Assembly (NCBI GenBank): GCA_044345405.1
Contig: JBIJBE010000004.1
Coordinates: 32,001-96,000, forward strand
Origin: Bdellovibrionota bacterium
GTDB taxonomy: Bacteria; Bdellovibrionota_C; UBA2361; OMII01
Length of the DNA: 64,000 bases
Reading direction: 5' to 3'
Notes under the pieces: model-generated
Databases searched by the model: none
Seen by the model: only the letters and a program-made list of their open reading frames with translations
What the model was told of the DNA's origin: nothing
Shown: positions 1 through 64,000 of the stretch, one piece after another
How positions within the stretch are numbered: position 1 is the stretch's first letter
Layout: each line of letters starts with the position of its first letter
Program-made: the position numbers and the translations under genes

Positions 1-2
1 GT

Positions 3-902
3 CGCTTTACCAAATCTGATTACGGCGACGAATACGGTAACGGGCACGTGCAGCTCAGGGGAGCGGCGTGGGTCATGATGATCCCATCGCTCGTGCCGTG
101 GTCATTGGCGCTCCTTGGAACGTTATGGGAGCAACGTCGTCGACTCTCGTGGAGCGGTTTCATCGCCGACCTCAAAGCCGACCAGTGGCTTTTACTCGGA
201 CTCACCTGGACCATCAGCTGTCCCGTGCTTCTCTTCTTCGCGAAACAATACACGGCTACCTACAACATGAGCTCTATTCCCGGATTCGCGTTTCTTATGG
301 CGGTAATGTGGAAGCGCGCGACGGACTCGTCCGAGCCCTATGAACTTTTCAGCCGACGAACCACACGGTTCCTGTTCGTAGCGATGGCGCTCACCGTGCT
401 TATCGCGTCGATAGTCTTCTACGCGCAGGCGGCGGTCCCCTCCCTGGCGCAGACCACGATGGCGGTGACGATAGCCATCGGCATCCTCGTAGCGGCGGCG
501 CGCATGCCGTCTTTTAAGGACTCGATGGGCGCGATCGGAGCTCTCTCTATCTTGGCGGCGATCGGATACAGCACAACACTGGTAGCGGGAGACGCCTATC
601 TCTCCTCCCACCGCTCAACCAAGAACGTTCTCACGTACGCGGCGTCACTAGCTCCAGGACAACACCTCAACATCGGCTTCGCGAACAACCTCCCCTTCTC
701 CGCTCGATTCTACAGCGCTCTCATGAGCGATCCGACGGTTAAGGTTTCGCAGATAAACAACGAAGTTGTATCCCAAGCCACAGAGGATCTTATCATCGTA
801 CGCAAAAACAAAGGTGACTCCGACGTCGTCATGAAGGATCCAACGAAAGAGAAGATCGGGGAGCTTGGTCGGTGGCGGGTGTACCGGCGCAAGCAATCCT
901 AA
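3..902 (+). CDS. ArnT/PMT-like (GT-C) membrane glycosyltransferase, 5'-truncated by window edge
   Basis: Frame is open from base 3 (RFTKSDYGDEYGNGHVQLRGAAW...), resembling the RF..GD.YG..H...G..W segment of ArnT-like proteins; many TM helices then a short soluble C-terminal domain. Confidence 0.65.
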   Translation, partial: RFTKSDYGDEYGNGHVQLRGAAWVMMIPSLVPWSLALLGTLWEQRRRLSWSGFIADLKADQWLLLGLTWTISCPVLLFFAKQYTATYNMSSIPGFAFLMAVMWKRATDSSEPYELFSRRTTRFLFVAMALTVLIASIVFYAQAAVPSLAQTTMAVTIAIGILVAAARMPSFKDSMGAIGALSILAAIGYSTTLVAGDAYLSSHRSTKNVLTYAASLAPGQHLNIGFANNLPFSARFYSALMSDPTVKVSQINNEVVSQATEDLIIVRKNKGDSDVVMKDPTKEKIGELGRWRVYRRKQS

Positions 903-965
903 GGCGAACTACCGGCGTTCGCTCTCAGAAAGCTAGAAAGATTTAGTACAAGCGGATCAGGAATC

Positions 966-1484
966 TTACTTCTTGGTCTCTTCGCTGTTGGCTTGCAAGA
1001 GCTGCGGAGAGTCGTTGCCGGCGCTGTTTTGAACCTCTTCGGACCACAGCGGGAAACGCGTGGAGTAGCGAGGATCATCAAAGATAACCTGCAATCCGCG
1101 ACGATTACGCATGTTCACGAAGAGTGGAGCCTTAAGATTCGCGGTTGTCATGCGAGGATCAGGTCGCACAGTAACGATAATCAGAATGGCGTACTCATCA
1201 TCCTCTCGGAAATCAGTTTCACGATCTCCGATGGGAGGCTTCACATCAAACTGCTGTCCGAATTCAAACCCATCGACCACAACGAAGGCAAGATCTGGGT
1301 CCTGCGTTGATTGGAGCCACGAGAACGGAGGCTTGTGCTCAAGCATGATAAAGCTTTTCGCGGACGGAAAGCCGATGATGCCCGCCGGGAATTCAATGAC
1401 ACTGTCAGCGGGCACGTCCAAGTCTCCGAACCGGGAGCTCGGGACAATTATCATCTCGCCCTGCTTTTGCAACTCATCACTCAT
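966..1484 (-). CDS. fliW: Flagellar assembly factor FliW (CsrA antagonist)
   Basis: SRFG, FPAGIIGF, WLQS..DPDLAFVV, TANLKAPL..N motifs; overlaps csrA stop by 4 nt. Confidence 0.93.
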   Translation of the reverse strand: MSDELQKQGEMIIVPSSRFGDLDVPADSVIEFPAGIIGFPSAKSFIMLEHKPPFSWLQSTQDPDLAFVVVDGFEFGQQFDVKPPIGDRETDFREDDEYAILIIVTVRPDPRMTTANLKAPLFVNMRNRRGLQVIFDDPRYSTRFPLWSEEVQNSAGNDSPQLLQANSEETKK

Positions 1485-1942
1485 GACCCCTTACCTCGCT
1501 CATTACTTGGAGACACATTTAAAGCCGCGTTTCCTTCTGTCGCCGAGGTCTCTCCTCCACACGAGGAACAGATTCGGCTGGCACCCGTTACAGCGGCTCC
1601 ACAACGTTCGCAAACCGTCGCGCGAGCTTCGATCTGCTTACCTGGTCGTCCAGTAATCGCCACCCTCTTGGAATTACGCGTTTTTGCCTCTCCTGGCCCG
1701 GGCTTCGCGGAACCTCGCCAGCTTCCTGACAATTGCTCGAGAGCATCGCCTGAAATACCTGCCTCAGCCGCCTTCTTGTTCTCTTCAAGGATCTGGAGGT
1801 AAATCTCCTCCCGATAAATTCTGTATTCAGGTGGAGCGTCAATCCCCACTCGAATCTGATTTCCCTTGATCTCAACAATAGTCACCTTGAGATTGTCTCC
1901 GATATAAAGACTCTCTCCTGGTTTCCGGGTCAAAATTAACAT
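1481..1942 (-). CDS. csrA: Carbon storage regulator CsrA with FliW-type C-terminal helix plus extra Cys4 zinc ribbon
   Basis: MLILTRKPGESLYIGD...IRVGIDAP...IYREEIY..I.EEN; then CERC-x10-CSSC. Confidence 0.93.
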   Translation of the reverse strand: MLILTRKPGESLYIGDNLKVTIVEIKGNQIRVGIDAPPEYRIYREEIYLQILEENKKAAEAGISGDALEQLSGSWRGSAKPGPGEAKTRNSKRVAITGRPGKQIEARATVCERCGAAVTGASRICSSCGGETSATEGNAALNVSPSNERGKGS

Positions 1943-2134
1943 GACAATCCCGCCTTCCTTGGCCTAACTACTCGTTTCTCTAAACATCTAAGATGACGAT
2001 CTGGTGAAATAAGCACTAACGTATTGAAAAATTTGCGGCAAGCCAAAAAATTCAAGAAAGTCAAGTGCGTAGCTCCCTTGGGGCGTCATCATAGACACGA
2101 AAAAACCAAAACCACCGTTTGAAACCTGGCCTTT

Positions 2135-3154
2135 CTACCCCTCCAGGTACCTCTTGAGGAGAGCCTCCGTCGCGGTAACGTCGTCGACATGCACTGTCTC
2201 AACCGTGGTGTGAATGTATCGCGTGGGAACCGATAGCGTGATCGTTTTTACGCCTGCTCGGGTTCGCTGAATCGCGCCGGCGTCCGTTCCACCTCTCGGC
2301 AGAACCTCCATCTGATGCTTGATTTTGTGCTTTTTGGCGAGCGACACGAACTGCTCAACAAGCTCACGATGACAGATAACGGATCCATCGAGCACCTTAA
2401 TCGCGACACCGTGCCCAAGCGCGGTTACCCGTTGCTCTCCAGGCACGCCCGGAATGTCTGAGGCTATCGTCGTATCGAGGCAGATACCGATGTGGGGGTC
2501 AACGCCGTATGTGCTAGTAAAGGCGCCTCGAAGCCCGACCTCCTCTTGAACGGTGAAAACTCCATAGATATCGTTTTTGTTCTTCTTGAGTGCCTGCAGG
2601 GCTCGAATGCCGATATAGACCTGCACCCGATTGTCGAGGCACTTACCACTGGCGTAGGTGCCGAATTCAACGAATGGCGCGTCGAGCGTAACCATGTCGC
2701 CGATCTGAACCCGTTTCGAAACCTCTTTGCCGGGGAGGCCAAGATCCACAAAGAAGTCGGACACCTCCTTCGAGGCGCGCCGCTCCTCAAGGGAAGCGGT
2801 GTGAATCGGCTTACCGCCAACGTTCAAAACTCCACGCATCGGTCCCTTCTGAGTGTGCACAATAACTCGACGGGAGAAGAGGTTCCGAGTATCGAAACCA
2901 CCAACCTCCTGGAGGCGAAGGAATCCCCGGTCATCAACGTAGCTCACGTAGAACCCGATTTCGTCCATATGGGCGGCGAACATCACTCGCTCGCGGTTCC
3001 GGGCGCTCCCCTCCTTGAAGGCGATTACGTTCCCCATGGTATCGACGGAGATGTTGTCGACATGCCCCTTAAGCTCCCGCATAACGATGGCTCGAATTGC
3101 CTCCTCGCGGCCTGGAACGCCAGCTGCTTCAGATAGTTCGCGGAGTAATTTCAT
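2135..3154 (-). CDS. M42 family metallo-aminopeptidase
   Basis: GVPGRE, AAHMDEIG, KCLDNR, VQEEVGLRGA, GGTDAG, PTRYIHT motifs. Confidence 0.92.
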   Translation of the reverse strand: MKLLRELSEAAGVPGREEAIRAIVMRELKGHVDNISVDTMGNVIAFKEGSARNRERVMFAAHMDEIGFYVSYVDDRGFLRLQEVGGFDTRNLFSRRVIVHTQKGPMRGVLNVGGKPIHTASLEERRASKEVSDFFVDLGLPGKEVSKRVQIGDMVTLDAPFVEFGTYASGKCLDNRVQVYIGIRALQALKKNKNDIYGVFTVQEEVGLRGAFTSTYGVDPHIGICLDTTIASDIPGVPGEQRVTALGHGVAIKVLDGSVICHRELVEQFVSLAKKHKIKHQMEVLPRGGTDAGAIQRTRAGVKTITLSVPTRYIHTTVETVHVDDVTATEALLKRYLEG

Positions 3155-3376
3155 CAGATACCTCTTTTGGTTGACCTTTGATCTAAAGATGCTTACTACA
3201 TATAGGTTCGATGCGGATGGCGGGAAATGAGTATCGCCAATGGCCGAGAGAAATCAGATACTTTCGGGTATCGGTACGATATACCCCGCTCATGAAGTCC
3301 GGCTCAGAAAACCTTTGAATAGAAAGCCGGCGAAGTCATCAAACATGGTCGTAATGACGTTAATCTTAGGAGTGTC

Positions 3377-4240
3377 ATGAAACGTATAGCCCTCTTCGTT
3401 GTCACCAACATCTTGGTGGTGTTGACGATCTCGATTCTTTTAAATCTGCTCGGTATCAGGCCGTACCTGAACGCGAACGGGATAGACATCCAGCAGTTAG
3501 CCGCCTTCTGCCTTGTTTGGGGTATGACGGGCTCGCTCATTTCGCTCGCGATCTCGCGCATGATGGCGAAATGGACGATGGGGGTACAGGTCATTCCCCG
3601 CACCTCATCTGAATACGCGTGGGTAGTCATGATGGTAGAGCAGCTCGCCCGCAAGGCCGGCCTTTCCGTGATGCCTGAGGTCGGCATTTACGACAGTCCC
3701 GAGGTGAACGCCTTCGCGACCGGCCCATCAAAGCGTCGCTCACTCGTTGCTTTTTCGACCGGCCTTCTCAATTCGATGAACAAGAATGAGATCGAGGGCG
3801 TCGCCGCTCACGAGATCGCGCACATCGCCAACGGCGACATGGTGACCATGACCCTCCTTCAGGGCGTGGTGAACGCGTTCGTTATGTTCTTCGCTCGAAT
3901 TATCGCGTGGGGAATCTCGCAAAACGTTCGCGAAGAGAACCGTCACATGACCCAATTCATGGTAACGTTCCTTCTTGAGATGGCTCTCGGCCTCCTCGGT
4001 ATGATCGTCGTATGTAGTTTCTCTCGCTACCGTGAGTTCCGCGCCGATCGTGGTGGCGCTCAGTACGCCGGCAAGCAAGACATGATCGCGGCGTTGCAAC
4101 GACTCGCTTCGAACACCCGTCGTTACGACGAGGCTCCAGCGATGGCGGCGTTCAAGATCTCAGGTGGGGTTGGTCAGCTCTTCTCGACCCATCCGCCGCT
4201 TGAGAAGCGAATCGCGGCGTTGCAATCAGCTACGCTGTAA
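3377..4240 (+). CDS. htpX: Membrane zinc metalloprotease HtpX
   Basis: MKRIALF start, NAFATG, HEIAH zinc motif, NGDMVTMTLLQG, FSRYREFRAD, STHPPLEKRI; AGGAG RBS. Confidence 0.96.
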   Translation: MKRIALFVVTNILVVLTISILLNLLGIRPYLNANGIDIQQLAAFCLVWGMTGSLISLAISRMMAKWTMGVQVIPRTSSEYAWVVMMVEQLARKAGLSVMPEVGIYDSPEVNAFATGPSKRRSLVAFSTGLLNSMNKNEIEGVAAHEIAHIANGDMVTMTLLQGVVNAFVMFFARIIAWGISQNVREENRHMTQFMVTFLLEMALGLLGMIVVCSFSRYREFRADRGGAQYAGKQDMIAALQRLASNTRRYDEAPAMAAFKISGGVGQLFSTHPPLEKRIAALQSATL

Positions 4241-4257
4241 AACTATCCGCAACATCG

Positions 4258-4292
4258 AAGGCGTGGCCCGTAATGGGGCCACGCCTTTTTTT
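4258..4292 (+). terminator. Rho-independent terminator of htpX
   Basis: AAGGCGTGGCCC-gtaatg-GGGCCACGCCTT stem ending in a T7 run. Confidence 0.85.
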
Positions 4293-4329
4293 GCACTCTC
4301 GCAAGCACGTGTGGGTGATACCGACAACC

Positions 4330-5445
4330 TTAGCGCTGAAACTCTACCAGCTTGACATCGAGCCCTACGATCTCGCCACGACGGTCGAATGACCACCGAC
4401 CTATCACCCCGTCGAACGAGTGCGTCAGCAAATAATCAGGGATAGCTCCGCCGCTCTGCAGCGCCTCATGAAGAGCGCGGAACGACTCGAAGGCCGAGGC
4501 AAAGGTAAGCGGCACACTATTCAGCTGCCCGTACTCTCGCTCAAATTGAGCCAAAATCTCACGCCCGGCCGGCGTAAATATTTCGTCCGGCGCGCCGTTA
4601 TCGATGTAGTAAATCGGTGGTAGCTGCCCCTGCGCTTTGGCGCGAAACGATTCGCTTCCCGGGTGGTAGAACGCGAGCACATCCCCCTTGAATTGGAGCT
4701 CCTGTAATTGCTTCAACGCGGCAAGGAACGCCGCCTCGGGCATCACATTAAGGAAGATCGCATCCGCTCCACCTCGAACAAGTTTTAAAAGCGAGCTTTT
4801 GTAGTCGTAGGGCGTTGGAATTACCTCCTCTATCTGAATCACAAGCGGAGCATCACTCGCTAGCCCGCTGAGACGCGCGCGAATCCCCTCGTTCCATTCG
4901 GTTTGAGCCGATAGGATGCCAAGCCGCTTATATCGTTTAAGCGCGTGCTCAAAGAGTATGTGCGCTCCCCGATCATCACCCTGAATGGTGCGAAAAATGT
5001 AGTCACCAGCATCCGAGATCTGAGGTGCTGTAGTACCCGCGGCGATCGCAACCACCTTCTTCCGCTCCAGATACGGGGCGACAGCCATGATCGATGAGCT
5101 GCAGGTGTACCCGAGTATCGCTCGCGCGTGATCAATCTCAACGAGCTTCTTCGCGATCGACACCGAAGTTTTGCCGTCGCATCTATCATCCTCCACAACG
5201 ATGTCGTAGGCGTTATTCGCCAGCACCTTGTTAGCGAAGAGGATCGCGTTCCGAATATCGACGCCGTAGTTCGACGCCGGACCGGTCAGGGAGGTAGAGA
5301 TACCGATCGTCGTCTTTGGGACAGCCTCCGTGGAGAACGGGAAGCAAAGTTGTAACGCGCACACTCCCACACACCACAAAACTACCGATCGACTTGACCG
5401 TCCGAAACGGCGGGCCATTTTTTCGCGATGATTAAAGAACTTCAT
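4330..5445 (-). CDS. Periplasmic substrate-binding protein, branched-chain amino acid (LivJ/K-like) family; orphan
   Basis: Signal peptide; IG...SLTG....G, EDDRCD, ILGYTCSS, ISDAGDYIFRT, DYKSSLLKL, FDGVIG...FD..G. Confidence 0.85.
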   Translation of the reverse strand: MKFFNHREKMARRFGRSSRSVVLWCVGVCALQLCFPFSTEAVPKTTIGISTSLTGPASNYGVDIRNAILFANKVLANNAYDIVVEDDRCDGKTSVSIAKKLVEIDHARAILGYTCSSSIMAVAPYLERKKVVAIAAGTTAPQISDAGDYIFRTIQGDDRGAHILFEHALKRYKRLGILSAQTEWNEGIRARLSGLASDAPLVIQIEEVIPTPYDYKSSLLKLVRGGADAIFLNVMPEAAFLAALKQLQELQFKGDVLAFYHPGSESFRAKAQGQLPPIYYIDNGAPDEIFTPAGREILAQFEREYGQLNSVPLTFASAFESFRALHEALQSGGAIPDYLLTHSFDGVIGRWSFDRRGEIVGLDVKLVEFQR

Positions 5446-5626
5446 AGAAACCTCGGGATGGAACTTTTTATGGGATGTGCGACATCTTCTTTGCTCGCGA
5501 GATCATCGTTTCACTTACTTTTAAAACCCACAGATACGATCATACCCCAGCTAAACGGTGGGTTGAAGTTACCGACGGTATACGATACCCGAAACCTTTT
5601 TTATAAGGCCGAGCCAGCTGACGCAT

Positions 5627-5777
5627 GGGAGGGCGGTCATTCCCCCCTACGCTAAAGCTACGGGGGACCAGCCTGAGCGAACCCCGTCGCTGCGCTTTGG
5701 GGCACAAGCCGCGTTACGCACGGCGACCATGCTTCTCCCCCAGAGCTTCAGCGACGGTGGAGAATGGTCGCCCTCCC
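5627..5777. repeat. REP-like inverted doublet (REPIN-like) carrying three nested ~30-nt palindromic insertions
   Basis: GGGAGGGCGGTCATT... left arm and ...AATGGTCGCCCTCCC right arm; same arms at 36060-36178; insertions at 5642-5671, 5680-5708, 5732-5762. Confidence 0.8.
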
Positions 5778-5803
5778 AAGTGCCAGGTCGTGACTCCAGT
5801 CAC

Positions 5804-5845
5804 AAAAAACGGGGGCGCGAACCACTACGGTCCGCGCCCCCGTTT
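5804..5845 (-). terminator. Rho-independent terminator of cyclophilin gene
   Basis: Minus strand AAACGGGGGCGCGGACC-gtagt-GGTTCGCGCCCCCGTTTTTT. Confidence 0.85.
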
Positions 5846-5863
5846 ACGCTTCACGCGAAGGTA

Positions 5864-6442
5864 CTATCCCTTCTTGCTCGCGAGCACATCGTTCCACGAG
5901 GCGAGCTTCTCTTTAACCTTTGGATTATTGAAGAGGGCTGTCGTGTCACCAGCGATCGTTACCTTCTCGATCTTGTCACCCTGCTTGATCGAGTTTACGA
6001 CCTCCTGTCCTTTGATCACTTTGCCGAACACCGAGTGCTTACCATCGAGCCACGGTGTAGCGACGTGGGTGATGAAGAACTGGCTGCCGTTCGTTCCTGG
6101 TCCAGCGTTCGCCATCGAGAGAACTCCTGGTCCGGTGTGACGGAGGGATGGATCGAACTCATCCTCAAAACGGTAGCCTGGCCCCCCGGCTCCGGTTCCG
6201 GTTGGGTCACCACCTTGGATCATGAACTCATTGATAACGCGGTGAAATGCAACGCCGTTATAAAATCCATGCTGAGCAAGGTTCACGAAGTTTGCGACCG
6301 TAACCGGTGTCTTATCAGGGGTAAGCTCAAGCTCGATATTTCCCTTAGAAGTTTGAATAGTTGCGGTGAGCTTATCAGCAGCCGATGCCGCCGATGCCAA
6401 GCCTAGAAATACGCCAGCGATTGTTAGGACCGAAAGAATCAT
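5864..6442 (-). CDS. Exported cyclophilin-type peptidyl-prolyl isomerase
   Basis: [50 protein letters not shown]; signal peptide; GGGGAG RBS favours ATG 6442. Confidence 0.95.
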
Positions 6443-6813
6443 ATGTCTCCCCATAGTGCACCTTATTTGATACCTACCTTGAGTCCCTTCCATGTCCCTT
6501 TTTTGACTCGGGGCGGGACTCGAACGTAGTTCACATTTTCAGCATCTCCATACCCGAACAAGCATCAAAGAGCTAGCCCGCATTACTCATGAAATCGCTC
6601 ACCACAGCGAGGCTCATGAAATAGGCGGATCCAGCCTTGACGATGTGAGATATCATTTGTCGATTACCCCAATATCTGTTATTCCCACTCGAGGAATCAG
6701 GCGGGGTAACCTACGAAGATTCTTACTCGGAAAGGCAGTCTTGCTGAGTTGTTGATCAGCCAAGGCGAACAATCCCACACGCATAAAAATAAGTGCAAAC
6801 GACTACACTACCT

Positions 6814-7593
6814 ATGATGAAGATTAAGTCCATTTCCCTAGCTCTCGTACTCTTCGGACTCAACGTCGCGGTTCCATCCGCGCGCGCTGATATCTCGGAC
6901 AAAGATTTTTCGACCGCGATCGATAAGTACCTTCAAAGCGACTCCGGCATGGAGAAGCTCGGCACCGCCATGGAGCGATACTTCCAGAAGCGCCAACAAG
7001 AGGCGATGAAGAAGCAGGAGCAGCAACAAGAAGCGGAGCTTGAGGATCAGTTCAAGAATCCTGTGAAGATCGATATCAGCGGCAGTCCAGTTAAGGGACC
7101 AGCTAACGCTAAAGTTACGATCGTTGAGTTCTCAGACTTCCAGTGTCCATACTGCCGTCGTGGATACGAGACTATGGAGCAGCTCGCTAAGGCGTATCCG
7201 AACGACGTGAAGATCGTTTTCAAACACTTCCCTCTTCCGTTCCACAACGAAGCTGAGCCCGCTTCCAAGGCAGCATGGGCAGCTCAACAGCAAGGGAAGT
7301 TCTGGGAGTACCACGAGGAGCTCTTCAAGAACCAAGACAAGCTCGGAGCTGAGTACTACGTAGAGCTCGCGAAGAACTTGAAGCTCGATGTTGAGAAGTT
7401 CAAGAAGGACATGGCTTCAGAGGCTGCCGCTAAGCAGATCAAGACTGATACTGAAATCGGCCAGAAGAACGGAATCCAAGGAACACCAGGATTCTTCGTC
7501 AACGGTGTAGCTGTGAAGGGCGCGTACCCTGCTGAGCACTTCAAGGGCATCATCGATCGATGGCTCAAGGGTGCTCCAGCGGCGAAGAGCTAA
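6814..7593 (+). CDS. DsbA/thioredoxin-fold disulfide oxidoreductase, exported
   Basis: Signal peptide, EFSDFQCPYC, cis-Pro loop GIQGTPGFFVNG; codon usage suggests high expression. Confidence 0.92.
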   Translation: MMKIKSISLALVLFGLNVAVPSARADISDKDFSTAIDKYLQSDSGMEKLGTAMERYFQKRQQEAMKKQEQQQEAELEDQFKNPVKIDISGSPVKGPANAKVTIVEFSDFQCPYCRRGYETMEQLAKAYPNDVKIVFKHFPLPFHNEAEPASKAAWAAQQQGKFWEYHEELFKNQDKLGAEYYVELAKNLKLDVEKFKKDMASEAAAKQIKTDTEIGQKNGIQGTPGFFVNGVAVKGAYPAEHFKGIIDRWLKGAPAAKS

Positions 7594-7623
7594 GCTCAGT
7601 CGCGTAACCACCTACGGTTATCG

Positions 7624-7653
7624 AGAAAGGGGGCGTAAGCCCCCTTTCTTTTT
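7624..7653 (+). terminator. Rho-independent terminator
   Basis: AGAAAGGGGGC-gtaa-GCCCCCTTTCT followed by T tract. Confidence 0.85.
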
Positions 7654-7843
7654 GGTTGTTTTCGGCCGGCTCACGTTATTTGCCGGCTCCCCTGAATGTG
7701 CTAGCCTCCTCCCTTCCGGAATGAGGCGACCAACCGCCCTGTAGCGCGTTCCAACCCGCGAGGGATTGAGAGTATACCGAACACATTCCGAGAGAAGCGC
7801 CTCTGGCGCAGTAAGAAGGTTAGCCCTTTTTGGGGTGCATGAC

Positions 7844-8989
7844 ATGACATCGATAGATACTCGTAAATGCTTCGGAATCGTTGTGAGCGGTGGGCCCGCT
7901 CCAGGCATCAACTCCGTTATCAGCTCAAGTGTTATTGAAGCTCACAACCGCGGCTTCGCGGTAAAGGGGCTCGTTAACGGCTTCCGTGACCTCACCATGG
8001 GGGAGCCTGGAGCCGTTATTGATCTTACCCCCGATAACGCCGGAAATATCTACAACAAGGGCGGCTCCATTCTTGGAACCTCTCGATTCAATCCACTCAA
8101 GGACGAAGAGCATGTCGAGAAGCTCATGAAGGGACTTCGTGAGAACAACATCGACAAGTTGATCGTGATCGGAGGAGAGGGTTCAGCGTACCTCTCGCAC
8201 AAGCTCGCGAAGAGTCACCACGATATCGCCGTTGTTCACGTTCCAAAGACGATCGACAACGATCTTATCCTTCCCAATAAACATCCGAGCTTCGGATTCG
8301 AAACCGCGCTACACGCTGGAACCAAGATCGTAGAGACCCTTCGAGAGGATGCGAAGACCTGTCGTCGATGGTTCCTCGCGACCACCATGGGTCGTAAGGC
8401 TGGATTCCTCGCGCTCGGTATCGGACTCGCAGCCGGCGCCACCTCGACCCTCATTCCGGAGGAGTTCGCGGGCTTCAACCCAACTCCTGAAGATATCGCG
8501 ACGATCCTCTTCTCCACCATTCGCAAGCGTGTGGCGATGAAGAAGAACTACGGAGTAATTATTCTCGCGGAAGGTATCCTTGATTGCCTCGACACCTCTC
8601 ATAGCACAGCGCTCCAACAAGCGACTCGCGATGACATGGGGCGCATCCGCTACTCTCAATTAGAGCTCGGCGACGTTCTGATTCCACCTCTCAAAGAGAT
8701 GTTGAAAGAGGCGAAGCTCGACATCCACATGATCACGAAGAACATCGGGTACGAGCTTCGATGCTGCGAGCCTGTATCGTTCGATATCGAGTACACAAAG
8801 TTCCTCGGCTACGGCGCCGTACAGCACATCCTCGGCGGTAATAGCGGCATCATGGTAACGCGAGATTTCGATAAGCTTGGGTTCATCCCGCTTGAGTCGA
8901 TGGCCGGCACCGATGGGATTATTAAGTCCCGCCGAGTGGACCTCTCGTCCGACCTGTATCGTGTAGCTCGTAGCTTCATGATCCGCTAA
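7844..8989 (+). CDS. 6-phosphofructokinase (PfkA family, short PPi-PFK-like clade sequence)
   Basis: SGGPAPGINSVI, GGSILGTSR, GGEGS, PKTIDND, MGRKAG, IPEE, AEG, IGYELRC. Confidence 0.92.
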   Translation: MTSIDTRKCFGIVVSGGPAPGINSVISSSVIEAHNRGFAVKGLVNGFRDLTMGEPGAVIDLTPDNAGNIYNKGGSILGTSRFNPLKDEEHVEKLMKGLRENNIDKLIVIGGEGSAYLSHKLAKSHHDIAVVHVPKTIDNDLILPNKHPSFGFETALHAGTKIVETLREDAKTCRRWFLATTMGRKAGFLALGIGLAAGATSTLIPEEFAGFNPTPEDIATILFSTIRKRVAMKKNYGVIILAEGILDCLDTSHSTALQQATRDDMGRIRYSQLELGDVLIPPLKEMLKEAKLDIHMITKNIGYELRCCEPVSFDIEYTKFLGYGAVQHILGGNSGIMVTRDFDKLGFIPLESMAGTDGIIKSRRVDLSSDLYRVARSFMIR

Positions 8990-9110
8990 TCGCGGCATCT
9001 CGCCCTATTCCGAGCTTCATGTCATACATGAGGGGACTATCGTTCTCGGAATCCGTTATGGCGATCCGCGCTCAGCGCACTACACCCACATCCCCGTTTG
9101 GAGGGCGCGC

Positions 9111-10724
9111 ATGCTCCTGAGGGGAACAGCTATCGTCTCTCTCCTGACGCTTCTGAGCCGGATACTTGGATTCGTTCGTGACCTATTGGTCGCTCGTCTC
9201 CTCGGCGCGTCGCTCTTTGCGGACGCCTTCTTTGTCGCTTTTCGAATCCCGAACCTTCTCCGAAGCTTCGCCGCCGAGGGCGCTCTCACCTCAGCTTTTG
9301 TGCCCGTTTTTTCATCCGCGCTCGCTCGAAGCAAAGACGACGCTCAGACCGCCTTTAGGCGCATAGCGGGATTCGTCCTCTACCTCACCATTCCACTCGC
9401 GATCTTCGGCATCATCTTCGCTACGGAGATCCTCTCGGTCATCGCCCCAGGGTTTCAGAACGATCCAGAGAAGCGCGCGTTGGCGAGTACCTTAACGCGG
9501 ATAATGTTCCCCTACATCATCTTCGTAAGTCTCGTCGCGATGCTGAATTCGGCGCTCAATACGTTAAAGGTGTTCGGCGCGTCCGCGTGGGCTCAGGTGA
9601 TCATGAACCTTGTACTCATCGCGGGAGCGTTGTGCGCGCTCCCATTTGAACCAGCAACCGCAACTATGATCCTCGCGGTCTCGGTGGTCATCGGAGGAGT
9701 CATCCAAGTCATCGCGCAGATTCCCGCGTGTCGAAGAGCCGGCCTTCCCACTCGAGCGAGCGCGGATATTCGCTCTCCGGAGGTTCGTGAGGTGGTTCGC
9801 CTTATGATTCCAGCTACAATCGGCGCATCGGTCTATCAGTTCAATATCTTCGTCTCTACCTTACTCGCCTCACTCTTAACTGAAGGTAGTATCTCATGGC
9901 TCTTTTACGCCGATCGAGTTGCGCAATTCCCGGTCGGTATCTTCTCCGTCGCGCTCGCGTCGGTACTTCTGCCGATGCTCGCCAACGCCTCCGCGACCTC
10001 GAACGTCGATCAATTCCGTTCAGGACTCTCGAATTCTCTGCGCTTCACGAGCTTCGCAATCATTCCGATGGCGGCAGGAATTTGGGTACTGGCCGTGCCC
10101 CTCACCTCTCTCCTCTTCGAGCGTGGCGCGTTCACCCACCATTCGACCCTCATGACCGCGGCCGCTATTCAAGCGTTGGCGATCGGATTGTGGGCATCGA
10201 GCTGCTACTCGATGGTGATGCGAGCATTTATCGCGAAAAAGGATACGATTACGCCGACCCTGATCGGTGTGTGCTCCCTGGTGGTATACCTCGCCTCGGC
10301 GCTCATCTTGATGGGGACAGTTAATCCGGCGGCAGGCACCGTGGCATCCATTATCGCCGCGATTCAGAACGCCCTCTACTCCGTTTTTCCAACGGTCACC
10401 GCTCAAGGGCATGTTGGGCTCGCGCTCGCCTCAAGTATCGGGGCGCTCTTCTCCCTGGTCTTTGCGATAGTCGTCTATACGGTGAAGCTCGGTAACTTTC
10501 CATGGAGCACCTTCCTACGTTCGTTTGCGACAAGCATCGCGGCCTCCTGCATCATGATTGCGGCGGTTCGGATGATAGCGCCGTTTGAGGCAGCGCCCCT
10601 CATGACGACCTTAATCGGCGCCACCGTGGGCGTCGTCGCATACATCCTCTCAAGCGTGATTCTCCGTTCAAAAGAGATGACCGATACCCTGGCGCTCGTT
10701 CGCCGAAAACTTTCACGGGGCTAG
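9111..10724 (+). CDS. murJ: Lipid II flippase MurJ
   Basis: SRILGFVRD, DAFFVAFRIPNLLR.FAAEGA, YADR..QFP.G, LFERGAF; many TM helices; GGAGG RBS. Confidence 0.95.
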   Translation: MLLRGTAIVSLLTLLSRILGFVRDLLVARLLGASLFADAFFVAFRIPNLLRSFAAEGALTSAFVPVFSSALARSKDDAQTAFRRIAGFVLYLTIPLAIFGIIFATEILSVIAPGFQNDPEKRALASTLTRIMFPYIIFVSLVAMLNSALNTLKVFGASAWAQVIMNLVLIAGALCALPFEPATATMILAVSVVIGGVIQVIAQIPACRRAGLPTRASADIRSPEVREVVRLMIPATIGASVYQFNIFVSTLLASLLTEGSISWLFYADRVAQFPVGIFSVALASVLLPMLANASATSNVDQFRSGLSNSLRFTSFAIIPMAAGIWVLAVPLTSLLFERGAFTHHSTLMTAAAIQALAIGLWASSCYSMVMRAFIAKKDTITPTLIGVCSLVVYLASALILMGTVNPAAGTVASIIAAIQNALYSVFPTVTAQGHVGLALASSIGALFSLVFAIVVYTVKLGNFPWSTFLRSFATSIAASCIMIAAVRMIAPFEAAPLMTTLIGATVGVVAYILSSVILRSKEMTDTLALVRRKLSRG

Positions 10725-10762
10725 ATACCGGAACTATTCCCTTCGGTTGACCCTCTTTCCAC

Positions 10763-10789
10763 GCAACTTCCTTTCGGTATCACCGATAC
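10763..10789 (+). promoter_or_regulatory. Possible sigma28-like promoter for fliH/fliI-like pair
   Basis: GCAAC-N14-ACCGATAC versus TAAAG-N14-GCCGATAA; weak -35. Confidence 0.3.
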
Positions 10790-10805
10790 CTCACCTACCC
10801 ACATT

Positions 10806-11417
10806 ATGTGTCAGGAGGTTACTGTGATACCCGCTGCCGTGCGTCCCCCCTCAGAGCCAGTAGAGCTGGCCCTTAGTAGCTCTCGCGCCGTACTGAACGC
10901 GTCCCGGTTGGAATGCGCGAGTCTACTCGCCCGAGCCAGAAAACGAGCCGCGCGGTATCGAGAGAAAGTGAAGGAGCGTGGATACCGCGCCGGTCTCGAA
11001 CGAGGATTCACGGAGAGCTCGGCGCGATGCACGGAAGCGATTGAGTCTCTGGGCGCTCTGTATGCCCGCACTATCGACGCCGCCCATCGGGATGCCGCTC
11101 TCGTGGCCCATCGAATCGTTGAAGAGTTGATCGATACCCACCTAAGGGAGGACCCAGAGCTTATTACGCGGTGGATCTCCCGAGCGATGGAGCACCTTAA
11201 GACTCATCAAGGCATGACCCTGAGGTATCACCCCCGTTATCACGAAACGCTAGGTCATAGCGCGACGCACATCCCTTCGGGAATGACGATATCGATGGAC
11301 CCCACCCTCAAAGAGCTGGATTTCGCTATCGATACGAACGTTGGAGCGGTGACCTTCTCGTGGAGAGAACTGTTACGCCCTCTCAAGCCATCACACCCCA
11401 CCGAGGTATCTCTATGA
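10806..11417 (+). CDS. FliH/SctL-like type III export stator protein
   Basis: Helical N-half with GY.AGLERG (GxxxG) repeat, RYHP and MDPTL...D..I.T..G C-terminal pattern; ATGA-coupled to FliI/SctN. Confidence 0.7.
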   Translation: MCQEVTVIPAAVRPPSEPVELALSSSRAVLNASRLECASLLARARKRAARYREKVKERGYRAGLERGFTESSARCTEAIESLGALYARTIDAAHRDAALVAHRIVEELIDTHLREDPELITRWISRAMEHLKTHQGMTLRYHPRYHETLGHSATHIPSGMTISMDPTLKELDFAIDTNVGAVTFSWRELLRPLKPSHPTEVSL

Positions 11418-12721
11418 CCTCAAGCTTCTCACCTTTTTCGCTCACCGGAACGATCGTATCGGTGCGGGGCTCGACGATCCTCGCCCGCCTACCCCAAGGT
11501 TCAGTGGGAGATATCTGCTGGATACAGACTCGAAACCGGGGAGAGCTCCGCGCGCAGATAGTCTCGTTTGAGGAGAATACCTTCTCCCTCGCCCTCTTTG
11601 ACGAACCGGAAGGGATATCACCCGGCGCGCAGGTGAGAACGCACGGTTCCCAACTCGCGATCCCCGTGAGCGCCGCGCTCTTAGGATCGGTCATTTCCCC
11701 CCTGGGTATGCCCCTTGAGGAAACAACGAAACCTCTCCCGTGTAGCGAGATGCGCTCCATCTTCGCGCCTCCCCCCATCGCGACGAAAAGACCGCTCATC
11801 TCCAAGCCTCTCATCACCGGCATCCGCTCAATCGATGGATTTTGTAGACTCGGGCAGGGGCAACGTGTCGGCATCTGCGCGCCAGCGGGAATCGGGAAGT
11901 CGACCCTCCTTGGGATGATCGCGCGACGCGCTGAGGCTGACGCGATCGTCGTGGCGCTCGTCGGGGAACGAAGTCGAGAGGTGCGGGAGTTTATCGAGGA
12001 GACCCTTGGCGAGGAGGGACGCAAACGGAGCGTCGTCGTCGTCGCGACGAGCAGTGACTCCTCACTCCTTCGTCAAACGGCCCCGTACACAGCCACAACC
12101 ATCGCGGAGTATCTACGGGACCAAGGTCTCAACGTGCTCCTGATCGTTGATTCTCTCACCCGCCTCGCGCGAGCTATTCGAGAGACAAGTATCGCGGCGG
12201 GAGATCTTCCTGTTCGGCACGGGTACACGAACGCGGTGTACACCCAATTACCCCGGCTTGTTGAACGGCCCGGCACATCGTCAAACGGCTCAATAACCGC
12301 TCTCTATACGGTCCTCACAACCACAGAGGACGACATCGATCCCCTAGCTGATGAGGTAAAGAGCCTCCTCGATGGTCATATCGTTCTCTCAAAAGAGATG
12401 GCGAACCTCGGTATCATGCCAGCGATCGATATCACGCAAAGCATCTCTCGCCTCAGCGGCAGGTTGACAGCCCCTCAGCCTCTCGGACAGGCGCGCGCGA
12501 TTCAACGCGCGGTGGCTCGGTACATCCGTGAACGGGACATCGCCCTTCTTGGCGGCTCACCGGACGCGGAGCTTCAAAGCATCCTGCGCAATCAGGAGAT
12601 GATACGGCAGGTCCTTTCTCAGGATACGAAAGAGTCCTCATCACTAGAGGTGACCGAGCACGAGCTAAGTCGTTTGTGTTCTACGATCGCTCCGTCGTAT
12701 GTGGGGGAACCGTCGCCATAG
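11414..12721 (+). CDS. Type III export ATPase FliI/SctN family
   Basis: TGIRSIDG, GQGQR, APAGIGKST Walker A, VGERSREVREF, DSLTRLARAIRE, GSITALYTVL, DGHIVLS, SISR. Confidence 0.9.
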   Translation: MTSSFSPFSLTGTIVSVRGSTILARLPQGSVGDICWIQTRNRGELRAQIVSFEENTFSLALFDEPEGISPGAQVRTHGSQLAIPVSAALLGSVISPLGMPLEETTKPLPCSEMRSIFAPPPIATKRPLISKPLITGIRSIDGFCRLGQGQRVGICAPAGIGKSTLLGMIARRAEADAIVVALVGERSREVREFIEETLGEEGRKRSVVVVATSSDSSLLRQTAPYTATTIAEYLRDQGLNVLLIVDSLTRLARAIRETSIAAGDLPVRHGYTNAVYTQLPRLVERPGTSSNGSITALYTVLTTTEDDIDPLADEVKSLLDGHIVLSKEMANLGIMPAIDITQSISRLSGRLTAPQPLGQARAIQRAVARYIRERDIALLGGSPDAELQSILRNQEMIRQVLSQDTKESSSLEVTEHELSRLCSTIAPSYVGEPSP

Positions 12722-12755
12722 AATCCGACATCAGGGAGGGCCCGTCTACTGGCTT

Positions 12756-13244
12756 TTACTCTTCGTCACTAACGGAGATGCTCGAGAGAAACTTCTCTCC
12801 CACCGCCACAAGGCGTTGGTCCGTGAAGGTAACCCCAGCGAAGATAGTCGCTTCAGGGGTAGCGATGAGCCACTGCATCAAGCTCTCACCGGTCTCTCTG
12901 AGACGCATGTGCTGCACGGCGCCCGGAAACTCCTCACACGAACGAGGAGTAACGGAGATAGTCTCGAGTTGCTCGTTATCTTTAAGCTCCTCTCGCAGGT
13001 GTTCCGCGAGCTGCTCGGATGAGGTGACTTCGAGCACCTGCCCCGCGGATACCGCAAGGTCGAACTGTAACTCAGCACCCGCGTACTCCTCATCGAGAGA
13101 GAGGGTGACCGTCTCTCCATCACTATCATCGTCCTCTGAGTCGTCAACCCACGGCTCGCTCGGAAACTCACCACTCACGGTTGTCTCAGGAACGGTGTAG
13201 CGCTCCCACGGTTGCTTTACGATCTTCTCGACATCAAAGGACAT
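12756..13244 (-). CDS. Acidic hypothetical protein
   Basis: 162-aa ORF, ATG with GAGG RBS, fills intergenic space; no family recognised. Confidence 0.6.
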   Translation of the reverse strand: MSFDVEKIVKQPWERYTVPETTVSGEFPSEPWVDDSEDDDSDGETVTLSLDEEYAGAELQFDLAVSAGQVLEVTSSEQLAEHLREELKDNEQLETISVTPRSCEEFPGAVQHMRLRETGESLMQWLIATPEATIFAGVTFTDQRLVAVGEKFLSSISVSDEE

Positions 13245-13480
13245 AGAAACCTCACGTTTATTCGGTGGCAGTTTGTACCATGGCCAGGACAGATAAGGAA
13301 ATCAGCAGACTCAGGACTCAACAAATTCATACGTCCGAGACCGTGTTGGTGGTCTTTGGCCCATACCAGACTCGCCGAATCGAGCTCCTCCCGACGGGCT
13401 AAGAACACCCTGAATAATTTCGACTATGCGCCCAGGGTCCTGATATTGAAACCACCCGCCATCGGGTGTAGCCTCCCCCC

Positions 13481-14536
13481 ATGACTGTTGCAGCATCGCC
13501 CGTTATCCCAGCAGCGCTTGGTTTTTCGATCCCCGCCGAGTGGTCCCCACACGAGGCGACCTGGATGGCATGGCCCCACGACGAAGAGCTGTGGGTCGGT
13601 GGATTCCTAGAGGGGACCAGGCGCGAATTCGCGGCGTTCATCAACACACTGGCTCGTTATGAGCGTGTCGAGCTCCTGGTTGCTAATGCTGAGTGCGAAC
13701 AAGACGCGCGGCGGCGCCTCTCGGGCAACGTTCGCTTCCACTCGCTCGAATACAGCGACGTCTGGCTGCGTGATAGCGGTCCGATCTTTGTGAAAAACTC
13801 CGCCGGCGCTAATCTGATCACAGACTGGGAGTTCAACGGTTGGGGCAACAAGTATGATTCCGCTCCTGATAATAAAATACCGAAATACGTAGCTCAGTTC
13901 CTCGACGCCGGATTTGTGTCACCAGGCCTGGTCATGGAGGGAGGATCACTGGAGCCAAACGGTGAGGGAGTTATTATAACGACCAAGCAGTGCCTTCTCT
14001 CTAAGGAGAGGAACCCCTCACTCTCTCAGGACGATATCGACCAGGCTCTGGGGTCATTTCTCGGCGCCAAAAAGGTAATCTGGCTCGGCGATGGTCTTGA
14101 AAACGATCACACCGATGGTCACATCGACACCATCACCCGATTTACAAGCCCGAACACGATCGTGACCTGCGTGTGCGAAGATACTCAAGATCCGAACCAC
14201 TCTGTTATGGCGACAAACCTTGAAATACTAAGGTCCGCCACGGATACCTCTGGCAAACCGTTCTCTATCATCGAGCTACCCTTGCCACGTAATCGTCTTG
14301 AGTTAGAGGGCGAACGGCTAGCGGCAACTTACGCCAACTTTTATATCTGTAACGGCGCCGTGATCGTTCCGCAATACGACGACCCATATGATGCCCTGGC
14401 CCTTGAGATCCTGAAGCCGCTCTTTCCCGGGCGAGACGTTATCGGAACACCTGGTCGAGCGCTCATCACAGGCGGCGGTTCATTTCACTGTGTCACGCAA
14501 CAACAACCTATCGGGCCGATGTGGAGAAACGTATGA
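13481..14536 (+). CDS. aguA: Agmatine deiminase
   Basis: PAEW..H..TWMAWP, DVWLRDSGP, FNGWG.KY, EGGS, DHTDGHID, YANFY, GGGSFHCVTQQ. Confidence 0.95.
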   Translation: MTVAASPVIPAALGFSIPAEWSPHEATWMAWPHDEELWVGGFLEGTRREFAAFINTLARYERVELLVANAECEQDARRRLSGNVRFHSLEYSDVWLRDSGPIFVKNSAGANLITDWEFNGWGNKYDSAPDNKIPKYVAQFLDAGFVSPGLVMEGGSLEPNGEGVIITTKQCLLSKERNPSLSQDDIDQALGSFLGAKKVIWLGDGLENDHTDGHIDTITRFTSPNTIVTCVCEDTQDPNHSVMATNLEILRSATDTSGKPFSIIELPLPRNRLELEGERLAATYANFYICNGAVIVPQYDDPYDALALEILKPLFPGRDVIGTPGRALITGGGSFHCVTQQQPIGPMWRNV

Positions 14537-15414
14537 CAAAACTCGCCGTTGTACAGATGTCGATGACTGACGACCGTGAACGGAACGTCACCAAGGCTCT
14601 CAGCCTGGTCGAAGAAGCGTGCTCTCAAGGAGCTCAGATAATCCTGCTCCCTGAGCTATTCGAGGGCTACTATTTTCCACAAGTAGAGCGCGAGGCCCAT
14701 TTCAAGCGAGCGTTTCCTATCGAGGGGCACCCGTTTATTAGCCGCTTTCAAGAGATCGCTAAGAAGCGTTCCTGCGTGCTACCAATCAGCTTCTTCGAGC
14801 GCTCAGGTCAAGCTCATTACAATAGCCTTGTGATGATTGACGCCGACGGCACTAATTTAGGACTCTATCGCAAGTCTCACATACCAGATGGTCCCGGATA
14901 CGAAGAGAAGTATTACTTCAACGGTGGAGACACCGGCTTTAAGGCGTTCCGCACCCGTTACGGAACGATCGGGGCCGGAATATGCTGGGATCAGTGGTAT
15001 CCGGAGTGCGCCAGAGCCATGGCCCTCCTCGGCGCGGAGATCCTTTTGTATCCAACGGCGATCGGGTCTGAACCGCAAGAGACAGGCTCCGTAGAAACAC
15101 GAGATATGTGGCAGCGCGCCATGATTGGACACGCGGTCTCCAACTCCTGCTACGTCGCCGCGGCGAATCGTATCGGAACAGAGACGGTCGAAACCGCATC
15201 GCAAACCTTCTACGGCAGCTCCTTCATCTCAGACTACACGGGAACCAAGATTCAAGAAGCAGGCACAGCTGATGAAAGGATCCTGATCGCCGATCTCGAT
15301 CTCGATACATGTCGCTCATTCCGCGCTGGAATGGGATTCTTTCGAGACAGACGGCCGGAGCTGTACAAGACGCTTCTCACGCTGGACGGAACACTCCAGG
15401 TACCGTCTCGATAA
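14533..15414 (+). CDS. aguB: N-carbamoylputrescine amidase (nitrilase fold)
   Basis: PELF, YRKSHIPDGPGYEEKYYF, ICWDQWYPE, YPTAIGSEP; ATGA-coupled to aguA. Confidence 0.95.
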   Translation: MTKLAVVQMSMTDDRERNVTKALSLVEEACSQGAQIILLPELFEGYYFPQVEREAHFKRAFPIEGHPFISRFQEIAKKRSCVLPISFFERSGQAHYNSLVMIDADGTNLGLYRKSHIPDGPGYEEKYYFNGGDTGFKAFRTRYGTIGAGICWDQWYPECARAMALLGAEILLYPTAIGSEPQETGSVETRDMWQRAMIGHAVSNSCYVAAANRIGTETVETASQTFYGSSFISDYTGTKIQEAGTADERILIADLDLDTCRSFRAGMGFFRDRRPELYKTLLTLDGTLQVPSR

Positions 15415-15506
15415 GAGGCGTTCGGAGCAGAATAAAGCACCGCTGAGATTATAGTCGTTTGTCCCACCGATACGGTACACCTGGGACAGTTAACGACCCT
15501 GCCGTT

Positions 15507-15797
15507 TTAGTGATCGTTGTCTCCTGAGTCAGACTCACTGCCGTGAGTTGGCTCTTGCTTCTTCAGCTTACCCTGTAAAAAGCTCAGGTATATCTTCTCC
15601 AACCTCGTTCGGGCCCACGGGGTCTTACGCAGAAACTTAAGACTCGAGTTAATCGAGGGATTCTCCTCGAAGCAGTTAATCGAAAGCTGTCGAGAGAGTC
15701 CCTCCCATCCGAAATGCTCATAGAGCTCGGTCAAAATAGCTTTAAGCGTCTTTCCTTCGAGGGGGTCTTTGGGAGCACGGTGGGGAGTTTCATTCAT
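15507..15797 (-). CDS. VF530/DUF2132 family small DNA-binding protein
   Basis: DPLEGKTL..IL..L...FGW..L....INCF..NPSINSSLKFLRKTPWAR signature. Confidence 0.88.
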   Translation of the reverse strand: MNETPHRAPKDPLEGKTLKAILTELYEHFGWEGLSRQLSINCFEENPSINSSLKFLRKTPWARTRLEKIYLSFLQGKLKKQEPTHGSESDSGDNDH

Positions 15798-16116
15798 AGG
15801 AGCGCTCTGATTCGGTGCGGGAGTCCGCCCCTCCCGATCTATAATCTTTGACGCGAAGCAGCAAGCAACGGGTGCCATAAAACGGAGCCTGTGTGCCCAC
15901 GGGGCCTGGAAACCTAAAACCTGCCCCAGACCATGCCCGGCCACCCGGAAACGAATCAGCACAATCCGCTCAAGCACTTAGAGGACCTTGGTCTCATGGT
16001 GAGGCCCGTCTGCCCACCTACAAATCTACCTTCTGCAGAAAGAAAGCCGAAAACACTAAAGATTTTGGGGAAAGCAGTCGTCCTCCCCGACGGTGGGAAG
16101 AGGCTATACATCTGAT

Positions 16117-17844
16117 ATGGGGCGGGCCATGCGCGGAGCTTTTTGTCTTTCGCTCGTTATACTAGCGATTCAGGTATCAACCGAGACCCATGCGCAGAGC
16201 AAGATGCCGTGCATGGTCAGTGGTCGCGCATGTCAACTGCCGGGCACACAGGGGTTGGGAAACAACATGGTTTCCATGCCACTGGGGACGTTCAACTCTC
16301 AATTTACGGGGACTAGCCGACCATCCTTGGGCGCAGGCCTCGGCGTATCGCCAAAGGACGGGTCTCTTCTCTACTCCGGTGGAGATGTAAAGCTCGTGGA
16401 GGGCACGGGATTCACGACCACCTTTAACAAATCGGGTAACAGATTCATTTCGGAGTTCGCTGAGAACGGAGATCTGCGAGAGATCGAGATCTCAAATGGT
16501 ACGCTCAAGGTAATATCTCCCGACGGCTTTTCAACAACCTACGGACAGCCCTTTCAGGGTCGATATTTTCCAACGCTCATAACTGATCCAGATGGACACC
16601 GATTATTCTCAGCAACCTGGAAAAATGGACTTCCACTAACGCAAGTAGACCAGGTCGGCGGTACGACCACGTTTACCTCCGACTCTTTTGGTCGTGTACG
16701 CTCAATTAAAACTCCAGAGGGATTAGTCTACTCTTTTACCTACAACCGGTTGGGCAGGCTTCAGAAAGCGCAAGTTGGAGACGTCACGACTGAGTACTCC
16801 TATGATGCAGCCGGAAATCTAACTGAGATTAAGCCATCGACGGGGCCAAGCACCCTCTTCGCATATGGGAAAGACAATGTCCTCGTCGGAACAGGAGATG
16901 GCAACACGACAACGACGATATCGTATTCCACAACTTCAACAACCGCCGAGAGCACCAGCGGGAGCTTCACTCAATTTTCAACGACAACCTTTGGGAAGTT
17001 CGGCCGTATGTACCTACCCGTTAAACAGGAAGGGGCAGATGGATTCGCAAAGTCGGGCGGCTCCGTCCTAGCTACGATAGAACGAGACGGCTTTGGCAAC
17101 GTTATTAAATCGACAGACGCGTCTGGGCGATCGACCTCCTACCAACTGGTCAAGGGTCTTCCAACGAAGGTCACATCGCCAGATAACGTCGTTGTCACCT
17201 TCACCAGAAATCCCAACGACAAGTATCGCGTTACCTCTCAGTCAACCTTCGGAGCGAATGGCGCACCTCTCTCGACAACCGATTACGCATGGGACAGCGG
17301 CAAGCTGAAATCAGTCACGAGTAAAGATTCACAAGGAAGAGTCGTTGGAGTTCAGACGATCGCTCGCTCGGGCTCCTCTACAACAACCACCGCGAAATTT
17401 ACAGAGTACTATACCTGGGATCCAACGGGGCCAAAGGGTCGACTGATCGGCATTGAATCCATCAGCGGGAAACAGTCCATTACATTCAACGGTCTCGGAG
17501 TGCCGACCCAATTCGACACAAATGGTGTGACTACCACAGTGACTCGAGACGTATCTCCTGACGGAAGAGTAAAGGTCACCACAAACCGGGGAGGTCTGGT
17601 AGCTCTAGCCGAGTCGAATTTCCTAGGAACAGAGGTGAGCAGCTCACTTGGTGACAGTCAGGGCCGCTTCATCGCACAGAACAATCTGAGATCCAGTGGC
17701 ACGGCACTCAAGAGCAACGCCGCGGAGAGTTGGAGTGTGATGTCGGGTAAGGGTTTACGCCGAGGAAAGACGACATCGGCATTTACCGTGTCATCTCCAG
17801 GAACAAACAAGACAACACGATCCTCCCAAAGGTCTGGATGGTAG
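16117..17844 (+). CDS. Exported RHS/YD-repeat protein A (short, no C-terminal toxin)
   Basis: Signal peptide (...ETHA-Q); YD-like repeats (FTYNRLGRL, YSYDAAGNLT, RDGFGNVIKSTDASG); start 16117 or 16129. Confidence 0.8.
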   Translation: MGRAMRGAFCLSLVILAIQVSTETHAQSKMPCMVSGRACQLPGTQGLGNNMVSMPLGTFNSQFTGTSRPSLGAGLGVSPKDGSLLYSGGDVKLVEGTGFTTTFNKSGNRFISEFAENGDLREIEISNGTLKVISPDGFSTTYGQPFQGRYFPTLITDPDGHRLFSATWKNGLPLTQVDQVGGTTTFTSDSFGRVRSIKTPEGLVYSFTYNRLGRLQKAQVGDVTTEYSYDAAGNLTEIKPSTGPSTLFAYGKDNVLVGTGDGNTTTTISYSTTSTTAESTSGSFTQFSTTTFGKFGRMYLPVKQEGADGFAKSGGSVLATIERDGFGNVIKSTDASGRSTSYQLVKGLPTKVTSPDNVVVTFTRNPNDKYRVTSQSTFGANGAPLSTTDYAWDSGKLKSVTSKDSQGRVVGVQTIARSGSSTTTTAKFTEYYTWDPTGPKGRLIGIESISGKQSITFNGLGVPTQFDTNGVTTTVTRDVSPDGRVKVTTNRGGLVALAESNFLGTEVSSSLGDSQGRFIAQNNLRSSGTALKSNAAESWSVMSGKGLRRGKTTSAFTVSSPGTNKTTRSSQRSGW

Positions 17845-20800
17845 AGACGGAGGGATTCGAAATGATACGAGAGGGGCGGGCCGTGATTACAAATGATACC
17901 ACAAGAAAATGTTCGACCAGGCGCCTTGGAGGATTCCGGCTCCGACGCCTCATCATCGTAACAATGATTACTGTTGGCCTACTTGCACAGGGTTCACCAG
18001 CGAACGCACAGACTGGGGGAGATCCCGCCATCATCTTTAAGACCTTCGAGGTTGCGGGAACGTTCGGTCCTCAAAGGGGATACGGTGCGAGCGAGAACGG
18101 AAATCTTACTATCCCCATCGATACGATACTAGCGGGCCCGGCCTATCTCTCTACACAAGCCACTCCCTCAGGATTCGCCGACGAAGGATTTGGCCTCGGA
18201 GTTAAGTGGATCCCTTCACTGGAGAACTCATCTGAAGGCCTAAGGCATAGGAGCGCTAATCACGTAGAAACCTTCTTTCTTCCGAGCGGAATTTCCAAAG
18301 ACTTTACACGAGGGGATTTACGGCAGCTGCGCCCCATCGCGGGTGCAAACACACCGAAAGGGTCATTCGAGCTGATCTATCCGGACGGCTCTTCGGAGGT
18401 GTATAGTCAGGTAACCTCAAAAGGGGTTTTTCTCTCCTCCTCTATCGATCCATTCGGAAACACGACCACATTCTCATACGGCGCAAGCTCCCCCATTCCC
18501 ACCGCTATCACACTTCCGGCGGGACAAGGAGTGCTGGCAATTGAGAACGATGGAAAATTTGTCACGAAGATGACCAGTCCGGATAAGGTCTCTATCTCGT
18601 TTTCCTACACGAACAGCCGCATCACTCAGGTAACCGGCCCTGACGGCAGCGCAGTTCTTTCCCTCCAGTACGACAAGCTCGGCCTTGGGCTCCCCACCTC
18701 ATCTCGGGACGCAGCGGGAAACCAAACCCTCCTAGCTTACAAAGTTAAACCCGGGACACAGGGACCAGCCGCCATAGCGGGATTAAGCACGCCAGACGGA
18801 GAGCAGTACACATTTGAACATTCAAAGACCTCCGCCACCATGACCAACTCCAAAGGAGTCACCACCAAGGTTACCTTGGCGACGAGTCCGGGTTCCGGCG
18901 ATATCTATGCGGAGAAGGTCTTTCAGGGTGGTCGATTAGCCAGCACCGTCACGTTAAACAACGACGGCAATATAATTGAGAGCGTTGATGCAAGGGGCCT
19001 CTCAACGAAATACTCGTACGCCGCAAATGGCGCTATCGGCAGTAACGATACAAGCTCCCCCGTGGTGACGGGAGTATTGCTCTCGGATGGATCCAAAATC
19101 ACCATGTCCCTGGATTCCCGAAATGCGTTCCGACCCAATAAGATTGTAGAGACATCTTCAGGTGGAGTAACTAAGGAGCAGAACTACTCATGGAACGGTC
19201 CCAAACTCCTGTCAACTGAGGTGCGCTCCCAAGGTCAGCAGGTCAACCAGATTACATTCGCCTACAACGGGAATAGCATGTTCCCAAGCTCCTCGGAGAT
19301 GACTTCCACGGAGCAGGTAACCACGAATTCAAACGGGTTGCCCGTCCGTGCCCTTGCGTCAAACGGTGACGTGATGACATTTGAGCGCTCCTCTACCTCC
19401 AATCTTTCGAATGTAAATGGAGTTCCGCATCTCACGACGTTGAGCGTCGCTGCTGATAGCTCCGTTACGACTACAAGCCAGAGCCCAACAGGTCAGGTGA
19501 CGAGGACCAGTAAAGTGTCGGGCGCATCCGACAGGGTTACTCTGTTAAGCCCCTCAGCGAAGGGGATGACCCTCGCCCTCGCTCAATCATCTAACAAAAC
19601 TCTCAACCAGAATGGAGATTCTTCGTCCACGCAGAGTTGCGATTCGGTTGTCGATAACTGCACGACGACAGTCACCTGCAAGCCAAACGGAAAGGGCGGA
19701 TGCGACTACGTGACCGACACGAAATGCTCCGAGAAGACATGCACCCCGAATTGTGATGGAAAGTTGTGTGACGCGGATGATGGATGTGGGAATCCATGTA
19801 ACTGTGATTTTAAGAAACTGAATGTATCCAAGAACGGATCAGGAAGTGGTATCGTTAAATCAAATCCTACCGGAATCGACTGTGGAGGCTCCTGCTCGCA
19901 TTCGTATGCGACGGGGACCAAGGTATCTCTCACGGCCAACCCAGACAGTGAAAGCGTTTTTGTGGGATGGAGTGGAGCGTGCAGCGGCACCGGCTCGTGC
20001 TCAGTAACGATCTCCGCCGACACGAACGTTACCGCAACCTTCAACAAGACTCCCAAGACCTATCCACTGACGGTGAGTAAAAACGGCACAGGCTCCGGAA
20101 CCGTGACTTCTAACCCAACAGGCATAAACTGTGGTGCTACTTGCTCCCAATCGTACAACTCAGGAACGCAGGTTACCTTAACCGCAAGTGCCGCCAACGG
20201 TAGCGAGTTCGCAGGATGGAGCGGACCATGCAGTGGAAAGGGTTCCTGCACGGTGACGATGGCCGCAGCTACTGGTGTCACAGCAACCTTCAATACAAAG
20301 ACGGTCAGCTATGATGTAAAGGTAACTAAAAACGGTACAGGATCAGGCACGGTAACCTCTAATCCAACGGGAATAAACTGTGGGAGCGACTGCTCCGAAT
20401 CTTACACGTCAGGAACCAAGGTGACACTCACCGCCAGCCCGGCAAGTGACAGCATCTTTGCCGGTTGGAGTGGGCCTTGTAGTGGGACAGGAACATGCAC
20501 AGTTACGGTATCCGCGGCGACAAACGTCACCGCCACCTTTAATACCCAGGTAGTTACCTTCCCCTTAACGGTAAACAAGGTGGGGACAGGATCGGGCACC
20601 GTCACCTCGAGTCCAACAGGCATCAATTGCGGAAGTACCTGCTCTCAAGCATACGCTTCAGGTACGCAGGTTACGATGACGGCTAGTCCTAACAGCGGCA
20701 GCGTCTTTGCCGGTTGGAGTGGCGCCTGCAGCGGAACCGTACCTTCCTGCACCGTGACGATGTCTGCGGAAAGAAAGGTTACCGCTCAATTTAATCTTGG

Positions 20801-21101
20801 CTCTCAATGCGTCCCTGATGGCTCCAACGGGAGCGGAACGTGTTGCAACGGAAGGCCACGATGCTCTGATAACTACTGCCGCGCTAGCTGCCAAACGTCG
20901 TGCATACCCGATGGGTCCAATGCACCGGGCACATGCTGTTCCGGAAACCGATGTACGGATTCGTACTGTCGAACAAGTTGCCCACCTTTGGTCTGTCAGG
21001 GCAAGACATGTAACACCAATGCCGATTGCTGCTCCGCGTACCCGCTTTGCAAGGGTGGAAGATGTTCCCTGAATGGGGCCGGAGTTGGCTTAGGCTTTTA
21101 G
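17838..21101 (+). CDS. Exported RHS/YD-repeat protein B with four divergent InlB-B-type repeats and Cys-rich tail
   Basis: Signal peptide (...PANA-Q); YD-like repeats (DPFGNTTTFSY, RDAAGNQT..Y, VDARG.STKYSY); 4x L.V.K.G.GSG.V.S.P.GI.CG..C...Y..GT.V.LTA......F.GWSG.C...C.V.......V.A.F; true start may be 17862 or 17883. Confidence 0.85.
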   Translation: MVETEGFEMIREGRAVITNDTTRKCSTRRLGGFRLRRLIIVTMITVGLLAQGSPANAQTGGDPAIIFKTFEVAGTFGPQRGYGASENGNLTIPIDTILAGPAYLSTQATPSGFADEGFGLGVKWIPSLENSSEGLRHRSANHVETFFLPSGISKDFTRGDLRQLRPIAGANTPKGSFELIYPDGSSEVYSQVTSKGVFLSSSIDPFGNTTTFSYGASSPIPTAITLPAGQGVLAIENDGKFVTKMTSPDKVSISFSYTNSRITQVTGPDGSAVLSLQYDKLGLGLPTSSRDAAGNQTLLAYKVKPGTQGPAAIAGLSTPDGEQYTFEHSKTSATMTNSKGVTTKVTLATSPGSGDIYAEKVFQGGRLASTVTLNNDGNIIESVDARGLSTKYSYAANGAIGSNDTSSPVVTGVLLSDGSKITMSLDSRNAFRPNKIVETSSGGVTKEQNYSWNGPKLLSTEVRSQGQQVNQITFAYNGNSMFPSSSEMTSTEQVTTNSNGLPVRALASNGDVMTFERSSTSNLSNVNGVPHLTTLSVAADSSVTTTSQSPTGQVTRTSKVSGASDRVTLLSPSAKGMTLALAQSSNKTLNQNGDSSSTQSCDSVVDNCTTTVTCKPNGKGGCDYVTDTKCSEKTCTPNCDGKLCDADDGCGNPCNCDFKKLNVSKNGSGSGIVKSNPTGIDCGGSCSHSYATGTKVSLTANPDSESVFVGWSGACSGTGSCSVTISADTNVTATFNKTPKTYPLTVSKNGTGSGTVTSNPTGINCGATCSQSYNSGTQVTLTASAANGSEFAGWSGPCSGKGSCTVTMAAATGVTATFNTKTVSYDVKVTKNGTGSGTVTSNPTGINCGSDCSESYTSGTKVTLTASPASDSIFAGWSGPCSGTGTCTVTVSAATNVTATFNTQVVTFPLTVNKVGTGSGTVTSSPTGINCGSTCSQAYASGTQVTMTASPNSGSVFAGWSGACSGTVPSCTVTMSAERKVTAQFNLGSQCVPDGSNGSGTCCNGRPRCSDNYCRASCQTSCIPDGSNAPGTCCSGNRCTDSYCRTSCPPLVCQGKTCNTNADCCSAYPLCKGGRCSLNGAGVGLGF
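19815..20797 (+). repeat. Four tandem ~79-aa divergent InlB-B (Flg_new_2-like) domain repeats
   Basis: Repeated GTGSGTVTSNPTGINCG / GWSGxC units visible in protein and DNA. Confidence 0.85.
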
Positions 21102-21261
21102 AAAGTAGGAAGCAGATGCGGATCGCGATGCTAATTAGTGTTTTGATGATGAGAGGGAAGGATGGGCTTAACCATCGACGGAAATTGGTTATCCCTCCTG
21201 AAGGGAGTTCTGCCGCCTACGCACAAACTAATTGTATATGTCTTCAAGAGGGCCCTTAAAT

Positions 21262-22404
21262 ATGAATACAATTAGCACTCCCAAGAGGACCTTCCGGCTA
21301 CTTAGTTTCACAGTGACCAAATGGCAGCCGGCCGTCCATTACTCACTTCTTCTGATCATTTATTTCCTGATAGGAACGACACGTTGCTCATTTCACGAAG
21401 CAGCAGCACAACAGTACGTTTGGATGAACCCTTGTGATGGTTTCTATAGTCAGCCGAGTGTCGGTCACAGTGTACATGAACTACACACTAAAATGTGTGA
21501 GTTCGGCTACGACAAGAAATTCCCGATAAATGGCGTTAGATATCCCGATGGCCGAATCGTCTTCTTCGATAATCGCCGCCCCTTAGCAGCTTCGATGGCC
21601 AAAGTGCAGGTCTATGTTAGAGTTCACGACTGCGACGCGCTGGCTCCAAAAACCGTGAGAAACAATCCAATGCTAAGGAAGCCGATAGTTTTATGTGATG
21701 GTACTACTATTGCGCCGCCTGACGAGATGACGTGGGGAGATGCCATTCGTATGCGATCAATTGGAGGAGCTAGATTCAATGGTGGGCACATTCCAGAGGT
21801 ACCTCTTTACCCGCCAGGACGACAGCAGGCCCCTTCAATTCGCCCACCCTGTGACACCGATGGTATGCCGGCAGCGCCTATCGCACCTCGCTTGCCAGCA
21901 CCGACAAGCTCCACTTCGACTCCGAGCCGGGCAAGCCTTCTAACTCGGTGCGGAGGCTCTGGGTTGATGCCCGCGCTACCGCTCCTACCGACGGCAATTG
22001 AATCTACTTGTAATTACCTGGGTGCACCGGAGGAAGTTGGCGCGGGCGCGGGAATTGCAGCGACTGGAGCCGTCACTGCTTACGAAGCTTACGTACTTTC
22101 AGGGGCAGCCTCGGCGGGACTGTCATTCACAGAGTGGGCTGTCTCAACTGGCATGTACGCTTCCTCGACCCTTGCCCCAGCGGCACCCGCGGCTGCCTGT
22201 GTCGCGACAGCGGGCCTCGCATATGGCGCGGGCCGGAGTGTTGATTATGTAACTGGCAACAGAATAAGTGGTTACGGGGCAACCGTTGGTTGTGCGGTCT
22301 ACGACACTGCCGCAGTGATATGGCGCTGGAAATTTGACTACGGCATAACTGGCGCATGTTGGGACGGAATCGGACGAGGGCCGACATCCTTTTGGGGTTG
22401 GTAG
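21262..22404 (+). CDS. Exported protein: N-terminal ParB-like polymorphic-toxin domain, Pro-rich linker, Gly/Ala-rich hydrophobic C-terminus
   Basis: Signal-like segment ending AAA-Q; FYSQPSV...GY...PI..VRYPDG....DNRR..AA.......VH...TWGDAIRMR pattern. Confidence 0.7.
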   Translation: MNTISTPKRTFRLLSFTVTKWQPAVHYSLLLIIYFLIGTTRCSFHEAAAQQYVWMNPCDGFYSQPSVGHSVHELHTKMCEFGYDKKFPINGVRYPDGRIVFFDNRRPLAASMAKVQVYVRVHDCDALAPKTVRNNPMLRKPIVLCDGTTIAPPDEMTWGDAIRMRSIGGARFNGGHIPEVPLYPPGRQQAPSIRPPCDTDGMPAAPIAPRLPAPTSSTSTPSRASLLTRCGGSGLMPALPLLPTAIESTCNYLGAPEEVGAGAGIAATGAVTAYEAYVLSGAASAGLSFTEWAVSTGMYASSTLAPAAPAAACVATAGLAYGAGRSVDYVTGNRISGYGATVGCAVYDTAAVIWRWKFDYGITGACWDGIGRGPTSFWGW

Positions 22405-22621
22405 TGGAATGATAACAGTGGGCGGAGACCGAAACATGACATGGAGGCGACAGTTATGGACACTAAAGTTCCTTACTAATTATGGAGAAAAAGAATGTCA
22501 TTTTTCTCCGTGTAGCTGTCGAAACGTAAGGTCCCCCAGTTTCGTGAAAAACTCTAAATCTTCAGTGCTACCAACCCAGGCGGCAGGTCACTAAGTCCCA
22601 TATACTGTTGGATAATTGTTG

Positions 22622-22648
22622 TAAAAAAATCATTCGATTTGCCGAACC
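22622..22648 (+). promoter_or_regulatory. Sigma28 (FliA)-like promoter upstream of HD-domain gene
   Basis: TAAA-N15-GCCGAACC versus consensus TAAA-N15-GCCGATAA, exact spacing. Confidence 0.45.
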
Positions 22649-22730
22649 TGTTCGATTACAATGCGGGGACTTCAGGGGTTCGCTAGTGGGCTTTTTTCTT
22701 AGATAAATGTTTAGCTTGAAAGTGATTTAA

Positions 22731-23477
22731 ATGTCTAAAATAATAGGCACTCCTCCATCAAACAAACCCGCCACTGACATACCTAATAAGGTTTCTAACT
22801 CGGCAGGGGATGACTCTGAATTCGTTTCAGCCTCCCTTCCTTCTCGATTATCGACCGATCTTTTGCAAGAAACCCTTACTCGTATTCGTTTAGATTCTCG
22901 TTATGCTGAGAACTTACCATATGGGAAGGTGCGCAAAGGGCACCCCGAAGGAAGTGTAGAAAATCACATTGCAGAAGTAGAACAAAACGTTTCTGAGATT
23001 TGTGCCCTCTCGCGTTCGCTTGGAACTGAAATCCCACAAGAACTAATAATTGAATTACTAATAGTCACTCATGTGCATGATACTTTTAAGGGACAGTCTA
23101 AAAAGCAAGCACGAATTGAAGATCCAGAAAGCCATGCCTCACTGGCGCGCGCGTTTCTGTCGGAATTTTCCGCAGATGACAGGCTCCTCTCATGTGTCCA
23201 ATACCATGATGTCCCGTATTCGATGTATAGGAATTTCAAAAAATTTGGAGATGTAAATCACGAAAGACTTTCAAGCTTAATCGGAAACGTGAAAGACCTC
23301 CATCTCTTCACACTTTTCCAGATTGCCGATAACACCACTAAGGGGAAAGCCCCTGAACAAAATGCAACTTCGTCAACTGAATGGTTTATCAATCAAGTCT
23401 CTGGTCAGCTTATCAAATCGGATTACTATCTAGCAATTTACAGAATGCTTGCTGAAAGAAAGGCAACCCACAACTGA
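22731..23477 (+). CDS. HD-domain metal-dependent phosphohydrolase with disordered Ser/Pro-rich N-terminus
   Basis: H(PEGS...H), HVHDTFK, SHA, YHD, IADN; lower GC than flanks. Confidence 0.8.
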   Translation: MSKIIGTPPSNKPATDIPNKVSNSAGDDSEFVSASLPSRLSTDLLQETLTRIRLDSRYAENLPYGKVRKGHPEGSVENHIAEVEQNVSEICALSRSLGTEIPQELIIELLIVTHVHDTFKGQSKKQARIEDPESHASLARAFLSEFSADDRLLSCVQYHDVPYSMYRNFKKFGDVNHERLSSLIGNVKDLHLFTLFQIADNTTKGKAPEQNATSSTEWFINQVSGQLIKSDYYLAIYRMLAERKATHN

Positions 23478-24007
23478 GTCTGTCAGGGCTCCCTCTCTCT
23501 GAACACTAATTACTAACTCAGTAGTAGCGGCTTTTCCTCCATCCGGCAGGGGCGCAATGGGGGTGAGGAGAGGCTCATAACCTATGAATAGCTTGTGAGC
23601 ATGGCTTGATAGTTTGTTCGCGCTGTTGACGGCGGTATTGGATGGGCCATGTGTGACCGTCCATTCCCCGGCGTCTTAGGGCCCCAGGCGTGAGACTTGT
23701 ATTTTTGCGTCTCCAACAATCCAGGAGGAGCAAAAATGACACGACCACGACATACAGATGAAGAACGATGCGCGATAGGTGAAGTTATACTAACAACCAG
23801 CACGAACGCGGGTCGTATCGGGCACGTCTCGACCAAACCTCGAGACCTCCAATCGTGATATGCCCCCAACCACCCCCTGCCTACCCAGAGAGGCCCCTTT
23901 TTGTTGCGTAAGCGCCTCAATATACAAGAGACTCCCCCTCGCCCCCCCTCCCTTTGCTCCCCTTCTAAAAGCTACTAGAATGGGGCGACCTAACTGGGGA
24001 ACGAGGC

Positions 24008-24418
24008 ATGCATTTTCGATACGCCACCACTATCACCCTCTTTGATACCGATGCCTCGGGGCTGCTGTTTTATGGCTCACTCTTTCGGCTCACACAAAGT
24101 TGCTTTGAGTCGTTTCTGAGGGAGAAGGACCTTCCGATCGCGCGGTGGATAACGGGGGAGCTCCCTGCCCTTCCTGTGCGAAAGGTCGAAGCTGAGTACC
24201 GGGCCCCCCTTCAAGCGGGCGCTCGGATTGAAGTCTCGATTACGAACATCTCCATCGGCACGACCTCTCTGACCGTTACCTATTCGGTGGTCGACACCGA
24301 TACTCAGACGGAGTGCGCGACCGCTACGATCACCCATGTGGCGCTCGACCGTGCGGAGAAAAAATCTATTCCCCTCCCCCCTGAGGTAGCGAAGATCCTC
24401 TTGGAGCGTGCCTCATGA
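24008..24418 (+). CDS. menI: Hotdog-fold acyl-CoA thioesterase, probable DHNA-CoA thioesterase
   Basis: DTDASG.LFY 4HBT-type motif, IGTTS; first gene of men operon. Confidence 0.75.
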   Translation: MHFRYATTITLFDTDASGLLFYGSLFRLTQSCFESFLREKDLPIARWITGELPALPVRKVEAEYRAPLQAGARIEVSITNISIGTTSLTVTYSVVDTDTQTECATATITHVALDRAEKKSIPLPPEVAKILLERAS

Positions 24419-25809
24419 CACACGCGTCCCCCCTCTCTCTCACGCAACACATCCAGGCGCTCGCGCAATCGGCGCGCCTTGCGCACTCCCAAAGTGGAGC
24501 AGATTCATCAACACCAACGGTACGCATCTCCCGGCGCATCGAGGATACCTCACCACTCGACATCCTCTCGATCATCCCGAGCTCCCCATCACTCTACTGG
24601 AGATCTTCAGACGGGTCGTTTGAAGTGGCAGGGTTCGGCGCGGCCGACCGTAGGAGATGCGACGATTCCAACGAACTCTCGGACCTCATCGCCGGTATTC
24701 AACATCGCCTCGCCGCGTCACCATCAACGGTAAAATACTTCGGCGGTATACGATTTAACATCGCCGCCCCCGGATCCCCTGAATGGGGCGGATATGGCGT
24801 GGCGACCTTCGTGCTTCCACAACTTGAGGTACTTCGCCACGATGGCTCCTCCTACGTCGCGATCAACATCGTGAACGATCGCGCCATAGAGGAGCAACTT
24901 ACCGTCGTGCACGAGATCGTTGAGCGACTCTCCTCTCCACGCAAAGCGAGCCCGCCACAAGCGAGCGATCTTCGCAAAGATACCCCCGATCAGAACACAT
25001 GGGATGAAAACGTCCGTGAGGTGCTCGCTATCCTTGAGAGCAGCCAACGAGCGCAAAAAGTCGTCCTTTCACGCCGCACTGACTTCCAAGTAACACGTCC
25101 AGGTTCTCGTTCCGAGGTATTGAATGAGATCCTCAAATCATCGCCACTCTCGTACGGTTTCCTATTCTCTCCCGATTCATCCACTACGTTCCTGGGAGCG
25201 ACACCTGAGCGCCTCTACAAACGGTCGGGGCGTTCAATTGTCAGCGCCGCACTTGCCGGAACAACGACCCGTGGCGTCAACCAAGAGCAGGACAAGGTGC
25301 TCGCCAACGACCTCCTCAATAGCCGAAAGAATCGGCTTGAGCACCAGATCGTAGTAGATACGATAGCATCGGAGCTACAGCGAGTATGTGCCTCACCGAT
25401 CTCAACCGAAGAGACCACAACAGTGAGAACGGGATCCGTACAACACCTGATCGCGGCGCTCCGAGGAACGCTTCGTGATGACGCCACAGATCGCGACATC
25501 CTTCTGGGCCTCCACCCGACTCCGGCTGTGGCGGGAACACCAACTGAACTCGCGATGCAATTCATCAAAGACCACGAGGGATACGATCGTGGTTGGTACA
25601 CCGGTCCGATCGGATTCCTCGGACGGGACGAGAGTGAGTTCGCGGTCGCGCTCCGCTGCGCGCTCCTCGCTGACGATACGTGGAGACTCTACGTTGGAGC
25701 GGGGATCGTATCGGGGTCCGATGAGCGCTCTGAGTGGAACGAACTTGAAGCAAAGGCGGCTCCCTACCTGAAACTGATCCAGAGCGAGCGACACCATGTC
25801 CGATCCTAA
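24415..25809 (+). CDS. menF: Isochorismate synthase
   Basis: KVVLSR, FLGATPERL, ALAGT, KNRLEH, LHPTPAVAG, RGWYTG, GAGIV.GS, EW.E. Confidence 0.93.
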   Translation: MTHASPLSLTQHIQALAQSARLAHSQSGADSSTPTVRISRRIEDTSPLDILSIIPSSPSLYWRSSDGSFEVAGFGAADRRRCDDSNELSDLIAGIQHRLAASPSTVKYFGGIRFNIAAPGSPEWGGYGVATFVLPQLEVLRHDGSSYVAINIVNDRAIEEQLTVVHEIVERLSSPRKASPPQASDLRKDTPDQNTWDENVREVLAILESSQRAQKVVLSRRTDFQVTRPGSRSEVLNEILKSSPLSYGFLFSPDSSTTFLGATPERLYKRSGRSIVSAALAGTTTRGVNQEQDKVLANDLLNSRKNRLEHQIVVDTIASELQRVCASPISTEETTTVRTGSVQHLIAALRGTLRDDATDRDILLGLHPTPAVAGTPTELAMQFIKDHEGYDRGWYTGPIGFLGRDESEFAVALRCALLADDTWRLYVGAGIVSGSDERSEWNELEAKAAPYLKLIQSERHHVRS

Positions 25810-27517
25810 CCTCGCGCATCGATGGGCGTACACATTTCTTACCCAACTTCGATCGCTTGGTGTTGAGCGCGTCTTTGTCGCTCCAGGATCTCGCTCAACG
25901 GTTCTTGCGTTGCAGGCATTCAATATTTTCGGAACGAACCTTGTCACCCACTTTGACGAGCGAGGGCTTGGATTCCTTGCGCTCGGTGCCGCTAAGGCAT
26001 CCCGCAAAGCCACCTGCATCATCACCACCTCTGGCACCGCTGTGGCGAATCTTCTTCCAGCGGTGATTGAAGCTCGCTATTCTCACGTTCCCCTCATTGT
26101 CCTCTCGGCGGATCGTCCCCCGGAGATGCAGGATCGGGGGTGCAATCAAACGATCGATCAAAAAGAGATCTTCGGATCTCATGCGCTCGCCTACCACGAG
26201 ATATGCCCACCAGAGGAGACGACTCCACTCACAGACCTTCAGACGTGGGCTATCTCAGCGTGGCACGATGCGACCCGACCGGGCAATGAGGGCGCGGTCC
26301 AGGTCAATTGGATGTTTCGTGAGCCCTTCTTCGCGAGCGAAAGCGCTGATGCGTCGGTTCCACTCGACACTCCCGCTCCACTCCCGATCACATCAGCTAC
26401 ACCGCCAACATCACCTGATCTTGAAACGCTCACAGGGATACTCTCTACCACCTCTCGCGGCATCTGCGTTGTTGGCGCGTTAGAGAGCCCCGAAGAAGCT
26501 GCCGCGGCGCGAGCATGTGTCACAAAGCTCGGATGGATAACGTTCGCCGACTCACTCTCTCAACTTCGACAGGACAACGAACTCAAAGGGCTCATGTCGT
26601 TCGGAGATATGAGCCTTCTCGCCTCCCTTTCCGAGGATCTACAACCCGACACTATCCTCCATATCGGTGGGCGCCTCGTCTCAAAGCGGATTTCGGCGCT
26701 CCTCGCTCCATCAACTAAGGCCAAAGTAGTGAGCGTTTCATCGACGAGCGACCACTTTAATCCGAATGATGGAATCCAAACGCGGATTGTCGCTCCAATG
26801 TCGGCGCTTGAGAACATAGCGGTATCTGGTCCACAGGAACCTGACTTTCAAGAGCGCTTTATCACAAAGAACTCGAAGGTGGGATCCTCAATCGAGGAGT
26901 TCTTTGGAAATCACCTAGGGGAGATCTCAGAACCCAAGCTCCTCCGCGCACTCTCCCTTCACACACCGAGCTCGCACACCCTCATGCTCGGCAACAGCAT
27001 GCCGATCCGAGACTTCGAGATGTTCGCAGCGACACGAAGCGATGCGCCCCGCACGATCGCTAATCGAGGCGCGAGCGGTATCGACGGCATTATAGCAACC
27101 GCCTGTGGCGCTGCACTTGGCGGTAAGACTCCCGTTACCCTTGTGGTCGGAGACCTGTCAGCCCTCCACGATCTCAATTCACTCGCTCTCGCGCGCTCGG
27201 TGAAAACTCCTTTCCCGATCATCGTTATCAACAACGATGGAGGTGGGATCTTCTCACTCCTTCCGGTCTCCAAGACCGAGCATTTCGAGCCCCTCTTCGG
27301 AACACCGCATGGACTCCGTTTTAACGACATCACCCGTGGATTCGGAATCCCCTATACGAATCCCTCATCGATGGAGGAATTCATGCGAGCATATCAGAAC
27401 GCGACCTCACACCCCGGCGCTTCAGTGATTGAGGTCACAACGAATCGACACGCAAACGCGGAGCTCCACCGCGCCATCAGCAAAGAGATCGCGACATCCC
27501 TATCCACACTCCGATGA
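25796..27517 (+). CDS. menD: SEPHCHC synthase
   Basis: PGSRST, DERGLGF.ALG, TSGTAVANL, ADRP, NQTIDQ, GNSMPIRD, NRGASGIDG, GDLSALHD, NNDGGGIF. Confidence 0.96.
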   Translation: MSDPNLAHRWAYTFLTQLRSLGVERVFVAPGSRSTVLALQAFNIFGTNLVTHFDERGLGFLALGAAKASRKATCIITTSGTAVANLLPAVIEARYSHVPLIVLSADRPPEMQDRGCNQTIDQKEIFGSHALAYHEICPPEETTPLTDLQTWAISAWHDATRPGNEGAVQVNWMFREPFFASESADASVPLDTPAPLPITSATPPTSPDLETLTGILSTTSRGICVVGALESPEEAAAARACVTKLGWITFADSLSQLRQDNELKGLMSFGDMSLLASLSEDLQPDTILHIGGRLVSKRISALLAPSTKAKVVSVSSTSDHFNPNDGIQTRIVAPMSALENIAVSGPQEPDFQERFITKNSKVGSSIEEFFGNHLGEISEPKLLRALSLHTPSSHTLMLGNSMPIRDFEMFAATRSDAPRTIANRGASGIDGIIATACGAALGGKTPVTLVVGDLSALHDLNSLALARSVKTPFPIIVINNDGGGIFSLLPVSKTEHFEPLFGTPHGLRFNDITRGFGIPYTNPSSMEEFMRAYQNATSHPGASVIEVTTNRHANAELHRAISKEIATSLSTLR

Positions 27518-28278
27518 CACACATCTCTCTTCATCGCCGCGGCACCGTTGGCACCAAGCTCTTTATCCATGGATTCCTCGGGTCAGGGCAGGACTGGCAA
27601 GAGACGATCGTCGGACTCGCGAGCGATGACACCTGTTATACACTCGACCTTCCTTCGCATGGGGACGCAGGGGAGAACTCACCCCACCTCACCTCATTTG
27701 AGGATGTGATTATCGAAATAGGAACCGCTCTCCAAAAAGAATGTACCGATCCGCTCCACGGTATCGGGTACTCCCTCGGCGGTCGGATCCTCTTGGGTCT
27801 CACACACCGCTACCCGGAGCTGTTCAGTCGACTCACCCTGGTCTCGACCTTCCCTGGATTTCAAGATGATAATGCCCGGGACGCTCGCTGGGAATCGGAT
27901 CTGCGGTGCAGCGAGCTCCTCCGAACACTCGATACCGAAACCTTTCTCGTGCGGTGGTACGAGCAGGAGACCTTCCACAGCGCCCAGTGGAACGATCAAG
28001 CCCGCGCGAGGATACTCTCTTCGCGGTCATCGCTCTCACTTCCTCGCCTCGCCTCCTTTTTTGAGGCGACCTCGGCAGCGATGATGCCCAACTACTGGCC
28101 CCTTCTCACCTCACTCTCCATACCAACGACCTTTATCGCTGGAGAACGGGACCTGAAGTACGTTCGGATAGGCGAGGACGTTGCGACATCCAATCCGAAT
28201 ATACGGCTAGAGGTCATCCCCGACTGCGGTCACGCCATACCCCTCGAAGCACCCGCCATGCTCGCAAAAGCCCTGTAG
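27514..28278 (+). CDS. menH: SHCHC synthase (alpha/beta hydrolase)
   Basis: HGFLGS, GYSLGGR, GERD.KY, GHA; operon position. Confidence 0.9.
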   Translation: MTHISLHRRGTVGTKLFIHGFLGSGQDWQETIVGLASDDTCYTLDLPSHGDAGENSPHLTSFEDVIIEIGTALQKECTDPLHGIGYSLGGRILLGLTHRYPELFSRLTLVSTFPGFQDDNARDARWESDLRCSELLRTLDTETFLVRWYEQETFHSAQWNDQARARILSSRSSLSLPRLASFFEATSAAMMPNYWPLLTSLSIPTTFIAGERDLKYVRIGEDVATSNPNIRLEVIPDCGHAIPLEAPAMLAKAL

Positions 28279-28363
28279 ATTCAAGAAGGTACGCCACCTG
28301 TCCTTTCCGATCGCGTTTTGACCCCCTCCCTCCCTCATGGTATGAACCCCTCGGAGTTTCACT

Positions 28364-29185
28364 ATGACCACATTCCCTTGGAAAACCGCCGCGAAGTTTG
28401 AGGATATCCGATACGAAACCCTCGATGGGATCGCGAAGATCACGATCAACCGTCCTCAGGTACGTAACGCCTTCCGGCCCCTCACCGTCACCGAGATGGG
28501 TCAAGCACTTGAGATGGCGCGCGAAGATGAGGAGATCGGTGTCATCATCCTTACGGGTGAAGGACCGCACGCCTTCTGCTCAGGTGGAGATCAAAAGATC
28601 CGTGGAGACTCAGGCTACAAAGACGGCAAAGGGAAGCACCGCCTCAACGTTCTCGATCTGCAACGACAGATCCGCACCTGCCCGAAGCCCGTTGTCGCGA
28701 TGGTAGCTGGATACGCTATCGGTGGAGGACACGTGCTTCACGTTGTGTGCGATCTCACCATCGCCGCTGACAACGCGATATTTGGACAGACCGGACCAAA
28801 AGTTGGCTCCTTTGATGGTGGATTCGGCTCTTCGTATCTGGCACGCATCGTTGGTCAAAAGAAGGCACGAGAGATCTGGTTCCTCTGTCGTCAATACAAC
28901 GCGCAACAAGCGCTCGATATGGGGCTCGTAAACACCGTTGTCCCACTCGCCGATCTTGAGAAGGAGACGGTCTCCTGGTGCCGAGAGATGTTAGATAAAT
29001 CACCACTCGCGCTTCGATGCCTCAAAGCCGCGCTGAACGCCGATTGCGATGGACAGAGCGGTCTTCAAGAGCTCGCTGGCAACGCGACCCTCCTCTACTA
29101 CATGAGCGAAGAGGCGCAGGAGGGCCGAGACGCTTTTGTTCAGAAACGGAAACCGAACTTCTCCAAGTTCCCGAAGCGACCATAA
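28364..29185 (+). CDS. menB: 1,4-dihydroxy-2-naphthoyl-CoA synthase
   Basis: [39 protein letters not shown]. Confidence 0.98.
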
Positions 29186-29195
29186 GAGGAACCTC

Positions 29196-30071
29196 ATGAG
29201 CGCCAAGGTCTGGATCGACGCCGCGAGACCGAAGACCCTGGGAGCCTCCCTCGCCCCGATACTTATCGGCGCGGCGCTGGCATATCGACACGGCGCGTTC
29301 TCTCCACTCATGACCTTCATCGCGCTCACCTCCGCGCTCTGCATCCAAATTGGGACGAATTTTTGCAACGACTACTGCGACTTTAAAAAGGGCGCTGATG
29401 CGCAACGGGTTGGCCCCGTTCGAGCGACGCAGGCTGGTCTTATAGCTCCTGAGACGATGCTACGCGCGACTGTCATTACCTTCGCGCTTGCCGTGGCGCT
29501 CGGAGCGATCTTGGTCGCTCATGGTGGAGCACCGATCCTGATTATCGGCATACTCTCCGTCGCTTTTGGCGCCCTCTACACCGCGGGGCCGTATCCTCTC
29601 GCCTACATCGGATTAGGAGACCTCTTCGTACTGATATTCTTCGGACCGGTGGCGGTGGCGGGGACCTACTATGTCAACGCACTCGCGTGGTCCACTGACG
29701 CCATACTACTCGGGCTTATTCCTGGTCTCTTAGCGGTTGGAATTCTCATCGTTAACAATCTCCGCGATTATGAGTCGGACCGCCTGGCGCGAAAACGCAC
29801 ACTCGTGGTGACCTTTGGTGAACGGTTCGGCAAATATGAGTATCTCGCGTGCGTCGTAAGCCCCGTCATCATCGCCTCAGTTGAGGCACATCTCCTTGGA
29901 GGCACAGGAACGCTGGTTATCGCTCTTCTTTCTGCCCTCGCGGGTGGATTCCTCGCGTTCCGTCTCATGAGGCTTCGGGGAGCAGCTCTTAATCCATTTC
30001 TTCCGGCCACAAATATATTACTGATTACGACCTCTCTACTCGTGGCGTTCTTTGTGGCGTACCCTCTATGA
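29196..30071 (+). CDS. menA: DHNA prenyltransferase
   Basis: AARPKTL, NDYCDFKKGAD, YT.GP.PLAY.GLGD, NNLRD..SD....KRTL. Confidence 0.93.
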   Translation: MSAKVWIDAARPKTLGASLAPILIGAALAYRHGAFSPLMTFIALTSALCIQIGTNFCNDYCDFKKGADAQRVGPVRATQAGLIAPETMLRATVITFALAVALGAILVAHGGAPILIIGILSVAFGALYTAGPYPLAYIGLGDLFVLIFFGPVAVAGTYYVNALAWSTDAILLGLIPGLLAVGILIVNNLRDYESDRLARKRTLVVTFGERFGKYEYLACVVSPVIIASVEAHLLGGTGTLVIALLSALAGGFLAFRLMRLRGAALNPFLPATNILLITTSLLVAFFVAYPL

Positions 30072-31126
30072 ACGAGACAACTCTTAACGAAAGGGTTTCA
30101 ACCCTCCGGACATCGCTCTCCCTCACAACGCCCCTCTCGTTTCTTGCGGGAGATGGCACCCAACGCGATATCGCCTTCGTTATCCTCCGGGATGTAACGG
30201 GAGTACCGCACTACGGTGAGATATCGCCACTCCCTGGCTTTAGCGTCGAGAGGATTGAGGACGCTCTCAGTGAGCTCGATGCTATCGCGTTCGCGATTCC
30301 TCCTATTGAATCGGTAAGCCTCCCACTTTCTCCGGTGTGGACCTTATTTCTCCGCACGATTCAGTGCCCGTCCTTACGGTGCGGCATAGAGGGAGCGATC
30401 CTTGATCGCCTCGCGCGCTCGGGCGCCTTAATGGATGCTATCGCAAGGCGCCCAACGGTACCGTGCAACGCCCTCATTATGGTTGGAGAGGAAAAGGAGA
30501 CGCTCCGTCAGATAACAGATCGAGTGGCTCTTGGATTTGAAACCCTAAAGATAAAGATCTCGCCTCAGTCGGTGGAATCAACCCTTCGCGCCCTACGCGC
30601 TTCAAACCTCTCCCCAAGAACACGCCTTCGCCTCGACGCTAATCGCTCCTTTACCACACAGGAGTGGTCTTCAGTGACCAAGGAGCTTTCGACCCTGCCG
30701 ATTGAATACATCGAGGAACCGGTCCGCACACCGGAGGAACTTCCAGCGATCATCAAGAGCGGTGGTATTCCGATCGCGATCGACGAGACGACCCGCGACA
30801 CAGCGCCAGAGGAGTGGCTCAGATGGGGACTCCGCGCGGTGGTACTCAAACCATCTCTCAACGGCGGACTCCTCTCCCTCCTTCCCCTTATCTCGATGAT
30901 TGAAAGGAACGGAGCGTACGTAACACTGAGTTCAAGCTTTGAGTCGGGTGTGGGGCTTCGTTCACTTACGCTTCTCACCACACTCATGGATCGGTGTGGC
31001 CCGATCGGTGTCGACACCGCCTCTTTCATAAAGGGGGATCTCACAGAGCCGTCCTTCCCCCGTTCAACGCCGAACATCGATCTCCGAGAACTTATTTCGA
31101 CACGATATATCGGAGGTAATCAATGA
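30068..31126 (+). CDS. menC: o-succinylbenzoate synthase
   Basis: GEISPLPGFS, KIK, RLDAN, YIEEP, IDE, KPS, SS.FES.VG enolase-superfamily motifs. Confidence 0.9.
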   Translation: MNETTLNERVSTLRTSLSLTTPLSFLAGDGTQRDIAFVILRDVTGVPHYGEISPLPGFSVERIEDALSELDAIAFAIPPIESVSLPLSPVWTLFLRTIQCPSLRCGIEGAILDRLARSGALMDAIARRPTVPCNALIMVGEEKETLRQITDRVALGFETLKIKISPQSVESTLRALRASNLSPRTRLRLDANRSFTTQEWSSVTKELSTLPIEYIEEPVRTPEELPAIIKSGGIPIAIDETTRDTAPEEWLRWGLRAVVLKPSLNGGLLSLLPLISMIERNGAYVTLSSSFESGVGLRSLTLLTTLMDRCGPIGVDTASFIKGDLTEPSFPRSTPNIDLRELISTRYIGGNQ

Positions 31127-32484
31127 ACCTCGTCGCGGAGATCCTGACTCATCCAATTGACGAACCATTCATCGTAGATGAGGATCTGAAGCTCTCGTAT
31201 GGCGAGATGACAAAAGCGGTTACAACGCTACGCGCGCTCACAGCGAGCCAGGGCATCTCGCCTCAGTCCGTTGTGGCACTTCGTGCAGGGCAGGATACCG
31301 CTTCGGTCCTCACCCTCCTGGCGCTCCTTGAGATGGAGTGCTCGGTTTTAGTGGTTCACACTCGATGGCCTGACACAATGCTCAGTGAGGCTCTCAAGAG
31401 GGCACGCGCGAGTCACATCCTTACCCCTAGAACACACACGGAGGTCGAGGTTCAACCAATTTCGGCTTCGCACGTCCCTCCCTCATGGGCAACAGGCGCG
31501 TCAGTGATAGTGGCGACCTCAGGAAGCACCGGGGTTCCTAAACTCGCGCTCCTCTCCCTCTCATCGCTCCTCGCGAGCGCTCGAACATCCGCGCCAGCGT
31601 GCGCGTTGACGAGGCATGATCGTTGGCAGCTCTCGCTTCCCCTCTTTCACGTTGGAGGTCTCGGTATCCTTTTTCGATCGCTCGTTACTGGAAGCTCCAT
31701 CTCTCTTACCAGATCTGACGACGGCATCGCGGATGCGGCGACAACCCATCTTTCATTAGTACCCACCCAGCTCTACCGTCTTCTGAGAGAAGCGAATTAC
31801 CGCGAAGCGCTTCGACAAAAAAGATGTGTCATGCTTGGAGGTGCCCCGATCGGAACACGAGTCCTCCGCGAAGCGATCGAAGTAGGGATACCGGTTATGA
31901 CAACGTACGGCCTCACCGAGATGGGATCGGTGGTCACGCTCGCGTCCACACCGGTCATCTTAGAAGATGGAACTGTATCACTTGGACGACCACTTCCAGG
32001 CAGAGAGATACGCCTCTCGTCAGATGGCGAGGTGCTTACGCGCGGTGAGACCCTCTTTCAGGGATACATCACTACCGATGCGCTTTCCCTCCGGTGCGAT
32101 GAAGAAGGTTGGTTTGCCACCGGCGACCTCGGAGAGATCCTTTCCGATGGAACACTCGCCATTATTGGGCGCAAGGACGCTCAATTTGTCTCTGGTGGAG
32201 AAAATATTCACCCAGAGATGATCGAGAATGCTCTTACCTCTCTTCCGGGGATCATAGCGGCGTGCGTTGTGCCAATGCCGAACGCTGAGTTCGGACACCG
32301 ACCGTTCGCGTTCGTTGTATCGCAGGGTGCCTCACTGGACCTTAACGAGATTCGAGAAGCCCTTCGTCCGCTCATACCGAGCTTCGCTCTTCCAATCGGG
32401 GTTCAAGAAGCTCCCGCCGAGCTTCTCACACCAACCGGTAAGATTAGTCGGGCGATGGCAGTTCAGGTGGCGGCCAATCGGTAA
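31123..32484 (+). CDS. menE: o-succinylbenzoate-CoA ligase
   Basis: TSGSTGVPK, LPLFHVGG, SLVPTQL.R, YGLTE, TGDLG, GRKD..F.SGGENI.PE. Confidence 0.93.
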   Translation: MNLVAEILTHPIDEPFIVDEDLKLSYGEMTKAVTTLRALTASQGISPQSVVALRAGQDTASVLTLLALLEMECSVLVVHTRWPDTMLSEALKRARASHILTPRTHTEVEVQPISASHVPPSWATGASVIVATSGSTGVPKLALLSLSSLLASARTSAPACALTRHDRWQLSLPLFHVGGLGILFRSLVTGSSISLTRSDDGIADAATTHLSLVPTQLYRLLREANYREALRQKRCVMLGGAPIGTRVLREAIEVGIPVMTTYGLTEMGSVVTLASTPVILEDGTVSLGRPLPGREIRLSSDGEVLTRGETLFQGYITTDALSLRCDEEGWFATGDLGEILSDGTLAIIGRKDAQFVSGGENIHPEMIENALTSLPGIIAACVVPMPNAEFGHRPFAFVVSQGASLDLNEIREALRPLIPSFALPIGVQEAPAELLTPTGKISRAMAVQVAANR

Positions 32485-32700
32485 CCGCTCCCCCCGTTTT
32501 TGCCCCTGTTTCAGCGTGCAACGACGATCGGGAACTTTCCCGGAGAACCAACTGGTTAGCGGGGGAGTCGGAGCCTCCCTGCTCAAGAGGCCCCCAACCT
32601 TCTTGACTACAAACGTACCTGGCGTCATTGTCCTCGGCTGACCAGATATGAGAGCCGCAGGCAACAACAGCGGCGCCTGATCAGGTTCGGAGGGATAGAG

Positions 32701-33438
32701 ATGACGACACTACACAATGTATTGCGAGCAGATGCGCGAGTAGACAATTTCGGAGGCTCGCTCTCAAGATTCTGCCAGGAGGCCCTCAGGGGAGCGCTCC
32801 AATCGGTTGACCACTTTTATGGGTACGCTCTCTTTGAGAGCCCCTCACCCCCTAAAGTTGAACTTGCTTCGACCGAGATCGTGCGAGAGTTAGTCGCTAT
32901 CGGCGTAAAGGTCCTTGAAATTGAGAACAAACGCAATCACGTTCTTATAACACCAGACATGGCAAAGAAACTGGAGGTGATTTTTCGACATCTGCCTGAT
33001 ACGGTATCCCGAGAAGGATGGTCGTCGAGTCTCATAAATGCCGTGAGTGGCAGATGCAAGGACATGGCGTGTTGCCAAGACGAAAAGCAAGACCCTCACC
33101 GTAATTTGCTCTACCACGCAGTGCTCGGAAGCCTCCTGCGACTCGAGTCTATTCCACCATCAATCGCGTATCCGACGCTAAGAATGATCGCTCAATGGGG
33201 AGACCTAAAGAAGGTCGCGATGGGCCAGGCCGATGGTCAACTCTCGACTCCATACTGGACCTCCACCTTAGAGATCGGTCAACAACTCATACGGATGGTA
33301 TCTGATGTTTTTGACGAGATAAGCGCGCAAAAGCCGTACGACGCGACTAAGCACCAACTTTCCGCGGCGGGCGTTCAACGCGCGCTCAACATACTTGCGA
33401 CAGACCCCATGATCGCAAAGCTTATGACACCATCATGA
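32701..33438 (+). CDS. Hypothetical protein
   Basis: 245-aa ORF with GGAGGG RBS; no family recognised. Confidence 0.65.
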   Translation: MTTLHNVLRADARVDNFGGSLSRFCQEALRGALQSVDHFYGYALFESPSPPKVELASTEIVRELVAIGVKVLEIENKRNHVLITPDMAKKLEVIFRHLPDTVSREGWSSSLINAVSGRCKDMACCQDEKQDPHRNLLYHAVLGSLLRLESIPPSIAYPTLRMIAQWGDLKKVAMGQADGQLSTPYWTSTLEIGQQLIRMVSDVFDEISAQKPYDATKHQLSAAGVQRALNILATDPMIAKLMTPS

Positions 33439-33646
33439 ATCGGGTGAAACCAACTATGCATTCCCGTGACCAGGTGCCTACATTCTAATGCAGCCCCTAG
33501 CCCGACGCTTCCGCTCGCAAGTACTGGAGGGATGCTCAGCTACTCATAGACACGCCGCAGCTCAGTTTCGGTACATAGGTAATCCGTCTTCACCAGACGG
33601 ATTGGTCAGACTATTTTTGTCTATCTAAAATTTTAGGGCACCATCA

Positions 33647-34909
33647 TTAGCGAACCAGCGCGATCGTATCTTTGATAATATCGCTAGCCGTTGAGATCAC
33701 CTTTGAGTTCGCGCCATACGCTCGTTGGAGAACCACAAGCTCCACGAACTGTCCGGCGAGATCAACGTTAGAATACTCAAGCGATTGCGTGAGAAGCTTG
33801 CTTCTCGCTCCAGTGCCCGCGATACCGGAGGTAATCCCACCCGATTTATCAGTAGTCGCGAAGGTCGAAGTTCCGCTTCGAGCAAGACCATCGCGATTGG
33901 TAACGGTCGCGACGGAGATCGTTCCAACGCGAGCGGTCTGTCCGTTAGTTAGACGGGCGTTAATAACTCCCTGGCCGTTTATCTCATAGCCAGAGATCTC
34001 ACCCACTCCCTGGCCGTTCTGCGCGTAGTTGGTAACTAACGTCGCCCCAGCGAATTGAGAAAAGGCGCTTAAATCCGCGGTGATCGTCGAAGGAGCGGCT
34101 CCGGTCGACCAGGTAGCGTTGATGTTCATCACGGCTTGAGCTGCCCCCTGTTGTGACAGTCGCCCATCGGTGTCAAAGGTGAGTTGTGTGGACCCTATCA
34201 ACACCGGCTGATCAGCGGCCTGACCAACATCCGCGCCGTTCGCGTACGCTTGAACGGTCCATGTGTTCAATCCGGTCCGATAGTAGCCGAATACAACCTC
34301 ATGCCGAGCGCCGAGCGAATCATACACCGACACGGTGGTGGTTGAGGCTGCGGTATTATTTATCTCCTGGAAATTCAGTGGCACTTGGGGAGGCGTGGAC
34401 GAGTTAGCGGAGCTGTTGAGATTGCCGAAGAGCTGCGCCTGCGTTGTGGGTACGATCTCAAGATCGACCTTACGCATATCGATCGGTCCAAGGGTCACCG
34501 CGTCTCCACCGGTGTATCCGAGCACACGAAGGCCATCGAGTGTCGAGAGAAAGCCATCTTGATCGACTTGAAAGGATCCCGCTCTCGTGAGCTGAGGATT
34601 CGTCACATCACCGACCTGAAAAAAACCATTTCCGCTCAGCGCGACATCAAGATCCCGGCCGGTTCCCTGAATGGGTCCTACGTCGAAATTAGACTGAATA
34701 CCCTTTACAGTGACACCATCGCCAGCGCCTGAAACAACACCGGCGACCCGATCGCCGGGCGTTTCGCCGAGCATATCAGCGAAGATAGCTCGCTGATTTT
34801 TGAACCCAACGGTGTTGGCGTTGGATATGTTATCGCCGACAATGGCGAGAGCCTGTCCATGAGCGGTAATACCTTCCCGGCCCGTATTAAGTGCGGATTC
34901 TATTCTCAT
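33647..34909 (-). CDS. flgE: Flagellar hook protein FlgE (hook/basal-body family), solitary
   Basis: GDNISNANTVGFK, TGRDLDVAL.G.GFF, TRAG.F..D..G.L, VYDSLG..H, LEYSNVDL...FV.L...QRAY.ANSK. Confidence 0.9.
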   Translation of the reverse strand: MRIESALNTGREGITAHGQALAIVGDNISNANTVGFKNQRAIFADMLGETPGDRVAGVVSGAGDGVTVKGIQSNFDVGPIQGTGRDLDVALSGNGFFQVGDVTNPQLTRAGSFQVDQDGFLSTLDGLRVLGYTGGDAVTLGPIDMRKVDLEIVPTTQAQLFGNLNSSANSSTPPQVPLNFQEINNTAASTTTVSVYDSLGARHEVVFGYYRTGLNTWTVQAYANGADVGQAADQPVLIGSTQLTFDTDGRLSQQGAAQAVMNINATWSTGAAPSTITADLSAFSQFAGATLVTNYAQNGQGVGEISGYEINGQGVINARLTNGQTARVGTISVATVTNRDGLARSGTSTFATTDKSGGITSGIAGTGARSKLLTQSLEYSNVDLAGQFVELVVLQRAYGANSKVISTASDIIKDTIALVR

Positions 34910-34983
34910 GGTTACCTATGCATCCTTTTGGCGCGTCCTAGCCTGGGCAATCCCTGCCCACTCCTCCAACTAGAACGTTAGGG

Positions 34984-34999
34984 TGCAAAATGTCGGCCA
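34984..34999 (-). promoter_or_regulatory. Sigma54 (-24/-12) promoter upstream of flgE
   Basis: Minus strand TGGCCGACATTTTGCA, GG-N10-GC spacing with TTGCA -12 box, ~75 nt before ATG. Confidence 0.55.
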
Positions 35000-35145
35000 T
35001 CGGTGCCCATCCCTGAAACCGGGGGGTTAGTCAGGATGGGAGTGACTATTTTGCCTAGTCACCCTTCCGGTTAACTGCCCAAATTCCACCACAGGTATAA
35101 ACGACCTCATTTCCGACATAGTCCCTCCGGTATACAGTGGTCCCT

Positions 35146-36027
35146 ATGCATATACTTGTAACGGGCGGGGCGGGCTTTCTCGGAGGAGCTTGCAGAGATC
35201 TCCTCGCCCAACAAACAGAGAGCGAGGTGTCCCTCCTTCGATCAGGACGTGGCCCCTCAATCTCGGGGAGCTTTCATACCTGCATCGAGGCCCCATCCCT
35301 TCTGAACGCCGACGAGCTGACCCAGCAGATCGGAGCGAGGCGAATCACTCACATCATCCATATTGGAGCGCTCTCCTCGCCCGAAGCGTGTGAACGCCAC
35401 CCGGAGAGCGCCCACATCTCTAATGTACGGTTCACTGAGATGCTTGCCGACTATGCCGCCCGCGTTGGCGCCCATCTCACGACCATCTCGACCGATCTCG
35501 TCTTCGACGGAACGAAGGCGCCTCACGATGGGCTCTCCGAAGAACACACGCCACGCCCCCTCTCGGTGTACAGTCAAACGAAGCTCTCCGCGGAAAAGGT
35601 GACGCTGCGTTCACCGTTGAACACGGTCGTTCGCGTCGCGCTCCTGTACGGGCACTCGTCCTCACAATCCCTGGGCGTTCTCGGCTGGATGGAGAGAGCC
35701 TTTACGGAGGGAACCCCCCTTACTCTTTTTTCGGATGAATATCGAACCCCTATTCATGTGATGGATGCCGCCTCCGCCATCCTTAATCTCTCAACGCGAT
35801 CGCTGCCTGGTATCTGGCACTGCGGGGGCCCTGCGCGAGTGTCCAGAGTTGAATTCGGAACGCTCGTCGCGAAGGCCTTGGGATACGACCCGTCGCTGAT
35901 TCGTCCGACCTCTCGCCTCACTATCTCGACCGGCCCGGCTCGTCCGGAGGACGTTTCACTTAATTCGGAGAGGCTTTGGACAACGTTGGGGTGGAGGCCA
36001 CGGGGAGTGGTGGAGGCGCTGGGGTAA
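35146..36027 (+). CDS. RmlD-like (dTDP-4-dehydrorhamnose reductase family) SDR oxidoreductase
   Basis: LVTGGAGFLG, STDLVFDG, YxxxK (YSQTK), LF.DEYRTP, RP.D.SL. Confidence 0.88.
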   Translation: MHILVTGGAGFLGGACRDLLAQQTESEVSLLRSGRGPSISGSFHTCIEAPSLLNADELTQQIGARRITHIIHIGALSSPEACERHPESAHISNVRFTEMLADYAARVGAHLTTISTDLVFDGTKAPHDGLSEEHTPRPLSVYSQTKLSAEKVTLRSPLNTVVRVALLYGHSSSQSLGVLGWMERAFTEGTPLTLFSDEYRTPIHVMDAASAILNLSTRSLPGIWHCGGPARVSRVEFGTLVAKALGYDPSLIRPTSRLTISTGPARPEDVSLNSERLWTTLGWRPRGVVEALG

Positions 36028-36059
36028 CGGAGGCGCTCATCCGCGACGACCCGGTACCT

Positions 36060-36178
36060 GGGAGGGCGGTCATTCCTGACCGCCGCGTGGTAACCAGCGA
36101 CCAGGTCCTTGGTGGCACGCAACATTTCGGCGACCAGCCTGTCCCGAGCACAGTCGAGGGGGGAATGGTCGCCCTCCC
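36060..36178. repeat. REP-like inverted doublet; left arm intact, right arm with a 25-nt nested insertion
   Basis: GGGAG-GGCGGTCA-TTCC-TGACCGCC-G hairpin (36060-36085); minus-strand arm GGGAGGGCGACCATTC[CCCCCTCGACTGTGCTCGGGACAGG]CTGGTCGCCG. Confidence 0.8.
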
Positions 36179-36316
36179 GGAGTAGCCTGCGTCACATTTT
36201 CATTGAGGTCCCAATCGGCCCCAAACGCTCCCAAACCACCACCTTCAAACCACGCTTTGATACGCATTCCAGACGGTGTACCATAACAATGCAGTTACCC
36301 ACCGTTTTTGGGGAAT

Positions 36317-36682
36317 ATGATTATGAGAACTCTCCTCTGCGCCCTCTCTCTTTCAGTCATTTTCGTGTCACCAGCTCTCGCTCAATGCTACGGCGACGCC
36401 GCCGATGCGTTCGGTTGCGGAGTGTCCCGCCCAAGCGAAGCAAGCCTTGAGTCTTTCGGAGATTCGCGAAACGATGTCGTGCCTGATTACTACGGTAACT
36501 CGCGAGCGATCAGCACGAGCGAGCTTTTCTCTCAGGAAGAGACCATGAATTACTACCGTCGCCTCTATCGTGGGTGGCGTGGTAACAACTGGTCAGAGTC
36601 GGCTCTTCGCAACTCTATGAACAGCCAATCTCAGCCTCTGCGACGTTCCAACAATATACCCGCGATCGGCCCTCGCTTTTAA
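36317..36682 (+). CDS. Small exported hypothetical protein
   Basis: Signal peptide ...SPALA-Q, two Cys; no family recognised. Confidence 0.7.
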   Translation: MIMRTLLCALSLSVIFVSPALAQCYGDAADAFGCGVSRPSEASLESFGDSRNDVVPDYYGNSRAISTSELFSQEETMNYYRRLYRGWRGNNWSESALRNSMNSQSQPLRRSNNIPAIGPRF

Positions 36683-36701
36683 GTCAACGGTCGGAGGTGG
36701 G

Positions 36702-38687
36702 TCACACCTGGGGCGCTGATTGCCCTACCCATTCCCGTACCGCAAGTTCAAGATCCTGCGCGGAGACTCGATATTCTCGACTGCCCGCACCTGATTCACG
36801 TTTGAAGGCGTTGAGACCCGCTTGATTACAGATCTCTCGAATGTCTGCCGCGCACTTACCCTCTGTGGCGGCGACCAACCTATTGATATCCACACCACCC
36901 GCGAGCGGAAGTTTGCTGAGATACATCGAGAAGAGCGTGCCGCGCGCTTGCGGTCCCGGGAGAGGCACCATAAGAACCTTGTTCAATCGACCTCCTCGCT
37001 TTAGGGCTGGATCCACAAGGTCAGCGCGATTCGTCGCTCCGATGATGTAGACCCCCTCGCGTTTCACGATACCATCGATCAACTGCAGGAGGTGGTTCAA
37101 AAGATTATCCGCGTGCTGCGCGTTCCCCTCGGCTCGATTCTTGGCGATTGAGTCGATCTCATCAATAAAGATAACGGAGGGAGCGTTCTTCGCCGCTGTC
37201 TTAAAGAGACGCGTAAGGTTCTTCTCAGACTCGCCTACCCACTTCGAGATAATCTCATCTGTTTGGAGCACAAAAAACGAGAGATTCGCCTCATTCGCGA
37301 TTACCTTCGCGAGCGTTGTTTTGCCGGTACCTGGAGGGCCATTTAACAAGATTCCCTTTGGCACCGTGATACCGTACTTGAGCGCCGTGCTCGGATCCCT
37401 AAGCAGGGTGATCACGCTCTGCATCTCTCGTTTGAGCTCATCGTCAACAACGATATCATCCCACGTAACCTTCTCTACCTTTCCATTGAGAGGTTGCGGC
37501 GTCGTATCCGCTTGGCCCTCAAGTAACATCTCCGCCTTCTCCTCATCGATAGCGAACATGTCGAGGGCAGCCTCAATGTCGGCCGAGGTTATCCTCTGAC
37601 TTCGACGATTCGCAGGGAGCGATTGCTCCCGTTGGTACGCCTGCAGTCCAGCTTGATTACAGATCGCCTTGATATCCGCTCCGGAGTTCCCCTGTGTGGC
37701 GCGCGCGAGGGACTCAATATCGATATCATCCGAGAGCTGCAACTTTCGCGAGTACACCTGAAAGAGCTTGGTCCGAGACTCGTAATCAGGGAGTGGAATC
37801 TCAATTACCCTATTAAGACGACCCGCGCGCCGCAGTGCCTCATCAACGAGGTCCGCGCGATTGGTCGCCCCGATCACGTAGATACCATCCGCTTTGAGCA
37901 CACCATCAATTAATTGAAGAAGATGATTGAGCAGGTTGTCGGTATGGCTCGCGTTAGACGAGGAGCGCTTCTTTCCGAGGGAATCGATCTCATCGACAAA
38001 GATAACCGCGGGGGCGTGCTTCTGCGCGCTCTCAAACAACTTCGTGAGATTCTTCTCTGACTCACCAACCCACTTCGACACGATCTCATTCGCTCGAAGC
38101 ACGAAGAAGTTGAGACCAGCCATCGTCGCGACCGCTTTGGCGATAGTCGTTTTTCCGGTACCTGGAGGACCGTTAAAGAGGATGCCCTTCGGCAGCGCGA
38201 TGCCGTAATCCTTGGCGTTTTGAGGACTCTTGAGGAGGTTGATCACCGATACTAATTCATCCTTCGTTTCCTGTCCGATGATCAGGTCCTCCCACGCGAC
38301 GATCTCGATCTCGTCATTTCGTACCCGGGGGTCATATCCGGTATCATCAGCCGGAGGTGTGTGACTCGCGCCATCACCACCCGCGGATTCCCCCAATCCC
38401 TTACCTCGAGCCACCGCCAAGAACACCAGAACGAGTGGACAGAAATGGAGCAACGCCATCGGCAAAGCGCCGACGTCCCCCTCACGCACGATGTGGTACA
38501 CCTTGAACGCGATAAAGAAACCAAAGACAAAGGAGAGTAATTGAAGGAGGAAGTCGCCAAAGCGGATCTTATCCCCGTCGTACCAATACTTGGCGTGATA
38601 GCCGTAGTAGGCGAAGGGCAAGATAAAGGTTATCAGTAGGGTAATCTCTGATAGTTGTAGGTCGTGGATCGAAACCATCTCACCCAC
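36702..38687 (-). CDS. Membrane-anchored tandem AAA+ ATPase (Cdc48/VCP-like D1-D2)
   Basis: Three N-terminal hydrophobic segments; two modules each with GPPGTGKT, SKWVGESEKN, F.DEIDS, GATNRADLVD.AL.R.GRL. Confidence 0.9.
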   Translation of the reverse strand: MGEMVSIHDLQLSEITLLITFILPFAYYGYHAKYWYDGDKIRFGDFLLQLLSFVFGFFIAFKVYHIVREGDVGALPMALLHFCPLVLVFLAVARGKGLGESAGGDGASHTPPADDTGYDPRVRNDEIEIVAWEDLIIGQETKDELVSVINLLKSPQNAKDYGIALPKGILFNGPPGTGKTTIAKAVATMAGLNFFVLRANEIVSKWVGESEKNLTKLFESAQKHAPAVIFVDEIDSLGKKRSSSNASHTDNLLNHLLQLIDGVLKADGIYVIGATNRADLVDEALRRAGRLNRVIEIPLPDYESRTKLFQVYSRKLQLSDDIDIESLARATQGNSGADIKAICNQAGLQAYQREQSLPANRRSQRITSADIEAALDMFAIDEEKAEMLLEGQADTTPQPLNGKVEKVTWDDIVVDDELKREMQSVITLLRDPSTALKYGITVPKGILLNGPPGTGKTTLAKVIANEANLSFFVLQTDEIISKWVGESEKNLTRLFKTAAKNAPSVIFIDEIDSIAKNRAEGNAQHADNLLNHLLQLIDGIVKREGVYIIGATNRADLVDPALKRGGRLNKVLMVPLPGPQARGTLFSMYLSKLPLAGGVDINRLVAATEGKCAADIREICNQAGLNAFKRESGAGSREYRVSAQDLELAVREWVGQSAPQV

Positions 38688-38873
38688 TGTATCGGAACTT
38701 TCGGGGAGCGACTCAAGTTATTGAAAAGATATGAACAAAATTAAAGGCCAAAATCGCAAAAGTAAAAGAGCGTTCTAGGCACGACTCTCCTATACCCTTG
38801 AATATTCGTGGGGTTATTACCCCTTCCTACGGCACACCTTTGGTATTTCGTTCCATACCCCTCAGGACTCCGT

Positions 38874-39824
38874 ATGGCTAAAAACACCAAACTCTCACAA
38901 CGAGGCATCGGGGATCTTGAGCGTTCCATTGAGCGCTACGAGACCTACAACGACGGCTTTATCCTGCCCGATACCGTTATCGTGGTTCGACTCGACGCGC
39001 ATCGATACGGTGACTGGAGCGCTCTTCCCGATGAGTATCCGACCGGTCCAACTACGACCAAGGGATTACTCATCACGGCCCGAGCTCTTATGTCCGCCTC
39101 ATTCCGTGTAGTGTTGGCGTACACCCACGGGGACGAGATCTCACTCGTCCTTGATCCTACGGAGAACATCAATCCGCTGCGACGGAGCAAGTTGATCTCA
39201 GCGTTCTGCTCAGCCGCCGCTATTCACTTCCTTAAAGCCACCGGATTCGCCGCGATGTTCGACGCGAAGGTAAGCGAACTGCCGTCACCTGAGAGACTCT
39301 CGGAGTATCTCTTCTGGCAACGAAAGTATTGCTACCGAAACGCCACAACAATAGCGCTGCGACGCGCGCTGATACGAAGCGGTTTGAGTCTCGACCAAGC
39401 GGAAAACAAAATTCGTGGCGCAACTGAGGAGCAACGGATAGCTCAACTCAAAGAGCTTGGCGCTCCAGTTGAAACGATTCCGCCAACCACTCGACGTGGC
39501 TCTTTGCTCTATTGGAATACCGTTGTTGTAGAGGGCAGGCCGCAGGTCAAAGTTGTCGTCGATACCAAGCTCGCTGATAACGACGAAGCGTATGAGGCAT
39601 TCCTAACGGAGAGAGTCTCCAAAGCGCTCGTAACGGCACCCGTCAACCGACCAACTCAAGCTCCGGCAGCTCAGCCCGCTCCTGAACGAAAAGCTCAGGT
39701 AGTTGCCAAACAAGCACCGGTTCAAAAATCGCCACAGCCACCTAAACAACCACAACAACCACAACAGGCGAAGCGAAATAAGAAAGCTCAGGTCTCGGTA
39801 TTCCGGATGCCGCCAGCTCAGTAG
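38874..39824 (+). CDS. Thg1-like protein (tRNA-His guanylyltransferase / 3'-5' polymerase family), divergent
   Basis: YE, VVRLD, YT.GDEISL, R.SKL.S, FDAK, Y..W......RN, RRG motifs; Pro/Gln-rich tail. Confidence 0.78.
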   Translation: MAKNTKLSQRGIGDLERSIERYETYNDGFILPDTVIVVRLDAHRYGDWSALPDEYPTGPTTTKGLLITARALMSASFRVVLAYTHGDEISLVLDPTENINPLRRSKLISAFCSAAAIHFLKATGFAAMFDAKVSELPSPERLSEYLFWQRKYCYRNATTIALRRALIRSGLSLDQAENKIRGATEEQRIAQLKELGAPVETIPPTTRRGSLLYWNTVVVEGRPQVKVVVDTKLADNDEAYEAFLTERVSKALVTAPVNRPTQAPAAQPAPERKAQVVAKQAPVQKSPQPPKQPQQPQQAKRNKKAQVSVFRMPPAQ

Positions 39825-39854
39825 GAAGCGCTTGATAAGGGGAGGCTCCGCGTA

Positions 39855-40847
39855 CTACGGCGTAGGCTCTCTCGGAATCCGCGCGTCAAAGAGCACCGCC
39901 GAAAAACCTCCATCATCAGCCTGAGACTCGACAACTCGCGACACAACGATATTGCGAGCGGTGAACACATGCTGACTCCTCTCAAAGCTGAGCGACTCTT
40001 TAAGCAGCTGGGGCACGATTGAGACACCGGAATCAAAGGAGAGCTCCCGCAACCGCAACTGGTCTGGGTACATGTCTACAATCTGAGAGGTCCGCGACGT
40101 TCGAAACGCTCCGAACACAACACGAGGCTTTGAGGTATATTTGAGCACGCTCGCGAGTCGTCGAGAGGTCAGACGACTTCGAAGAAAATCCTCCTGCTTC
40201 CACGGTGGCAACAGATCGAAAGCGCCAATCTCCAACGGGTATCCATCTCTAGTAAGAAATTCACCCGCGACCCCCGGCAACGCGGCATATCCGTAATCCA
40301 ATCGAATCGGTTCTCGCGGTTGAAGCTTTGAGAGCACCTCTACGACCCTATCCTTCGATGGAAGAGAAACGAACCGATAAGAAAATTTTTCAGCGACCGG
40401 AGCGAGGATAGGAGCGTCAACGTAACGGGTAAGAATTATCATCGAGGGACCCTCGACATCGACAAAGGCATTGAGCGCCTCAGCGTGCGCGTTCCCCGAA
40501 CGCTCTGAGATATCAACAAAAAGAAACCGCTCTGGAGCGGAGTAGACGAGGTGTGGATAAGATTTTTGCCGCGCGTAAAGATACGGCATCACCATCTGCC
40601 CAGTGCGAGCGATGCACAACACCTGGAGCGCCACGACAGCGACCCGCGCCCAACTCCAGGAGATCGCGCGAAAGCGGGCAATATCGAAGCACACCGCCAC
40701 GAAGAGGAGTCCGGTCCACCATAAGGCGGTCGCGCAGATAAGCTCCTGCCACCAGGTTCGGGGATAATTAAAGATGGCGAGCGCCAGGAATGCCGTTCCT
40801 AGCAACCGGAGCCATTCCCACCCTTTTTTGAGAACCGCGTGTTTCAT
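39855..40847 (-). CDS. Membrane protein with degenerate endonuclease/exonuclease/phosphatase-like domain
   Basis: Three N-terminal TMs, then layout typical of membrane EEP proteins (LLPP, P.VVFGAF..S) without catalytic residues. Confidence 0.55.
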   Translation of the reverse strand: MKHAVLKKGWEWLRLLGTAFLALAIFNYPRTWWQELICATALWWTGLLFVAVCFDIARFRAISWSWARVAVVALQVLCIARTGQMVMPYLYARQKSYPHLVYSAPERFLFVDISERSGNAHAEALNAFVDVEGPSMIILTRYVDAPILAPVAEKFSYRFVSLPSKDRVVEVLSKLQPREPIRLDYGYAALPGVAGEFLTRDGYPLEIGAFDLLPPWKQEDFLRSRLTSRRLASVLKYTSKPRVVFGAFRTSRTSQIVDMYPDQLRLRELSFDSGVSIVPQLLKESLSFERSQHVFTARNIVVSRVVESQADDGGFSAVLFDARIPREPTP

Positions 40848-40966
40848 GACCAGAGAGAGAGTGTGTGAAGACGAAGGGACGCATCGTACAGGAAGGCACT
40901 ACCATGTGGATATGCCACGGGACAATCAAAGAAACAGAGAATTATCCCTCACGGTCGCATTCACCC

Positions 40967-40992
40967 ACGTAAACGTAAACGTGAACGTACAC
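40967..40992. repeat. Short hexamer tandem repeat (ACGTRR/ACGTAC)x4
   Basis: acgtaa acgtaa acgtga acgtac ac in intergenic region. Confidence 0.5.
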
Positions 40993-41062
40993 CAAGCACG
41001 AGGCAATGCTGAGGAAAGACAACTGCTGTATAAGCCGGGGAATTACTACGCGATGACGCGAA

Positions 41063-41431
41063 CTACTCGTTCCAGTTCAGGACACCCTTCTTCCACACGT
41101 AAATGAGACCGACAACGAGCACCGCCATGAAGGAGAGCATCTGCGCGAGCGCGAACATCCCCATTTGCTCTAGGATGACTGCCCAGGGATACATGAAGAT
41201 GACCTCGATATCGAAGAGGATGAACAGCATCGCCACAAGGTAGAAGCGAATACTGAACCGCTGCTCACGGACCGAACCAACTGGAATAGCACCACACTCC
41301 CATGGCATCTGTTTGGTCTTGGTGACCTTCTTCGGCCCAAGAAACGAAGCGAGCATCACCATGGTCAGGAGAAAACCTCCGGCTGCGACGGTGAGGAGTA
41401 AGATTCCCAAGTACGGGTTCAATTCACTCAT
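41063..41431 (-). CDS. nuoA: NADH-quinone oxidoreductase subunit A
   Basis: K..PWECG, RFSIRFYLVAMLFILFDIEV.F.YPWA, WKKG.L.W. Confidence 0.95.
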   Translation of the reverse strand: MSELNPYLGILLLTVAAGGFLLTMVMLASFLGPKKVTKTKQMPWECGAIPVGSVREQRFSIRFYLVAMLFILFDIEVIFMYPWAVILEQMGMFALAQMLSFMAVLVVGLIYVWKKGVLNWNE

Positions 41432-41483
41432 GCATACCTACCTATAACGTCCCCCCCACCGTTTGATGGGGTGAGAGAAAAAA

Positions 41484-41557
41484 CGCACCCGAGAGGATTC
41501 GAACCTCTGACCACCCACTTAGAAGGCGGGTGCTCTATCCAGCTGAGCTACGGGTGC
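41484..41557 (-). tRNA. tRNA-Arg (anticodon UCU), CCA not encoded
   Basis: GCACCCG TAGCTCAGCTGGATAGAGC A CCCGC CT TCT AA GTGGG TGGTC AGAGG TTCGAAT CCTCT CGGGTGC G cloverleaf. Confidence 0.95.
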
Positions 41558-42074
41558 CCAAGTCACACAGCGCAGGACAACCGCTGTGTCAGAGTAGCGC
41601 AGCCTTTGGAGAAGGAACTGCTCAACTGCTCGAATGTATTGCATGGAGAGGAGACATTCAACTCTTGAACCACACCAAAGATCTCATAAAAAGATCGCGC
41701 GCCACGAGCTGCTCTTTCGAGTGCCCGAAGAGGTGTGGCAGCCCCTCAGAATCCCTTTCTGAGCGATATCAGGCCCAAAAGGGTCTTTTCGTCCGCGTTG
41801 ACCGCACAATAAACATAGCGGTTTCAATTACTTAAGAAGATAGAACATCCCTTGAAGCAAAGCTCCCATAACTAAAGATTATAGGATAGAACAGCACCAG
41901 ACCGTTGGAAGGTTCTCAGCACACCTTTCGATGATCGACGTACTGATTCACGAGGAGGGAATTACCTTCCTGGCGAGTTGAGGTATGATGCCGGCTTCAT
42001 TTTTTTGAAGAGCTCGCGTTGTATCAGAAAGTACAAAGGCGCAGTTCAATTTTACGTTGTAGGTAGGCCCAACC

Positions 42075-43883
42075 ATGTCACTTCCGAATCCAAAAAAACG
42101 GAAGATATTTGACGGTCGCTACGAAGTCATCTCCATAGTTGGACGTGGCCTCGACAGCGTGGTCTACCATGCTCGCCACCTCAGTGGCGCGCAGCAAGAG
42201 GTTGCCCTCAAGGTACTCGTTAACAACAAACCAAAAAGTTCAATGACAGAGCGACTCCGCAAAGAGGCGCTCACACTGGTCTCGTGTCGACACAAGTATG
42301 TCGTTCGGCTCGATGATTTCCACTCAGTAGCTGACCTTTGCTACCTCTCCATGGAATACGCGGCGCTTGGAGATCTCCGTAAATATATCACCGCGCAGGG
42401 TGCGCCACTATCGCCGGAGCTTGGCGCGGAATTTCTCCGTCAATCTCTTGAGGCGATGGAGTTCATTCACGCCACCGGCGTGCTCCATCGAGATATCAAG
42501 CCAGACAATATCCTTGTCATCACAGAGAAAGAGATACGCCTCGCCGACTTCGGTCTAGCGCTCCTCCCAGGAGACGAACTCGATCTTGAAGAGCTCCAGA
42601 ACGGTGTAGGATCCCTCTCATACCTCCCACCCGAGATGCTTGAGGGACGGTTCTACGATTCACGCTCCGATCTCTATTCGCTTGGCGTCTGCTTCTACGA
42701 GGCGATGGCTGGGGTTCACCCATTTGAGAACGCTCCTTTGAGTGAGCAGCAAAACGCTAGGCTGGATCGAAATATCAAGCCACTCCATGAGATCAACCCG
42801 CTCGTTCCTCGGAACGTATCGGCCGTTGTGGCGTCTCTGATGAGACACTCCGTTGAGCAACGGTTCCAAACCGCGATGGAAGCGCTCCGCGCCCTTTCGA
42901 ACACGGCCTTTGATGGTGCGTCATCAACCTCAACAGATTCAGCGGATCTTGAGGAGACCTCCTCATTCACATCAAACGATGATGTCGCGACCTCAACCAG
43001 CGTCGCCTCTGGTGGCGCAGGATATACTCCCGCCAATGTTGACGAGCCACTGGATTCTTACAGCGACGACTTCGACGACTTCTTCAAAGACACCGAATAC
43101 AGCTCCGCGGCTACGCCCGGACTCTCTTCTCACACAGAGCCGGAAGAGGCGTCAGAGGACACTCAGGAGATGAGCGCTCAACGAGTTCAACAGCTGATCG
43201 ACCAAGATTCGAAAAAGAAAGCGACAGCGGCCCTTCGGAATTCATTCGTGGTGACACCCCCCTCCTCTGAACAAGATTCGCCAGCCCCGTGGTCAGTGGA
43301 CAAGAAGCCAACGCAAGGCAAGACGCCGTCTCCGAAGGATGAGGAGGATCTTCCGGGCGTCACCATCAAGAGCCCAGGTATTATTGCGACTCTTATGACG
43401 ATGCATCCGCTCATTCGCACACTGCTTGTTGGAGGGGTGGCCGCTCTCGTCACCATCGGTTTAGTAGTGGTCTCACAAGTCAAACCGGCCGCCATCCTGA
43501 CAAGCGTAACCTCGTCCATCGAGGCCACTGAGAACCTCTCTCAGGACGCCGTCGAGACTGAGGGGGATACCCTCTTTCCGAACCTTCCAGCGGGCACCTT
43601 CGCGGGAACGATTTATGGAATTCTTCCCAACGTCACAACACCTCTGGCCCTTATCTCCCGTCCGGAGCAAAATGAGATCACCGTCGTGATTGGAGTCGAA
43701 GGATGGACGCCAACCACGGTATCTACGAAACTCGGCGAGAACTCCTCCTCAACGATAGTAGTTCGCTCCAACAGCGTACTCTTGAACATGACTGGCTCAG
43801 GCTCCTCAAGCGAAGTAGAAGGTACATTTACGAACGCTATAACCGGGGAAACCGGGGTATGGAGCGTCAAGAAGCTTTCATGA
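42075..43883 (+). CDS. Hanks-type Ser/Thr protein kinase with acidic linker, TM helix and extracytoplasmic domain
   Basis: GRG...VY, VALK, HRDIKPDN, DFG, GSLSYLPPE, SDLYSLG; hydrophobic segment near aa 450-470. Confidence 0.92.
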   Translation: MSLPNPKKRKIFDGRYEVISIVGRGLDSVVYHARHLSGAQQEVALKVLVNNKPKSSMTERLRKEALTLVSCRHKYVVRLDDFHSVADLCYLSMEYAALGDLRKYITAQGAPLSPELGAEFLRQSLEAMEFIHATGVLHRDIKPDNILVITEKEIRLADFGLALLPGDELDLEELQNGVGSLSYLPPEMLEGRFYDSRSDLYSLGVCFYEAMAGVHPFENAPLSEQQNARLDRNIKPLHEINPLVPRNVSAVVASLMRHSVEQRFQTAMEALRALSNTAFDGASSTSTDSADLEETSSFTSNDDVATSTSVASGGAGYTPANVDEPLDSYSDDFDDFFKDTEYSSAATPGLSSHTEPEEASEDTQEMSAQRVQQLIDQDSKKKATAALRNSFVVTPPSSEQDSPAPWSVDKKPTQGKTPSPKDEEDLPGVTIKSPGIIATLMTMHPLIRTLLVGGVAALVTIGLVVVSQVKPAAILTSVTSSIEATENLSQDAVETEGDTLFPNLPAGTFAGTIYGILPNVTTPLALISRPEQNEITVVIGVEGWTPTTVSTKLGENSSSTIVVRSNSVLLNMTGSGSSSEVEGTFTNAITGETGVWSVKKLS

Positions 43884-44479
43884 TCGGTAGGCGTATGGCC
43901 GCGTGGCGACAACGAATACAAAACGTACGAGCGAACGCTCTCATTATCGCGCTAGGATCGCTCGCCCTCGTATCGAATAGCTCTACCGCGCGAGCGGAGG
44001 ACGTCACTCCTCCGGTAGTCCTTCAGCACAAGCCGATGGAGACCCATCAACTTCCACAAGCTGGAACGCTCATGCCGGTCTCTGTCTCGATCGCGAACTC
44101 AAGCGACGTCGACGTCAAGATTAGACTTGTGGGATCCCGAGATGGGCGTTTTATGGATATCGCGTTCCCGATGGGAGTCCTGAACGAAACGGATCGACCG
44201 ACCTACACGATTAACGTACCCGCTCCCGTAGCGGCGATCTCGTACCAATTCGTGATTCACCAGAAATCTGGCGATCTGACCCTCACCGACAAGTACATCA
44301 TCAAGCGCAACTGCGTACAAAATTTCAAGGTCGAGGTTCCAGAAACGATTCCATCAGCGGAATACCGCAAGGAGGTCGCTACCCTGGTCGCGAAGGCGCG
44401 CTCCCTAGAGCGAGATACTCGCAACCTCGACACAGCAATCAAGTTACTCGACACCTTAAAGAAGGACATTCCGGAGTAA
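43880..44479 (+). CDS. Exported hypothetical protein
   Basis: ATGA-coupled to kinase; signal peptide ...TARA-E; beta-rich core with coiled-coil end. Confidence 0.75.
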   Translation: MIGRRMAAWRQRIQNVRANALIIALGSLALVSNSSTARAEDVTPPVVLQHKPMETHQLPQAGTLMPVSVSIANSSDVDVKIRLVGSRDGRFMDIAFPMGVLNETDRPTYTINVPAPVAAISYQFVIHQKSGDLTLTDKYIIKRNCVQNFKVEVPETIPSAEYRKEVATLVAKARSLERDTRNLDTAIKLLDTLKKDIPE

Positions 44480-44487
44480 CAAACCTT

Positions 44488-45174
44488 ATGAACGCCTCCT
44501 CCGTTTTCTCTTTTTTCCTCGCTTCGCTCGCCGGCGCGCTCTCTTTAACGCTTCACATTCAGGAAGGCTACACCCAGGCGTTGCCCATAACCGAACCCCT
44601 CACAGTGAACGTGAGAGTCGAGGCAAAGCCTGAACCCAAGAAAGCTATCGGCATGGTCCTCTCAGCTGGAAGAGCCGTTGAGATTCAAGAGACAACTATC
44701 AAGAAGATCGGCGAGAAACTCTACCTCATCAGCTTCGTTGTCGATCGCAATATCGTCCGTAAGGATAGCGTCGCGACGGCGATGGCGTTCGATGAGAACG
44801 GGACCGTGACCTTCGCCAACGTGAGCCCAGAGCTTCTCTCCGAGAGCAAAACACTTATCTCGCACATTCCGGAGTGCCCCGCCGAGGATCCTTCAGCGGT
44901 CGTTAAGCTGGACCAGCAAGGACCTCTAGAGCAGCTCGTCGATGTACGCTCTGAGCGAGCGGAGATAGCTCGTTTGAAGATATCACGAATGCTCGACGAA
45001 GATTTCCTCTCGAAGCTCCAGCGCTTTGAGGACGCGTTCGGATTAGACAAGACGGAGGAGCTCAACGCGAACCTTCCTCCAGAGGTATTGGTAGATAGAC
45101 TTTCCCGCATCACACACGCGGTCAAAAAATATCGCATGTTCAAAAAAGCGCCTACGCCAACGCCCGCTCAGTAG
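44488..45174 (+). CDS. Exported hypothetical protein
   Basis: GGAG RBS; N-terminal signal; beta-rich then helical. Confidence 0.75.
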   Translation: MNASSVFSFFLASLAGALSLTLHIQEGYTQALPITEPLTVNVRVEAKPEPKKAIGMVLSAGRAVEIQETTIKKIGEKLYLISFVVDRNIVRKDSVATAMAFDENGTVTFANVSPELLSESKTLISHIPECPAEDPSAVVKLDQQGPLEQLVDVRSERAEIARLKISRMLDEDFLSKLQRFEDAFGLDKTEELNANLPPEVLVDRLSRITHAVKKYRMFKKAPTPTPAQ

Positions 45175-45198
45175 CGGCGATCGCTTCCGGGGCACCTC

Positions 45199-46164
45199 GT
45201 GACAGAAGCACCACACTCCGAAATCCCGAAAATGCCTCCCGTCGATCTGGCGCGGGTCAATGCCACCTTACGAACCCAGTACTGGTGCTTCATCCTACGA
45301 ACTCCTCAGGACGGCCCCGCCTCGCTTCTTGAACTCTTACGTGAGCGCCTTCCTCATATCGATCAAACGTCATGGAATGAGCGTTTTGATTTCGGCGGGG
45401 TGTACGTCAACGGTGTCGAGGCGCTCAACGACATGCCCCTTCCCCTACCCGTAAAAGTTGAGTACTACGAGCCCAAATTTCCCATCGCGGAGGCGCGCTC
45501 GCAATTCTCCCCGTTTCTCTCTGAGTACATACTCTTTCACGACGACGCCATCGCGGTGGTGTATAAACCCCCGCACCTCTCGAGCATGCCAGCGAAGGAG
45601 CAACGCCACTTCAGCCTGAAGGTGGCGGTTGAGCGAGAGCTTGGCCGTACCATTCACATGCCCTCTCGGCTTGACGTTTCGGCGCAGGGGCTGGTTGTGG
45701 TCAGCACCTCGTCAGCCGCCCACGCGGGACTCCAGCGGGCTTTCGAAACGAGGACGGTGCGAAAAACGTACCGCTTCGCGTCTCATCACAGAAGCGCGTG
45801 GAATGAGAAGCTTGTTGAGTTCGCCATCGCGGTCTCACGAGAGCACCCTGTGTTGCGTGTCGCCACCATCAACGACGGTCAACCGGCGCAAACTCAGATG
45901 GCCTACTCCCATGCAGCGCTCATAGAGGGCGCGCCCTCTCAGATTTACACCGCGCGTCCAATTACCGGTCGAACCCACCAGATCCGTGTGCATGCCGCCG
46001 CGAGTGGACTGCCTCTCCTTGGTGATAATTTTTATGGAGGCGCTCCCGCTCCGTACCTGCACCTCGTGAGCTGCGCGCTCTCCCTCCCTCATCCAATCTC
46101 GGGAGAGACGCTCACGTGGGAGATTCCAGCTCGACTCGCCCCCGCGTGGGTGCACGCCGCCTAA
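45199..46164 (+). CDS. RluA-family pseudouridine synthase
   Basis: VYKP, SRLD...QGL, K.Y, TGRTHQIRVH, GD..YG, LHL. Confidence 0.92.
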   Translation: MTEAPHSEIPKMPPVDLARVNATLRTQYWCFILRTPQDGPASLLELLRERLPHIDQTSWNERFDFGGVYVNGVEALNDMPLPLPVKVEYYEPKFPIAEARSQFSPFLSEYILFHDDAIAVVYKPPHLSSMPAKEQRHFSLKVAVERELGRTIHMPSRLDVSAQGLVVVSTSSAAHAGLQRAFETRTVRKTYRFASHHRSAWNEKLVEFAIAVSREHPVLRVATINDGQPAQTQMAYSHAALIEGAPSQIYTARPITGRTHQIRVHAAASGLPLLGDNFYGGAPAPYLHLVSCALSLPHPISGETLTWEIPARLAPAWVHAA

Positions 46165-46209
46165 ATTCCCGGTGGAGTGACGCCTTTTTTTGCCCTATCC
46201 TGTTTAGGT

Positions 46210-46596
46210 ATGGGCACTCTCTTTGAAGTAATCCTCGTGGCGTGTGGCGGCGCGTTCGGCGCGACATCGCGCTTTGTGGTAGGGCGATTAAGCGATACCT
46301 ACTTTACCTCGTTCAAATTTCCGCTCGCGACTCTCATCATTAATATCGTTGGATGCTTCGCTATAGGGTACGTCGCCGAGATATCCGCTCGGGGCGCGCT
46401 CTCACCACACATTCGTCTTCTCATCGTGACTGGCATTCTCGGAGGCTTCACAACGTTCTCCGCGTTTGGATTAGAAACCATCTCGCTGCTTCGTTCCGGG
46501 CACCTGGGGATGGCGCTCACCTACGTCGCCACCAGCGTCATCGGTGGATGTCTCGCGACCTACGCGGGAATCCTTCTTCTTACTCCGCGGCCGTAG
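46210..46596 (+). CDS. crcB: Fluoride channel CrcB/FluC
   Basis: GGAFGA..R, FP.ATL..N..GCF, TGILGGFTTFSAF..E. Confidence 0.95.
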   Translation: MGTLFEVILVACGGAFGATSRFVVGRLSDTYFTSFKFPLATLIINIVGCFAIGYVAEISARGALSPHIRLLIVTGILGGFTTFSAFGLETISLLRSGHLGMALTYVATSVIGGCLATYAGILLLTPRP

Positions 46597-46665
46597 GACA
46601 CAGACCTACGCCAAGGGCTCCTCGATCGGGCGCCGCAAGAGATAAGTCACGAAAAAGGCTCGTGA

Positions 46666-46758
46666 GTGATCGACGTCATAGCTCGAACGGCCATGCCCGT
46701 TATCAAGAAAGTTATTGTTTAGTTTCTGACTGTTATCCATTATCGTGATCGCCGTCAG
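46666..46758 (+). promoter_or_regulatory. Two CRP/FNR-like boxes upstream of REC-Crp regulator
   Basis: GTGAT-CGAC-GTCAT (46666-46679) and GTGAT-CGCC-GTCAG (46745-46758). Confidence 0.45.
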
Positions 46759-46827
46759 AATGACGGTGGTATGGGACGATTGACCTGTTGACGCCCCCGC
46801 TTCTGGTTCACTTCAAGGAGAGTAAGT

Positions 46828-47961
46828 ATGACCACTAAGGTGTTGGTAGTAGAAGATGAGGGTGTTGTAGCGTTGGATATCACCCAGGAACTTGAATCCG
46901 CTGGATACTCCGTTGTGGGGCATGTCATTACCGGCGAAGCGGCCGTCGCTAAAGCTGGGGAGCTACGACCCGATGTCATCCTGATGGATATTCATCTTCA
47001 AGGAGAGCTCGACGGCATCGCGGCCGCTGAGCAGATCTCCACTCGATACAACATCCCGATCATCTTCGTAACGGCGCACGCGGATGAGGCCACCCTCCAA
47101 CGCGCCAAGCTGACCAGACCCTACGGCTACGTCATCAAGCCATTCGAACCGAATGAGCTGAGAGCTAACATCGAGATTGCGCTTCACCGATACAAGGCGA
47201 CCCCACATGTCGAAGAGGAGCCCGAGGCGCTCGTCATCCACGCGCAAGAAGGGGTCACCCTTCCGAGCGGGGTTGATGAATTTAAGTATGAGGCCATTCA
47301 ATCCGTCGCGGTTTTCGAGGGGCTCCCTCAAAAAGATCTCCAAGACCTCACTAATTGCGCCGTCATCCAAGACATCGCGGCTGGTGAATTTATCTCGATG
47401 GATGGAGAGCGCCCAAATTTTGGTTTCATGGTACTCTCCGGCCGTTTGGCGGTTATTAAATCAACGACGCAAGGAAAGGAGCTCACGATCGACCTTCTGA
47501 TTCCCGGTGATTGCACTGGAATTCTCCGCGCGCTTGATCCACTAGAGACAGACACCTCGATCCGCGGACAGGTAGACGCTCGAGTCCTCGCTATCCCGAC
47601 CGCCAGTCTTCGAGCCGTCATAGAGAAGAACCCAGTTGTGTACCGACGAGTCGCTGTCGAACTCATGAATCGAAATCGACGCTCAAACGATCTCGCGCTC
47701 GGATTAGCGCACTCACGCGTCGAGAGCAGAATTGTCGCGGCCCTTCTCGCGCTCGCTCCTCGATTCGGTCGGCCAACAAGTTCTGTGGATCAAACACGAA
47801 TCTTTTTGACCAGAAAAGAGTTAGCGGACTTGACCGGAACAACCCCTGAGACCGCTATCCGCGTAACGAAGAATCTTGAGCGTGAGGGACTTCTTGATCT
47901 CACCAAGCCTGGCGTGATCAAGATCCTTTCGCTCGATCAACTGAAGAACGTGGCCGAGTAA
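46828..47961 (+). CDS. Response-regulator receiver fused to cNMP-binding and Crp/Fnr HTH domains
   Basis: VEDE, LMDI phosphoacceptor, TA, KPF; then cNMP fold and LTRKELADLTGTTPETAIR HTH; AGGAG RBS. Confidence 0.92.
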   Translation: MTTKVLVVEDEGVVALDITQELESAGYSVVGHVITGEAAVAKAGELRPDVILMDIHLQGELDGIAAAEQISTRYNIPIIFVTAHADEATLQRAKLTRPYGYVIKPFEPNELRANIEIALHRYKATPHVEEEPEALVIHAQEGVTLPSGVDEFKYEAIQSVAVFEGLPQKDLQDLTNCAVIQDIAAGEFISMDGERPNFGFMVLSGRLAVIKSTTQGKELTIDLLIPGDCTGILRALDPLETDTSIRGQVDARVLAIPTASLRAVIEKNPVVYRRVAVELMNRNRRSNDLALGLAHSRVESRIVAALLALAPRFGRPTSSVDQTRIFLTRKELADLTGTTPETAIRVTKNLEREGLLDLTKPGVIKILSLDQLKNVAE

Positions 47962-47983
47962 CCTCGCGCTCCATGATAGCCCT

Positions 47984-48013
47984 CACGAGGAGCGCACCCG
48001 CTCCTCGTGCTTT
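47984..48013 (+). terminator. Probable terminator hairpin
   Basis: Perfect 11-bp stem CACGAGGAGCG-cacc-CGCTCCTCGTG, short T tail. Confidence 0.6.
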
Positions 48014-48067
48014 GGGCTAAGCCCTGCTACGATCGTTTAAGTTAATTAAAACTAAGCGGGGTTCAGT

Positions 48068-48277
48068 ATGGCACAAGAAAATTACGTTGAACGCGTTCTC
48101 TCCTCTCTCTCCTCTCAACCACGAGAGGATCTCCGAGCGCATCTGGCTCACCTTGACGGCATCTTGGAGCAAATCAACAACGTGCCATCACCAGAAAAAG
48201 AATCCCTCCTCGTGGAGCTCATCCTCAAAGGTCACGATAAACCTTCTCAACAGAATATCACTCAGTCCTCCGTGTGA
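48068..48277 (+). CDS. Small hypothetical helical protein
   Basis: 69-aa ORF with GGGG RBS after AT-rich promoter-like stretch. Confidence 0.55.
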   Translation: MAQENYVERVLSSLSSQPREDLRAHLAHLDGILEQINNVPSPEKESLLVELILKGHDKPSQQNITQSSV

Positions 48278-48723
48278 GGATCGACCCGTCGGCGTCCGGC
48301 CTTCGAGCGCCCACGGACCTTCTTCTCATCAACACGTCTTCTTTGACTCGCCCGAGTCTTCTTCGTGGGAATCCGTTTCCGTCGTGGACGCAGCGCGTTT
48401 CGGAGAAGCTCATGAAGGCGCTCAACCGCATCCTCTCTATTGAGCGCCTGACTTCGATGCGTTTGACTCGTGATGGCGATAACGCCGTCAGCGTTAAGGT
48501 GCTGTAAAATCGTGGGATGGGTTCCGAGGCGTCCCTTTTGCTCCCATGTCAGCACGGAGGAATTGGTGAAATCGAAGGTCAGGGTCACCTTGGTCTCTAC
48601 CTTGTTGACGTTCTGTCCACCGGGGCCACCTGAACGCGCGAATGAAAACCGCAGCTCATGATCTGGAATCACTAACGAGGCGGGCCCTCGAGGGGATGGA
48701 GTGCGTGAGGAAGAGCCATTCAT
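48262..48723 (-). CDS. arfB: Alternative ribosome-rescue peptidyl-tRNA hydrolase ArfB
   Basis: RSGGPGGQNVNKV, RSQ..NR..A, basic tail R.PTK.T. Confidence 0.95.
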   Translation of the reverse strand: MNGSSSRTPSPRGPASLVIPDHELRFSFARSGGPGGQNVNKVETKVTLTFDFTNSSVLTWEQKGRLGTHPTILQHLNADGVIAITSQTHRSQALNREDAVERLHELLRNALRPRRKRIPTKKTRASQRRRVDEKKVRGRSKAGRRRVDPHTED

Positions 48724-49023
48724 ACTGACGGAACGTACCACACGAACGGCCGCCACGCTTGAGGACGCTTAGGGGAGCGACCGTGAAGGAGTTCAAAGAT
48801 CTGAAAAAAGGGAGTTTCTCCCCCTTTCCTTCACATAACCTCAGACCTCAGGACTGGAGTCCGCTAACCCCTCATTCTTATTGAGATAACTGCGGATTAA
48901 ATCCCGGGTAACCCGTTCCAACCCTCCTCATTCTGTGATACATCGGCTGTCGAGGACCTCGTTGGCCCTCGCGGCTGTGTTGTATGAGCCGACGCACCTT
49001 TTATCGCTCAGGAGTTTATTCGT

Positions 49024-50421
49024 ATGGCGAGTCAATCTCGTGACCTCATCGTATTAGGTTCAGGACCTGGTGGATATGTAGCGGCTATCCGCGCCGCGCA
49101 ACTCGGACGACAAGTCGCTATCGTTGAGCGTGAAGCGCTTGGTGGCGTGTGCCTCAACTGGGGATGTATCCCATCCAAGGCACTCCTTCGCTCCGCTCAA
49201 GTTTTTAATGACATCAAGCACGCAAGCTCATTCGGATTCACGACCGGCGATGTTTCCGTAGACTTCAAGCGCATCATCGAGCGCTCCCGTGAAGTAGCGA
49301 ACAAGCTCTCGGGTGGTGTGAACTACCTGATGAAGAAGAACAAGGTCGAGATTATCTCTGGAAACGGCGTGCTCGAAAAGGGCAACAAACTCGTTGTCAC
49401 GGACTCCTCCAAGAAGTCGACGACCTACGAGTTCAAGGACATCATCATCGCGACCGGGGCTCGCGCTCGTCCATTCCCTGGCGTTGATGTTGACGGAGAG
49501 GTGGTTCACACCGCTCGTACAATCCTTGAGAACAAGAGAATGCCTAAGAAGCTCCTGATCATCGGAGCGGGCGCTATCGGTATCGAGTTCGCCTACTTCT
49601 TCAACACCCTTGGAACTCAAGTTACCGTGGTGGAGATGGCTGACCAGATCCTCCCCGTTGAGGATACCGAGGTAGCTCAAACCCTTGAGAAGGTATTCAC
49701 GAAGAACGGCATGATCATCCGTACCTCAACCGGTGTTGAGAACCTCAAACGCTCCGGCGCCAACGTAACCGCGACCCTTAAGGGCAAGGACAAGACCGAG
49801 GAGTGGAGCGGAGACGCTTGTCTCGTCGCTATCGGTATTATGCCGAACACCGAGAACATCGGACTTGAGAAGGTTGGTATCGAGACGAACCGTGGCTTCA
49901 TCAAGGTCAACGAGTACCTTCAGACGAACATCGCTCACCACTACGCTATCGGCGACGTTGCCGGCGGCGCGGCTCTCGCGCACAAAGCGAGCCACGAGGG
50001 AATTGTTGCCGCGGAGGTTGTCGCTGGCAAGGCTAAGCACGCGATGCGGTATGACAACATCCCTGGATGTACGTACTGCCAGCCTCAAGTAGCGTCCGTT
50101 GGACTCACCGAGAAGGCCGCTAAGGCGAAGGGCATCAAGTACCGCGTCGGTAAGATGCCGTTCTCAGCGGTTGGTAAAGCTATCGCTATCGGAGAGCAGG
50201 ACGGTTTCGTTAAGGTCATCATCGATGATGAGGTTGGCGAGGTTCTCGGTGTGCACATTCTTCACGCCGAGGCTACCGAGCTTATCTCGGAAGCTGCTAT
50301 CATTCGGTCTCACGAGGGAATCGCGGCGAGCGTGGTTGACACCATCCACCCTCACCCAACGCTCTCAGAGGCGACTATGGAGGCGATGGCACTTGCGCTC
50401 GGACGGCCAGTCAATTTTTAA
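49024..50421 (+). CDS. lpdA: Dihydrolipoyl dehydrogenase
   Basis: GSGPGGYVAAIRAAQLG, GGVCLNWGCIPSK, ATGAR, GAGAIG.E, IGD, HPHPTLSE; AGGAG RBS. Confidence 0.98.
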   Translation: MASQSRDLIVLGSGPGGYVAAIRAAQLGRQVAIVEREALGGVCLNWGCIPSKALLRSAQVFNDIKHASSFGFTTGDVSVDFKRIIERSREVANKLSGGVNYLMKKNKVEIISGNGVLEKGNKLVVTDSSKKSTTYEFKDIIIATGARARPFPGVDVDGEVVHTARTILENKRMPKKLLIIGAGAIGIEFAYFFNTLGTQVTVVEMADQILPVEDTEVAQTLEKVFTKNGMIIRTSTGVENLKRSGANVTATLKGKDKTEEWSGDACLVAIGIMPNTENIGLEKVGIETNRGFIKVNEYLQTNIAHHYAIGDVAGGAALAHKASHEGIVAAEVVAGKAKHAMRYDNIPGCTYCQPQVASVGLTEKAAKAKGIKYRVGKMPFSAVGKAIAIGEQDGFVKVIIDDEVGEVLGVHILHAEATELISEAAIIRSHEGIAASVVDTIHPHPTLSEATMEAMALALGRPVNF

Positions 50422-50440
50422 AGAAGCTAACGGCGACCCG

Positions 50441-51085
50441 ATCAAGCTGGAGGTCTATGACCTCGGCGTGATCGACTACGTCAAATGCTTGGAGCTTCAA
50501 AGGACGTACCACCGGAAGCTCATAGACGGTACGCAGGGTGATGTGTTGCTCACGTGCTCACATCACCCCGTCATCACATGCGGAACCTCTACCGAGGACG
50601 CGCATTTTTACACACCTTCATCTGAACTTGAGGCGAGCGGCACGCCGGTCGTTTCGATCGAACGGGGCGGGAGCGTGACCTACCACGGGCCCGAACAGGC
50701 GGTGTGCTACCCGCTCATCAATCTTCACAATCACAAGACGGATGTTGGATGGTACATGCGTTCCCTTGAGGAGGTCGTCTTAAGCACCCTCCGAGAGTAC
50801 GACATCACGGGTATCCGCGTTCCTGGAAAGACCGGCGTCTGGATCGACGAAAACTCCAAGATCGCGTTCAGCGGAGTGCGAATCTCACGCTGGTGTACCC
50901 TGCACGGATTCTCACTCAACGTCCTTCCCTGCTCTCACCGCTTCGCGCAGATCAATCCCTGCGGACTTGGGGATATCAAGATCACGTCAATCGCGGAGCT
51001 TATCGCGCCTAAGCCGGTCACCATCGCCGAGGTAACCCACAAGCTGATCGCGAACTTCATCCGGGTCTTTAATTACGAAGTGTAG
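50441..51085 (+). CDS. lipB: Lipoyl(octanoyl) transferase LipB; start codon unclear
   Basis: DLG..DY, H.PVIT.G, RGGSVTYHGP.Q...YP, GVW, KIA..G, HGFSLN, INPCG; no in-frame ATG near the conserved start. Confidence 0.9.
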   Translation: MKLEVYDLGVIDYVKCLELQRTYHRKLIDGTQGDVLLTCSHHPVITCGTSTEDAHFYTPSSELEASGTPVVSIERGGSVTYHGPEQAVCYPLINLHNHKTDVGWYMRSLEEVVLSTLREYDITGIRVPGKTGVWIDENSKIAFSGVRISRWCTLHGFSLNVLPCSHRFAQINPCGLGDIKITSIAELIAPKPVTIAEVTHKLIANFIRVFNYEV

Positions 51086-51153
51086 GCATCCACTGAATTG
51101 TTCTACGACGAAGGTAGGACCAAAAGTGTGAAAGTCGTGCCTGACCCGACTTT

Positions 51154-52293
51154 TCATCCATCGTCGACCACAAGCATCTGTCCCTCGCGAAGTGTGACCT
51201 CGCGGATGGAGATGCTGAAATCTCGTTCGAACTGTTTCACCAATCGCACCTCGGGTCGAACCAAAACTGAGACCGCAACGCCATGCGTACCTGCGCGCCC
51301 AGTGCGGCCGACTCGGTGGAGGTAGTCCTTACCCTTGCTCGGAAGATCGAGATTGAATACGTGAGTAATCCCCGGAACATCGAGTCCACGAGCCGCGACG
51401 TCTGAAGCGATCATGACAGTTGCTTTTCCGTTTCGAAAGTTCTGCATGGCTTGCTTACGAACCTCCTTATCGTAGGTGCTATGCAGGTCCGCTACCGCGA
51501 TTTTGTGATGCTCTAAGCGCGCGGCGAGATCTTCCGCGGTTTCGTTTCGATGCGTAAAGACGATCGCTTTCTTCGTCTTGGTCGCGTGTACCAACTTTCT
51601 TATGGTGTCGGCCTTGTCGCGTTGATCAACCACAACATAGAAGTGTTCGATGTTGGGATTAATCACAACATCTTCGGTGTGGAGGCGAACCAGCCCTGGT
51701 GATAGCTGCTCCATGACCTCTTTGCTCTTGGGCTGCTCGGTGGCCGATACGAACACAAGTTGGCGTCGCCCTGGGCACGCGCGAATAACTTTCTGAACCG
51801 CCTCAAGGCTCTCGTCCGCCAGGAGACGATCCGCCTCCTCGATGACGAGGGTCTTGAGCTCTGAGAGCTTGAGCTTTCCTCGCTCAAGAAGTTCAAGGAT
51901 TCGGCCGGGGGTACCAACGAGAACCTGAGGCTTCTTTTTTAACCTCTCGATCTGTCGATCTATCGCGGCACCACCAATTAACGAGGCGCTCCGAATGTCC
52001 ATACCTGAATGTTGGGCCAAGTCGCAGGTCACGCGGTGAATCTGCATGGCAAGCTCATGGGTAGGCGCCAGAATGAGGACCTGAGCGGCTCGCTTCTCAC
52101 AATCGAGCACTTGAAAAAGTGGAAGGACATACGCCAAGGTCTTTCCACTTCCCGTTTCCGCGTTGATATAGGTGTCACTTCCAGCTTGCACGACAGGAAC
52201 GGCCTGTACCTGAACCGGTGTTGGCTCGATGAATTTCTGCTTTTCCAAGGCGGTGAGAAGAGCAGGAGCTAGGCTGAATTGTTCAAAAGACAT
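51154..52293 (-). CDS. DEAD-box family RNA helicase (motif II reads EEAD)
   Basis: Q motif PTPVQ, AETGSGKT, PTHELA, GG, TPGR, EEAD, SAT, ARGLD, HRVGRTGR. Confidence 0.93.
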   Translation of the reverse strand: MSFEQFSLAPALLTALEKQKFIEPTPVQVQAVPVVQAGSDTYINAETGSGKTLAYVLPLFQVLDCEKRAAQVLILAPTHELAMQIHRVTCDLAQHSGMDIRSASLIGGAAIDRQIERLKKKPQVLVGTPGRILELLERGKLKLSELKTLVIEEADRLLADESLEAVQKVIRACPGRRQLVFVSATEQPKSKEVMEQLSPGLVRLHTEDVVINPNIEHFYVVVDQRDKADTIRKLVHATKTKKAIVFTHRNETAEDLAARLEHHKIAVADLHSTYDKEVRKQAMQNFRNGKATVMIASDVAARGLDVPGITHVFNLDLPSKGKDYLHRVGRTGRAGTHGVAVSVLVRPEVRLVKQFERDFSISIREVTLREGQMLVVDDG

Positions 52294-52530
52294 GCTAATA
52301 CCCTGAACTCTTTATGGTGATTACCCTTTACGATTCGCCGGCTCATGGCCGAGGACTGAACACTACCATCTTCATCGACCTAAGCATAACGAGCCGTTCG
52401 AGGACCTCTTTTGGTCAAGGGGCTCCATGGCGAGAGACGGGCAACAAGCGTAATCAAAAACATGGTGCCCCTTGTTAGTTGGAGCGGTCGTCTTGCTATT
52501 CCTATGTGCCGGAAGGTAGCATGCGCGCGC

Positions 52531-52863
52531 ATGAAAAAAGTAAAAGCTCCAACAACGAAGAAGAACTCAACTAAAACCAAACAGAAACTCTCGGCACCGA
52601 CCTCAAGGACCAAGACCAAGGGGAAGAGCAAGGTGACCAAGTCATCCAAGAAGCCAGAGGACTACCTGGTTCTGATATTCTGCGGCAGAAGCTACAAGAG
52701 CGTTATTACCACCCTTGTAACAACCGATAAAAAGGAAGCTCATGCAGAAGCTAAATGGCTCGCGAGCCGCGCGGTTTCTGAAAAGGGCGATAAGGTTGAC
52801 GTTGCGGTGTTTAATTCAGCCTACTCGTGGGATGACGAGAAGGGCTGGAAGTTTTTCTATTAA
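52531..52863 (+). CDS. Hypothetical protein with Lys/Thr/Ser-rich basic N-terminus
   Basis: ATG 52531; histone-tail-like first ~40 aa then small globular domain. Confidence 0.6.
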   Translation: MKKVKAPTTKKNSTKTKQKLSAPTSRTKTKGKSKVTKSSKKPEDYLVLIFCGRSYKSVITTLVTTDKKEAHAEAKWLASRAVSEKGDKVDVAVFNSAYSWDDEKGWKFFY

Positions 52864-52896
52864 GTAGAAGCCCCACCGCTTTTCCTCCAGCGCACG

Positions 52897-53361
52897 CTAC
52901 CCCATCGACTCTATGCTTTTACGCCCCCATGCATCAGTGTCAAATGAGAGCGAAGCACTCGGGTCCTCAATCAATCGTCCGAAGCGCCCTAACGGTTCAA
53001 ACGCTCCCCGCGTGGTTTCGCACACTGGGCCCGCAACCTCTCGAAAGGAGCTGCCCCCGACCATCAACATAGTGGGCGCCTGTGGTTGCGTAACCATCTC
53101 TGAGCGCCGCCGAACCGCTATATAAGCGCTGCTGGTATTGAAGGTCGGAGGGGTCTTCGATTGAAGAATAACCCACTCGGAGTCCCCTCCTTCCCGCACC
53201 AGGGTAAAGAGGTCCTCCACACCCGGGCCCTCTCCGTCTATGGAGCTTTTGAGTCCTTTGCACACCCGTCCAGCGTCTCGATACCCCTCAGGTAACGCCT
53301 CCCTCGCCATTCGACCGTTCGCCGGATTACTCACGGAGAGGAACTGCGACGCACCCGCCAA
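52897..53361 (-). CDS. Hypothetical protein (possibly distal half of a frameshifted gene)
   Basis: 154-aa ORF with TTG start, overlapping 53331-53606 in another frame. Confidence 0.4.
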   Translation of the reverse strand: MAGASQFLSVSNPANGRMAREALPEGYRDAGRVCKGLKSSIDGEGPGVEDLFTLVREGGDSEWVILQSKTPPTFNTSSAYIAVRRRSEMVTQPQAPTMLMVGGSSFREVAGPVCETTRGAFEPLGRFGRLIEDPSASLSFDTDAWGRKSIESMG

Positions 53362-53606
53362 CTTTTCACCGAGACGGTACCTGGCAATTCCACGATATAA
53401 TATTGGGGAACCTTCAGGGGCGGACCTCCGTGGGGGTTTTGGCGCATAGTTACGAACCCGCTATCCGCGACAAGATACGCACGCTCAACCACAGCGGGTT
53501 GTGCCATCTGACGCATCGTTTCCTCCGAGCAGAACGGTAAGGCGCCATCGATTGCGCCAAGGGATTCACACGTTTTACCTGAGTAGTCCCCACCAACTTT
53601 CCTCAT
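53331..53606 (-). CDS. Hypothetical protein (possibly proximal half of a frameshifted gene)
   Basis: ATG with GGGGA RBS directly after the 53622-54107 gene. Confidence 0.4.
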   Translation of the reverse strand: MRKVGGDYSGKTCESLGAIDGALPFCSEETMRQMAQPAVVERAYLVADSGFVTMRQNPHGGPPLKVPQYYIVELPGTVSVKSWRVRRSSSP

Positions 53607-53621
53607 GAAGATGTGTCCCCG

Positions 53622-54107
53622 CTAAGCCTGAATAACGTACTTGAGAACATCTCCGTGCTCGTCGCGTGTTCCAGCGGGGGCGGCGAAGGTGAGCGAGAGC
53701 TGATACTCGCCGCTCTTGTCCAGTCTGAACTTACACGAGATAAGGGACGTATCTGATAACCGCGCGGCGTTTACTTCTAGACCTTGCCCATTCTTAAACG
53801 TCTCAATCATGGCCGGATCCTGGCGGTATTTGCCGACCAACGCCAAGAAGTACCCCGTCAAGCCACCCTGTATGTTCTGCCGATCCTTGGCGAATATCTC
53901 AGCTAAGAGCCCCACGCATGCATCATACGCGCCGGGGTGCTTTGCGATAAGACCGGAAACCTTTTCGGCGATCTGAGCACCGGAACGATCCATCAGAACC
54001 TTAAAGTTTTCGAACGCTCGGGGTTCGGTCTCGAGAAGATTAGCGTTCGGTTTAGGGCCGTCTTCTGACAGGTTGACGAAGATTTGTACCATCGTCCGGT
54101 GCTCCAT
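53622..54107 (-). CDS. Hypothetical protein
   Basis: 161-aa ATG ORF, globular composition; no family recognised. Confidence 0.6.
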   Translation of the reverse strand: MEHRTMVQIFVNLSEDGPKPNANLLETEPRAFENFKVLMDRSGAQIAEKVSGLIAKHPGAYDACVGLLAEIFAKDRQNIQGGLTGYFLALVGKYRQDPAMIETFKNGQGLEVNAARLSDTSLISCKFRLDKSGEYQLSLTFAAPAGTRDEHGDVLKYVIQA

Positions 54108-54275
54108 AAAATTGTTGTCCGCCTCACTATATCGGGGACCGACCGCTAGTCGAAAAAAACACCGAAAACACGCTTTTTATACTTTTAGTGGAATCTTAGA
54201 GGACTGCAACCTCTCCGCGGAGACTTTTGCTTAGCAACCCCGGCCCAGCTAGAATTCCGGTGGAGGTACCACCAT

Positions 54276-55292
54276 ATGAGCTTTGAACCATTAAATCCCA
54301 TCGGGCAACCGCCTACGTCTGCTCCCGCCTCCAGCACGAACGGTCTCCCCTCTCTCTCAAACATCGAGAACAGCGGCACAACGTTCGACCCAAAGGCATA
54401 CGCGTCGCTCAACGATCTCGTTCAGAGGCGGGGCTGGGATAGGATGCTCAGCACTATCTCATCTTTCCCAGCCAACGCCCGGGTACTCGATCTGGGTTTC
54501 GGTCATGGGGGAAACACCGCCGAACTGGCGACCACACTCCGAACGAATGGAGGAACGATTTTTGGGATTGAGCCTAGTGAGGTGATGGTTACAGAGGCGC
54601 GTGCGAAATACCCCGCCGAGACACACCCGAATCTGACATTACTTCATGGGCGAGCAGAGGCCGCTGGTGAAGCGATACGATCCCATGCGCGTCTCCTCGA
54701 TCTCTCAGATCCTCGATTCGATATCGTTGTATCGAATTACACCCTCCACTGGGTTAGAGATCCATCAGAACCACGAACCTTCCTTCATAAGGAGATGTTT
54801 CGTTCCCTCAACAAGCTCCAACCGATCGGCGGTGCACAGCACCACTTTTGCGCAGAGCAGGACGCGTTCAAGGAATTATTCGCGGCGGGGTACGCTCTGA
54901 TCCGAGAAGAATCGCGGTGGAGGGGATACTTCACCCCGCACACGGGAGACTACGTCGAGGGCGGCGAGTGGCGTCACCCACCCCTTATCTCCCGTGACGC
55001 CTTGTACGGGGCTCTTCGAGGCGGAGGGTATGAGGGAACGATCGAACGGTGCGAGGATGAAAGGATCTTCACCTCTCGGGAATCCCTCGTGGGCTGGGTG
55101 GGCGCCATGATTCGCCCCTTCATGAACAAGATCCCCGCGGAGGAAAAGGGCGCATTCGTGAATGGGTGGATAAACCGATACCTAGAGGACAATCCCTCAG
55201 CGGCCCGAACATCCGACACCGGACAACAGAGCTTCGTGTTGTGGGACCGAAACCTCTTGGTAATGGGATGGAAAGTAGCCGAGCTCGAGTAA
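54276..55292 (+). CDS. Class I SAM-dependent methyltransferase (trans-aconitate MT-like) with Ser/Pro-rich N-extension
   Basis: VLDLGFGHG, GIEPS..M, FDIVVSNYTLHWV; GGAGGT RBS. Confidence 0.88.
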   Translation: MSFEPLNPIGQPPTSAPASSTNGLPSLSNIENSGTTFDPKAYASLNDLVQRRGWDRMLSTISSFPANARVLDLGFGHGGNTAELATTLRTNGGTIFGIEPSEVMVTEARAKYPAETHPNLTLLHGRAEAAGEAIRSHARLLDLSDPRFDIVVSNYTLHWVRDPSEPRTFLHKEMFRSLNKLQPIGGAQHHFCAEQDAFKELFAAGYALIREESRWRGYFTPHTGDYVEGGEWRHPPLISRDALYGALRGGGYEGTIERCEDERIFTSRESLVGWVGAMIRPFMNKIPAEEKGAFVNGWINRYLEDNPSAARTSDTGQQSFVLWDRNLLVMGWKVAELE

Positions 55293-55563
55293 CGTTGTGT
55301 CACCAACCGACCCTCGGCGCGTTCCTATCGATATCAGGGCTCCCCGCACATATGTAACCGCGACATAGACACCTTCCTTCCGAGGCTGCGACTCTCACTA
55401 TTACCATGCTTCGGTGCCTGATCCCGGCAATCGGCACACATGGTAGCACCGAGTAATCGGTACGTGTAAGGTCAGAACAGATAACAGGACCATGGAAGAC
55501 AAGCTCGGAGAACACGCTTTTCATAATTACGAGATGCCGATGATCGATACGAAGATAGAAACA

Positions 55564-56442
55564 ATGGTAGAGAGCAAACTCCCGAGTCCGGTCACCTTTG
55601 GAGCCATCGGTGACGCCTATGGGTTTTGCTTTGAGTTCGTCGATAATCCGCGGAACGATCTTCAGTATCACCAACACCCAGAGTTCTCGCACGTCAGGCC
55701 CGGCGTGTATTCGGACGACACTCAGATGCAGATCGCGTTGGCGGAAGTTATCGCCTCGGAACGGGAATGGACGCCGGATGAATTAGCGCAGGCGTTTGTT
55801 GATACCTTCAAGAGAGATCCACGGGCAGGATACGCCAAGAGATTCCACGACTTTCTCCGCTCAATAAACTCAGGACGGGAATTTCTTGAGCTAATGCGCC
55901 CTGACAGTGAACGCAACGGCGCCGCTATGCGAGCTCCCGTCATCGGGATGTTCGATTCTATCGATGAGGTCGTTCTCCGCTCCGAGATCCAAGCAAAATT
56001 GACGCATGACACGAGGGGTGGAGTTGACTCCGCGATAGCAGCCGCGTTGATGTCTCACTATTTCGCCTATTCGCTCGGAACAAAGGAGGAGCTCCCTGCT
56101 TTCCTAACCAACCACGTGCCGGGATACGACTGGAACCCGACCTGGAAGGATAAGGTTCCTGTACACGGGATTAACACGGTACAGGCCGCGGTCACAGCGG
56201 TATGCCAGTCGAATAGCCTCGCGGACCTCCTACAAAGATGCGTGGCGTTCACCGGGGATGTTGATTCGGTCGCCACTATCGCGATGGCAAGCGCCTCAAA
56301 TCACGCGAGCTTCGCTCGGGACATTCCCAACAACCTGTGGAACGATTTTGAGCCATCACGTTTCGGAATCCACTATCTCCTCGACCTTGATCAGCGAGTA
56401 CGGTCGATAGTGTACAAGATTGCGAAAAGGTCGGTCGAATAG
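55564..56442 (+). CDS. ADP-ribosylglycohydrolase family protein
   Basis: GAIGDAYG, YSDDTQM, GY, NGAAMRA, TH, GDVDS. Confidence 0.92.
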   Translation: MVESKLPSPVTFGAIGDAYGFCFEFVDNPRNDLQYHQHPEFSHVRPGVYSDDTQMQIALAEVIASEREWTPDELAQAFVDTFKRDPRAGYAKRFHDFLRSINSGREFLELMRPDSERNGAAMRAPVIGMFDSIDEVVLRSEIQAKLTHDTRGGVDSAIAAALMSHYFAYSLGTKEELPAFLTNHVPGYDWNPTWKDKVPVHGINTVQAAVTAVCQSNSLADLLQRCVAFTGDVDSVATIAMASASNHASFARDIPNNLWNDFEPSRFGIHYLLDLDQRVRSIVYKIAKRSVE

Positions 56443-56496
56443 AAGGTCGTTGCGGTCTCTGGCGTATCCCCCGATATCGACCTACTCAGGCTTTGT

Positions 56497-57273
56497 CTAT
56501 AAATTGAAATGAGCCTTCAATTCATCCGCGAAATCTTTCTGATTAAAGAGATTCGCTAACGTGACTAGTTTTCGTATCTGCTCGAGTGACAAAGTATTCT
56601 CGTCAAGGATGGGATCTTTGAGGAACAAAACGTTCGCGAACATCACTTGGGCGTTCCCCGGCCTCACATTACCCTTGCTATCAACGGGGAAAGGCTCAGG
56701 ATTAGTTTTGCGCCCCCACTTTTCCAACTGAATGTCGAAAACGTGATAGCCCAAGCTCCTCACGTAGAGTTCAACCTCAGAGAACAAGGGGCGATTATGA
56801 TGGTATTCCTGAAAGAAACACTCCGCGAAGATACCCACGCAATCATCTTTGAGGATCTTCTCCAGGTTCTTCATCACCATCAACTCGGCACCCTCAAGAT
56901 CTATTTTGAGAAAGTCGAACTTGGTGATGTTATGAATATGGAGCATCTCAATGGTGTTTTTAACATGGAGCTTTTCGGTGCTGATAATCTCTCCATCCCA
57001 AAAATTATGGAATCGAGACGCGAGTTTTACATTTTGCTTGAACAGTGATGAGGCGTGATTATTTCTCGACAGATAGAAATCGACATCTTCCCTGTCCTCG
57101 TCTCCAACCACCTCGCGAAACGTAATCTCTTTTCGGTTGAACTTACCGTACCGCAGCCCCGCTTCCTCAAACGGGTCCACGCCGATGAGCTCAACATTGG
57201 GGCCTAATTCGTCCCAAATCCCAGAGAAGCCCTCAAAAGCTCCAACATCGAAAACGGTAATTACATCGCTCAT
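56497..57273 (-). CDS. FkbM-family methyltransferase
   Basis: DVGA..G, SSL, DFLKIDLEGAE, PLFSEV....R..G; lower GC; GAGGT RBS. Confidence 0.88.
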   Translation of the reverse strand: MSDVITVFDVGAFEGFSGIWDELGPNVELIGVDPFEEAGLRYGKFNRKEITFREVVGDEDREDVDFYLSRNNHASSLFKQNVKLASRFHNFWDGEIISTEKLHVKNTIEMLHIHNITKFDFLKIDLEGAELMVMKNLEKILKDDCVGIFAECFFQEYHHNRPLFSEVELYVRSLGYHVFDIQLEKWGRKTNPEPFPVDSKGNVRPGNAQVMFANVLFLKDPILDENTLSLEQIRKLVTLANLFNQKDFADELKAHFNL

Positions 57274-57611
57274 TGTTACCTACCTCACGTGGCGCCGTAC
57301 CCAGAAACGGGCCTCTGAACAGTTGTTAGGGAGCCGTCACAACAGTACGTTAGATCTACACACGACTCGACGTCCCTTCTCGCCATAATGGGGGGCTCCA
57401 TCATCGCCGCGACCATCACAAGAAGTACCCGAAAATCCGCGCCGCGGCGACTGGCTATATTCGCCATCGAGACCCGGTCGCCCCGCCGGCTACGTCAAAC
57501 CCGCCACGGCACCGGGGAGGAAGCCGAAACTCGAGAATGGGCAGCCATTTTTTAGTTGATTCGAACGTGGCGACCTGTACCATACTCTTAGGCAAAACCG
57601 ATCGACATACC

Positions 57612-58484
57612 ATGCGCGACCAATCCCCAACGTCGAACACCCACAAAGATCCAGCGCCCCGTCTTCCAGCCCTCGCGATGCCGGAAAGACTGGTGATGAT
57701 TCGTCATGGAGAGAGCGAAATCAACGTCATCAATCGCGCGCTCAAACGAGGGACGATCTCTGAATATCCCCAAGCGGCCCTTTCGACACCAGACCGAGAA
57801 TTTCGCCTCTCAAACCGAGGACGCAATCAAGCGGATATAACTGGTAGATGGTTGAAAGAGGCGCATCCAGAGGGCTTTGACGTTATTTACGTCTCCGATC
57901 ACGTGCGTGCGAGGGAAACTGCGGGCCTCGTCTGCCGAGAGGCTGGATGGAAAGAGGTGTTAATCCGAATTGATCCCCAACTTGGAGAGAGAAACTGGGG
58001 CCGATTCGCTTTCGTTGATACTGACCGCCGACGAGAGGTCATGGAATTACGCCAAAGGGATCCCCTTCACGCACCGATGCCCGATGGCGAAACCTTACTG
58101 CAAACCCGCACTCGAACTCGAGTTCTTCTGGAGCGAATCGCTCGCGAAAACCGTGGACAACGAGTCTTAGTGTTCTCGCATGGTGAGTACATCGAAGCGT
58201 TGTGGGCCGAGGTCGGTCACTTTTCTACGGAAGCGCAACGCGAGTTCTTCCAGACTCCAGTGGGAGACATAAAAAATTGTCAGGTGGTGGAGTTTACCTC
58301 CCGCGATCCCATGAGCGGGGAGCCCCGGGGGCAACTCCGATGGGTAAAGAGCTCGTGCCCCCACGCGGGACTCGCAGGGAGCTGGAGTGAGTTCCAGTAC
58401 CAAAAGTTCTCGCCTGAGGAGCTTCTCGCCACAGTTGAGCGATACCCGCACCTCCCGGATCTGAACACCCTCACCCATCCGTAA
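57612..58484 (+). CDS. Histidine phosphatase (phosphoglycerate mutase-like) family
   Basis: RHGESE.N, LS..G..QA, S...RA.ETA, L.ER.WG, P.GE, SHG, N. Confidence 0.92.
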   Translation: MRDQSPTSNTHKDPAPRLPALAMPERLVMIRHGESEINVINRALKRGTISEYPQAALSTPDREFRLSNRGRNQADITGRWLKEAHPEGFDVIYVSDHVRARETAGLVCREAGWKEVLIRIDPQLGERNWGRFAFVDTDRRREVMELRQRDPLHAPMPDGETLLQTRTRTRVLLERIARENRGQRVLVFSHGEYIEALWAEVGHFSTEAQREFFQTPVGDIKNCQVVEFTSRDPMSGEPRGQLRWVKSSCPHAGLAGSWSEFQYQKFSPEELLATVERYPHLPDLNTLTHP

Positions 58485-58656
58485 TCGACACGGAACACCC
58501 TTGTAGTCGGCTCTCAGAACGCGACAGATCCTGACTAATATCACCACCATCGTGGGAGGACCCGCTCTACAATCCCGAAGATGTGATTCGATAGGTCACG
58601 AAATCGCTTAGTTGGGCATACCCCTCGTGATACGCTCAAGCAAAGTCGCTTGAAAC

Positions 58657-59403
58657 ATGTGGAGCACAATGACGGGTCGCCAAGCTCTTGTTGAAGTTAC
58701 GAGGGAAAAGCACGCCACCGCTGTGCTCGCTGCTCATCAACCCTTTCCAGTAGGTCTCGATACGAGACCCTTCAATATCGAACAGAGCGAGGCGCTCCTC
58801 ACCTCGCCGTGCGACTGGACGAAATCGGTGCCCTCCTTTCTTTTTCGACATATCGCGCAACGGGATGGTGGAGCCTGTTTCACTGAGCTGAAACAGAACG
58901 CCGAACGGGAATTTTTATCCAATAATCCCACTGAATGGGGATTCCCCGTTTTCCGATTGGCTGACTTTTTGGAGTCCGCCTATCGCTGTGGGCTCCTGGC
59001 AAAGAACTTTATCGCGCCAAACGGCGATATCTATTCACCCCATCGGACCCTCATGTATGAGATCGCCTCCGATGCACAAGCTCTTCTCGCGCAGCACGCC
59101 CCAGCTGAAATTGATAAGAGAGCCGACACCATCCCATCACTCCCCGAAGCGGGGAGAGCCCACGCGCCCGCGCAGCTGGAGCCGGTGGTAGACTATCTTA
59201 AAGAGCATGGCCCAAGTGTACGGGACACCATGCTCGATACCCTTACACGGTCTGCATCGGACGATACCGTCCAGACGGCATGGGATCACTTAGAGGACGC
59301 GATCGATGAAGGACTCAAGCTCGGAATCCTCTCTCAGAGGGAGGATAGGCTTGGAGCTCGGGTACTCTCCATTACCACCGAAGATAGCATCGACGCGCGG
59401 TAG
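58657..59403 (+). CDS. Hypothetical protein
   Basis: 248-aa ORF; no family recognised. Confidence 0.6.
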   Translation: MWSTMTGRQALVEVTREKHATAVLAAHQPFPVGLDTRPFNIEQSEALLTSPCDWTKSVPSFLFRHIAQRDGGACFTELKQNAEREFLSNNPTEWGFPVFRLADFLESAYRCGLLAKNFIAPNGDIYSPHRTLMYEIASDAQALLAQHAPAEIDKRADTIPSLPEAGRAHAPAQLEPVVDYLKEHGPSVRDTMLDTLTRSASDDTVQTAWDHLEDAIDEGLKLGILSQREDRLGARVLSITTEDSIDAR

Positions 59404-59726
59404 AACGTTATCGATAGGGAATCGGCGATACAACAGGAAAGGGTTCGCGACAACATCGCCCCTGACACCTCATGGTACCGTGCGAACGCGACATGCCTGA
59501 GATACGCACGCAGTAATGGAGGCTGAGCGCCCTGGCGCCCACCACCACGGTGTCGTTATTTCGAATACCCCAATTTAGCATATCCCGTCTGTTCGATCCT
59601 TTCCTCAAAGCGGGTACCTGACTACTATATGACCAAAATTATCAACTGTAGCTTCCCATGGGGACCCTCGACGCGAGCGACGGCACAGGGACAATACGAG
59701 CTCAAATTGTGTAAGGATGCGCGGCA

Positions 59727-60200
59727 ATGAGTGGGTATAGAATATTCGAGATGGGGATGCCACGCGCTGACGCGTGTCGAGATGTGTTGCGAGCCCTGCC
59801 GGAGTGGTTCGCGTTGGAGTCGTACATCGAGTCCTACGTTGTCGACACGGAGCGATACGAGACATTCGGCGCGTACGACAGCAATCGTACCCTCGTCGGA
59901 TTTGTGACCCTCAAGAGCCACAACCAGTTCACAAATGAAATTCACGTTATGGCGGTATTGCCCGAGCATCACGGTCGCGGCGTTGGAAGTATGCTCGTAT
60001 CGTGCGCTGAACAACGCTCTCGAGAGCAGGGCTTTGAACTCCTTGAGGTCAAGACCTTAGGACCGAGTCGCTCCGACCCCTTCTTTGACAAGACACGAAC
60101 CTTTTACCTTAAAGCTGGCTTCCTCCCCGTTGAGGAGTTCCATGGAGTGTGGCCCGACAATCCGTGCCTCGTCATGGTGATGCCACTTACAATGCGGTGA
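59727..60200 (+). CDS. GNAT N-acetyltransferase
   Basis: LPEWF, EIHVMAV....HGRGVG, VKTLGPS, FY...GF. Confidence 0.9.
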   Translation: MSGYRIFEMGMPRADACRDVLRALPEWFALESYIESYVVDTERYETFGAYDSNRTLVGFVTLKSHNQFTNEIHVMAVLPEHHGRGVGSMLVSCAEQRSREQGFELLEVKTLGPSRSDPFFDKTRTFYLKAGFLPVEEFHGVWPDNPCLVMVMPLTMR

Positions 60201-60257
60201 GTCGCAATTAGGCTGGAAGGCAAGCGCTCGCGATGAGCGCTTCCACCGTGGGGCGTT

Positions 60258-60590
60258 TCACGTCTGCGTTGAGGCGACCCTCAAGAGAATGCTACCCCCG
60301 ATGATCATGACAAGGCCGGCGATCTTCATGATGGTCACCGATTCGCCAAAGACGACAACACCCACCAGGGCTATCGTCGCGGTTCCTACCCCAGACCAAA
60401 TGGCGTAGACGATCCCGACCTCTAAGGTCTTAAGAGCCTGTGACATAAGCCCCAAGCTTCCGAGGAAAAAACACACCACCCCGATACTGGGGATAAGGCG
60501 CGTAAAACCGAGCGAAAGCTTCAGGCAGGTGGTACCGGAAAGTTCGAACAGGATAGCGATAGCGAGCATGAGCCATGGATTCATGTTCAC
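60258..60590 (-). CDS. SMR-family (EmrE/QacE-like) small multidrug efflux transporter
   Basis: W..L..AI..E..GT..LK.S.GF, YAIWSG.GT, FGE; four TMs. Confidence 0.92.
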   Translation of the reverse strand: MNMNPWLMLAIAILFELSGTTCLKLSLGFTRLIPSIGVVCFFLGSLGLMSQALKTLEVGIVYAIWSGVGTATIALVGVVVFGESVTIMKIAGLVMIIGGSILLRVASTQT

Positions 60591-60708
60591 AGCTTAGATC
60601 ATCAGGCAAGGAAGTTGTAGAGATCCTCGGGATTCAAAGGGAGCGCAAGAGGTGCGTCAGAGGACCCGAGGTTCTTTGCCGAACAGGCTCCACACAAGAG
60701 AACGGGGA

Positions 60709-61563
60709 TCATGCCCACGAGCTTCGAACAAACGCGTATCGCTTGAAGAGAACGCGGAAATCCTCAATAGCGTCCTCAAGGGCGCTCTCCGGATGGTACA
60801 GGCCATCATTACGCCCATCCACAAAGACGAAGCGATCTTGCGTATCACAAGAGCGGTCATGAAAGGGAGGTTGTCTGCCTCCAACAACGATATTGTCGAA
60901 GTGATGATCGAGGAGGAGTCCGAGCGCTGGATCATCGGGCGAACGGGACTCTCGCCAGATCGCCCGCATAAGCGTCGGAATGGTTGTGTATCCGATATCC
61001 CATTCGCGCTCCGACAATCCACGTTGAGTGGCGAGCGACAAGAAGGTTTCCCCCCTTACGAACGGAGCGACCGCGACAAGCCTATGGCCATGGAAAGGCA
61101 CCTCTTCCTCGAGAGCGATGTGCCGCTTTACCCACTCCGCGCGAAATGTGGGCGGTTGAGTTCGCGGAAGTTTCTCGTCATGAGAGACCAGATTTGTATC
61201 AGAGACCTTCACCACAAAAGCTTCATCACGATCGAGAGCCGAAACGGTCAACACTTGCCGTTGAGTGCCCACAGCTACGGACGGAGATACCGTAAATCGA
61301 TCGCCCGTCAATCGCGCGCTCAGATGTTCAATCGCGGCCCTAACGACATCTGCCCCTTCAGTCGGGGAAAGCAATCGTCGAGGGGGCGTGAGAGTCGCGG
61401 AGGAGACGCACGTCAAGCTTTCGGGAACATGAATAGCCGGTCGCTGAGATACAAACATAAAGGAAGGCCCAGGTGACTTCTTACGTGCTAGCTTCTCACA
61501 TAGTGGCGCGCTAGTTGTAAAAAGGTGAAAGATGGTGAAGTTAGGGCTACTTAAGGGTTCCAT
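60709..61563 (-). CDS. Hypothetical protein, possible atypical protein-kinase fold
   Basis: FVVKV, PFVRGE, LLDHHFDNIVV (D-x4-N), FVFVDG in kinase-like order. Confidence 0.5.
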   Translation of the reverse strand: MEPLSSPNFTIFHLFTTSAPLCEKLARKKSPGPSFMFVSQRPAIHVPESLTCVSSATLTPPRRLLSPTEGADVVRAAIEHLSARLTGDRFTVSPSVAVGTQRQVLTVSALDRDEAFVVKVSDTNLVSHDEKLPRTQPPTFRAEWVKRHIALEEEVPFHGHRLVAVAPFVRGETFLSLATQRGLSEREWDIGYTTIPTLMRAIWRESRSPDDPALGLLLDHHFDNIVVGGRQPPFHDRSCDTQDRFVFVDGRNDGLYHPESALEDAIEDFRVLFKRYAFVRSSWA

Positions 61564-61803
61564 CCCTAACTTTTTCTCTCAGAGACAGAGCGCGGTAAAT
61601 CCGACAGAGGTACGATTTCAAATCGGATGCAATCGTGCTGCTCGGGTCGAGCCGAAACATGGATTATTCCTTTTTAAAAATTGTTTTCAAATCGATAAAC
61701 TGAATGTTTGTGTCGCGCGGTCACTGAGAGAAATAGTTGGGGACGCTGACTTGGCCCGAAATAAGAGGTTGCCAAAAACAATCTTGGTGGCCATGTATCT
61801 TTT

Positions 61804-62625
61804 ATGAGACGAATTCTTTCTGTTCTTTCTGCAACATCAATCCTGATATCTGGCTGCGGGGGGCACACTCCACGCCTCGGAGCGCCGGAGGGTCTGATAG
61901 GTAAAGATAATGCGCGCGTTCGAATCGTCGATCTCACCCATGAATTTGATGTCGACTCACCGCACTGGAAGGGAGATCCTCCCATGCGCCGCAAAACCGT
62001 CTACACCATCGCTCGAGATGGATTCTTGCTTGAGGAGTACTGTCACGTCGGACAGTGGGGGACTCACGTAGATCCACCGGCCCACTTTCACAAAGGATTG
62101 AGAACGAGCGACGAAATACCGGTCTCCGAACTAATCCTTCCGCTTGTCGTCATCGATGTACACAAAAAGGTAGAGAATAATCCCGACTACGTGCTCACCC
62201 TCGATGATATTCACGAGTGGGAGAATCGCCACGGCCCCATCCCGCAGGGCTCCTTTGTGGCGATGCGCACCGATTGGTCTAAACGGTGGACGAGCGAAGC
62301 GGAGATGCAAAATCGCGACGCGCGCGGCGTCGCGCACTATCCGGGCTGGAGTATCGAGACCCTACGATATCTCTATGAGGTTCGAAACATAACCGCTTCT
62401 GGACATGAAACAACCGATACCGATCCGGGCCTCTCCGTGTCAAAAGACACCTACGAGCTGGAGTCCTTCATTTTGAAACATAACCGATATCAGGTCGAAC
62501 TCCTCGCGAACCTCGACCAGGTTCCAGAGGCTGGCGGCGTTGTGTTTGTCGGAGTTCCCAAGGTTAAGCGAGGATCCGGTTTTCCAGCTCGAGCGATAGC
62601 GATCGTTCCTGCTACTGAGGGTTGA
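61804..62625 (+). CDS. Cyclase / kynurenine formamidase-like metal hydrolase, lipoprotein
   Basis: Lipobox LISG-C; DLTH, GQWGTHVDPPAHF, RTDWS, YPG, GHET.DTD, E.L.NL, GSGFPAR. Confidence 0.9.
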   Translation: MRRILSVLSATSILISGCGGHTPRLGAPEGLIGKDNARVRIVDLTHEFDVDSPHWKGDPPMRRKTVYTIARDGFLLEEYCHVGQWGTHVDPPAHFHKGLRTSDEIPVSELILPLVVIDVHKKVENNPDYVLTLDDIHEWENRHGPIPQGSFVAMRTDWSKRWTSEAEMQNRDARGVAHYPGWSIETLRYLYEVRNITASGHETTDTDPGLSVSKDTYELESFILKHNRYQVELLANLDQVPEAGGVVFVGVPKVKRGSGFPARAIAIVPATEG

Positions 62626-62946
62626 GGAGGTTCTTCGCCCCGTCCTGAGGCGCCTCAAGGGGCAACTCCTCTCGACCTCATCGGTAACCTCGCGAGATTC
62701 TTTCACTCAGACGCAAAAATAATCCGTAACCCTCTACGAAAACATATCTTTTTGCGCTCTGGCTCTTCCAATGCGACCCATAGTAGGGTCAACTCCTACG
62801 GAGTGACCGTAGACCGTGCGGAATACCCTACACCTTTCGTAGGAAGTGGTTCACAATACAGAGAAGCCGCATGACGTAGGGAGATGAGGTCGGTTGATGA
62901 TGTATAGGGGTACACATCAAGACCTCCCACCACTGAAGAGAAGACG

Positions 62947-64000
62947 ATGCAGCGAGCAAGCAAAACGGGTAGCGAGAAAAAGGGACCAACCCTCAAAACA
63001 TCAACTTCTCGCGCCATCGCGAGTCTCGCGAACGAAGAGTTAGTCTGGTCCTACAAAACCATCCTCCTTTCACGCCTCCTCGACGAAAAAACGATCACCC
63101 TCTACAAGCAGAATAAGTGCCACTTCCAAATAAGCTGCGCGGGACATGAGGGGATTCAGGTAGCCACAGCTCGTGTGTTCAGATCCGGACACGATTGGTT
63201 CTATCCATACTACCGTGACATGGCGCTCGTGGTCGGACTCGGCATGACAGCCGAGGAGATCATGATGAACGCCATGAATAAGGTGAACGATCCGAACTCG
63301 CACGGCCGAATGATGCCGATGCACTACTGTTCGGTGCCCCTCCGTATTCCCCCTCAAAGCTCCCCCACAGGGAGTCAATTCCTCCAAGCGGTCGGATGCG
63401 CGCTCGGAGCGAAGATGAAACACCTCGACGAGGTAGTATACGTCTCGGCTGGTGAGGGAACGTGCTCACAGGGCGATTTCCACGAAGCCCTAAACTGGGC
63501 AGCTCGTGAGAAGCTTCCCGTTGTCTTCGTCATTCAGAACAACGATTACGCGATCTCGGTCCACATCTCAGAGCAACTCGCCGGCTCAAGTATCGCGACG
63601 ATAGCGCAGAACTACGAGAACCTTCATACCGCGCAAGTGAACGGGTCGGATGTTGAGGCGTCGACCGCGGCGCTTAAATTCGCGCACGACCGAGCTCGTC
63701 GTGGCGAGGGCCCCTCGCTCATCGAGGCGCATGTACCACGATTACAAAGCCACTCAATCTCCGATAATCACCTGAAGTACAGAACATCTGAGGACCTCGC
63801 GAAGGAGCAACTCCGATGTCCACTCCGACTTACGAGAGCGATGTTGTTGGACCGCAAAGTCCTCACTCAAGCTCAGATCGAGGAGATGCACGCGGACATC
63901 AAGAACCTCGTGGATCGCGCGGCGGAGGACGCCGAACAGACCCCAGATCCAACAGCGAGCGACGCGACAACACACACCTTCAAAAACCCCACGCCATGGG
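62947..64000 (+). CDS. 2-oxoacid (branched-chain-type) dehydrogenase E1 alpha, possibly alpha-beta fusion; runs off window end
   Basis: Absent from the ORF track (no stop). Read manually: SRLLDE, FQISCAGHE, DWFYPYYRD, GRMMPMH, GEG...QGDFHEALN, QNNDYAIS (TPP motif), HS.SD...YR. Confidence 0.92.
   Translation, partial: MQRASKTGSEKKGPTLKTSTSRAIASLANEELVWSYKTILLSRLLDEKTITLYKQNKCHFQISCAGHEGIQVATARVFRSGHDWFYPYYRDMALVVGLGMTAEEIMMNAMNKVNDPNSHGRMMPMHYCSVPLRIPPQSSPTGSQFLQAVGCALGAKMKHLDEVVYVSAGEGTCSQGDFHEALNWAAREKLPVVFVIQNNDYAISVHISEQLAGSSIATIAQNYENLHTAQVNGSDVEASTAALKFAHDRARRGEGPSLIEAHVPRLQSHSISDNHLKYRTSEDLAKEQLRCPLRLTRAMLLDRKVLTQAQIEEMHADIKNLVDRAAEDAEQTPDPTASDATTHTFKNPTPW

Follow-up and report, generated by a model that had tools for sequence, protein, structure and literature searches.

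A short hairpin repeat nested in RAYT-associated REP palindromes of a Bdellovibrionota genome, with a small GIY-YIG gene as its candidate partner

The locus at positions 5627-5777 raises the question of whether one family of hairpin repeats can lodge inside the hairpins of another, and if so, how it came to be there. The window analyzed here is a 64,000-nt stretch of DNA from a Bdellovibrionota bacterium; it lies within contig C22 of a 3.59-Mb draft genome (G000; 85 contigs, 55% G+C). Reading of the sequence and an inverted-repeat search showed that 5627-5777 is an inverted doublet of REP-like hairpins. The left arm (5627-5713, plus strand) has a GGGA head and a GGCGGTC-type stem with two interruptions, and the right arm (5722-5777, minus strand) has a GGCGACC-type stem with a single insert in its loop. 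A short spacer, seen by direct reading at 5714-5721, separates the two arms. When 5642-5671 and 5680-5708 were removed by script, the left arm became GGGAGGGCGGTCATTCCTGAGCGCCGCG, with one mismatch to the intact arm GGGAGGGCGGTCATTCCTGACCGCCGCG at 36060-36087 on the plus strand, an empty REP arm (36060-36084) that was used for direct comparison as the uninterrupted reference. Removal of 5732-5762 gave the minus-strand sequence GGGAGGGCGACCATTCATGGTCGCC, with one mismatch to the commonest ACC-type arm. Because the deletions restore both REP arms to within one mismatch, the coordinates and insert alignments proposed in an earlier sequence-only reading of this DNA are correct. At the window inserts the exact insertion point can be placed only to within 1 nt, and no target duplication in excess of that is seen, in line with that reading. 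The inserts are nested in the REP arms with near-exact boundaries.

The three inserts are diverged copies of one kind of mini-hairpin, with E values of 0.027, 0.56, and 5.8, respectively, in a genome-wide nhmmer search. Mini-hairpin 1 (5642-5671, plus strand; nhmmer 5643-5668) is of C-type, CCCCC..TACGCTAAAGCTAC..GGGGG plus a tail, and sits in forward orientation in the loop of the left REP arm. Near-identical copies were found by nhmmer in REP loops at C57:31883 and C57:32028 of the same genome. Mini-hairpin 2 (5680-5708, plus strand; nhmmer 5682-5708) is of D-type, CCCCG..GGGGC ACAAG, and splits the REP stem in its 3' strand (TGACCG^CCGCG). The loop of the right arm holds mini-hairpin 3 (5732-5762, minus strand; nhmmer 5733-5761), a diverged C-type copy. 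With 73% complementarity between inserts 1 and 3 (inverted repeat), the whole doublet is still a long palindrome. Folded in isolation the inserts are weak (-3.5 to -4.2 kcal/mol; z-scores of -0.56, +0.29, and -0.73 vs. shuffled sequences). The filled right arm folds as a coaxially extended hairpin of -16.6 kcal/mol (z = -4.41), and none of 200 shuffles was equally stable; the complete 5627-5777 doublet gave -40.5 kcal/mol. The z-scores of the two doublets in the window were -4.35 (5627-5777) and -2.70. The second of these consists of the empty arm at 36060 and its filled partner at 36129-36178 on the minus strand, in which the arm scan and nhmmer located an A-type mini-hairpin at 36138-36164. 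The earlier list of three inserts at 5627-5777 was confirmed, and this fourth one had been missed.

The host repeat was defined by a genome scan. A REP arm follows the plan GGGA-GGCG(AC/GT/AG)C(A/G), then a loop of TTCC or TCCC, then the complementary stem; the hairpin has an 8-bp stem and a 4-nt loop and is preceded by the head GGGAGGGCG. Its stem variants are compensated (ACC/GGT, GTC/GAC, and AGC/GCT). Exact matching of the 9-mer head gave 292 occurrences in the 3.59-Mb genome; the stem partner follows at the 'empty' spacing in 172 of them and 28-37 nt away, at the 'filled' spacing, in 53 (∼4 of the latter look like chance). With one head mismatch allowed, the counts rose to 299 empty and 59 filled arms, and removal of double counts left 56 non-redundant inserts. 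The scan for both consensus sequences that had been proposed as a check of empty against filled arms therefore returned ∼300 empty and 56 filled ones, and further copies of both the REP (the 292 heads) and the inserts (101 nhmmer matches, described below) are present across the genome. The host repeat is a short G/C-rich palindrome at high copy number, is arranged in inverted doublets (forward and reverse matches paired 40-110 nt apart), and flanks a Y1 HUH (RAYT) gene, all of which are properties of REP/REPIN sequences. Its head reads GGGAG in the genome scan, which we take to be perhaps the GGAG variant of a GTAG-like tetranucleotide tag. The exact REP pattern was detected in four of 41 genomes searched (100 matches in G000, 76 in G020, 48 in G011, and 14 in G015). 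As a control, the pattern read backwards had no match in any of the 41 genomes.

The RAYT-like gene is a 155-aa ORF at C15:62801-63268; upstream of it lies a REP doublet, and successive REPs extend from directly past its stop codon to the contig end. It matches NF047646 ('REP-associated tyrosine transposase') over positions 5-145 of 146 with 74.1 bits (E 1e-20), just under the cut-off of 80 bits, and it carries an HIH motif. Against PF01797 (Y1_Tnp) it scores only 19.3 bits (cut-off 23), and for this reason it escapes a Y1_Tnp Pfam scan. Of the 35 genus genomes, 14 have a homologue, among them all four REP-bearing ones, and the homologue in G011 lies within 150 nt of REPs. The expectation of a RAYT-type host repeat was thus borne out by a gene flanked by these very REPs. 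Seven Y1_Tnp-like genes of ∼324 aa were considered as the enzymes of this REP and rejected, as no such REP occurs within 4 kb of any of them. Those inspected each have different repeats of their own: one is bordered by another hairpin, GTCACTGGTGCCAGG, and five represent a single multicopy element whose flanking motif is different again. In the available excerpts on REP/REPIN-RAYT systems (PMC3116915, PMC3733652), the same combination is described: hairpins in high copy number behind a conserved 5' head, inverted doublets, and a repeat-flanked RAYT-like gene. The mini-hairpin differs from such repeats in adjoining none of these genes. A search for it beside RAYT-type genes, suggested along with the first reading, was negative: nhmmer placed no mini-hairpin within 1.5 kb of the seven Y1_Tnp-like genes, and by eye only REPs surround the 155-aa RAYT.

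All 56 inserts in REP arms can be aligned to one plan (C-run, T(T/A)CGC, 3-6 nt, GCT(T/A)C, G-run, A-CA(A/G)G). They are 24-31 nt long and have no coding capacity. Family A, TCCCTCGACnnTGCTCGGGACAGG, occupies ACC-like arms and is in forward orientation in 16 of 16 cases. Family B, TCCCACTTCGCTnCGCTACGAGGGACAAG, is found in both arm types, with 20 reverse and two forward copies, and family C, with TAAAGC or CAAGGC in the loop, has 11 forward and seven reverse copies. Family D occupies the TGACCG^CCGCG position in the 3' strand of the REP stem. Besides the window, inspection by eye of the nhmmer listing found this position filled at C65:40750, C52:950, and C18:58795, although the C65 and C52 loci resemble one duplicated region; a decayed D-like copy was also seen by eye in the flank of the match at C26:81945. 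In every D-filled arm the loop of the same arm is filled too. Orientation is fixed within a family and opposite between families, which argues that most copies come from a few filled founders, multiplied along with the REPs. As no type but C occurs outside REPs, families A and B may have diverged in place, within the REPs. With the orientation of A and B nearly fixed and both seen only in REPs, the founder events were perhaps only three or four in number. REP loops make up ∼0.06% of the genome; at least three to four entries into them, together with a separate entry into the stem and entries at or near the centers of other palindromic repeats, are too many for chance. No strand bias of the mini-hairpins relative to GC skew was detected (40 vs. 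31, p = 0.34).

We next consider the mini-hairpin apart from the REP. Its plan is ∼30 nt long, with a G/C-rich stem of 5-7 bp, a ∼14-nt loop (TTCGC-TAAA/CAAG-GCT(T/A)C), and a 3' tail CA(A/G)G. An nhmmer profile of the insert core matched 101 places in G000 at E values up to 10; a REP head lies within 45 nt in 69 of them and is lacking at that distance in 32. The 32 include free-standing copies, tandem repeat units of 84 and 106 nt, and D-type copies in REP flanks, where the REP head is more than 45 nt off. Across the genome, A-type and B-type copies were seen by nhmmer inside REPs only, and C-type copies outside as well. At C45:24336 a mini-hairpin occupies the loop of a different, GTAG-headed hairpin with a host stem of 12 bp; at C60:57540 the host stem is 5 bp, and in G011 a copy in another REP-like hairpin was noted by eye. 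Such a host stem surrounds only one to three of the 32 non-REP copies, which indicates that targeting of hairpin tips is not general. Two other loci were examined as candidates for a different setting and rejected. The one at C51:7061 had been a candidate for an in-frame insertion in a gene, a kind of occurrence that the sequence-only reading had proposed to look for, and it is surrounded by stop codons in all three frames of the element's strand; the one at C62:27421 was considered as the 3' end of a tRNA or tmRNA, and neither ARAGORN nor Rfam finds a gene there.

The loop 16-mer TTCGCTAAAGCTWCGG was found in nine of 35 genomes of the genus. One of them, G012, contains 37 copies and no copy of this REP. 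Of 30 copies examined in G012, 26 or more lie within one MITE-like element of ∼170 nt, in which the mini-hairpin motif stands between terminal inverted repeats and has the stem CCGGCC/GGCCGG in place of CCCCC/GGGGG. In a sample of the phylum the 16-mer was present in 22 of 78 genomes, with separate bursts of 37, 23, 12, 10, 9, 8, and 7 copies. The 16-mer read backwards, as a control, was absent from all genus and phylum genomes. When one genome per species was scanned across bacteria, the exact 22-nt pattern SSCCTTCGCTAAAGCTWCGGSS occurred in at least 120 stretches, against a chance expectation that we roughly estimate at ∼0.5. The matches listed come from Alphaproteobacteria (isolates and a complete genome among them), Patescibacteria, Bacteroidota, Verrucomicrobiota, Planctomycetota, Acidobacteriota, Desulfobacterales, Nitrospiraceae, and Bdellovibrionota; among them there is mostly one per genome, and the flanks are unrelated. 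The mini-hairpin therefore exists independently of the REP, and the insert is an element in its own right, as had been supposed: it has copies outside REPs, in the REP-less genome G012, and across phyla.

The matches listed also bear on the structure of the element. The seventh stem pair lies outside the search pattern and is Watson-Crick in 94 of 123 instances (shuffle mean 50.8, maximum 66), split into 46 C-G and 41 T-A, with 14 T-G vs. six C-A. Positions past it are unpaired, and the tail CA(A/G)G is frequent. We concluded that the stem of the mini-hairpin is 7 bp long and covaries; the hairpin form appears to be better supported by this covariation than by isolated folding. The mini-hairpin is a single hairpin with an asymmetric 3' tail, unlike MITEs and IS-derived miniature elements, which are recognized by terminal inverted repeats together with a target-site duplication. 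No Rfam family matches it.

Evidence of recent movement was sought among relatives and in metagenomes. The orthologous doublet in G020 (85% identity) contains all three inserts. Twelve mini-hairpin loci were taken from G020 and G011, of which ten had a flank matching G000 and three were aligned. These three orthologous sites yielded no clean pair of an empty and a filled state because the REPINs themselves differ there, in orientation or arrangement; one non-REP site differs by a 15-nt tandem duplication. Conservation in relatives is poor across 20 kb of C65 where filled REPs abound. In four lake metagenome runs, no skip of ∼30 nt was detected at five mini-hairpin sites of C18:41000-60999; the contigs break or cross-join at REPs and so provide no evidence on mobility either way. 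The polymorphism between empty and filled sites that a mobile insert might display was thus found neither between species nor in those four runs.

The same early suggestion to search beside RAYT genes extended to GIY-YIG genes flanked by either repeat, and here the result was positive. G000 has three GIY-YIG matches: one 620-aa frame, which from its length is taken to be a putative UvrC, and two single-domain proteins of 79 aa, encoded at C36:31721-31957 and C56:109-345. The 79-aa protein matches PF01541 over residues 1-72 (E 5.7e-15), and one of the two has a weak, overlapping T5orf172 match of 22.5 bits. The nearest solved sequences are UPF0213 protein BH0048 (E 2.6e-7) and SLX1, and no NCBIfam family matches the protein. 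At both small genes (2/2) a mini-hairpin starts 0-5 nt past the stop codon, on the 3' side only. It is followed at both by a shared module (ACACTTCGCC...TGGCTTGCCACACGAAGC...) and then by the gene for a tRNA or for tmRNA. Tandem units occur at these loci, one of 106 nt present twice and one of 84 nt present 3.5 times.

Among homologues within the genus, inspected by eye, a family hairpin stands no more than ∼30 nt after the stop codon in six of the eight members of a clade whose proteins end in KRL and in none of the eight members of a second clade. Farther away the association is looser. A family hairpin was located 200 nt or less from the gene in 17 of 80 metagenome relatives (48-58% identity), in five of 25 phylum-sample loci, and in one of 14 small GIY-YIG genes from five distant genomes, and none was found within that distance in the remaining 63, 20, and 13, respectively. 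Outside G000 these hairpins mostly stand on the 5' side of the gene; in the metagenome relatives the hairpin is mostly 9-30 nt upstream, on the opposite strand. For reference, the density of the family hairpin in the hairpin-rich G000 is 16.7 per Mb, with seven matches genome-wide for the reversed control. In the phylum sample the gene is present in 17 of 22 motif-positive vs. 23 of 56 motif-negative genomes (Fisher p = 0.0054, which is overstated because the genomes tested are related to one another), and all eight genomes with at least five copies of the motif have it. No match to the GIY-YIG gene was found in G020, G011, or G015, which have filled REPs and are 95, 84, and 76% complete. The gene and the mini-hairpin are associated physically and genomically, and this association is partial.

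How these observations are best explained was weighed as follows. We consider it probable (roughly 0.6) that the window holds two nested hairpin-repeat systems, joined by few tip insertions and then amplified together with the REPs. Mini-hairpin copies would have entered the single-stranded tips of REP hairpins a few times, with one further point of entry on the 3' side of the REP stem; most of the ∼56 filled arms would then have arisen by amplification of REPs that were already filled, through REP/REPIN mobility or conversion between REPs. Of the nested selfish system put forward in the sequence-only reading, the second, ultra-short hairpin element within RAYT-associated REPs stands, whereas active targeting of REPs, like continuing mobility, is only a possibility; a few founders explain most copies. 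A challenge to insertion as such is that the REP tips might have grown and diversified in place and been spread by the REP machinery alone, the likeness elsewhere being convergence on a favored sequence. This we regard as quite improbable. With an insert removed, no more than one base separates the arm from the empty sequence, a second and different REP position is also filled, one identical 29-nt family B insert sits in both GGCGACC and GGCGGTC arms, and the C-type 16-mer loop recurs outside REPs, in the MITE of a REP-less genome, and in many phyla between unrelated flanks. All of this speaks against growth in place, even though the nearly fixed orientation of families A and B, the confinement of A- and B-type copies to REPs, the retention of all three inserts in the G020 doublet, and the lack of polymorphism at orthologous sites and in the lake contigs could be read in its favor.

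Another explanation is that the mini-hairpin is a functional motif (a protein site, or an RNA hairpin such as a terminator, a stabilizer, or a processing signal near tRNA genes) that is under selection and spreads by recombination or gene conversion between repeats rather than through a dedicated enzyme. In most genomes the motif is limited to one or a few copies, 12 of the 120 pan-bacterial loci listed have a tRNA gene no more than 120 nt away, and the stem covaries, with T-G in excess of C-A at the seventh pair. The copy at C5:1300, followed by a terminator-like T-run, is kept in three species, but by eye most copies lack a T-run. Vertical selection could hardly maintain a 14-nt loop near-identical across phyla in unrelated flanks, the lineage bursts of 37, 23, and 12 copies look selfish, and a motif of this kind has no matching Rfam family and offers no place for the association with one GIY-YIG clade. 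We therefore hold this explanation to be unlikely. That the nesting is a chance resemblance or an assembly artefact is hardly credible: the genome is a draft of 85 contigs with several repeats at contig ends, yet the backwards-pattern controls returned zero, the same structures recur in isolates and in separately assembled genomes of related species, and the window stretch is present in 20 metagenome runs.

Within the preferred reading of nested systems, the agent that inserts the mini-hairpin is a separate matter. The small Ssn-like GIY-YIG nuclease is a possible candidate, which we advance tentatively by analogy with the closest published system. Ssn proteins were reported to be single-domain GIY-YIG proteins of 94 aa (CDD cd10448) that bind the hairpin repeat NTS/SRM exclusively in single-stranded DNA, with cleavage a few bases upstream. 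Among homologues, the proportion of genes with the repeat at their flanks ranges from 31% (NTS) to 71% (SRM); the authors compare the system with an insertion sequence and with the RAYT/REP pairing (Chenal et al., 2025; PMC11893778, available excerpts). According to the same excerpts, the pair found here is similar in that the protein is very small and single-domain (79 aa vs. 94 aa for SsnA), the gene is bordered by a hairpin repeat of 20-50 nt, the repeat has few to hundreds of copies and a patchy distribution across phyla, and repeat-rich genomes tend to encode the gene. The SRM motif as given there (HGTCWY..RNCYNB; PMC11893778) is matched by neither the REP nor the mini-hairpin; in G000 it occurs 30 times vs. 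16 for the reversed control, with no occurrence near REPs or mini-hairpins or within 3 kb of the genes. On all counts visible in sequence except this motif, the GIY-YIG/mini-hairpin pair appears to resemble Ssn. A further difference from Ssn, as described in those parts of PMC11893778, is that the mini-hairpin is nested in the hairpin loop of another repeat family.

By extension, the mini-hairpin may be the cognate single-stranded DNA site for 79-aa GIY-YIG nucleases that form a clade of their own, as yet undescribed, and may be copied by the enzyme into the exposed single-stranded tips of other palindromes, although we would not favor this over its negation. The GIY-YIG protein would then recognize the mini-hairpin in single-stranded form, the mode of recognition published for Ssn with NTS/SRM, and the enzyme would be responsible for the spread of the hairpin; REP loops would be preferred since they are exposed as single strands. 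The clade would be a sister to the Ssn family or a new branch of it, with a different motif.

Putative cognate genes for both repeats, a RAYT for the REP and a GIY-YIG gene for the mini-hairpin, were newly identified in the present analysis. REPs are usually viewed as a single layer, selfish or domesticated; here a second repeat, with its candidate nuclease, lies inside them. If the GIY-YIG link is functional, the nuclease-repeat pairing of Ssn and NTS would extend to a new and very widespread motif, and a further pair of ssDNA-specific nuclease and site would be at hand for the uses that have been proposed for Ssn. Should the mini-hairpin indeed be the cognate site, it would be among the smallest mobile elements, one that crosses phyla and is here a parasite of REP/RAYT. 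The question arises of how a 30-nt sequence stays near-identical between phyla. The genes, the sites, and the natural target (empty REP loops) are all in one genome, which makes the system experimentally approachable. A practical consequence is that REP-based typing and repeat annotation misjudge composite arms when the nesting is ignored.

Searches of literature text with the mini-hairpin motif and peptide strings returned unrelated primers only, and the mini-hairpin loop strings and peptide words of the protein are absent from those supplementary files of PMC11893778 that were searched. The name Bdellovibrio does occur in these files.

Two other kinds of insertion into repeats invite comparison with the nesting seen in the window. 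Some insertion sequences have REP palindromes as preferred sites, IS1397 being one, and insertion sequences that target REPs were reportedly treated by Tobes and Pareja in 2006. Such elements are full-length, with a transposase gene and target duplications, whereas the insert here measures 24-31 nt and has no coding capacity. Closer in size are the SDR4-6 hairpin modules of Nostoc, 21-27 nt long, which Elhai et al. are said to have described in 2008 (in Genome Res 18:1484) as nested in repeats and to have regarded as mobile. We know of no gene associated with them. Their nesting is like that of the mini-hairpin, but the SDRs are cyanobacterial and have other sequences. One of these modules, SDR5, inserts precisely within the HIP1 octamer, according to the available excerpt of PMC4390886.

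A REPtron of the GGGA-headed REP family lies outside the window, at C15:62640-63543 of the source genome G000 (locus L337), where a 155-aa RAYT-like gene has REPs on both sides. One REP doublet precedes the gene, and at least six REP arms follow its stop codon; the locus reaches the contig end. The same genome encodes a second RAYT-like protein of 324 aa (C18:70847-71821; positions 1399-2373 of locus L001), with an 80.7-bit match to the NCBIfam RAYT model NF047646. This gene is flanked by a hairpin different from the REP, GTCACTGGTGCCAGGCTCTTT, with five direct copies upstream and one inverted copy downstream, and the entire unit of gene and hairpins is enclosed by 290-nt direct repeats spaced 2650 nt apart. 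A Y1_Tnp-like gene of 324 aa was found in five copies (loci L003-L007, on C52, C26, C67, C69 and, outside the window, at C22:2698-3672). Conservation among the copies spans ∼1 kb, and CTCTCTGTACCCGGGCTAC-type repeats adjoin the genes. It has the look of an IS200-like element that is still active, or of a third REP system.

Mini-hairpin tandem arrays were located beside small GIY-YIG genes in G000. The array at C82:1-295 with C56:1-345 consists of 3.5 identical copies of an 84-nt unit, and that at C36:31960-32169 of two copies of a 106-nt unit, each unit containing one mini-hairpin. Each array separates a small GIY-YIG gene from either the tmRNA gene (C82:340-744) or a tRNA gene; contig breaks fall within the mini-hairpin tandem array.

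The mini-hairpin is also carried by other repeats. In the same-genus genome G012, dozens of copies of a ∼170-nt MITE-like element (L019-L048) combine, between terminal inverted repeats TTTTCGAGATGGGAAAAAA, the mini-hairpin with another hairpin that is inverted and has a GTAGCCTTGGCGTAG loop. Another dispersed repeat of G000, starting with GAGAAACGAAAGCC (C40:12178, C40:15777, C45:72821 and C60:90252), includes the mini-hairpin variant TCCGCCTTCGCGAACGCTTCGGCGGACAGG and pieces of further copies. The mini-hairpin at C5:1290-1340 of G000 is free-standing, with a T-run after it; comparison with loci L063 and L068 showed that its 3′ half is duplicated in tandem, over 15 nt, in G020 and G011 but not in G000.

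Directly 3′ of the REP doublet in the window, a terminator-like hairpin, AAACGGGGGCGCGAACC / GGTCCGCGCCCCCGTTT, was observed at 5807-5845; its first arm, AAAAAACGGGGGCGCGAACC, is unchanged in G020, G011 and G015. At gathering score, Rfam matched the window at one place alone, a minus-strand tRNA gene at 41484-41557.

Follow-up and report, generated by a model that had tools for sequence, protein, structure and literature searches.

Two adjacent genes of a Bdellovibrionota genome, termed A and B, encode half-size RHS/YD-repeat proteins that are collinear, full-length copies of one module of ~520–550 amino acids, and they are followed by a slot for a third, separately encoded protein. The paralogy of A and B, the confinement of the pair to one genus, the mirrored clades of the two genes, their predicted binding to each other and the swappable exported third gene are what is new here. 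Together with gene C, the occupant of the slot at this locus, A and B probably constitute a new variant of RHS toxin systems. The interpretation that is preferred, tentatively and with somewhat less than even confidence, is that the locus is a patchily distributed conflict module of the accessory genome, based on a YD-repeat assembly in two pieces, with an exported, swappable effector encoded alongside.

The locus lies within a 64,000-nucleotide stretch of DNA, referred to here as the window. The four co-oriented genes, A to D, that a preliminary description had reported at 16117–23477 were confirmed from the ORF list, and their coordinates are given in Table 1. Gene B begins before gene A ends, with an overlap of 7 nt. 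The signal peptides of A (..THA/QS), B (..ANA/QT) and C (..AAA/QQ) are by-eye readings, which agree with the earlier proposal that all three are cleaved before Gln; that feature does not, however, distinguish the locus, because it is common across the whole genome: among 146 N-termini that resemble signal peptides by a crude AxA criterion, 30 have Gln at position +1, compared with a background of 3%. The cell has an outer membrane, as indicated by Omp85 and secretin matches, so that Sec export alone would end in the periplasm. A promoter and terminator scan of the locus returned fewer sites than were found in shuffled sequence. A synteny comparison within the genus could not show insertion of the locus since the genus is too divergent, with a CN-hydrolase flank that is only 38–41% identical and no match to MenF at E ≤ 1e-30.

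Table 1. Positions of genes A to D and of their predicted parts within the window.
Feature	Position (nt)	Strand	Description
Gene A	16093..17844	+	predicted exported half-size RHS/YD-repeat protein, 583 aa from GTG
Gene A, alternative starts	ATG 16117; ATG 16129	+	575 aa from ATG 16117
Gene A, mature start after predicted signal peptide (..THA)	16195	+	mature start Gln35
Gene B	17838..21101	+	predicted exported RHS/YD-repeat protein with tail, 1087 aa
Gene B, mature start after predicted signal peptide (..ANA)	18009	+	mature start Gln58
RHS module of B	18009..19637	+	residues 58-600; paralogous to whole mature A
Cys-rich linker of B	19638..19814	+	residues 601-659; from translation
Four divergent InlB B-repeat (Flg_new_2) domains of B	19815..20795	+	residues 660-986; Pfam PF18998
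Cys-rich repeated C-terminal tail of B	20796..21098	+	residues 987-1087; from translation
Gene C	21262..22404	+	predicted exported toxin-like protein, 380 aa from ATG 21262
Gene C, alternative start	TTG 21232	+	also open (390 aa)
Gene C, mature start after signal-peptide-like N-terminus (..AAA/QQ)	21409	+	mature start; from translation, hydropathy profile and P0005
Toxin-like domain of C, ParB/sulfiredoxin fold	21409..21846	+	P0003 residues 60-205; Tox-ParBL1 kind
Pro-rich linker of C	21847..22029	+	
Gly/Ala-rich, low-charge C-terminal region of C	22030..22401	+	from composition
Gene D	22731..23477	+	HD-like protein, 248 aa; judged outside the system

The assignment of A and B to the RHS proteins, and of an adhesin-like tail to B, is borne out by family searches. 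Pfam RHS_repeat matched A at 8e-16 and B at 5.5e-10, well above chance, NCBIfam YD_repeat_2x matched the two alike, and four stretches of B matched Flg_new_2 (PF18998, the divergent InlB B-repeat) at 1.3e-37; the final tail of B (residues 987–1087) had no Pfam or NCBIfam family match. Cys-rich stretches also follow the RHS module in related B proteins, and in the B ortholog of locus G014:C369 a Gly/Ala-rich extension replaces the InlB repeats. The AF2 model of A (pLDDT 72) is composed of beta-hairpins throughout, with ~42 beta-strands in mature residues 50–470 and a low-confidence tail at its end, and its nearest Foldseek neighbours are the shells of Rhs, teneurin and Tc proteins (best E 1.2e-18; 157 PDB matches at E ≤ 1e-3). 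Residues 119–497 of A align with residues 152–547 of B at 26% identity over 430 columns (E 1e-11), and the two genes are ancient paralogs of one beta-hairpin module. Being collinear, they are not consecutive segments of the kind represented by TcB and TcC. A search of the genome contigs with P0001 alone returned no relative.

Each of the two proteins is about half the usual length of an Rhs protein. The Rhs-associated core (TIGR03696) was matched neither in A or B nor anywhere else in the genome, which is 99.4% complete, while the control for this search matched 3 of 14 genomes; the DPxG[LM] motif that ends the Rhs core was likewise not found by regular expression at the locus. No toxin is fused to the C-terminus of A or B, the toxin-like domain being encoded in a separate gene. 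PAAR (PF05488), Phage_GPD/VgrG (PF05954) and Hcp (PF05638) had no match in the whole genome, their controls giving matches in 3, 2 and 1 of 14 genomes, respectively. The absence of PAAR/VgrG and of an Rhs core end motif recorded in the preliminary description can be extended from the locus to the genome in the first case and confirmed at the locus in the second. The genome also has no match to TcdB_toxin_midN (PF12256). For a TcA-type gene (VRP1, PF03538) and for the ATP/ADP translocase, sought as a clue to lifestyle, the searches were uninformative, their controls being silent; VRP1 itself gave no match.

The A/B family was found in 5 of the 35 genomes of the genus, the window's genome included, and in one of the 39 genera of the order. 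In a set of 124 phylum genomes, the other matches to the family were all partial and lay inside ORFs of 1297–2808 aa. Carriers of the A/B module number only five genomes. At all five loci that are readable after A (the window, G010:C59, G014:C75, G017:C131 and G024:C236), B comes next on the same strand, and both reading frames are intact in five genomes at 22–37% identity. In a 14-row tree, one branch separates the first genes from the second genes and the subclades of the two mirror each other, the central split being weakly supported (65/42) when the long-branch pair of G017:C131 is included. Judged from these sequences, the lineages of A and B co-diversify.

These observations bear on the idea that the locus is the product of decay, in which one classical full-length Rhs toxin gene has been broken up and an orphan toxin cassette left behind. 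Rhs loci are described as often holding orphan toxin cassettes (PMC3482391), and a domain of the kind found in C is normally fused behind Rhs cores. Fragments of one gene would be consecutive, however, whereas A and B are collinear copies; A, B and C each have a signal peptide of their own; the A and B frames have stayed open in five divergent genomes and their lineages change together; and nowhere in the genome is there a trace of an Rhs core. Decay is accordingly disfavoured, and is regarded as barely credible.

An interface between the two proteins, proposed as a check in the preliminary description, was predicted with an ipSAE of 0.66 (0.65, 0.66 and 0.68 in individual runs), compared with 0.00 for the best of three controls, and comprised 145–156 contacts, with partner pLDDT values of at least 83 and with runs agreeing in at least 94% of contacts. 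In calibration, 58 of 80 solved complexes scored this high, as did 2 of 110 mismatched pairs; these counts apply only roughly to A and B because custom alignments were used for them, and close cousins of a true partner also score past the mark. Residues at the interface recur about every 20 aa, and the contacts of lowest error set A 396–406 against B 427–437 in antiparallel order. A is thus predicted to bind B; the contact would run through equivalent strands and rows of hairpin ends, a pattern that fits two half-shells meeting rim to rim.

Neither C nor D (P0004) had a Pfam or NCBIfam match even at E ≤ 10, and their labels consequently rested on other tests. Residues 60–205 of C were modelled by AF2 with a pLDDT of 84 and a pTM of 0.77, and the 46 best PDB matches listed by Foldseek for this domain are all ParB/Srx-fold proteins, including sulfiredoxin, Atu1540, ParB, KorB, PadC, Noc, SbnI and a serine kinase; these structural matches are weak, all having E ≥ 4.4e-3, though with probabilities of up to 1.00. 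Comparison of C and of a profile of its domain with PDB sequences gave no meaningful match. By HMMER the domain is homologous to C-terminal domains located behind Rhs-associated cores, with TIGR03696 above cut-off in 4 of the 10 hits tested. The protein contains the motifs FYSQPSV and FDNRRPLAA, and alignment A1 of the domain shows conservation of 90% or more at S24 and N65, either R or T at position 66 and an invariant R67. The toxin domain Tox-ParBL1 has been described as having a conserved N-terminal Ser, an [NT][RT][RT] motif and a predicted ParB fold (Zhang et al., 2012; PMC3482391), and C agrees with that description in the predicted fold, the Ser and the motif. Atlas leads for C were MafB and PT-VENN clusters, MafB scoring 0.77–0.78, below the bar of 0.9. 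C is considered a toxin-like protein of the Tox-ParBL1 kind, and the earlier labelling of its domain as a ParB-like toxin domain is sustained by the fold matches, the homologs behind Rhs cores and the motifs given in PMC3482391.

Downstream of this domain, C belongs to a family with exchangeable ends. Relatives with 89% identity in the N-terminal domain nevertheless have unrelated C-termini, and P0006 and P0007 switch to unrelated C-termini from the Pro-rich linker of C onward; none of the orphan C-terminal cassettes of these relatives was detected by tblastn in the window's own genome. Residues 241–320 of C, counted from Met11 (the Atlas record of C starts at residue 11), contain 35–45% Gly plus Ala and at most 10% charged residues. 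No classical transmembrane helix is predicted in the C-terminal region, and Gly/Ala-rich regions had no Pfam match. A search of the 34 other genomes of the genus returned no homolog of C, and two metagenome scans for the family, one with alignment A5 and a later one with P0091, found none. As had been noted before, C is not followed by a small immunity gene; the gap of 326 nt after it holds only an unconvincing ORF of 61 aa, and the G010 locus also lacks an immunity gene.

A survey for a conserved A–B pair with a variable third gene, likewise proposed as a check in the preliminary description, found this arrangement in three of the four loci that are readable downstream, where a co-oriented gene with a signal-peptide-like N-terminus follows B. 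At the fourth, G017:C131, there is no third gene and an opposite-strand ORF comes after B. The three third genes (those of the window, G010 and G024) each hold a Gly/Ala-rich stretch of low charge. That of G010 has a weak match to a Scabin-like ADP-ribosyltransferase (E 0.0073; 16.6 bits against a cut-off of 27), which is a lead only, that of G024 has no family match, and neither gave anything meaningful against PDB sequences. Compared by BLASTP with one another and with the G014 tail, the three third-gene proteins gave no E below 0.04, so the likeness of all four is treated as compositional and homology is not claimed. The slot after B is thus conserved while its occupant is not, C itself having been found beside A/B only in the window.

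The relationship between the pair and the gene behind it is where the main competing explanation lies. According to this alternative, which is quite possible though probably wrong, A/B would be a YD-repeat structure, secreted or on the surface, that serves adhesion or binding and holds no cargo, and C would be an independent Sec-exported effector or bacteriocin with a membrane-active Gly/Ala-rich segment of its own; their proximity would reflect only the clustering of conflict genes in accessory islands. Such a structure would account for A/B having no core protease, identified plug or fused toxin, for the adhesin-like character of B tails, with their InlB-B repeats and Cys-rich stretches, and for G017:C131, with its A–B pair and no third gene. 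The third genes have no detectable homology to one another, and the C relatives P0007 and P0091 have no Gly/Ala-rich part, which also favours independence. Mere neighbourhood is harder to reconcile with an exported, co-oriented gene standing directly after B in three of four loci despite their differing surroundings, or with a domain family that is otherwise fused to Rhs cores; and in G014:C369 the Gly/Ala-rich stretch lies within the B polypeptide itself.

Gene D, in contrast to C, is judged not to belong to the system, and the earlier inclusion of an HD hydrolase gene is not upheld. D looks HD-like by motif and by Atlas leads: H79, H116-D117, H135, H159-D160 and D200 are invariant in a 25-member alignment, and the leads were HD clusters (feature score 0.96; TM 0.64–0.71). 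Pfam HD (PF01966) matched 2 of the 25 members of the D family, with a best E of 0.032, and neither D nor its profile gave anything meaningful against PDB sequences. Were all four genes one system, the ParB/sulfiredoxin-fold toxin might make a phosphoryl-transfer modification that D, as an antidote or immunity factor, could undo. [quoted passage not shown] The role is very improbable given the distribution of D, whose family numbers at least 600 proteins; these come from many lineages, and most of them stand alone and are ~184 aa long. Of the 34 other genomes of the genus, G048 alone has a homolog, which sits among different genes in a genome without A/B, and the other four A/B genomes have none; G+C also drops around D (0.487 in 22001–24000). 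The size of the family and its absence from the other A/B genomes make D a bystander.

For genes A to C, the preferred interpretation of a conflict module can be set out as follows. A and B would each be exported by Sec on their own signal peptides and, after export, would pair as a pseudo-symmetric heterodimer. The changeable tail of B, which here consists of four InlB-B-type domains flanked by Cys-rich stretches, may bind a surface; the gene after B would serve as a swappable slot for a separately exported effector; and the A/B assembly may shield or carry that effector, which might be aimed at non-kin cells since no immunity gene follows. A closed shell, association with the effector, toxicity, target and passage of the outer membrane are elements that we infer. 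A more specific form of the model is considered unlikely: A and B would be halves of a pseudo-symmetric YD-repeat capsule, which in the periplasm would enclose part of the separate effector, most likely its Gly/Ala-rich segment, without autoproteolysis and with the B tail aiming the capsule. The Rhs shell of Tse5 is reported to chaperone a membrane-active toxin fragment, and Rhs cavities of ~32,000–35,000 cubic angstroms to hold toxin fragments of 15–16 kDa (PMC10684867); mature C, at ~330 aa, was counted against the cargo reading in view of those fragment sizes.

Several known systems share parts of this architecture. The BC component of Tc toxins (the TcB–TcC cocoon) is formed from RHS-repeat beta-hairpins by two polypeptides from adjacent genes, an arrangement that A and B would share if their predicted binding gives a joint shell, and the Tc structures 4igl and 4o9x lie near the A model (E 3e-12 to 6e-12). 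TcB and TcC are successive parts of one spiral, whereas A and B, being collinear paralogs, are predicted to pair via equivalent strands; of the loose comparison between paralogous halves and TcB+TcC in the preliminary description, paralogy and predicted binding remain and the succession of parts does not. The A/B locus further differs from Tc in that no TcdB_toxin_midN and no Rhs-associated core or protease were found, and in that the toxin-like domain is not the C-terminus of either shell protein. Classical Rhs/WapA proteins, including the T6SS proteins RhsA (7q97) and Rhs1 (7pq5), have in common with the locus the YD-repeat fold (E ~1e-18), the toxin domain family of C and polymorphic C-terminal ends. 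Compared with these, A and B are about half-size, Sec signal peptides replace PAAR/VgrG loading, there is no Rhs-associated core and no immunity gene at the window locus, and the toxin-like domain is N-terminal in a separate exported protein.

Tse5 of Pseudomonas aeruginosa (PDB 8cp6) is another neighbour of the A model (E 2.9e-18). Its shell is described as chaperoning a membrane-active, largely disordered fragment (PMC10684867), a role that A/B may play toward the Gly/Ala-rich segment; Tse5 is, however, a single chain that self-cleaves into three pieces and is fired by the T6SS, whereas here no protease and no T6SS were found and the putative cargo has a gene of its own. In the account of PMC3482391, Tox-ParBL1 occurs behind RHS repeats and its immunity genes are Imm-SUKH and Imm44, while at this locus the domain follows immediately on a signal peptide and forms the N-terminal part of a free-standing protein. 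Bacterial teneurin-like proteins (PDB 9ifo; E 1.9e-15 to the A model) offer an example of YD shells that are not bound to the T6SS, and differ in being described as single large proteins with encapsulated C-terminal toxins and immunity proteins (bioRxiv 10.1101/2025.11.11.687626).

Taken as a whole, the earlier interpretation of the locus is partly supported. No description of a heterodimer of half-size YD-repeat proteins was found in the full-text literature, supplements and most subscription journals lying outside the scope of that search, and an obligate A/B heterodimer would be an apparently undescribed architecture even without enclosed cargo. If the capsule model were true, it would be the first RHS-type cage to take interchangeable cargo in trans. 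A system of this kind would also represent a Sec-dependent, T6SS-independent route in a little-studied phylum. In the RHS/YD shells compared here, toxin and shell start out as one polypeptide, from which a built-in protease releases the toxin; a protease-free shell of two paralogous halves with a separate effector, if true, would mean that container and cargo can be uncoupled in nature.

Four co-oriented open reading frames occupy the interval singled out in the preliminary description: two RHS/YD-repeat genes (A and B), a gene for a protein with a ParB-like toxin domain (C) and an HD-like gene (D). G+C content is slightly lower in the locus (0.49-0.53 versus 0.55-0.58), which is bordered by ordinary genes, those upstream encoding a FliH-like protein, an ATPase, an agmatine deiminase, a CN-hydrolase and a VF530 protein, and those downstream a thioesterase, MenF, MenD and MenH. 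The FliH-like gene (E 4.7e-5) forms a cluster with the ATP-synt_ab family ATPase (5e-76) and an unassigned 174-aa ORF beside MurJ, with no further flagellar or injectisome genes among the annotated neighbors. Elsewhere in the window, an ORF matches the Thg1 (tRNA-His guanylyltransferase) domain (1.3e-13).

Features of the A/B locus, its counterparts in other genomes of the genus, and other window ORFs
Feature	Sequence	Position	Length	Remarks
FliH-like cluster	window	10806-13200
A	window	16093-17844	583 aa
B	window	17838-21101	1087 aa	start overlaps A end by 7 nt; signal peptide, RHS module (58-600), Cys-rich linker, four InlB-B domains (660-986), Cys-rich repeated tail
C (third gene)	window	21232/21262-22404		alternative starts; ParBL1-like domain, then Gly/Ala-rich stretch
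C, Pro-rich linker and variable end	window	21847-22404
D	window	22731-23477
Thg1-domain ORF	window	38808-39824
Third gene	G010:C59 (L033)	4102-5301		Scabin-like N-terminal domain (sub-threshold), then Gly/Ala-rich stretch, G+A up to 50%
Third gene	G024			Gly/Ala-rich stretch, then unassigned domain
ORF overlapping third-gene end	G024:C236 (L021)	5202-5807	172-202 aa	no family match
B ortholog	G014:C369 (L032)	4-2784		runs off contig

RHS repeats are confined to this locus in the genome, the assembly of which is 99.4% complete and contains no match to PAAR, Phage_GPD/VgrG, Hcp, the Rhs-associated core or TcdB_toxin_midN; a VRP1 profile search was uninformative, its control being silent. Pfam detects RHS repeats in A (8e-16) and B (5.5e-10), NCBIfam also matches YD repeats in both, and B additionally carries four divergent InlB B-repeat domains (Pfam, 1.3e-37). 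The AF2 model of mature A (pLDDT 72, pTM 0.68; residues 50-470 confident) has about 42 beta-strands, and its neighbors in the PDB include T6SS Rhs shells, Tse5, teneurins and Tc BC components, with 157 matches at E≤1e-3 (best 1.2e-18) and TM-scores of 0.2-0.38, low values that a protein of half the size would be expected to give. A regular-expression search found no terminal DPxG[LM] motif in either A or B.

The two RHS genes are paralogs. BLASTP aligns residues 119-497 of A to 152-547 of B (26% identity, E 1e-11), and a multiple alignment is collinear across the whole module, so that on sequence grounds A and B are duplicates of one module of approximately 520-550 aa rather than successive segments in the manner of TcB and TcC, to which they had been loosely likened. 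The A-family profile matches 5 of 35 genomes of the genus (G000, the window's own, and G010, G014, G017 and G024) and, in the order (91 genomes, 39 genera), a single genus; across 124 genomes of the phylum, the only matches elsewhere are partial ones in two other genera, within ORFs 1297-2808 aa long. Protein databases hold one close relative of A (P0009, 61% identity) and otherwise generic RHS proteins only. In all five loci readable past the first gene (the window, G010:C59, G014:C75, G017:C131 and G024:C236), a B-type gene follows the A-type gene on the same strand, two further A copies ending at contig ends, and none of the window's flanking genes occurs on the contigs that carry the other A/B loci. 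A tree of 14 modules separates first from second genes by one branch, weakly supported (65/42) when the long-branch G017:C131 pair is included; without that pair, support is 100/99 for a B clade of five and 93/97 for an A clade of seven. Subclades are mirrored on the two sides, G000 with G014:C85 (A) against G000 with G014:C369 (B), and G024 with G014:C75 and G017:C25 (A) against G024 with G014:C75 (B), a pattern expected from an old duplication after which both copies were inherited together. Decay of a classical Rhs gene is a disfavored and highly improbable explanation of the locus: A and B are collinear copies and not consecutive fragments, A, B and C each have their own signal peptide, both RHS frames are intact in five genomes at 22-37% identity, the two lineages co-diversify, and no remnant of an Rhs core occurs in the genome.

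Complex prediction with mature A 1-480 and mature B 1-515 (an 11-row alignment each) points to a direct interaction, giving an ipSAE of 0.66 (runs 0.65, 0.66 and 0.68) versus 0.00 in the best of three controls, with 145-156 contacts, partner pLDDT of at least 83 and contact agreement between runs of at least 94%. Of 80 solved complexes, 58 reach the mark used, as do 2 of 110 mismatched pairs, a calibration that is rough here because our own alignments were used, and close cousins of a true partner pass as well. The predicted interface comprises two blocks per chain (A 131-216 and 394-479; B 149-236 and 424-506), with interface residues spaced about 20 residues, or one hairpin, apart; the lowest-error contacts, A 396-406 with B 427-437, are antiparallel and join strands that are equivalent in the A/B alignment. 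We read the model as a pseudo-two-fold dimer in which two curved sheets would meet along rows of hairpin ends. Such a dimer is compatible with two half-shells, the closure of which we only infer.

By sequence features, A, B and C each begin with a basic start and a hydrophobic stretch leading to AxA and then Gln, with putative cleavage sites ..THA/QS, ..ANA/QT and ..AAA/QQ. Cleavage before Gln had been predicted for all three; across the whole genome, AxA is followed by Gln more often than by any other residue (30 of 146 signal-peptide-like N-termini in a crude count, versus a 3% background), and the rule is thus a habit of the organism and no hallmark of the locus, suggesting a preference for N-terminal Gln on its exported proteins as a whole. 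The genome encodes Omp85-family proteins and two secretins, and therefore belongs to a cell with an outer membrane, in which Sec export alone ends in the periplasm.

C has no Pfam or NCBIfam match even at E≤10. An exhaustive HMMER search with its residues 50-215 recovered 23 proteins at E≤1e-3, of which P0006 and P0007 share 89% identity with C across the ParB-like domain and are unrelated to it past the Pro-rich linker; the variable end of C is thus its C-terminus, though the toxin-like domain is N-terminal. P0035 and P0091 (54% identical in the domain) also have a signal peptide. In weaker matches (~1e-4, 38% identity over ~115 aa) the domain is C-terminal, and among 10 matches tested, four carry the Rhs-associated core (TIGR03696, 5.5e-18 to 1.6e-24) directly before it and a fifth is a fragment retaining the end of that core. 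The domain model (pLDDT 84) has as best PDB matches, all weak (E≥4.4e-3), sulfiredoxin, Atu1540, ParB N-domains, KorB, PadC, Noc and SbnI, which share the ParB/sulfiredoxin fold. A conserved Ser (FSQ) and an N-[RT]-R motif fit the definition of Tox-ParBL1 (Zhang et al., 2012; PMC3482391), so the original assignment of C as a ParB-like toxin stands. Carriers named in that source include RHS, filamentous-hemagglutinin, MafB and WXG/LXG proteins, with Imm-SUKH and Imm44 as immunity proteins (PMC3482391). Beyond its linker, C is nearly uncharged and Gly/Ala-rich (G+A 35-45%, charged ≤10%), a part with no classical transmembrane helix and no family match.

No homolog of C was found in 34 other genomes of the genus. 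The preliminary description had proposed a neighborhood survey for a conserved A-B pair with a variable third gene, and this is the pattern found: alongside the invariant A-B order, three of four loci readable past B have a co-oriented, dissimilar gene with a signal-peptide-like N-terminus, the fourth (G017:C131) having no third gene. The G010 protein gives a weak Scabin-like ADP-ribosyltransferase match that stays below threshold (E 0.0073; 16.6 bits, cut-off 27) and spans positions 13-130 of the 130-position profile. The three third-gene proteins have no significant mutual similarity (E≥0.04), so what they share is composition and not demonstrated homology. B tails differ in every genome. 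On G014:C369, an ortholog 37% identical to B over 614 aa carries, instead of InlB repeats, a Pro/Thr linker and an extension rich in Gly/Ala; this tail, similar to the third genes in composition only, may represent a third gene fused to B. Neither C nor the G010 third gene is followed by a convincing immunity ORF, and for toxins that resemble polymorphic toxins and lack immunity genes, it has been suggested that the targets may be distantly related organisms (Zhang et al., PMC3482391). For the G024 locus alone, the ORF that overlaps the third-gene end is a possible candidate for immunity.

D lacks a signal peptide. Its family numbers at least 600 proteins, most of them unnamed and most about 184 aa long, whose invariant columns (H79, H116-D117, H135, H159-D160 and D200) fit an HD-type metal site. 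Atlas leads are HD clusters (0.96; TM 0.64-0.71), the Pfam HD model barely detects the family (2 of 25 members, best E 0.032), and D itself has no Pfam or NCBIfam match even at E≤10 and none in a PDB profile search. A four-gene system with D as an HD antidote, consistent with its orientation, is disfavored and very unlikely: D's only homolog in the genus (52% identity) is in G048, which lacks A/B and where different genes surround the homolog. Judging from this distribution, we treat D as a bystander, not the system component it was first taken to be.

Tentatively, we favor a joint reading in which A and B, once exported by Sec, would pair to form a two-piece YD-repeat assembly, the changeable tail of B would bind a surface, and the adjacent slot would supply an exported effector working with the assembly. 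A chaperone role toward a membrane-active fragment has been described for the shell of Tse5 (PMC10684867), which offers a precedent for the shielding of such a segment by a shell. Against full encapsulation, as in the two-half cage with toxin in trans first envisaged, are the size of mature C (~330 aa, versus the 15-16 kDa held by the Rhs cavities quoted in PMC10684867) and the presence of neither plug nor protease. The main rival, that A/B are an adhesion or binding structure and the effector an independent neighbor, is a serious possibility that we consider less probable than the joint reading; the recurrence of exported third genes beside A-B counts against it, and the lack of one at G017:C131 counts for it. 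Full-text literature, exclusive of supplementary files and most subscription journals, yielded no paired, co-diversifying, half-size, Sec-exported RHS proteins lacking the core protease together with a swappable, separate exported effector. Prediction and comparative genomics in five genomes of one genus argue for this arrangement of A/B with a swappable effector; YD repeats, InlB-B repeats and Tox-ParBL1 are known parts, and it is their arrangement that appears to be new.
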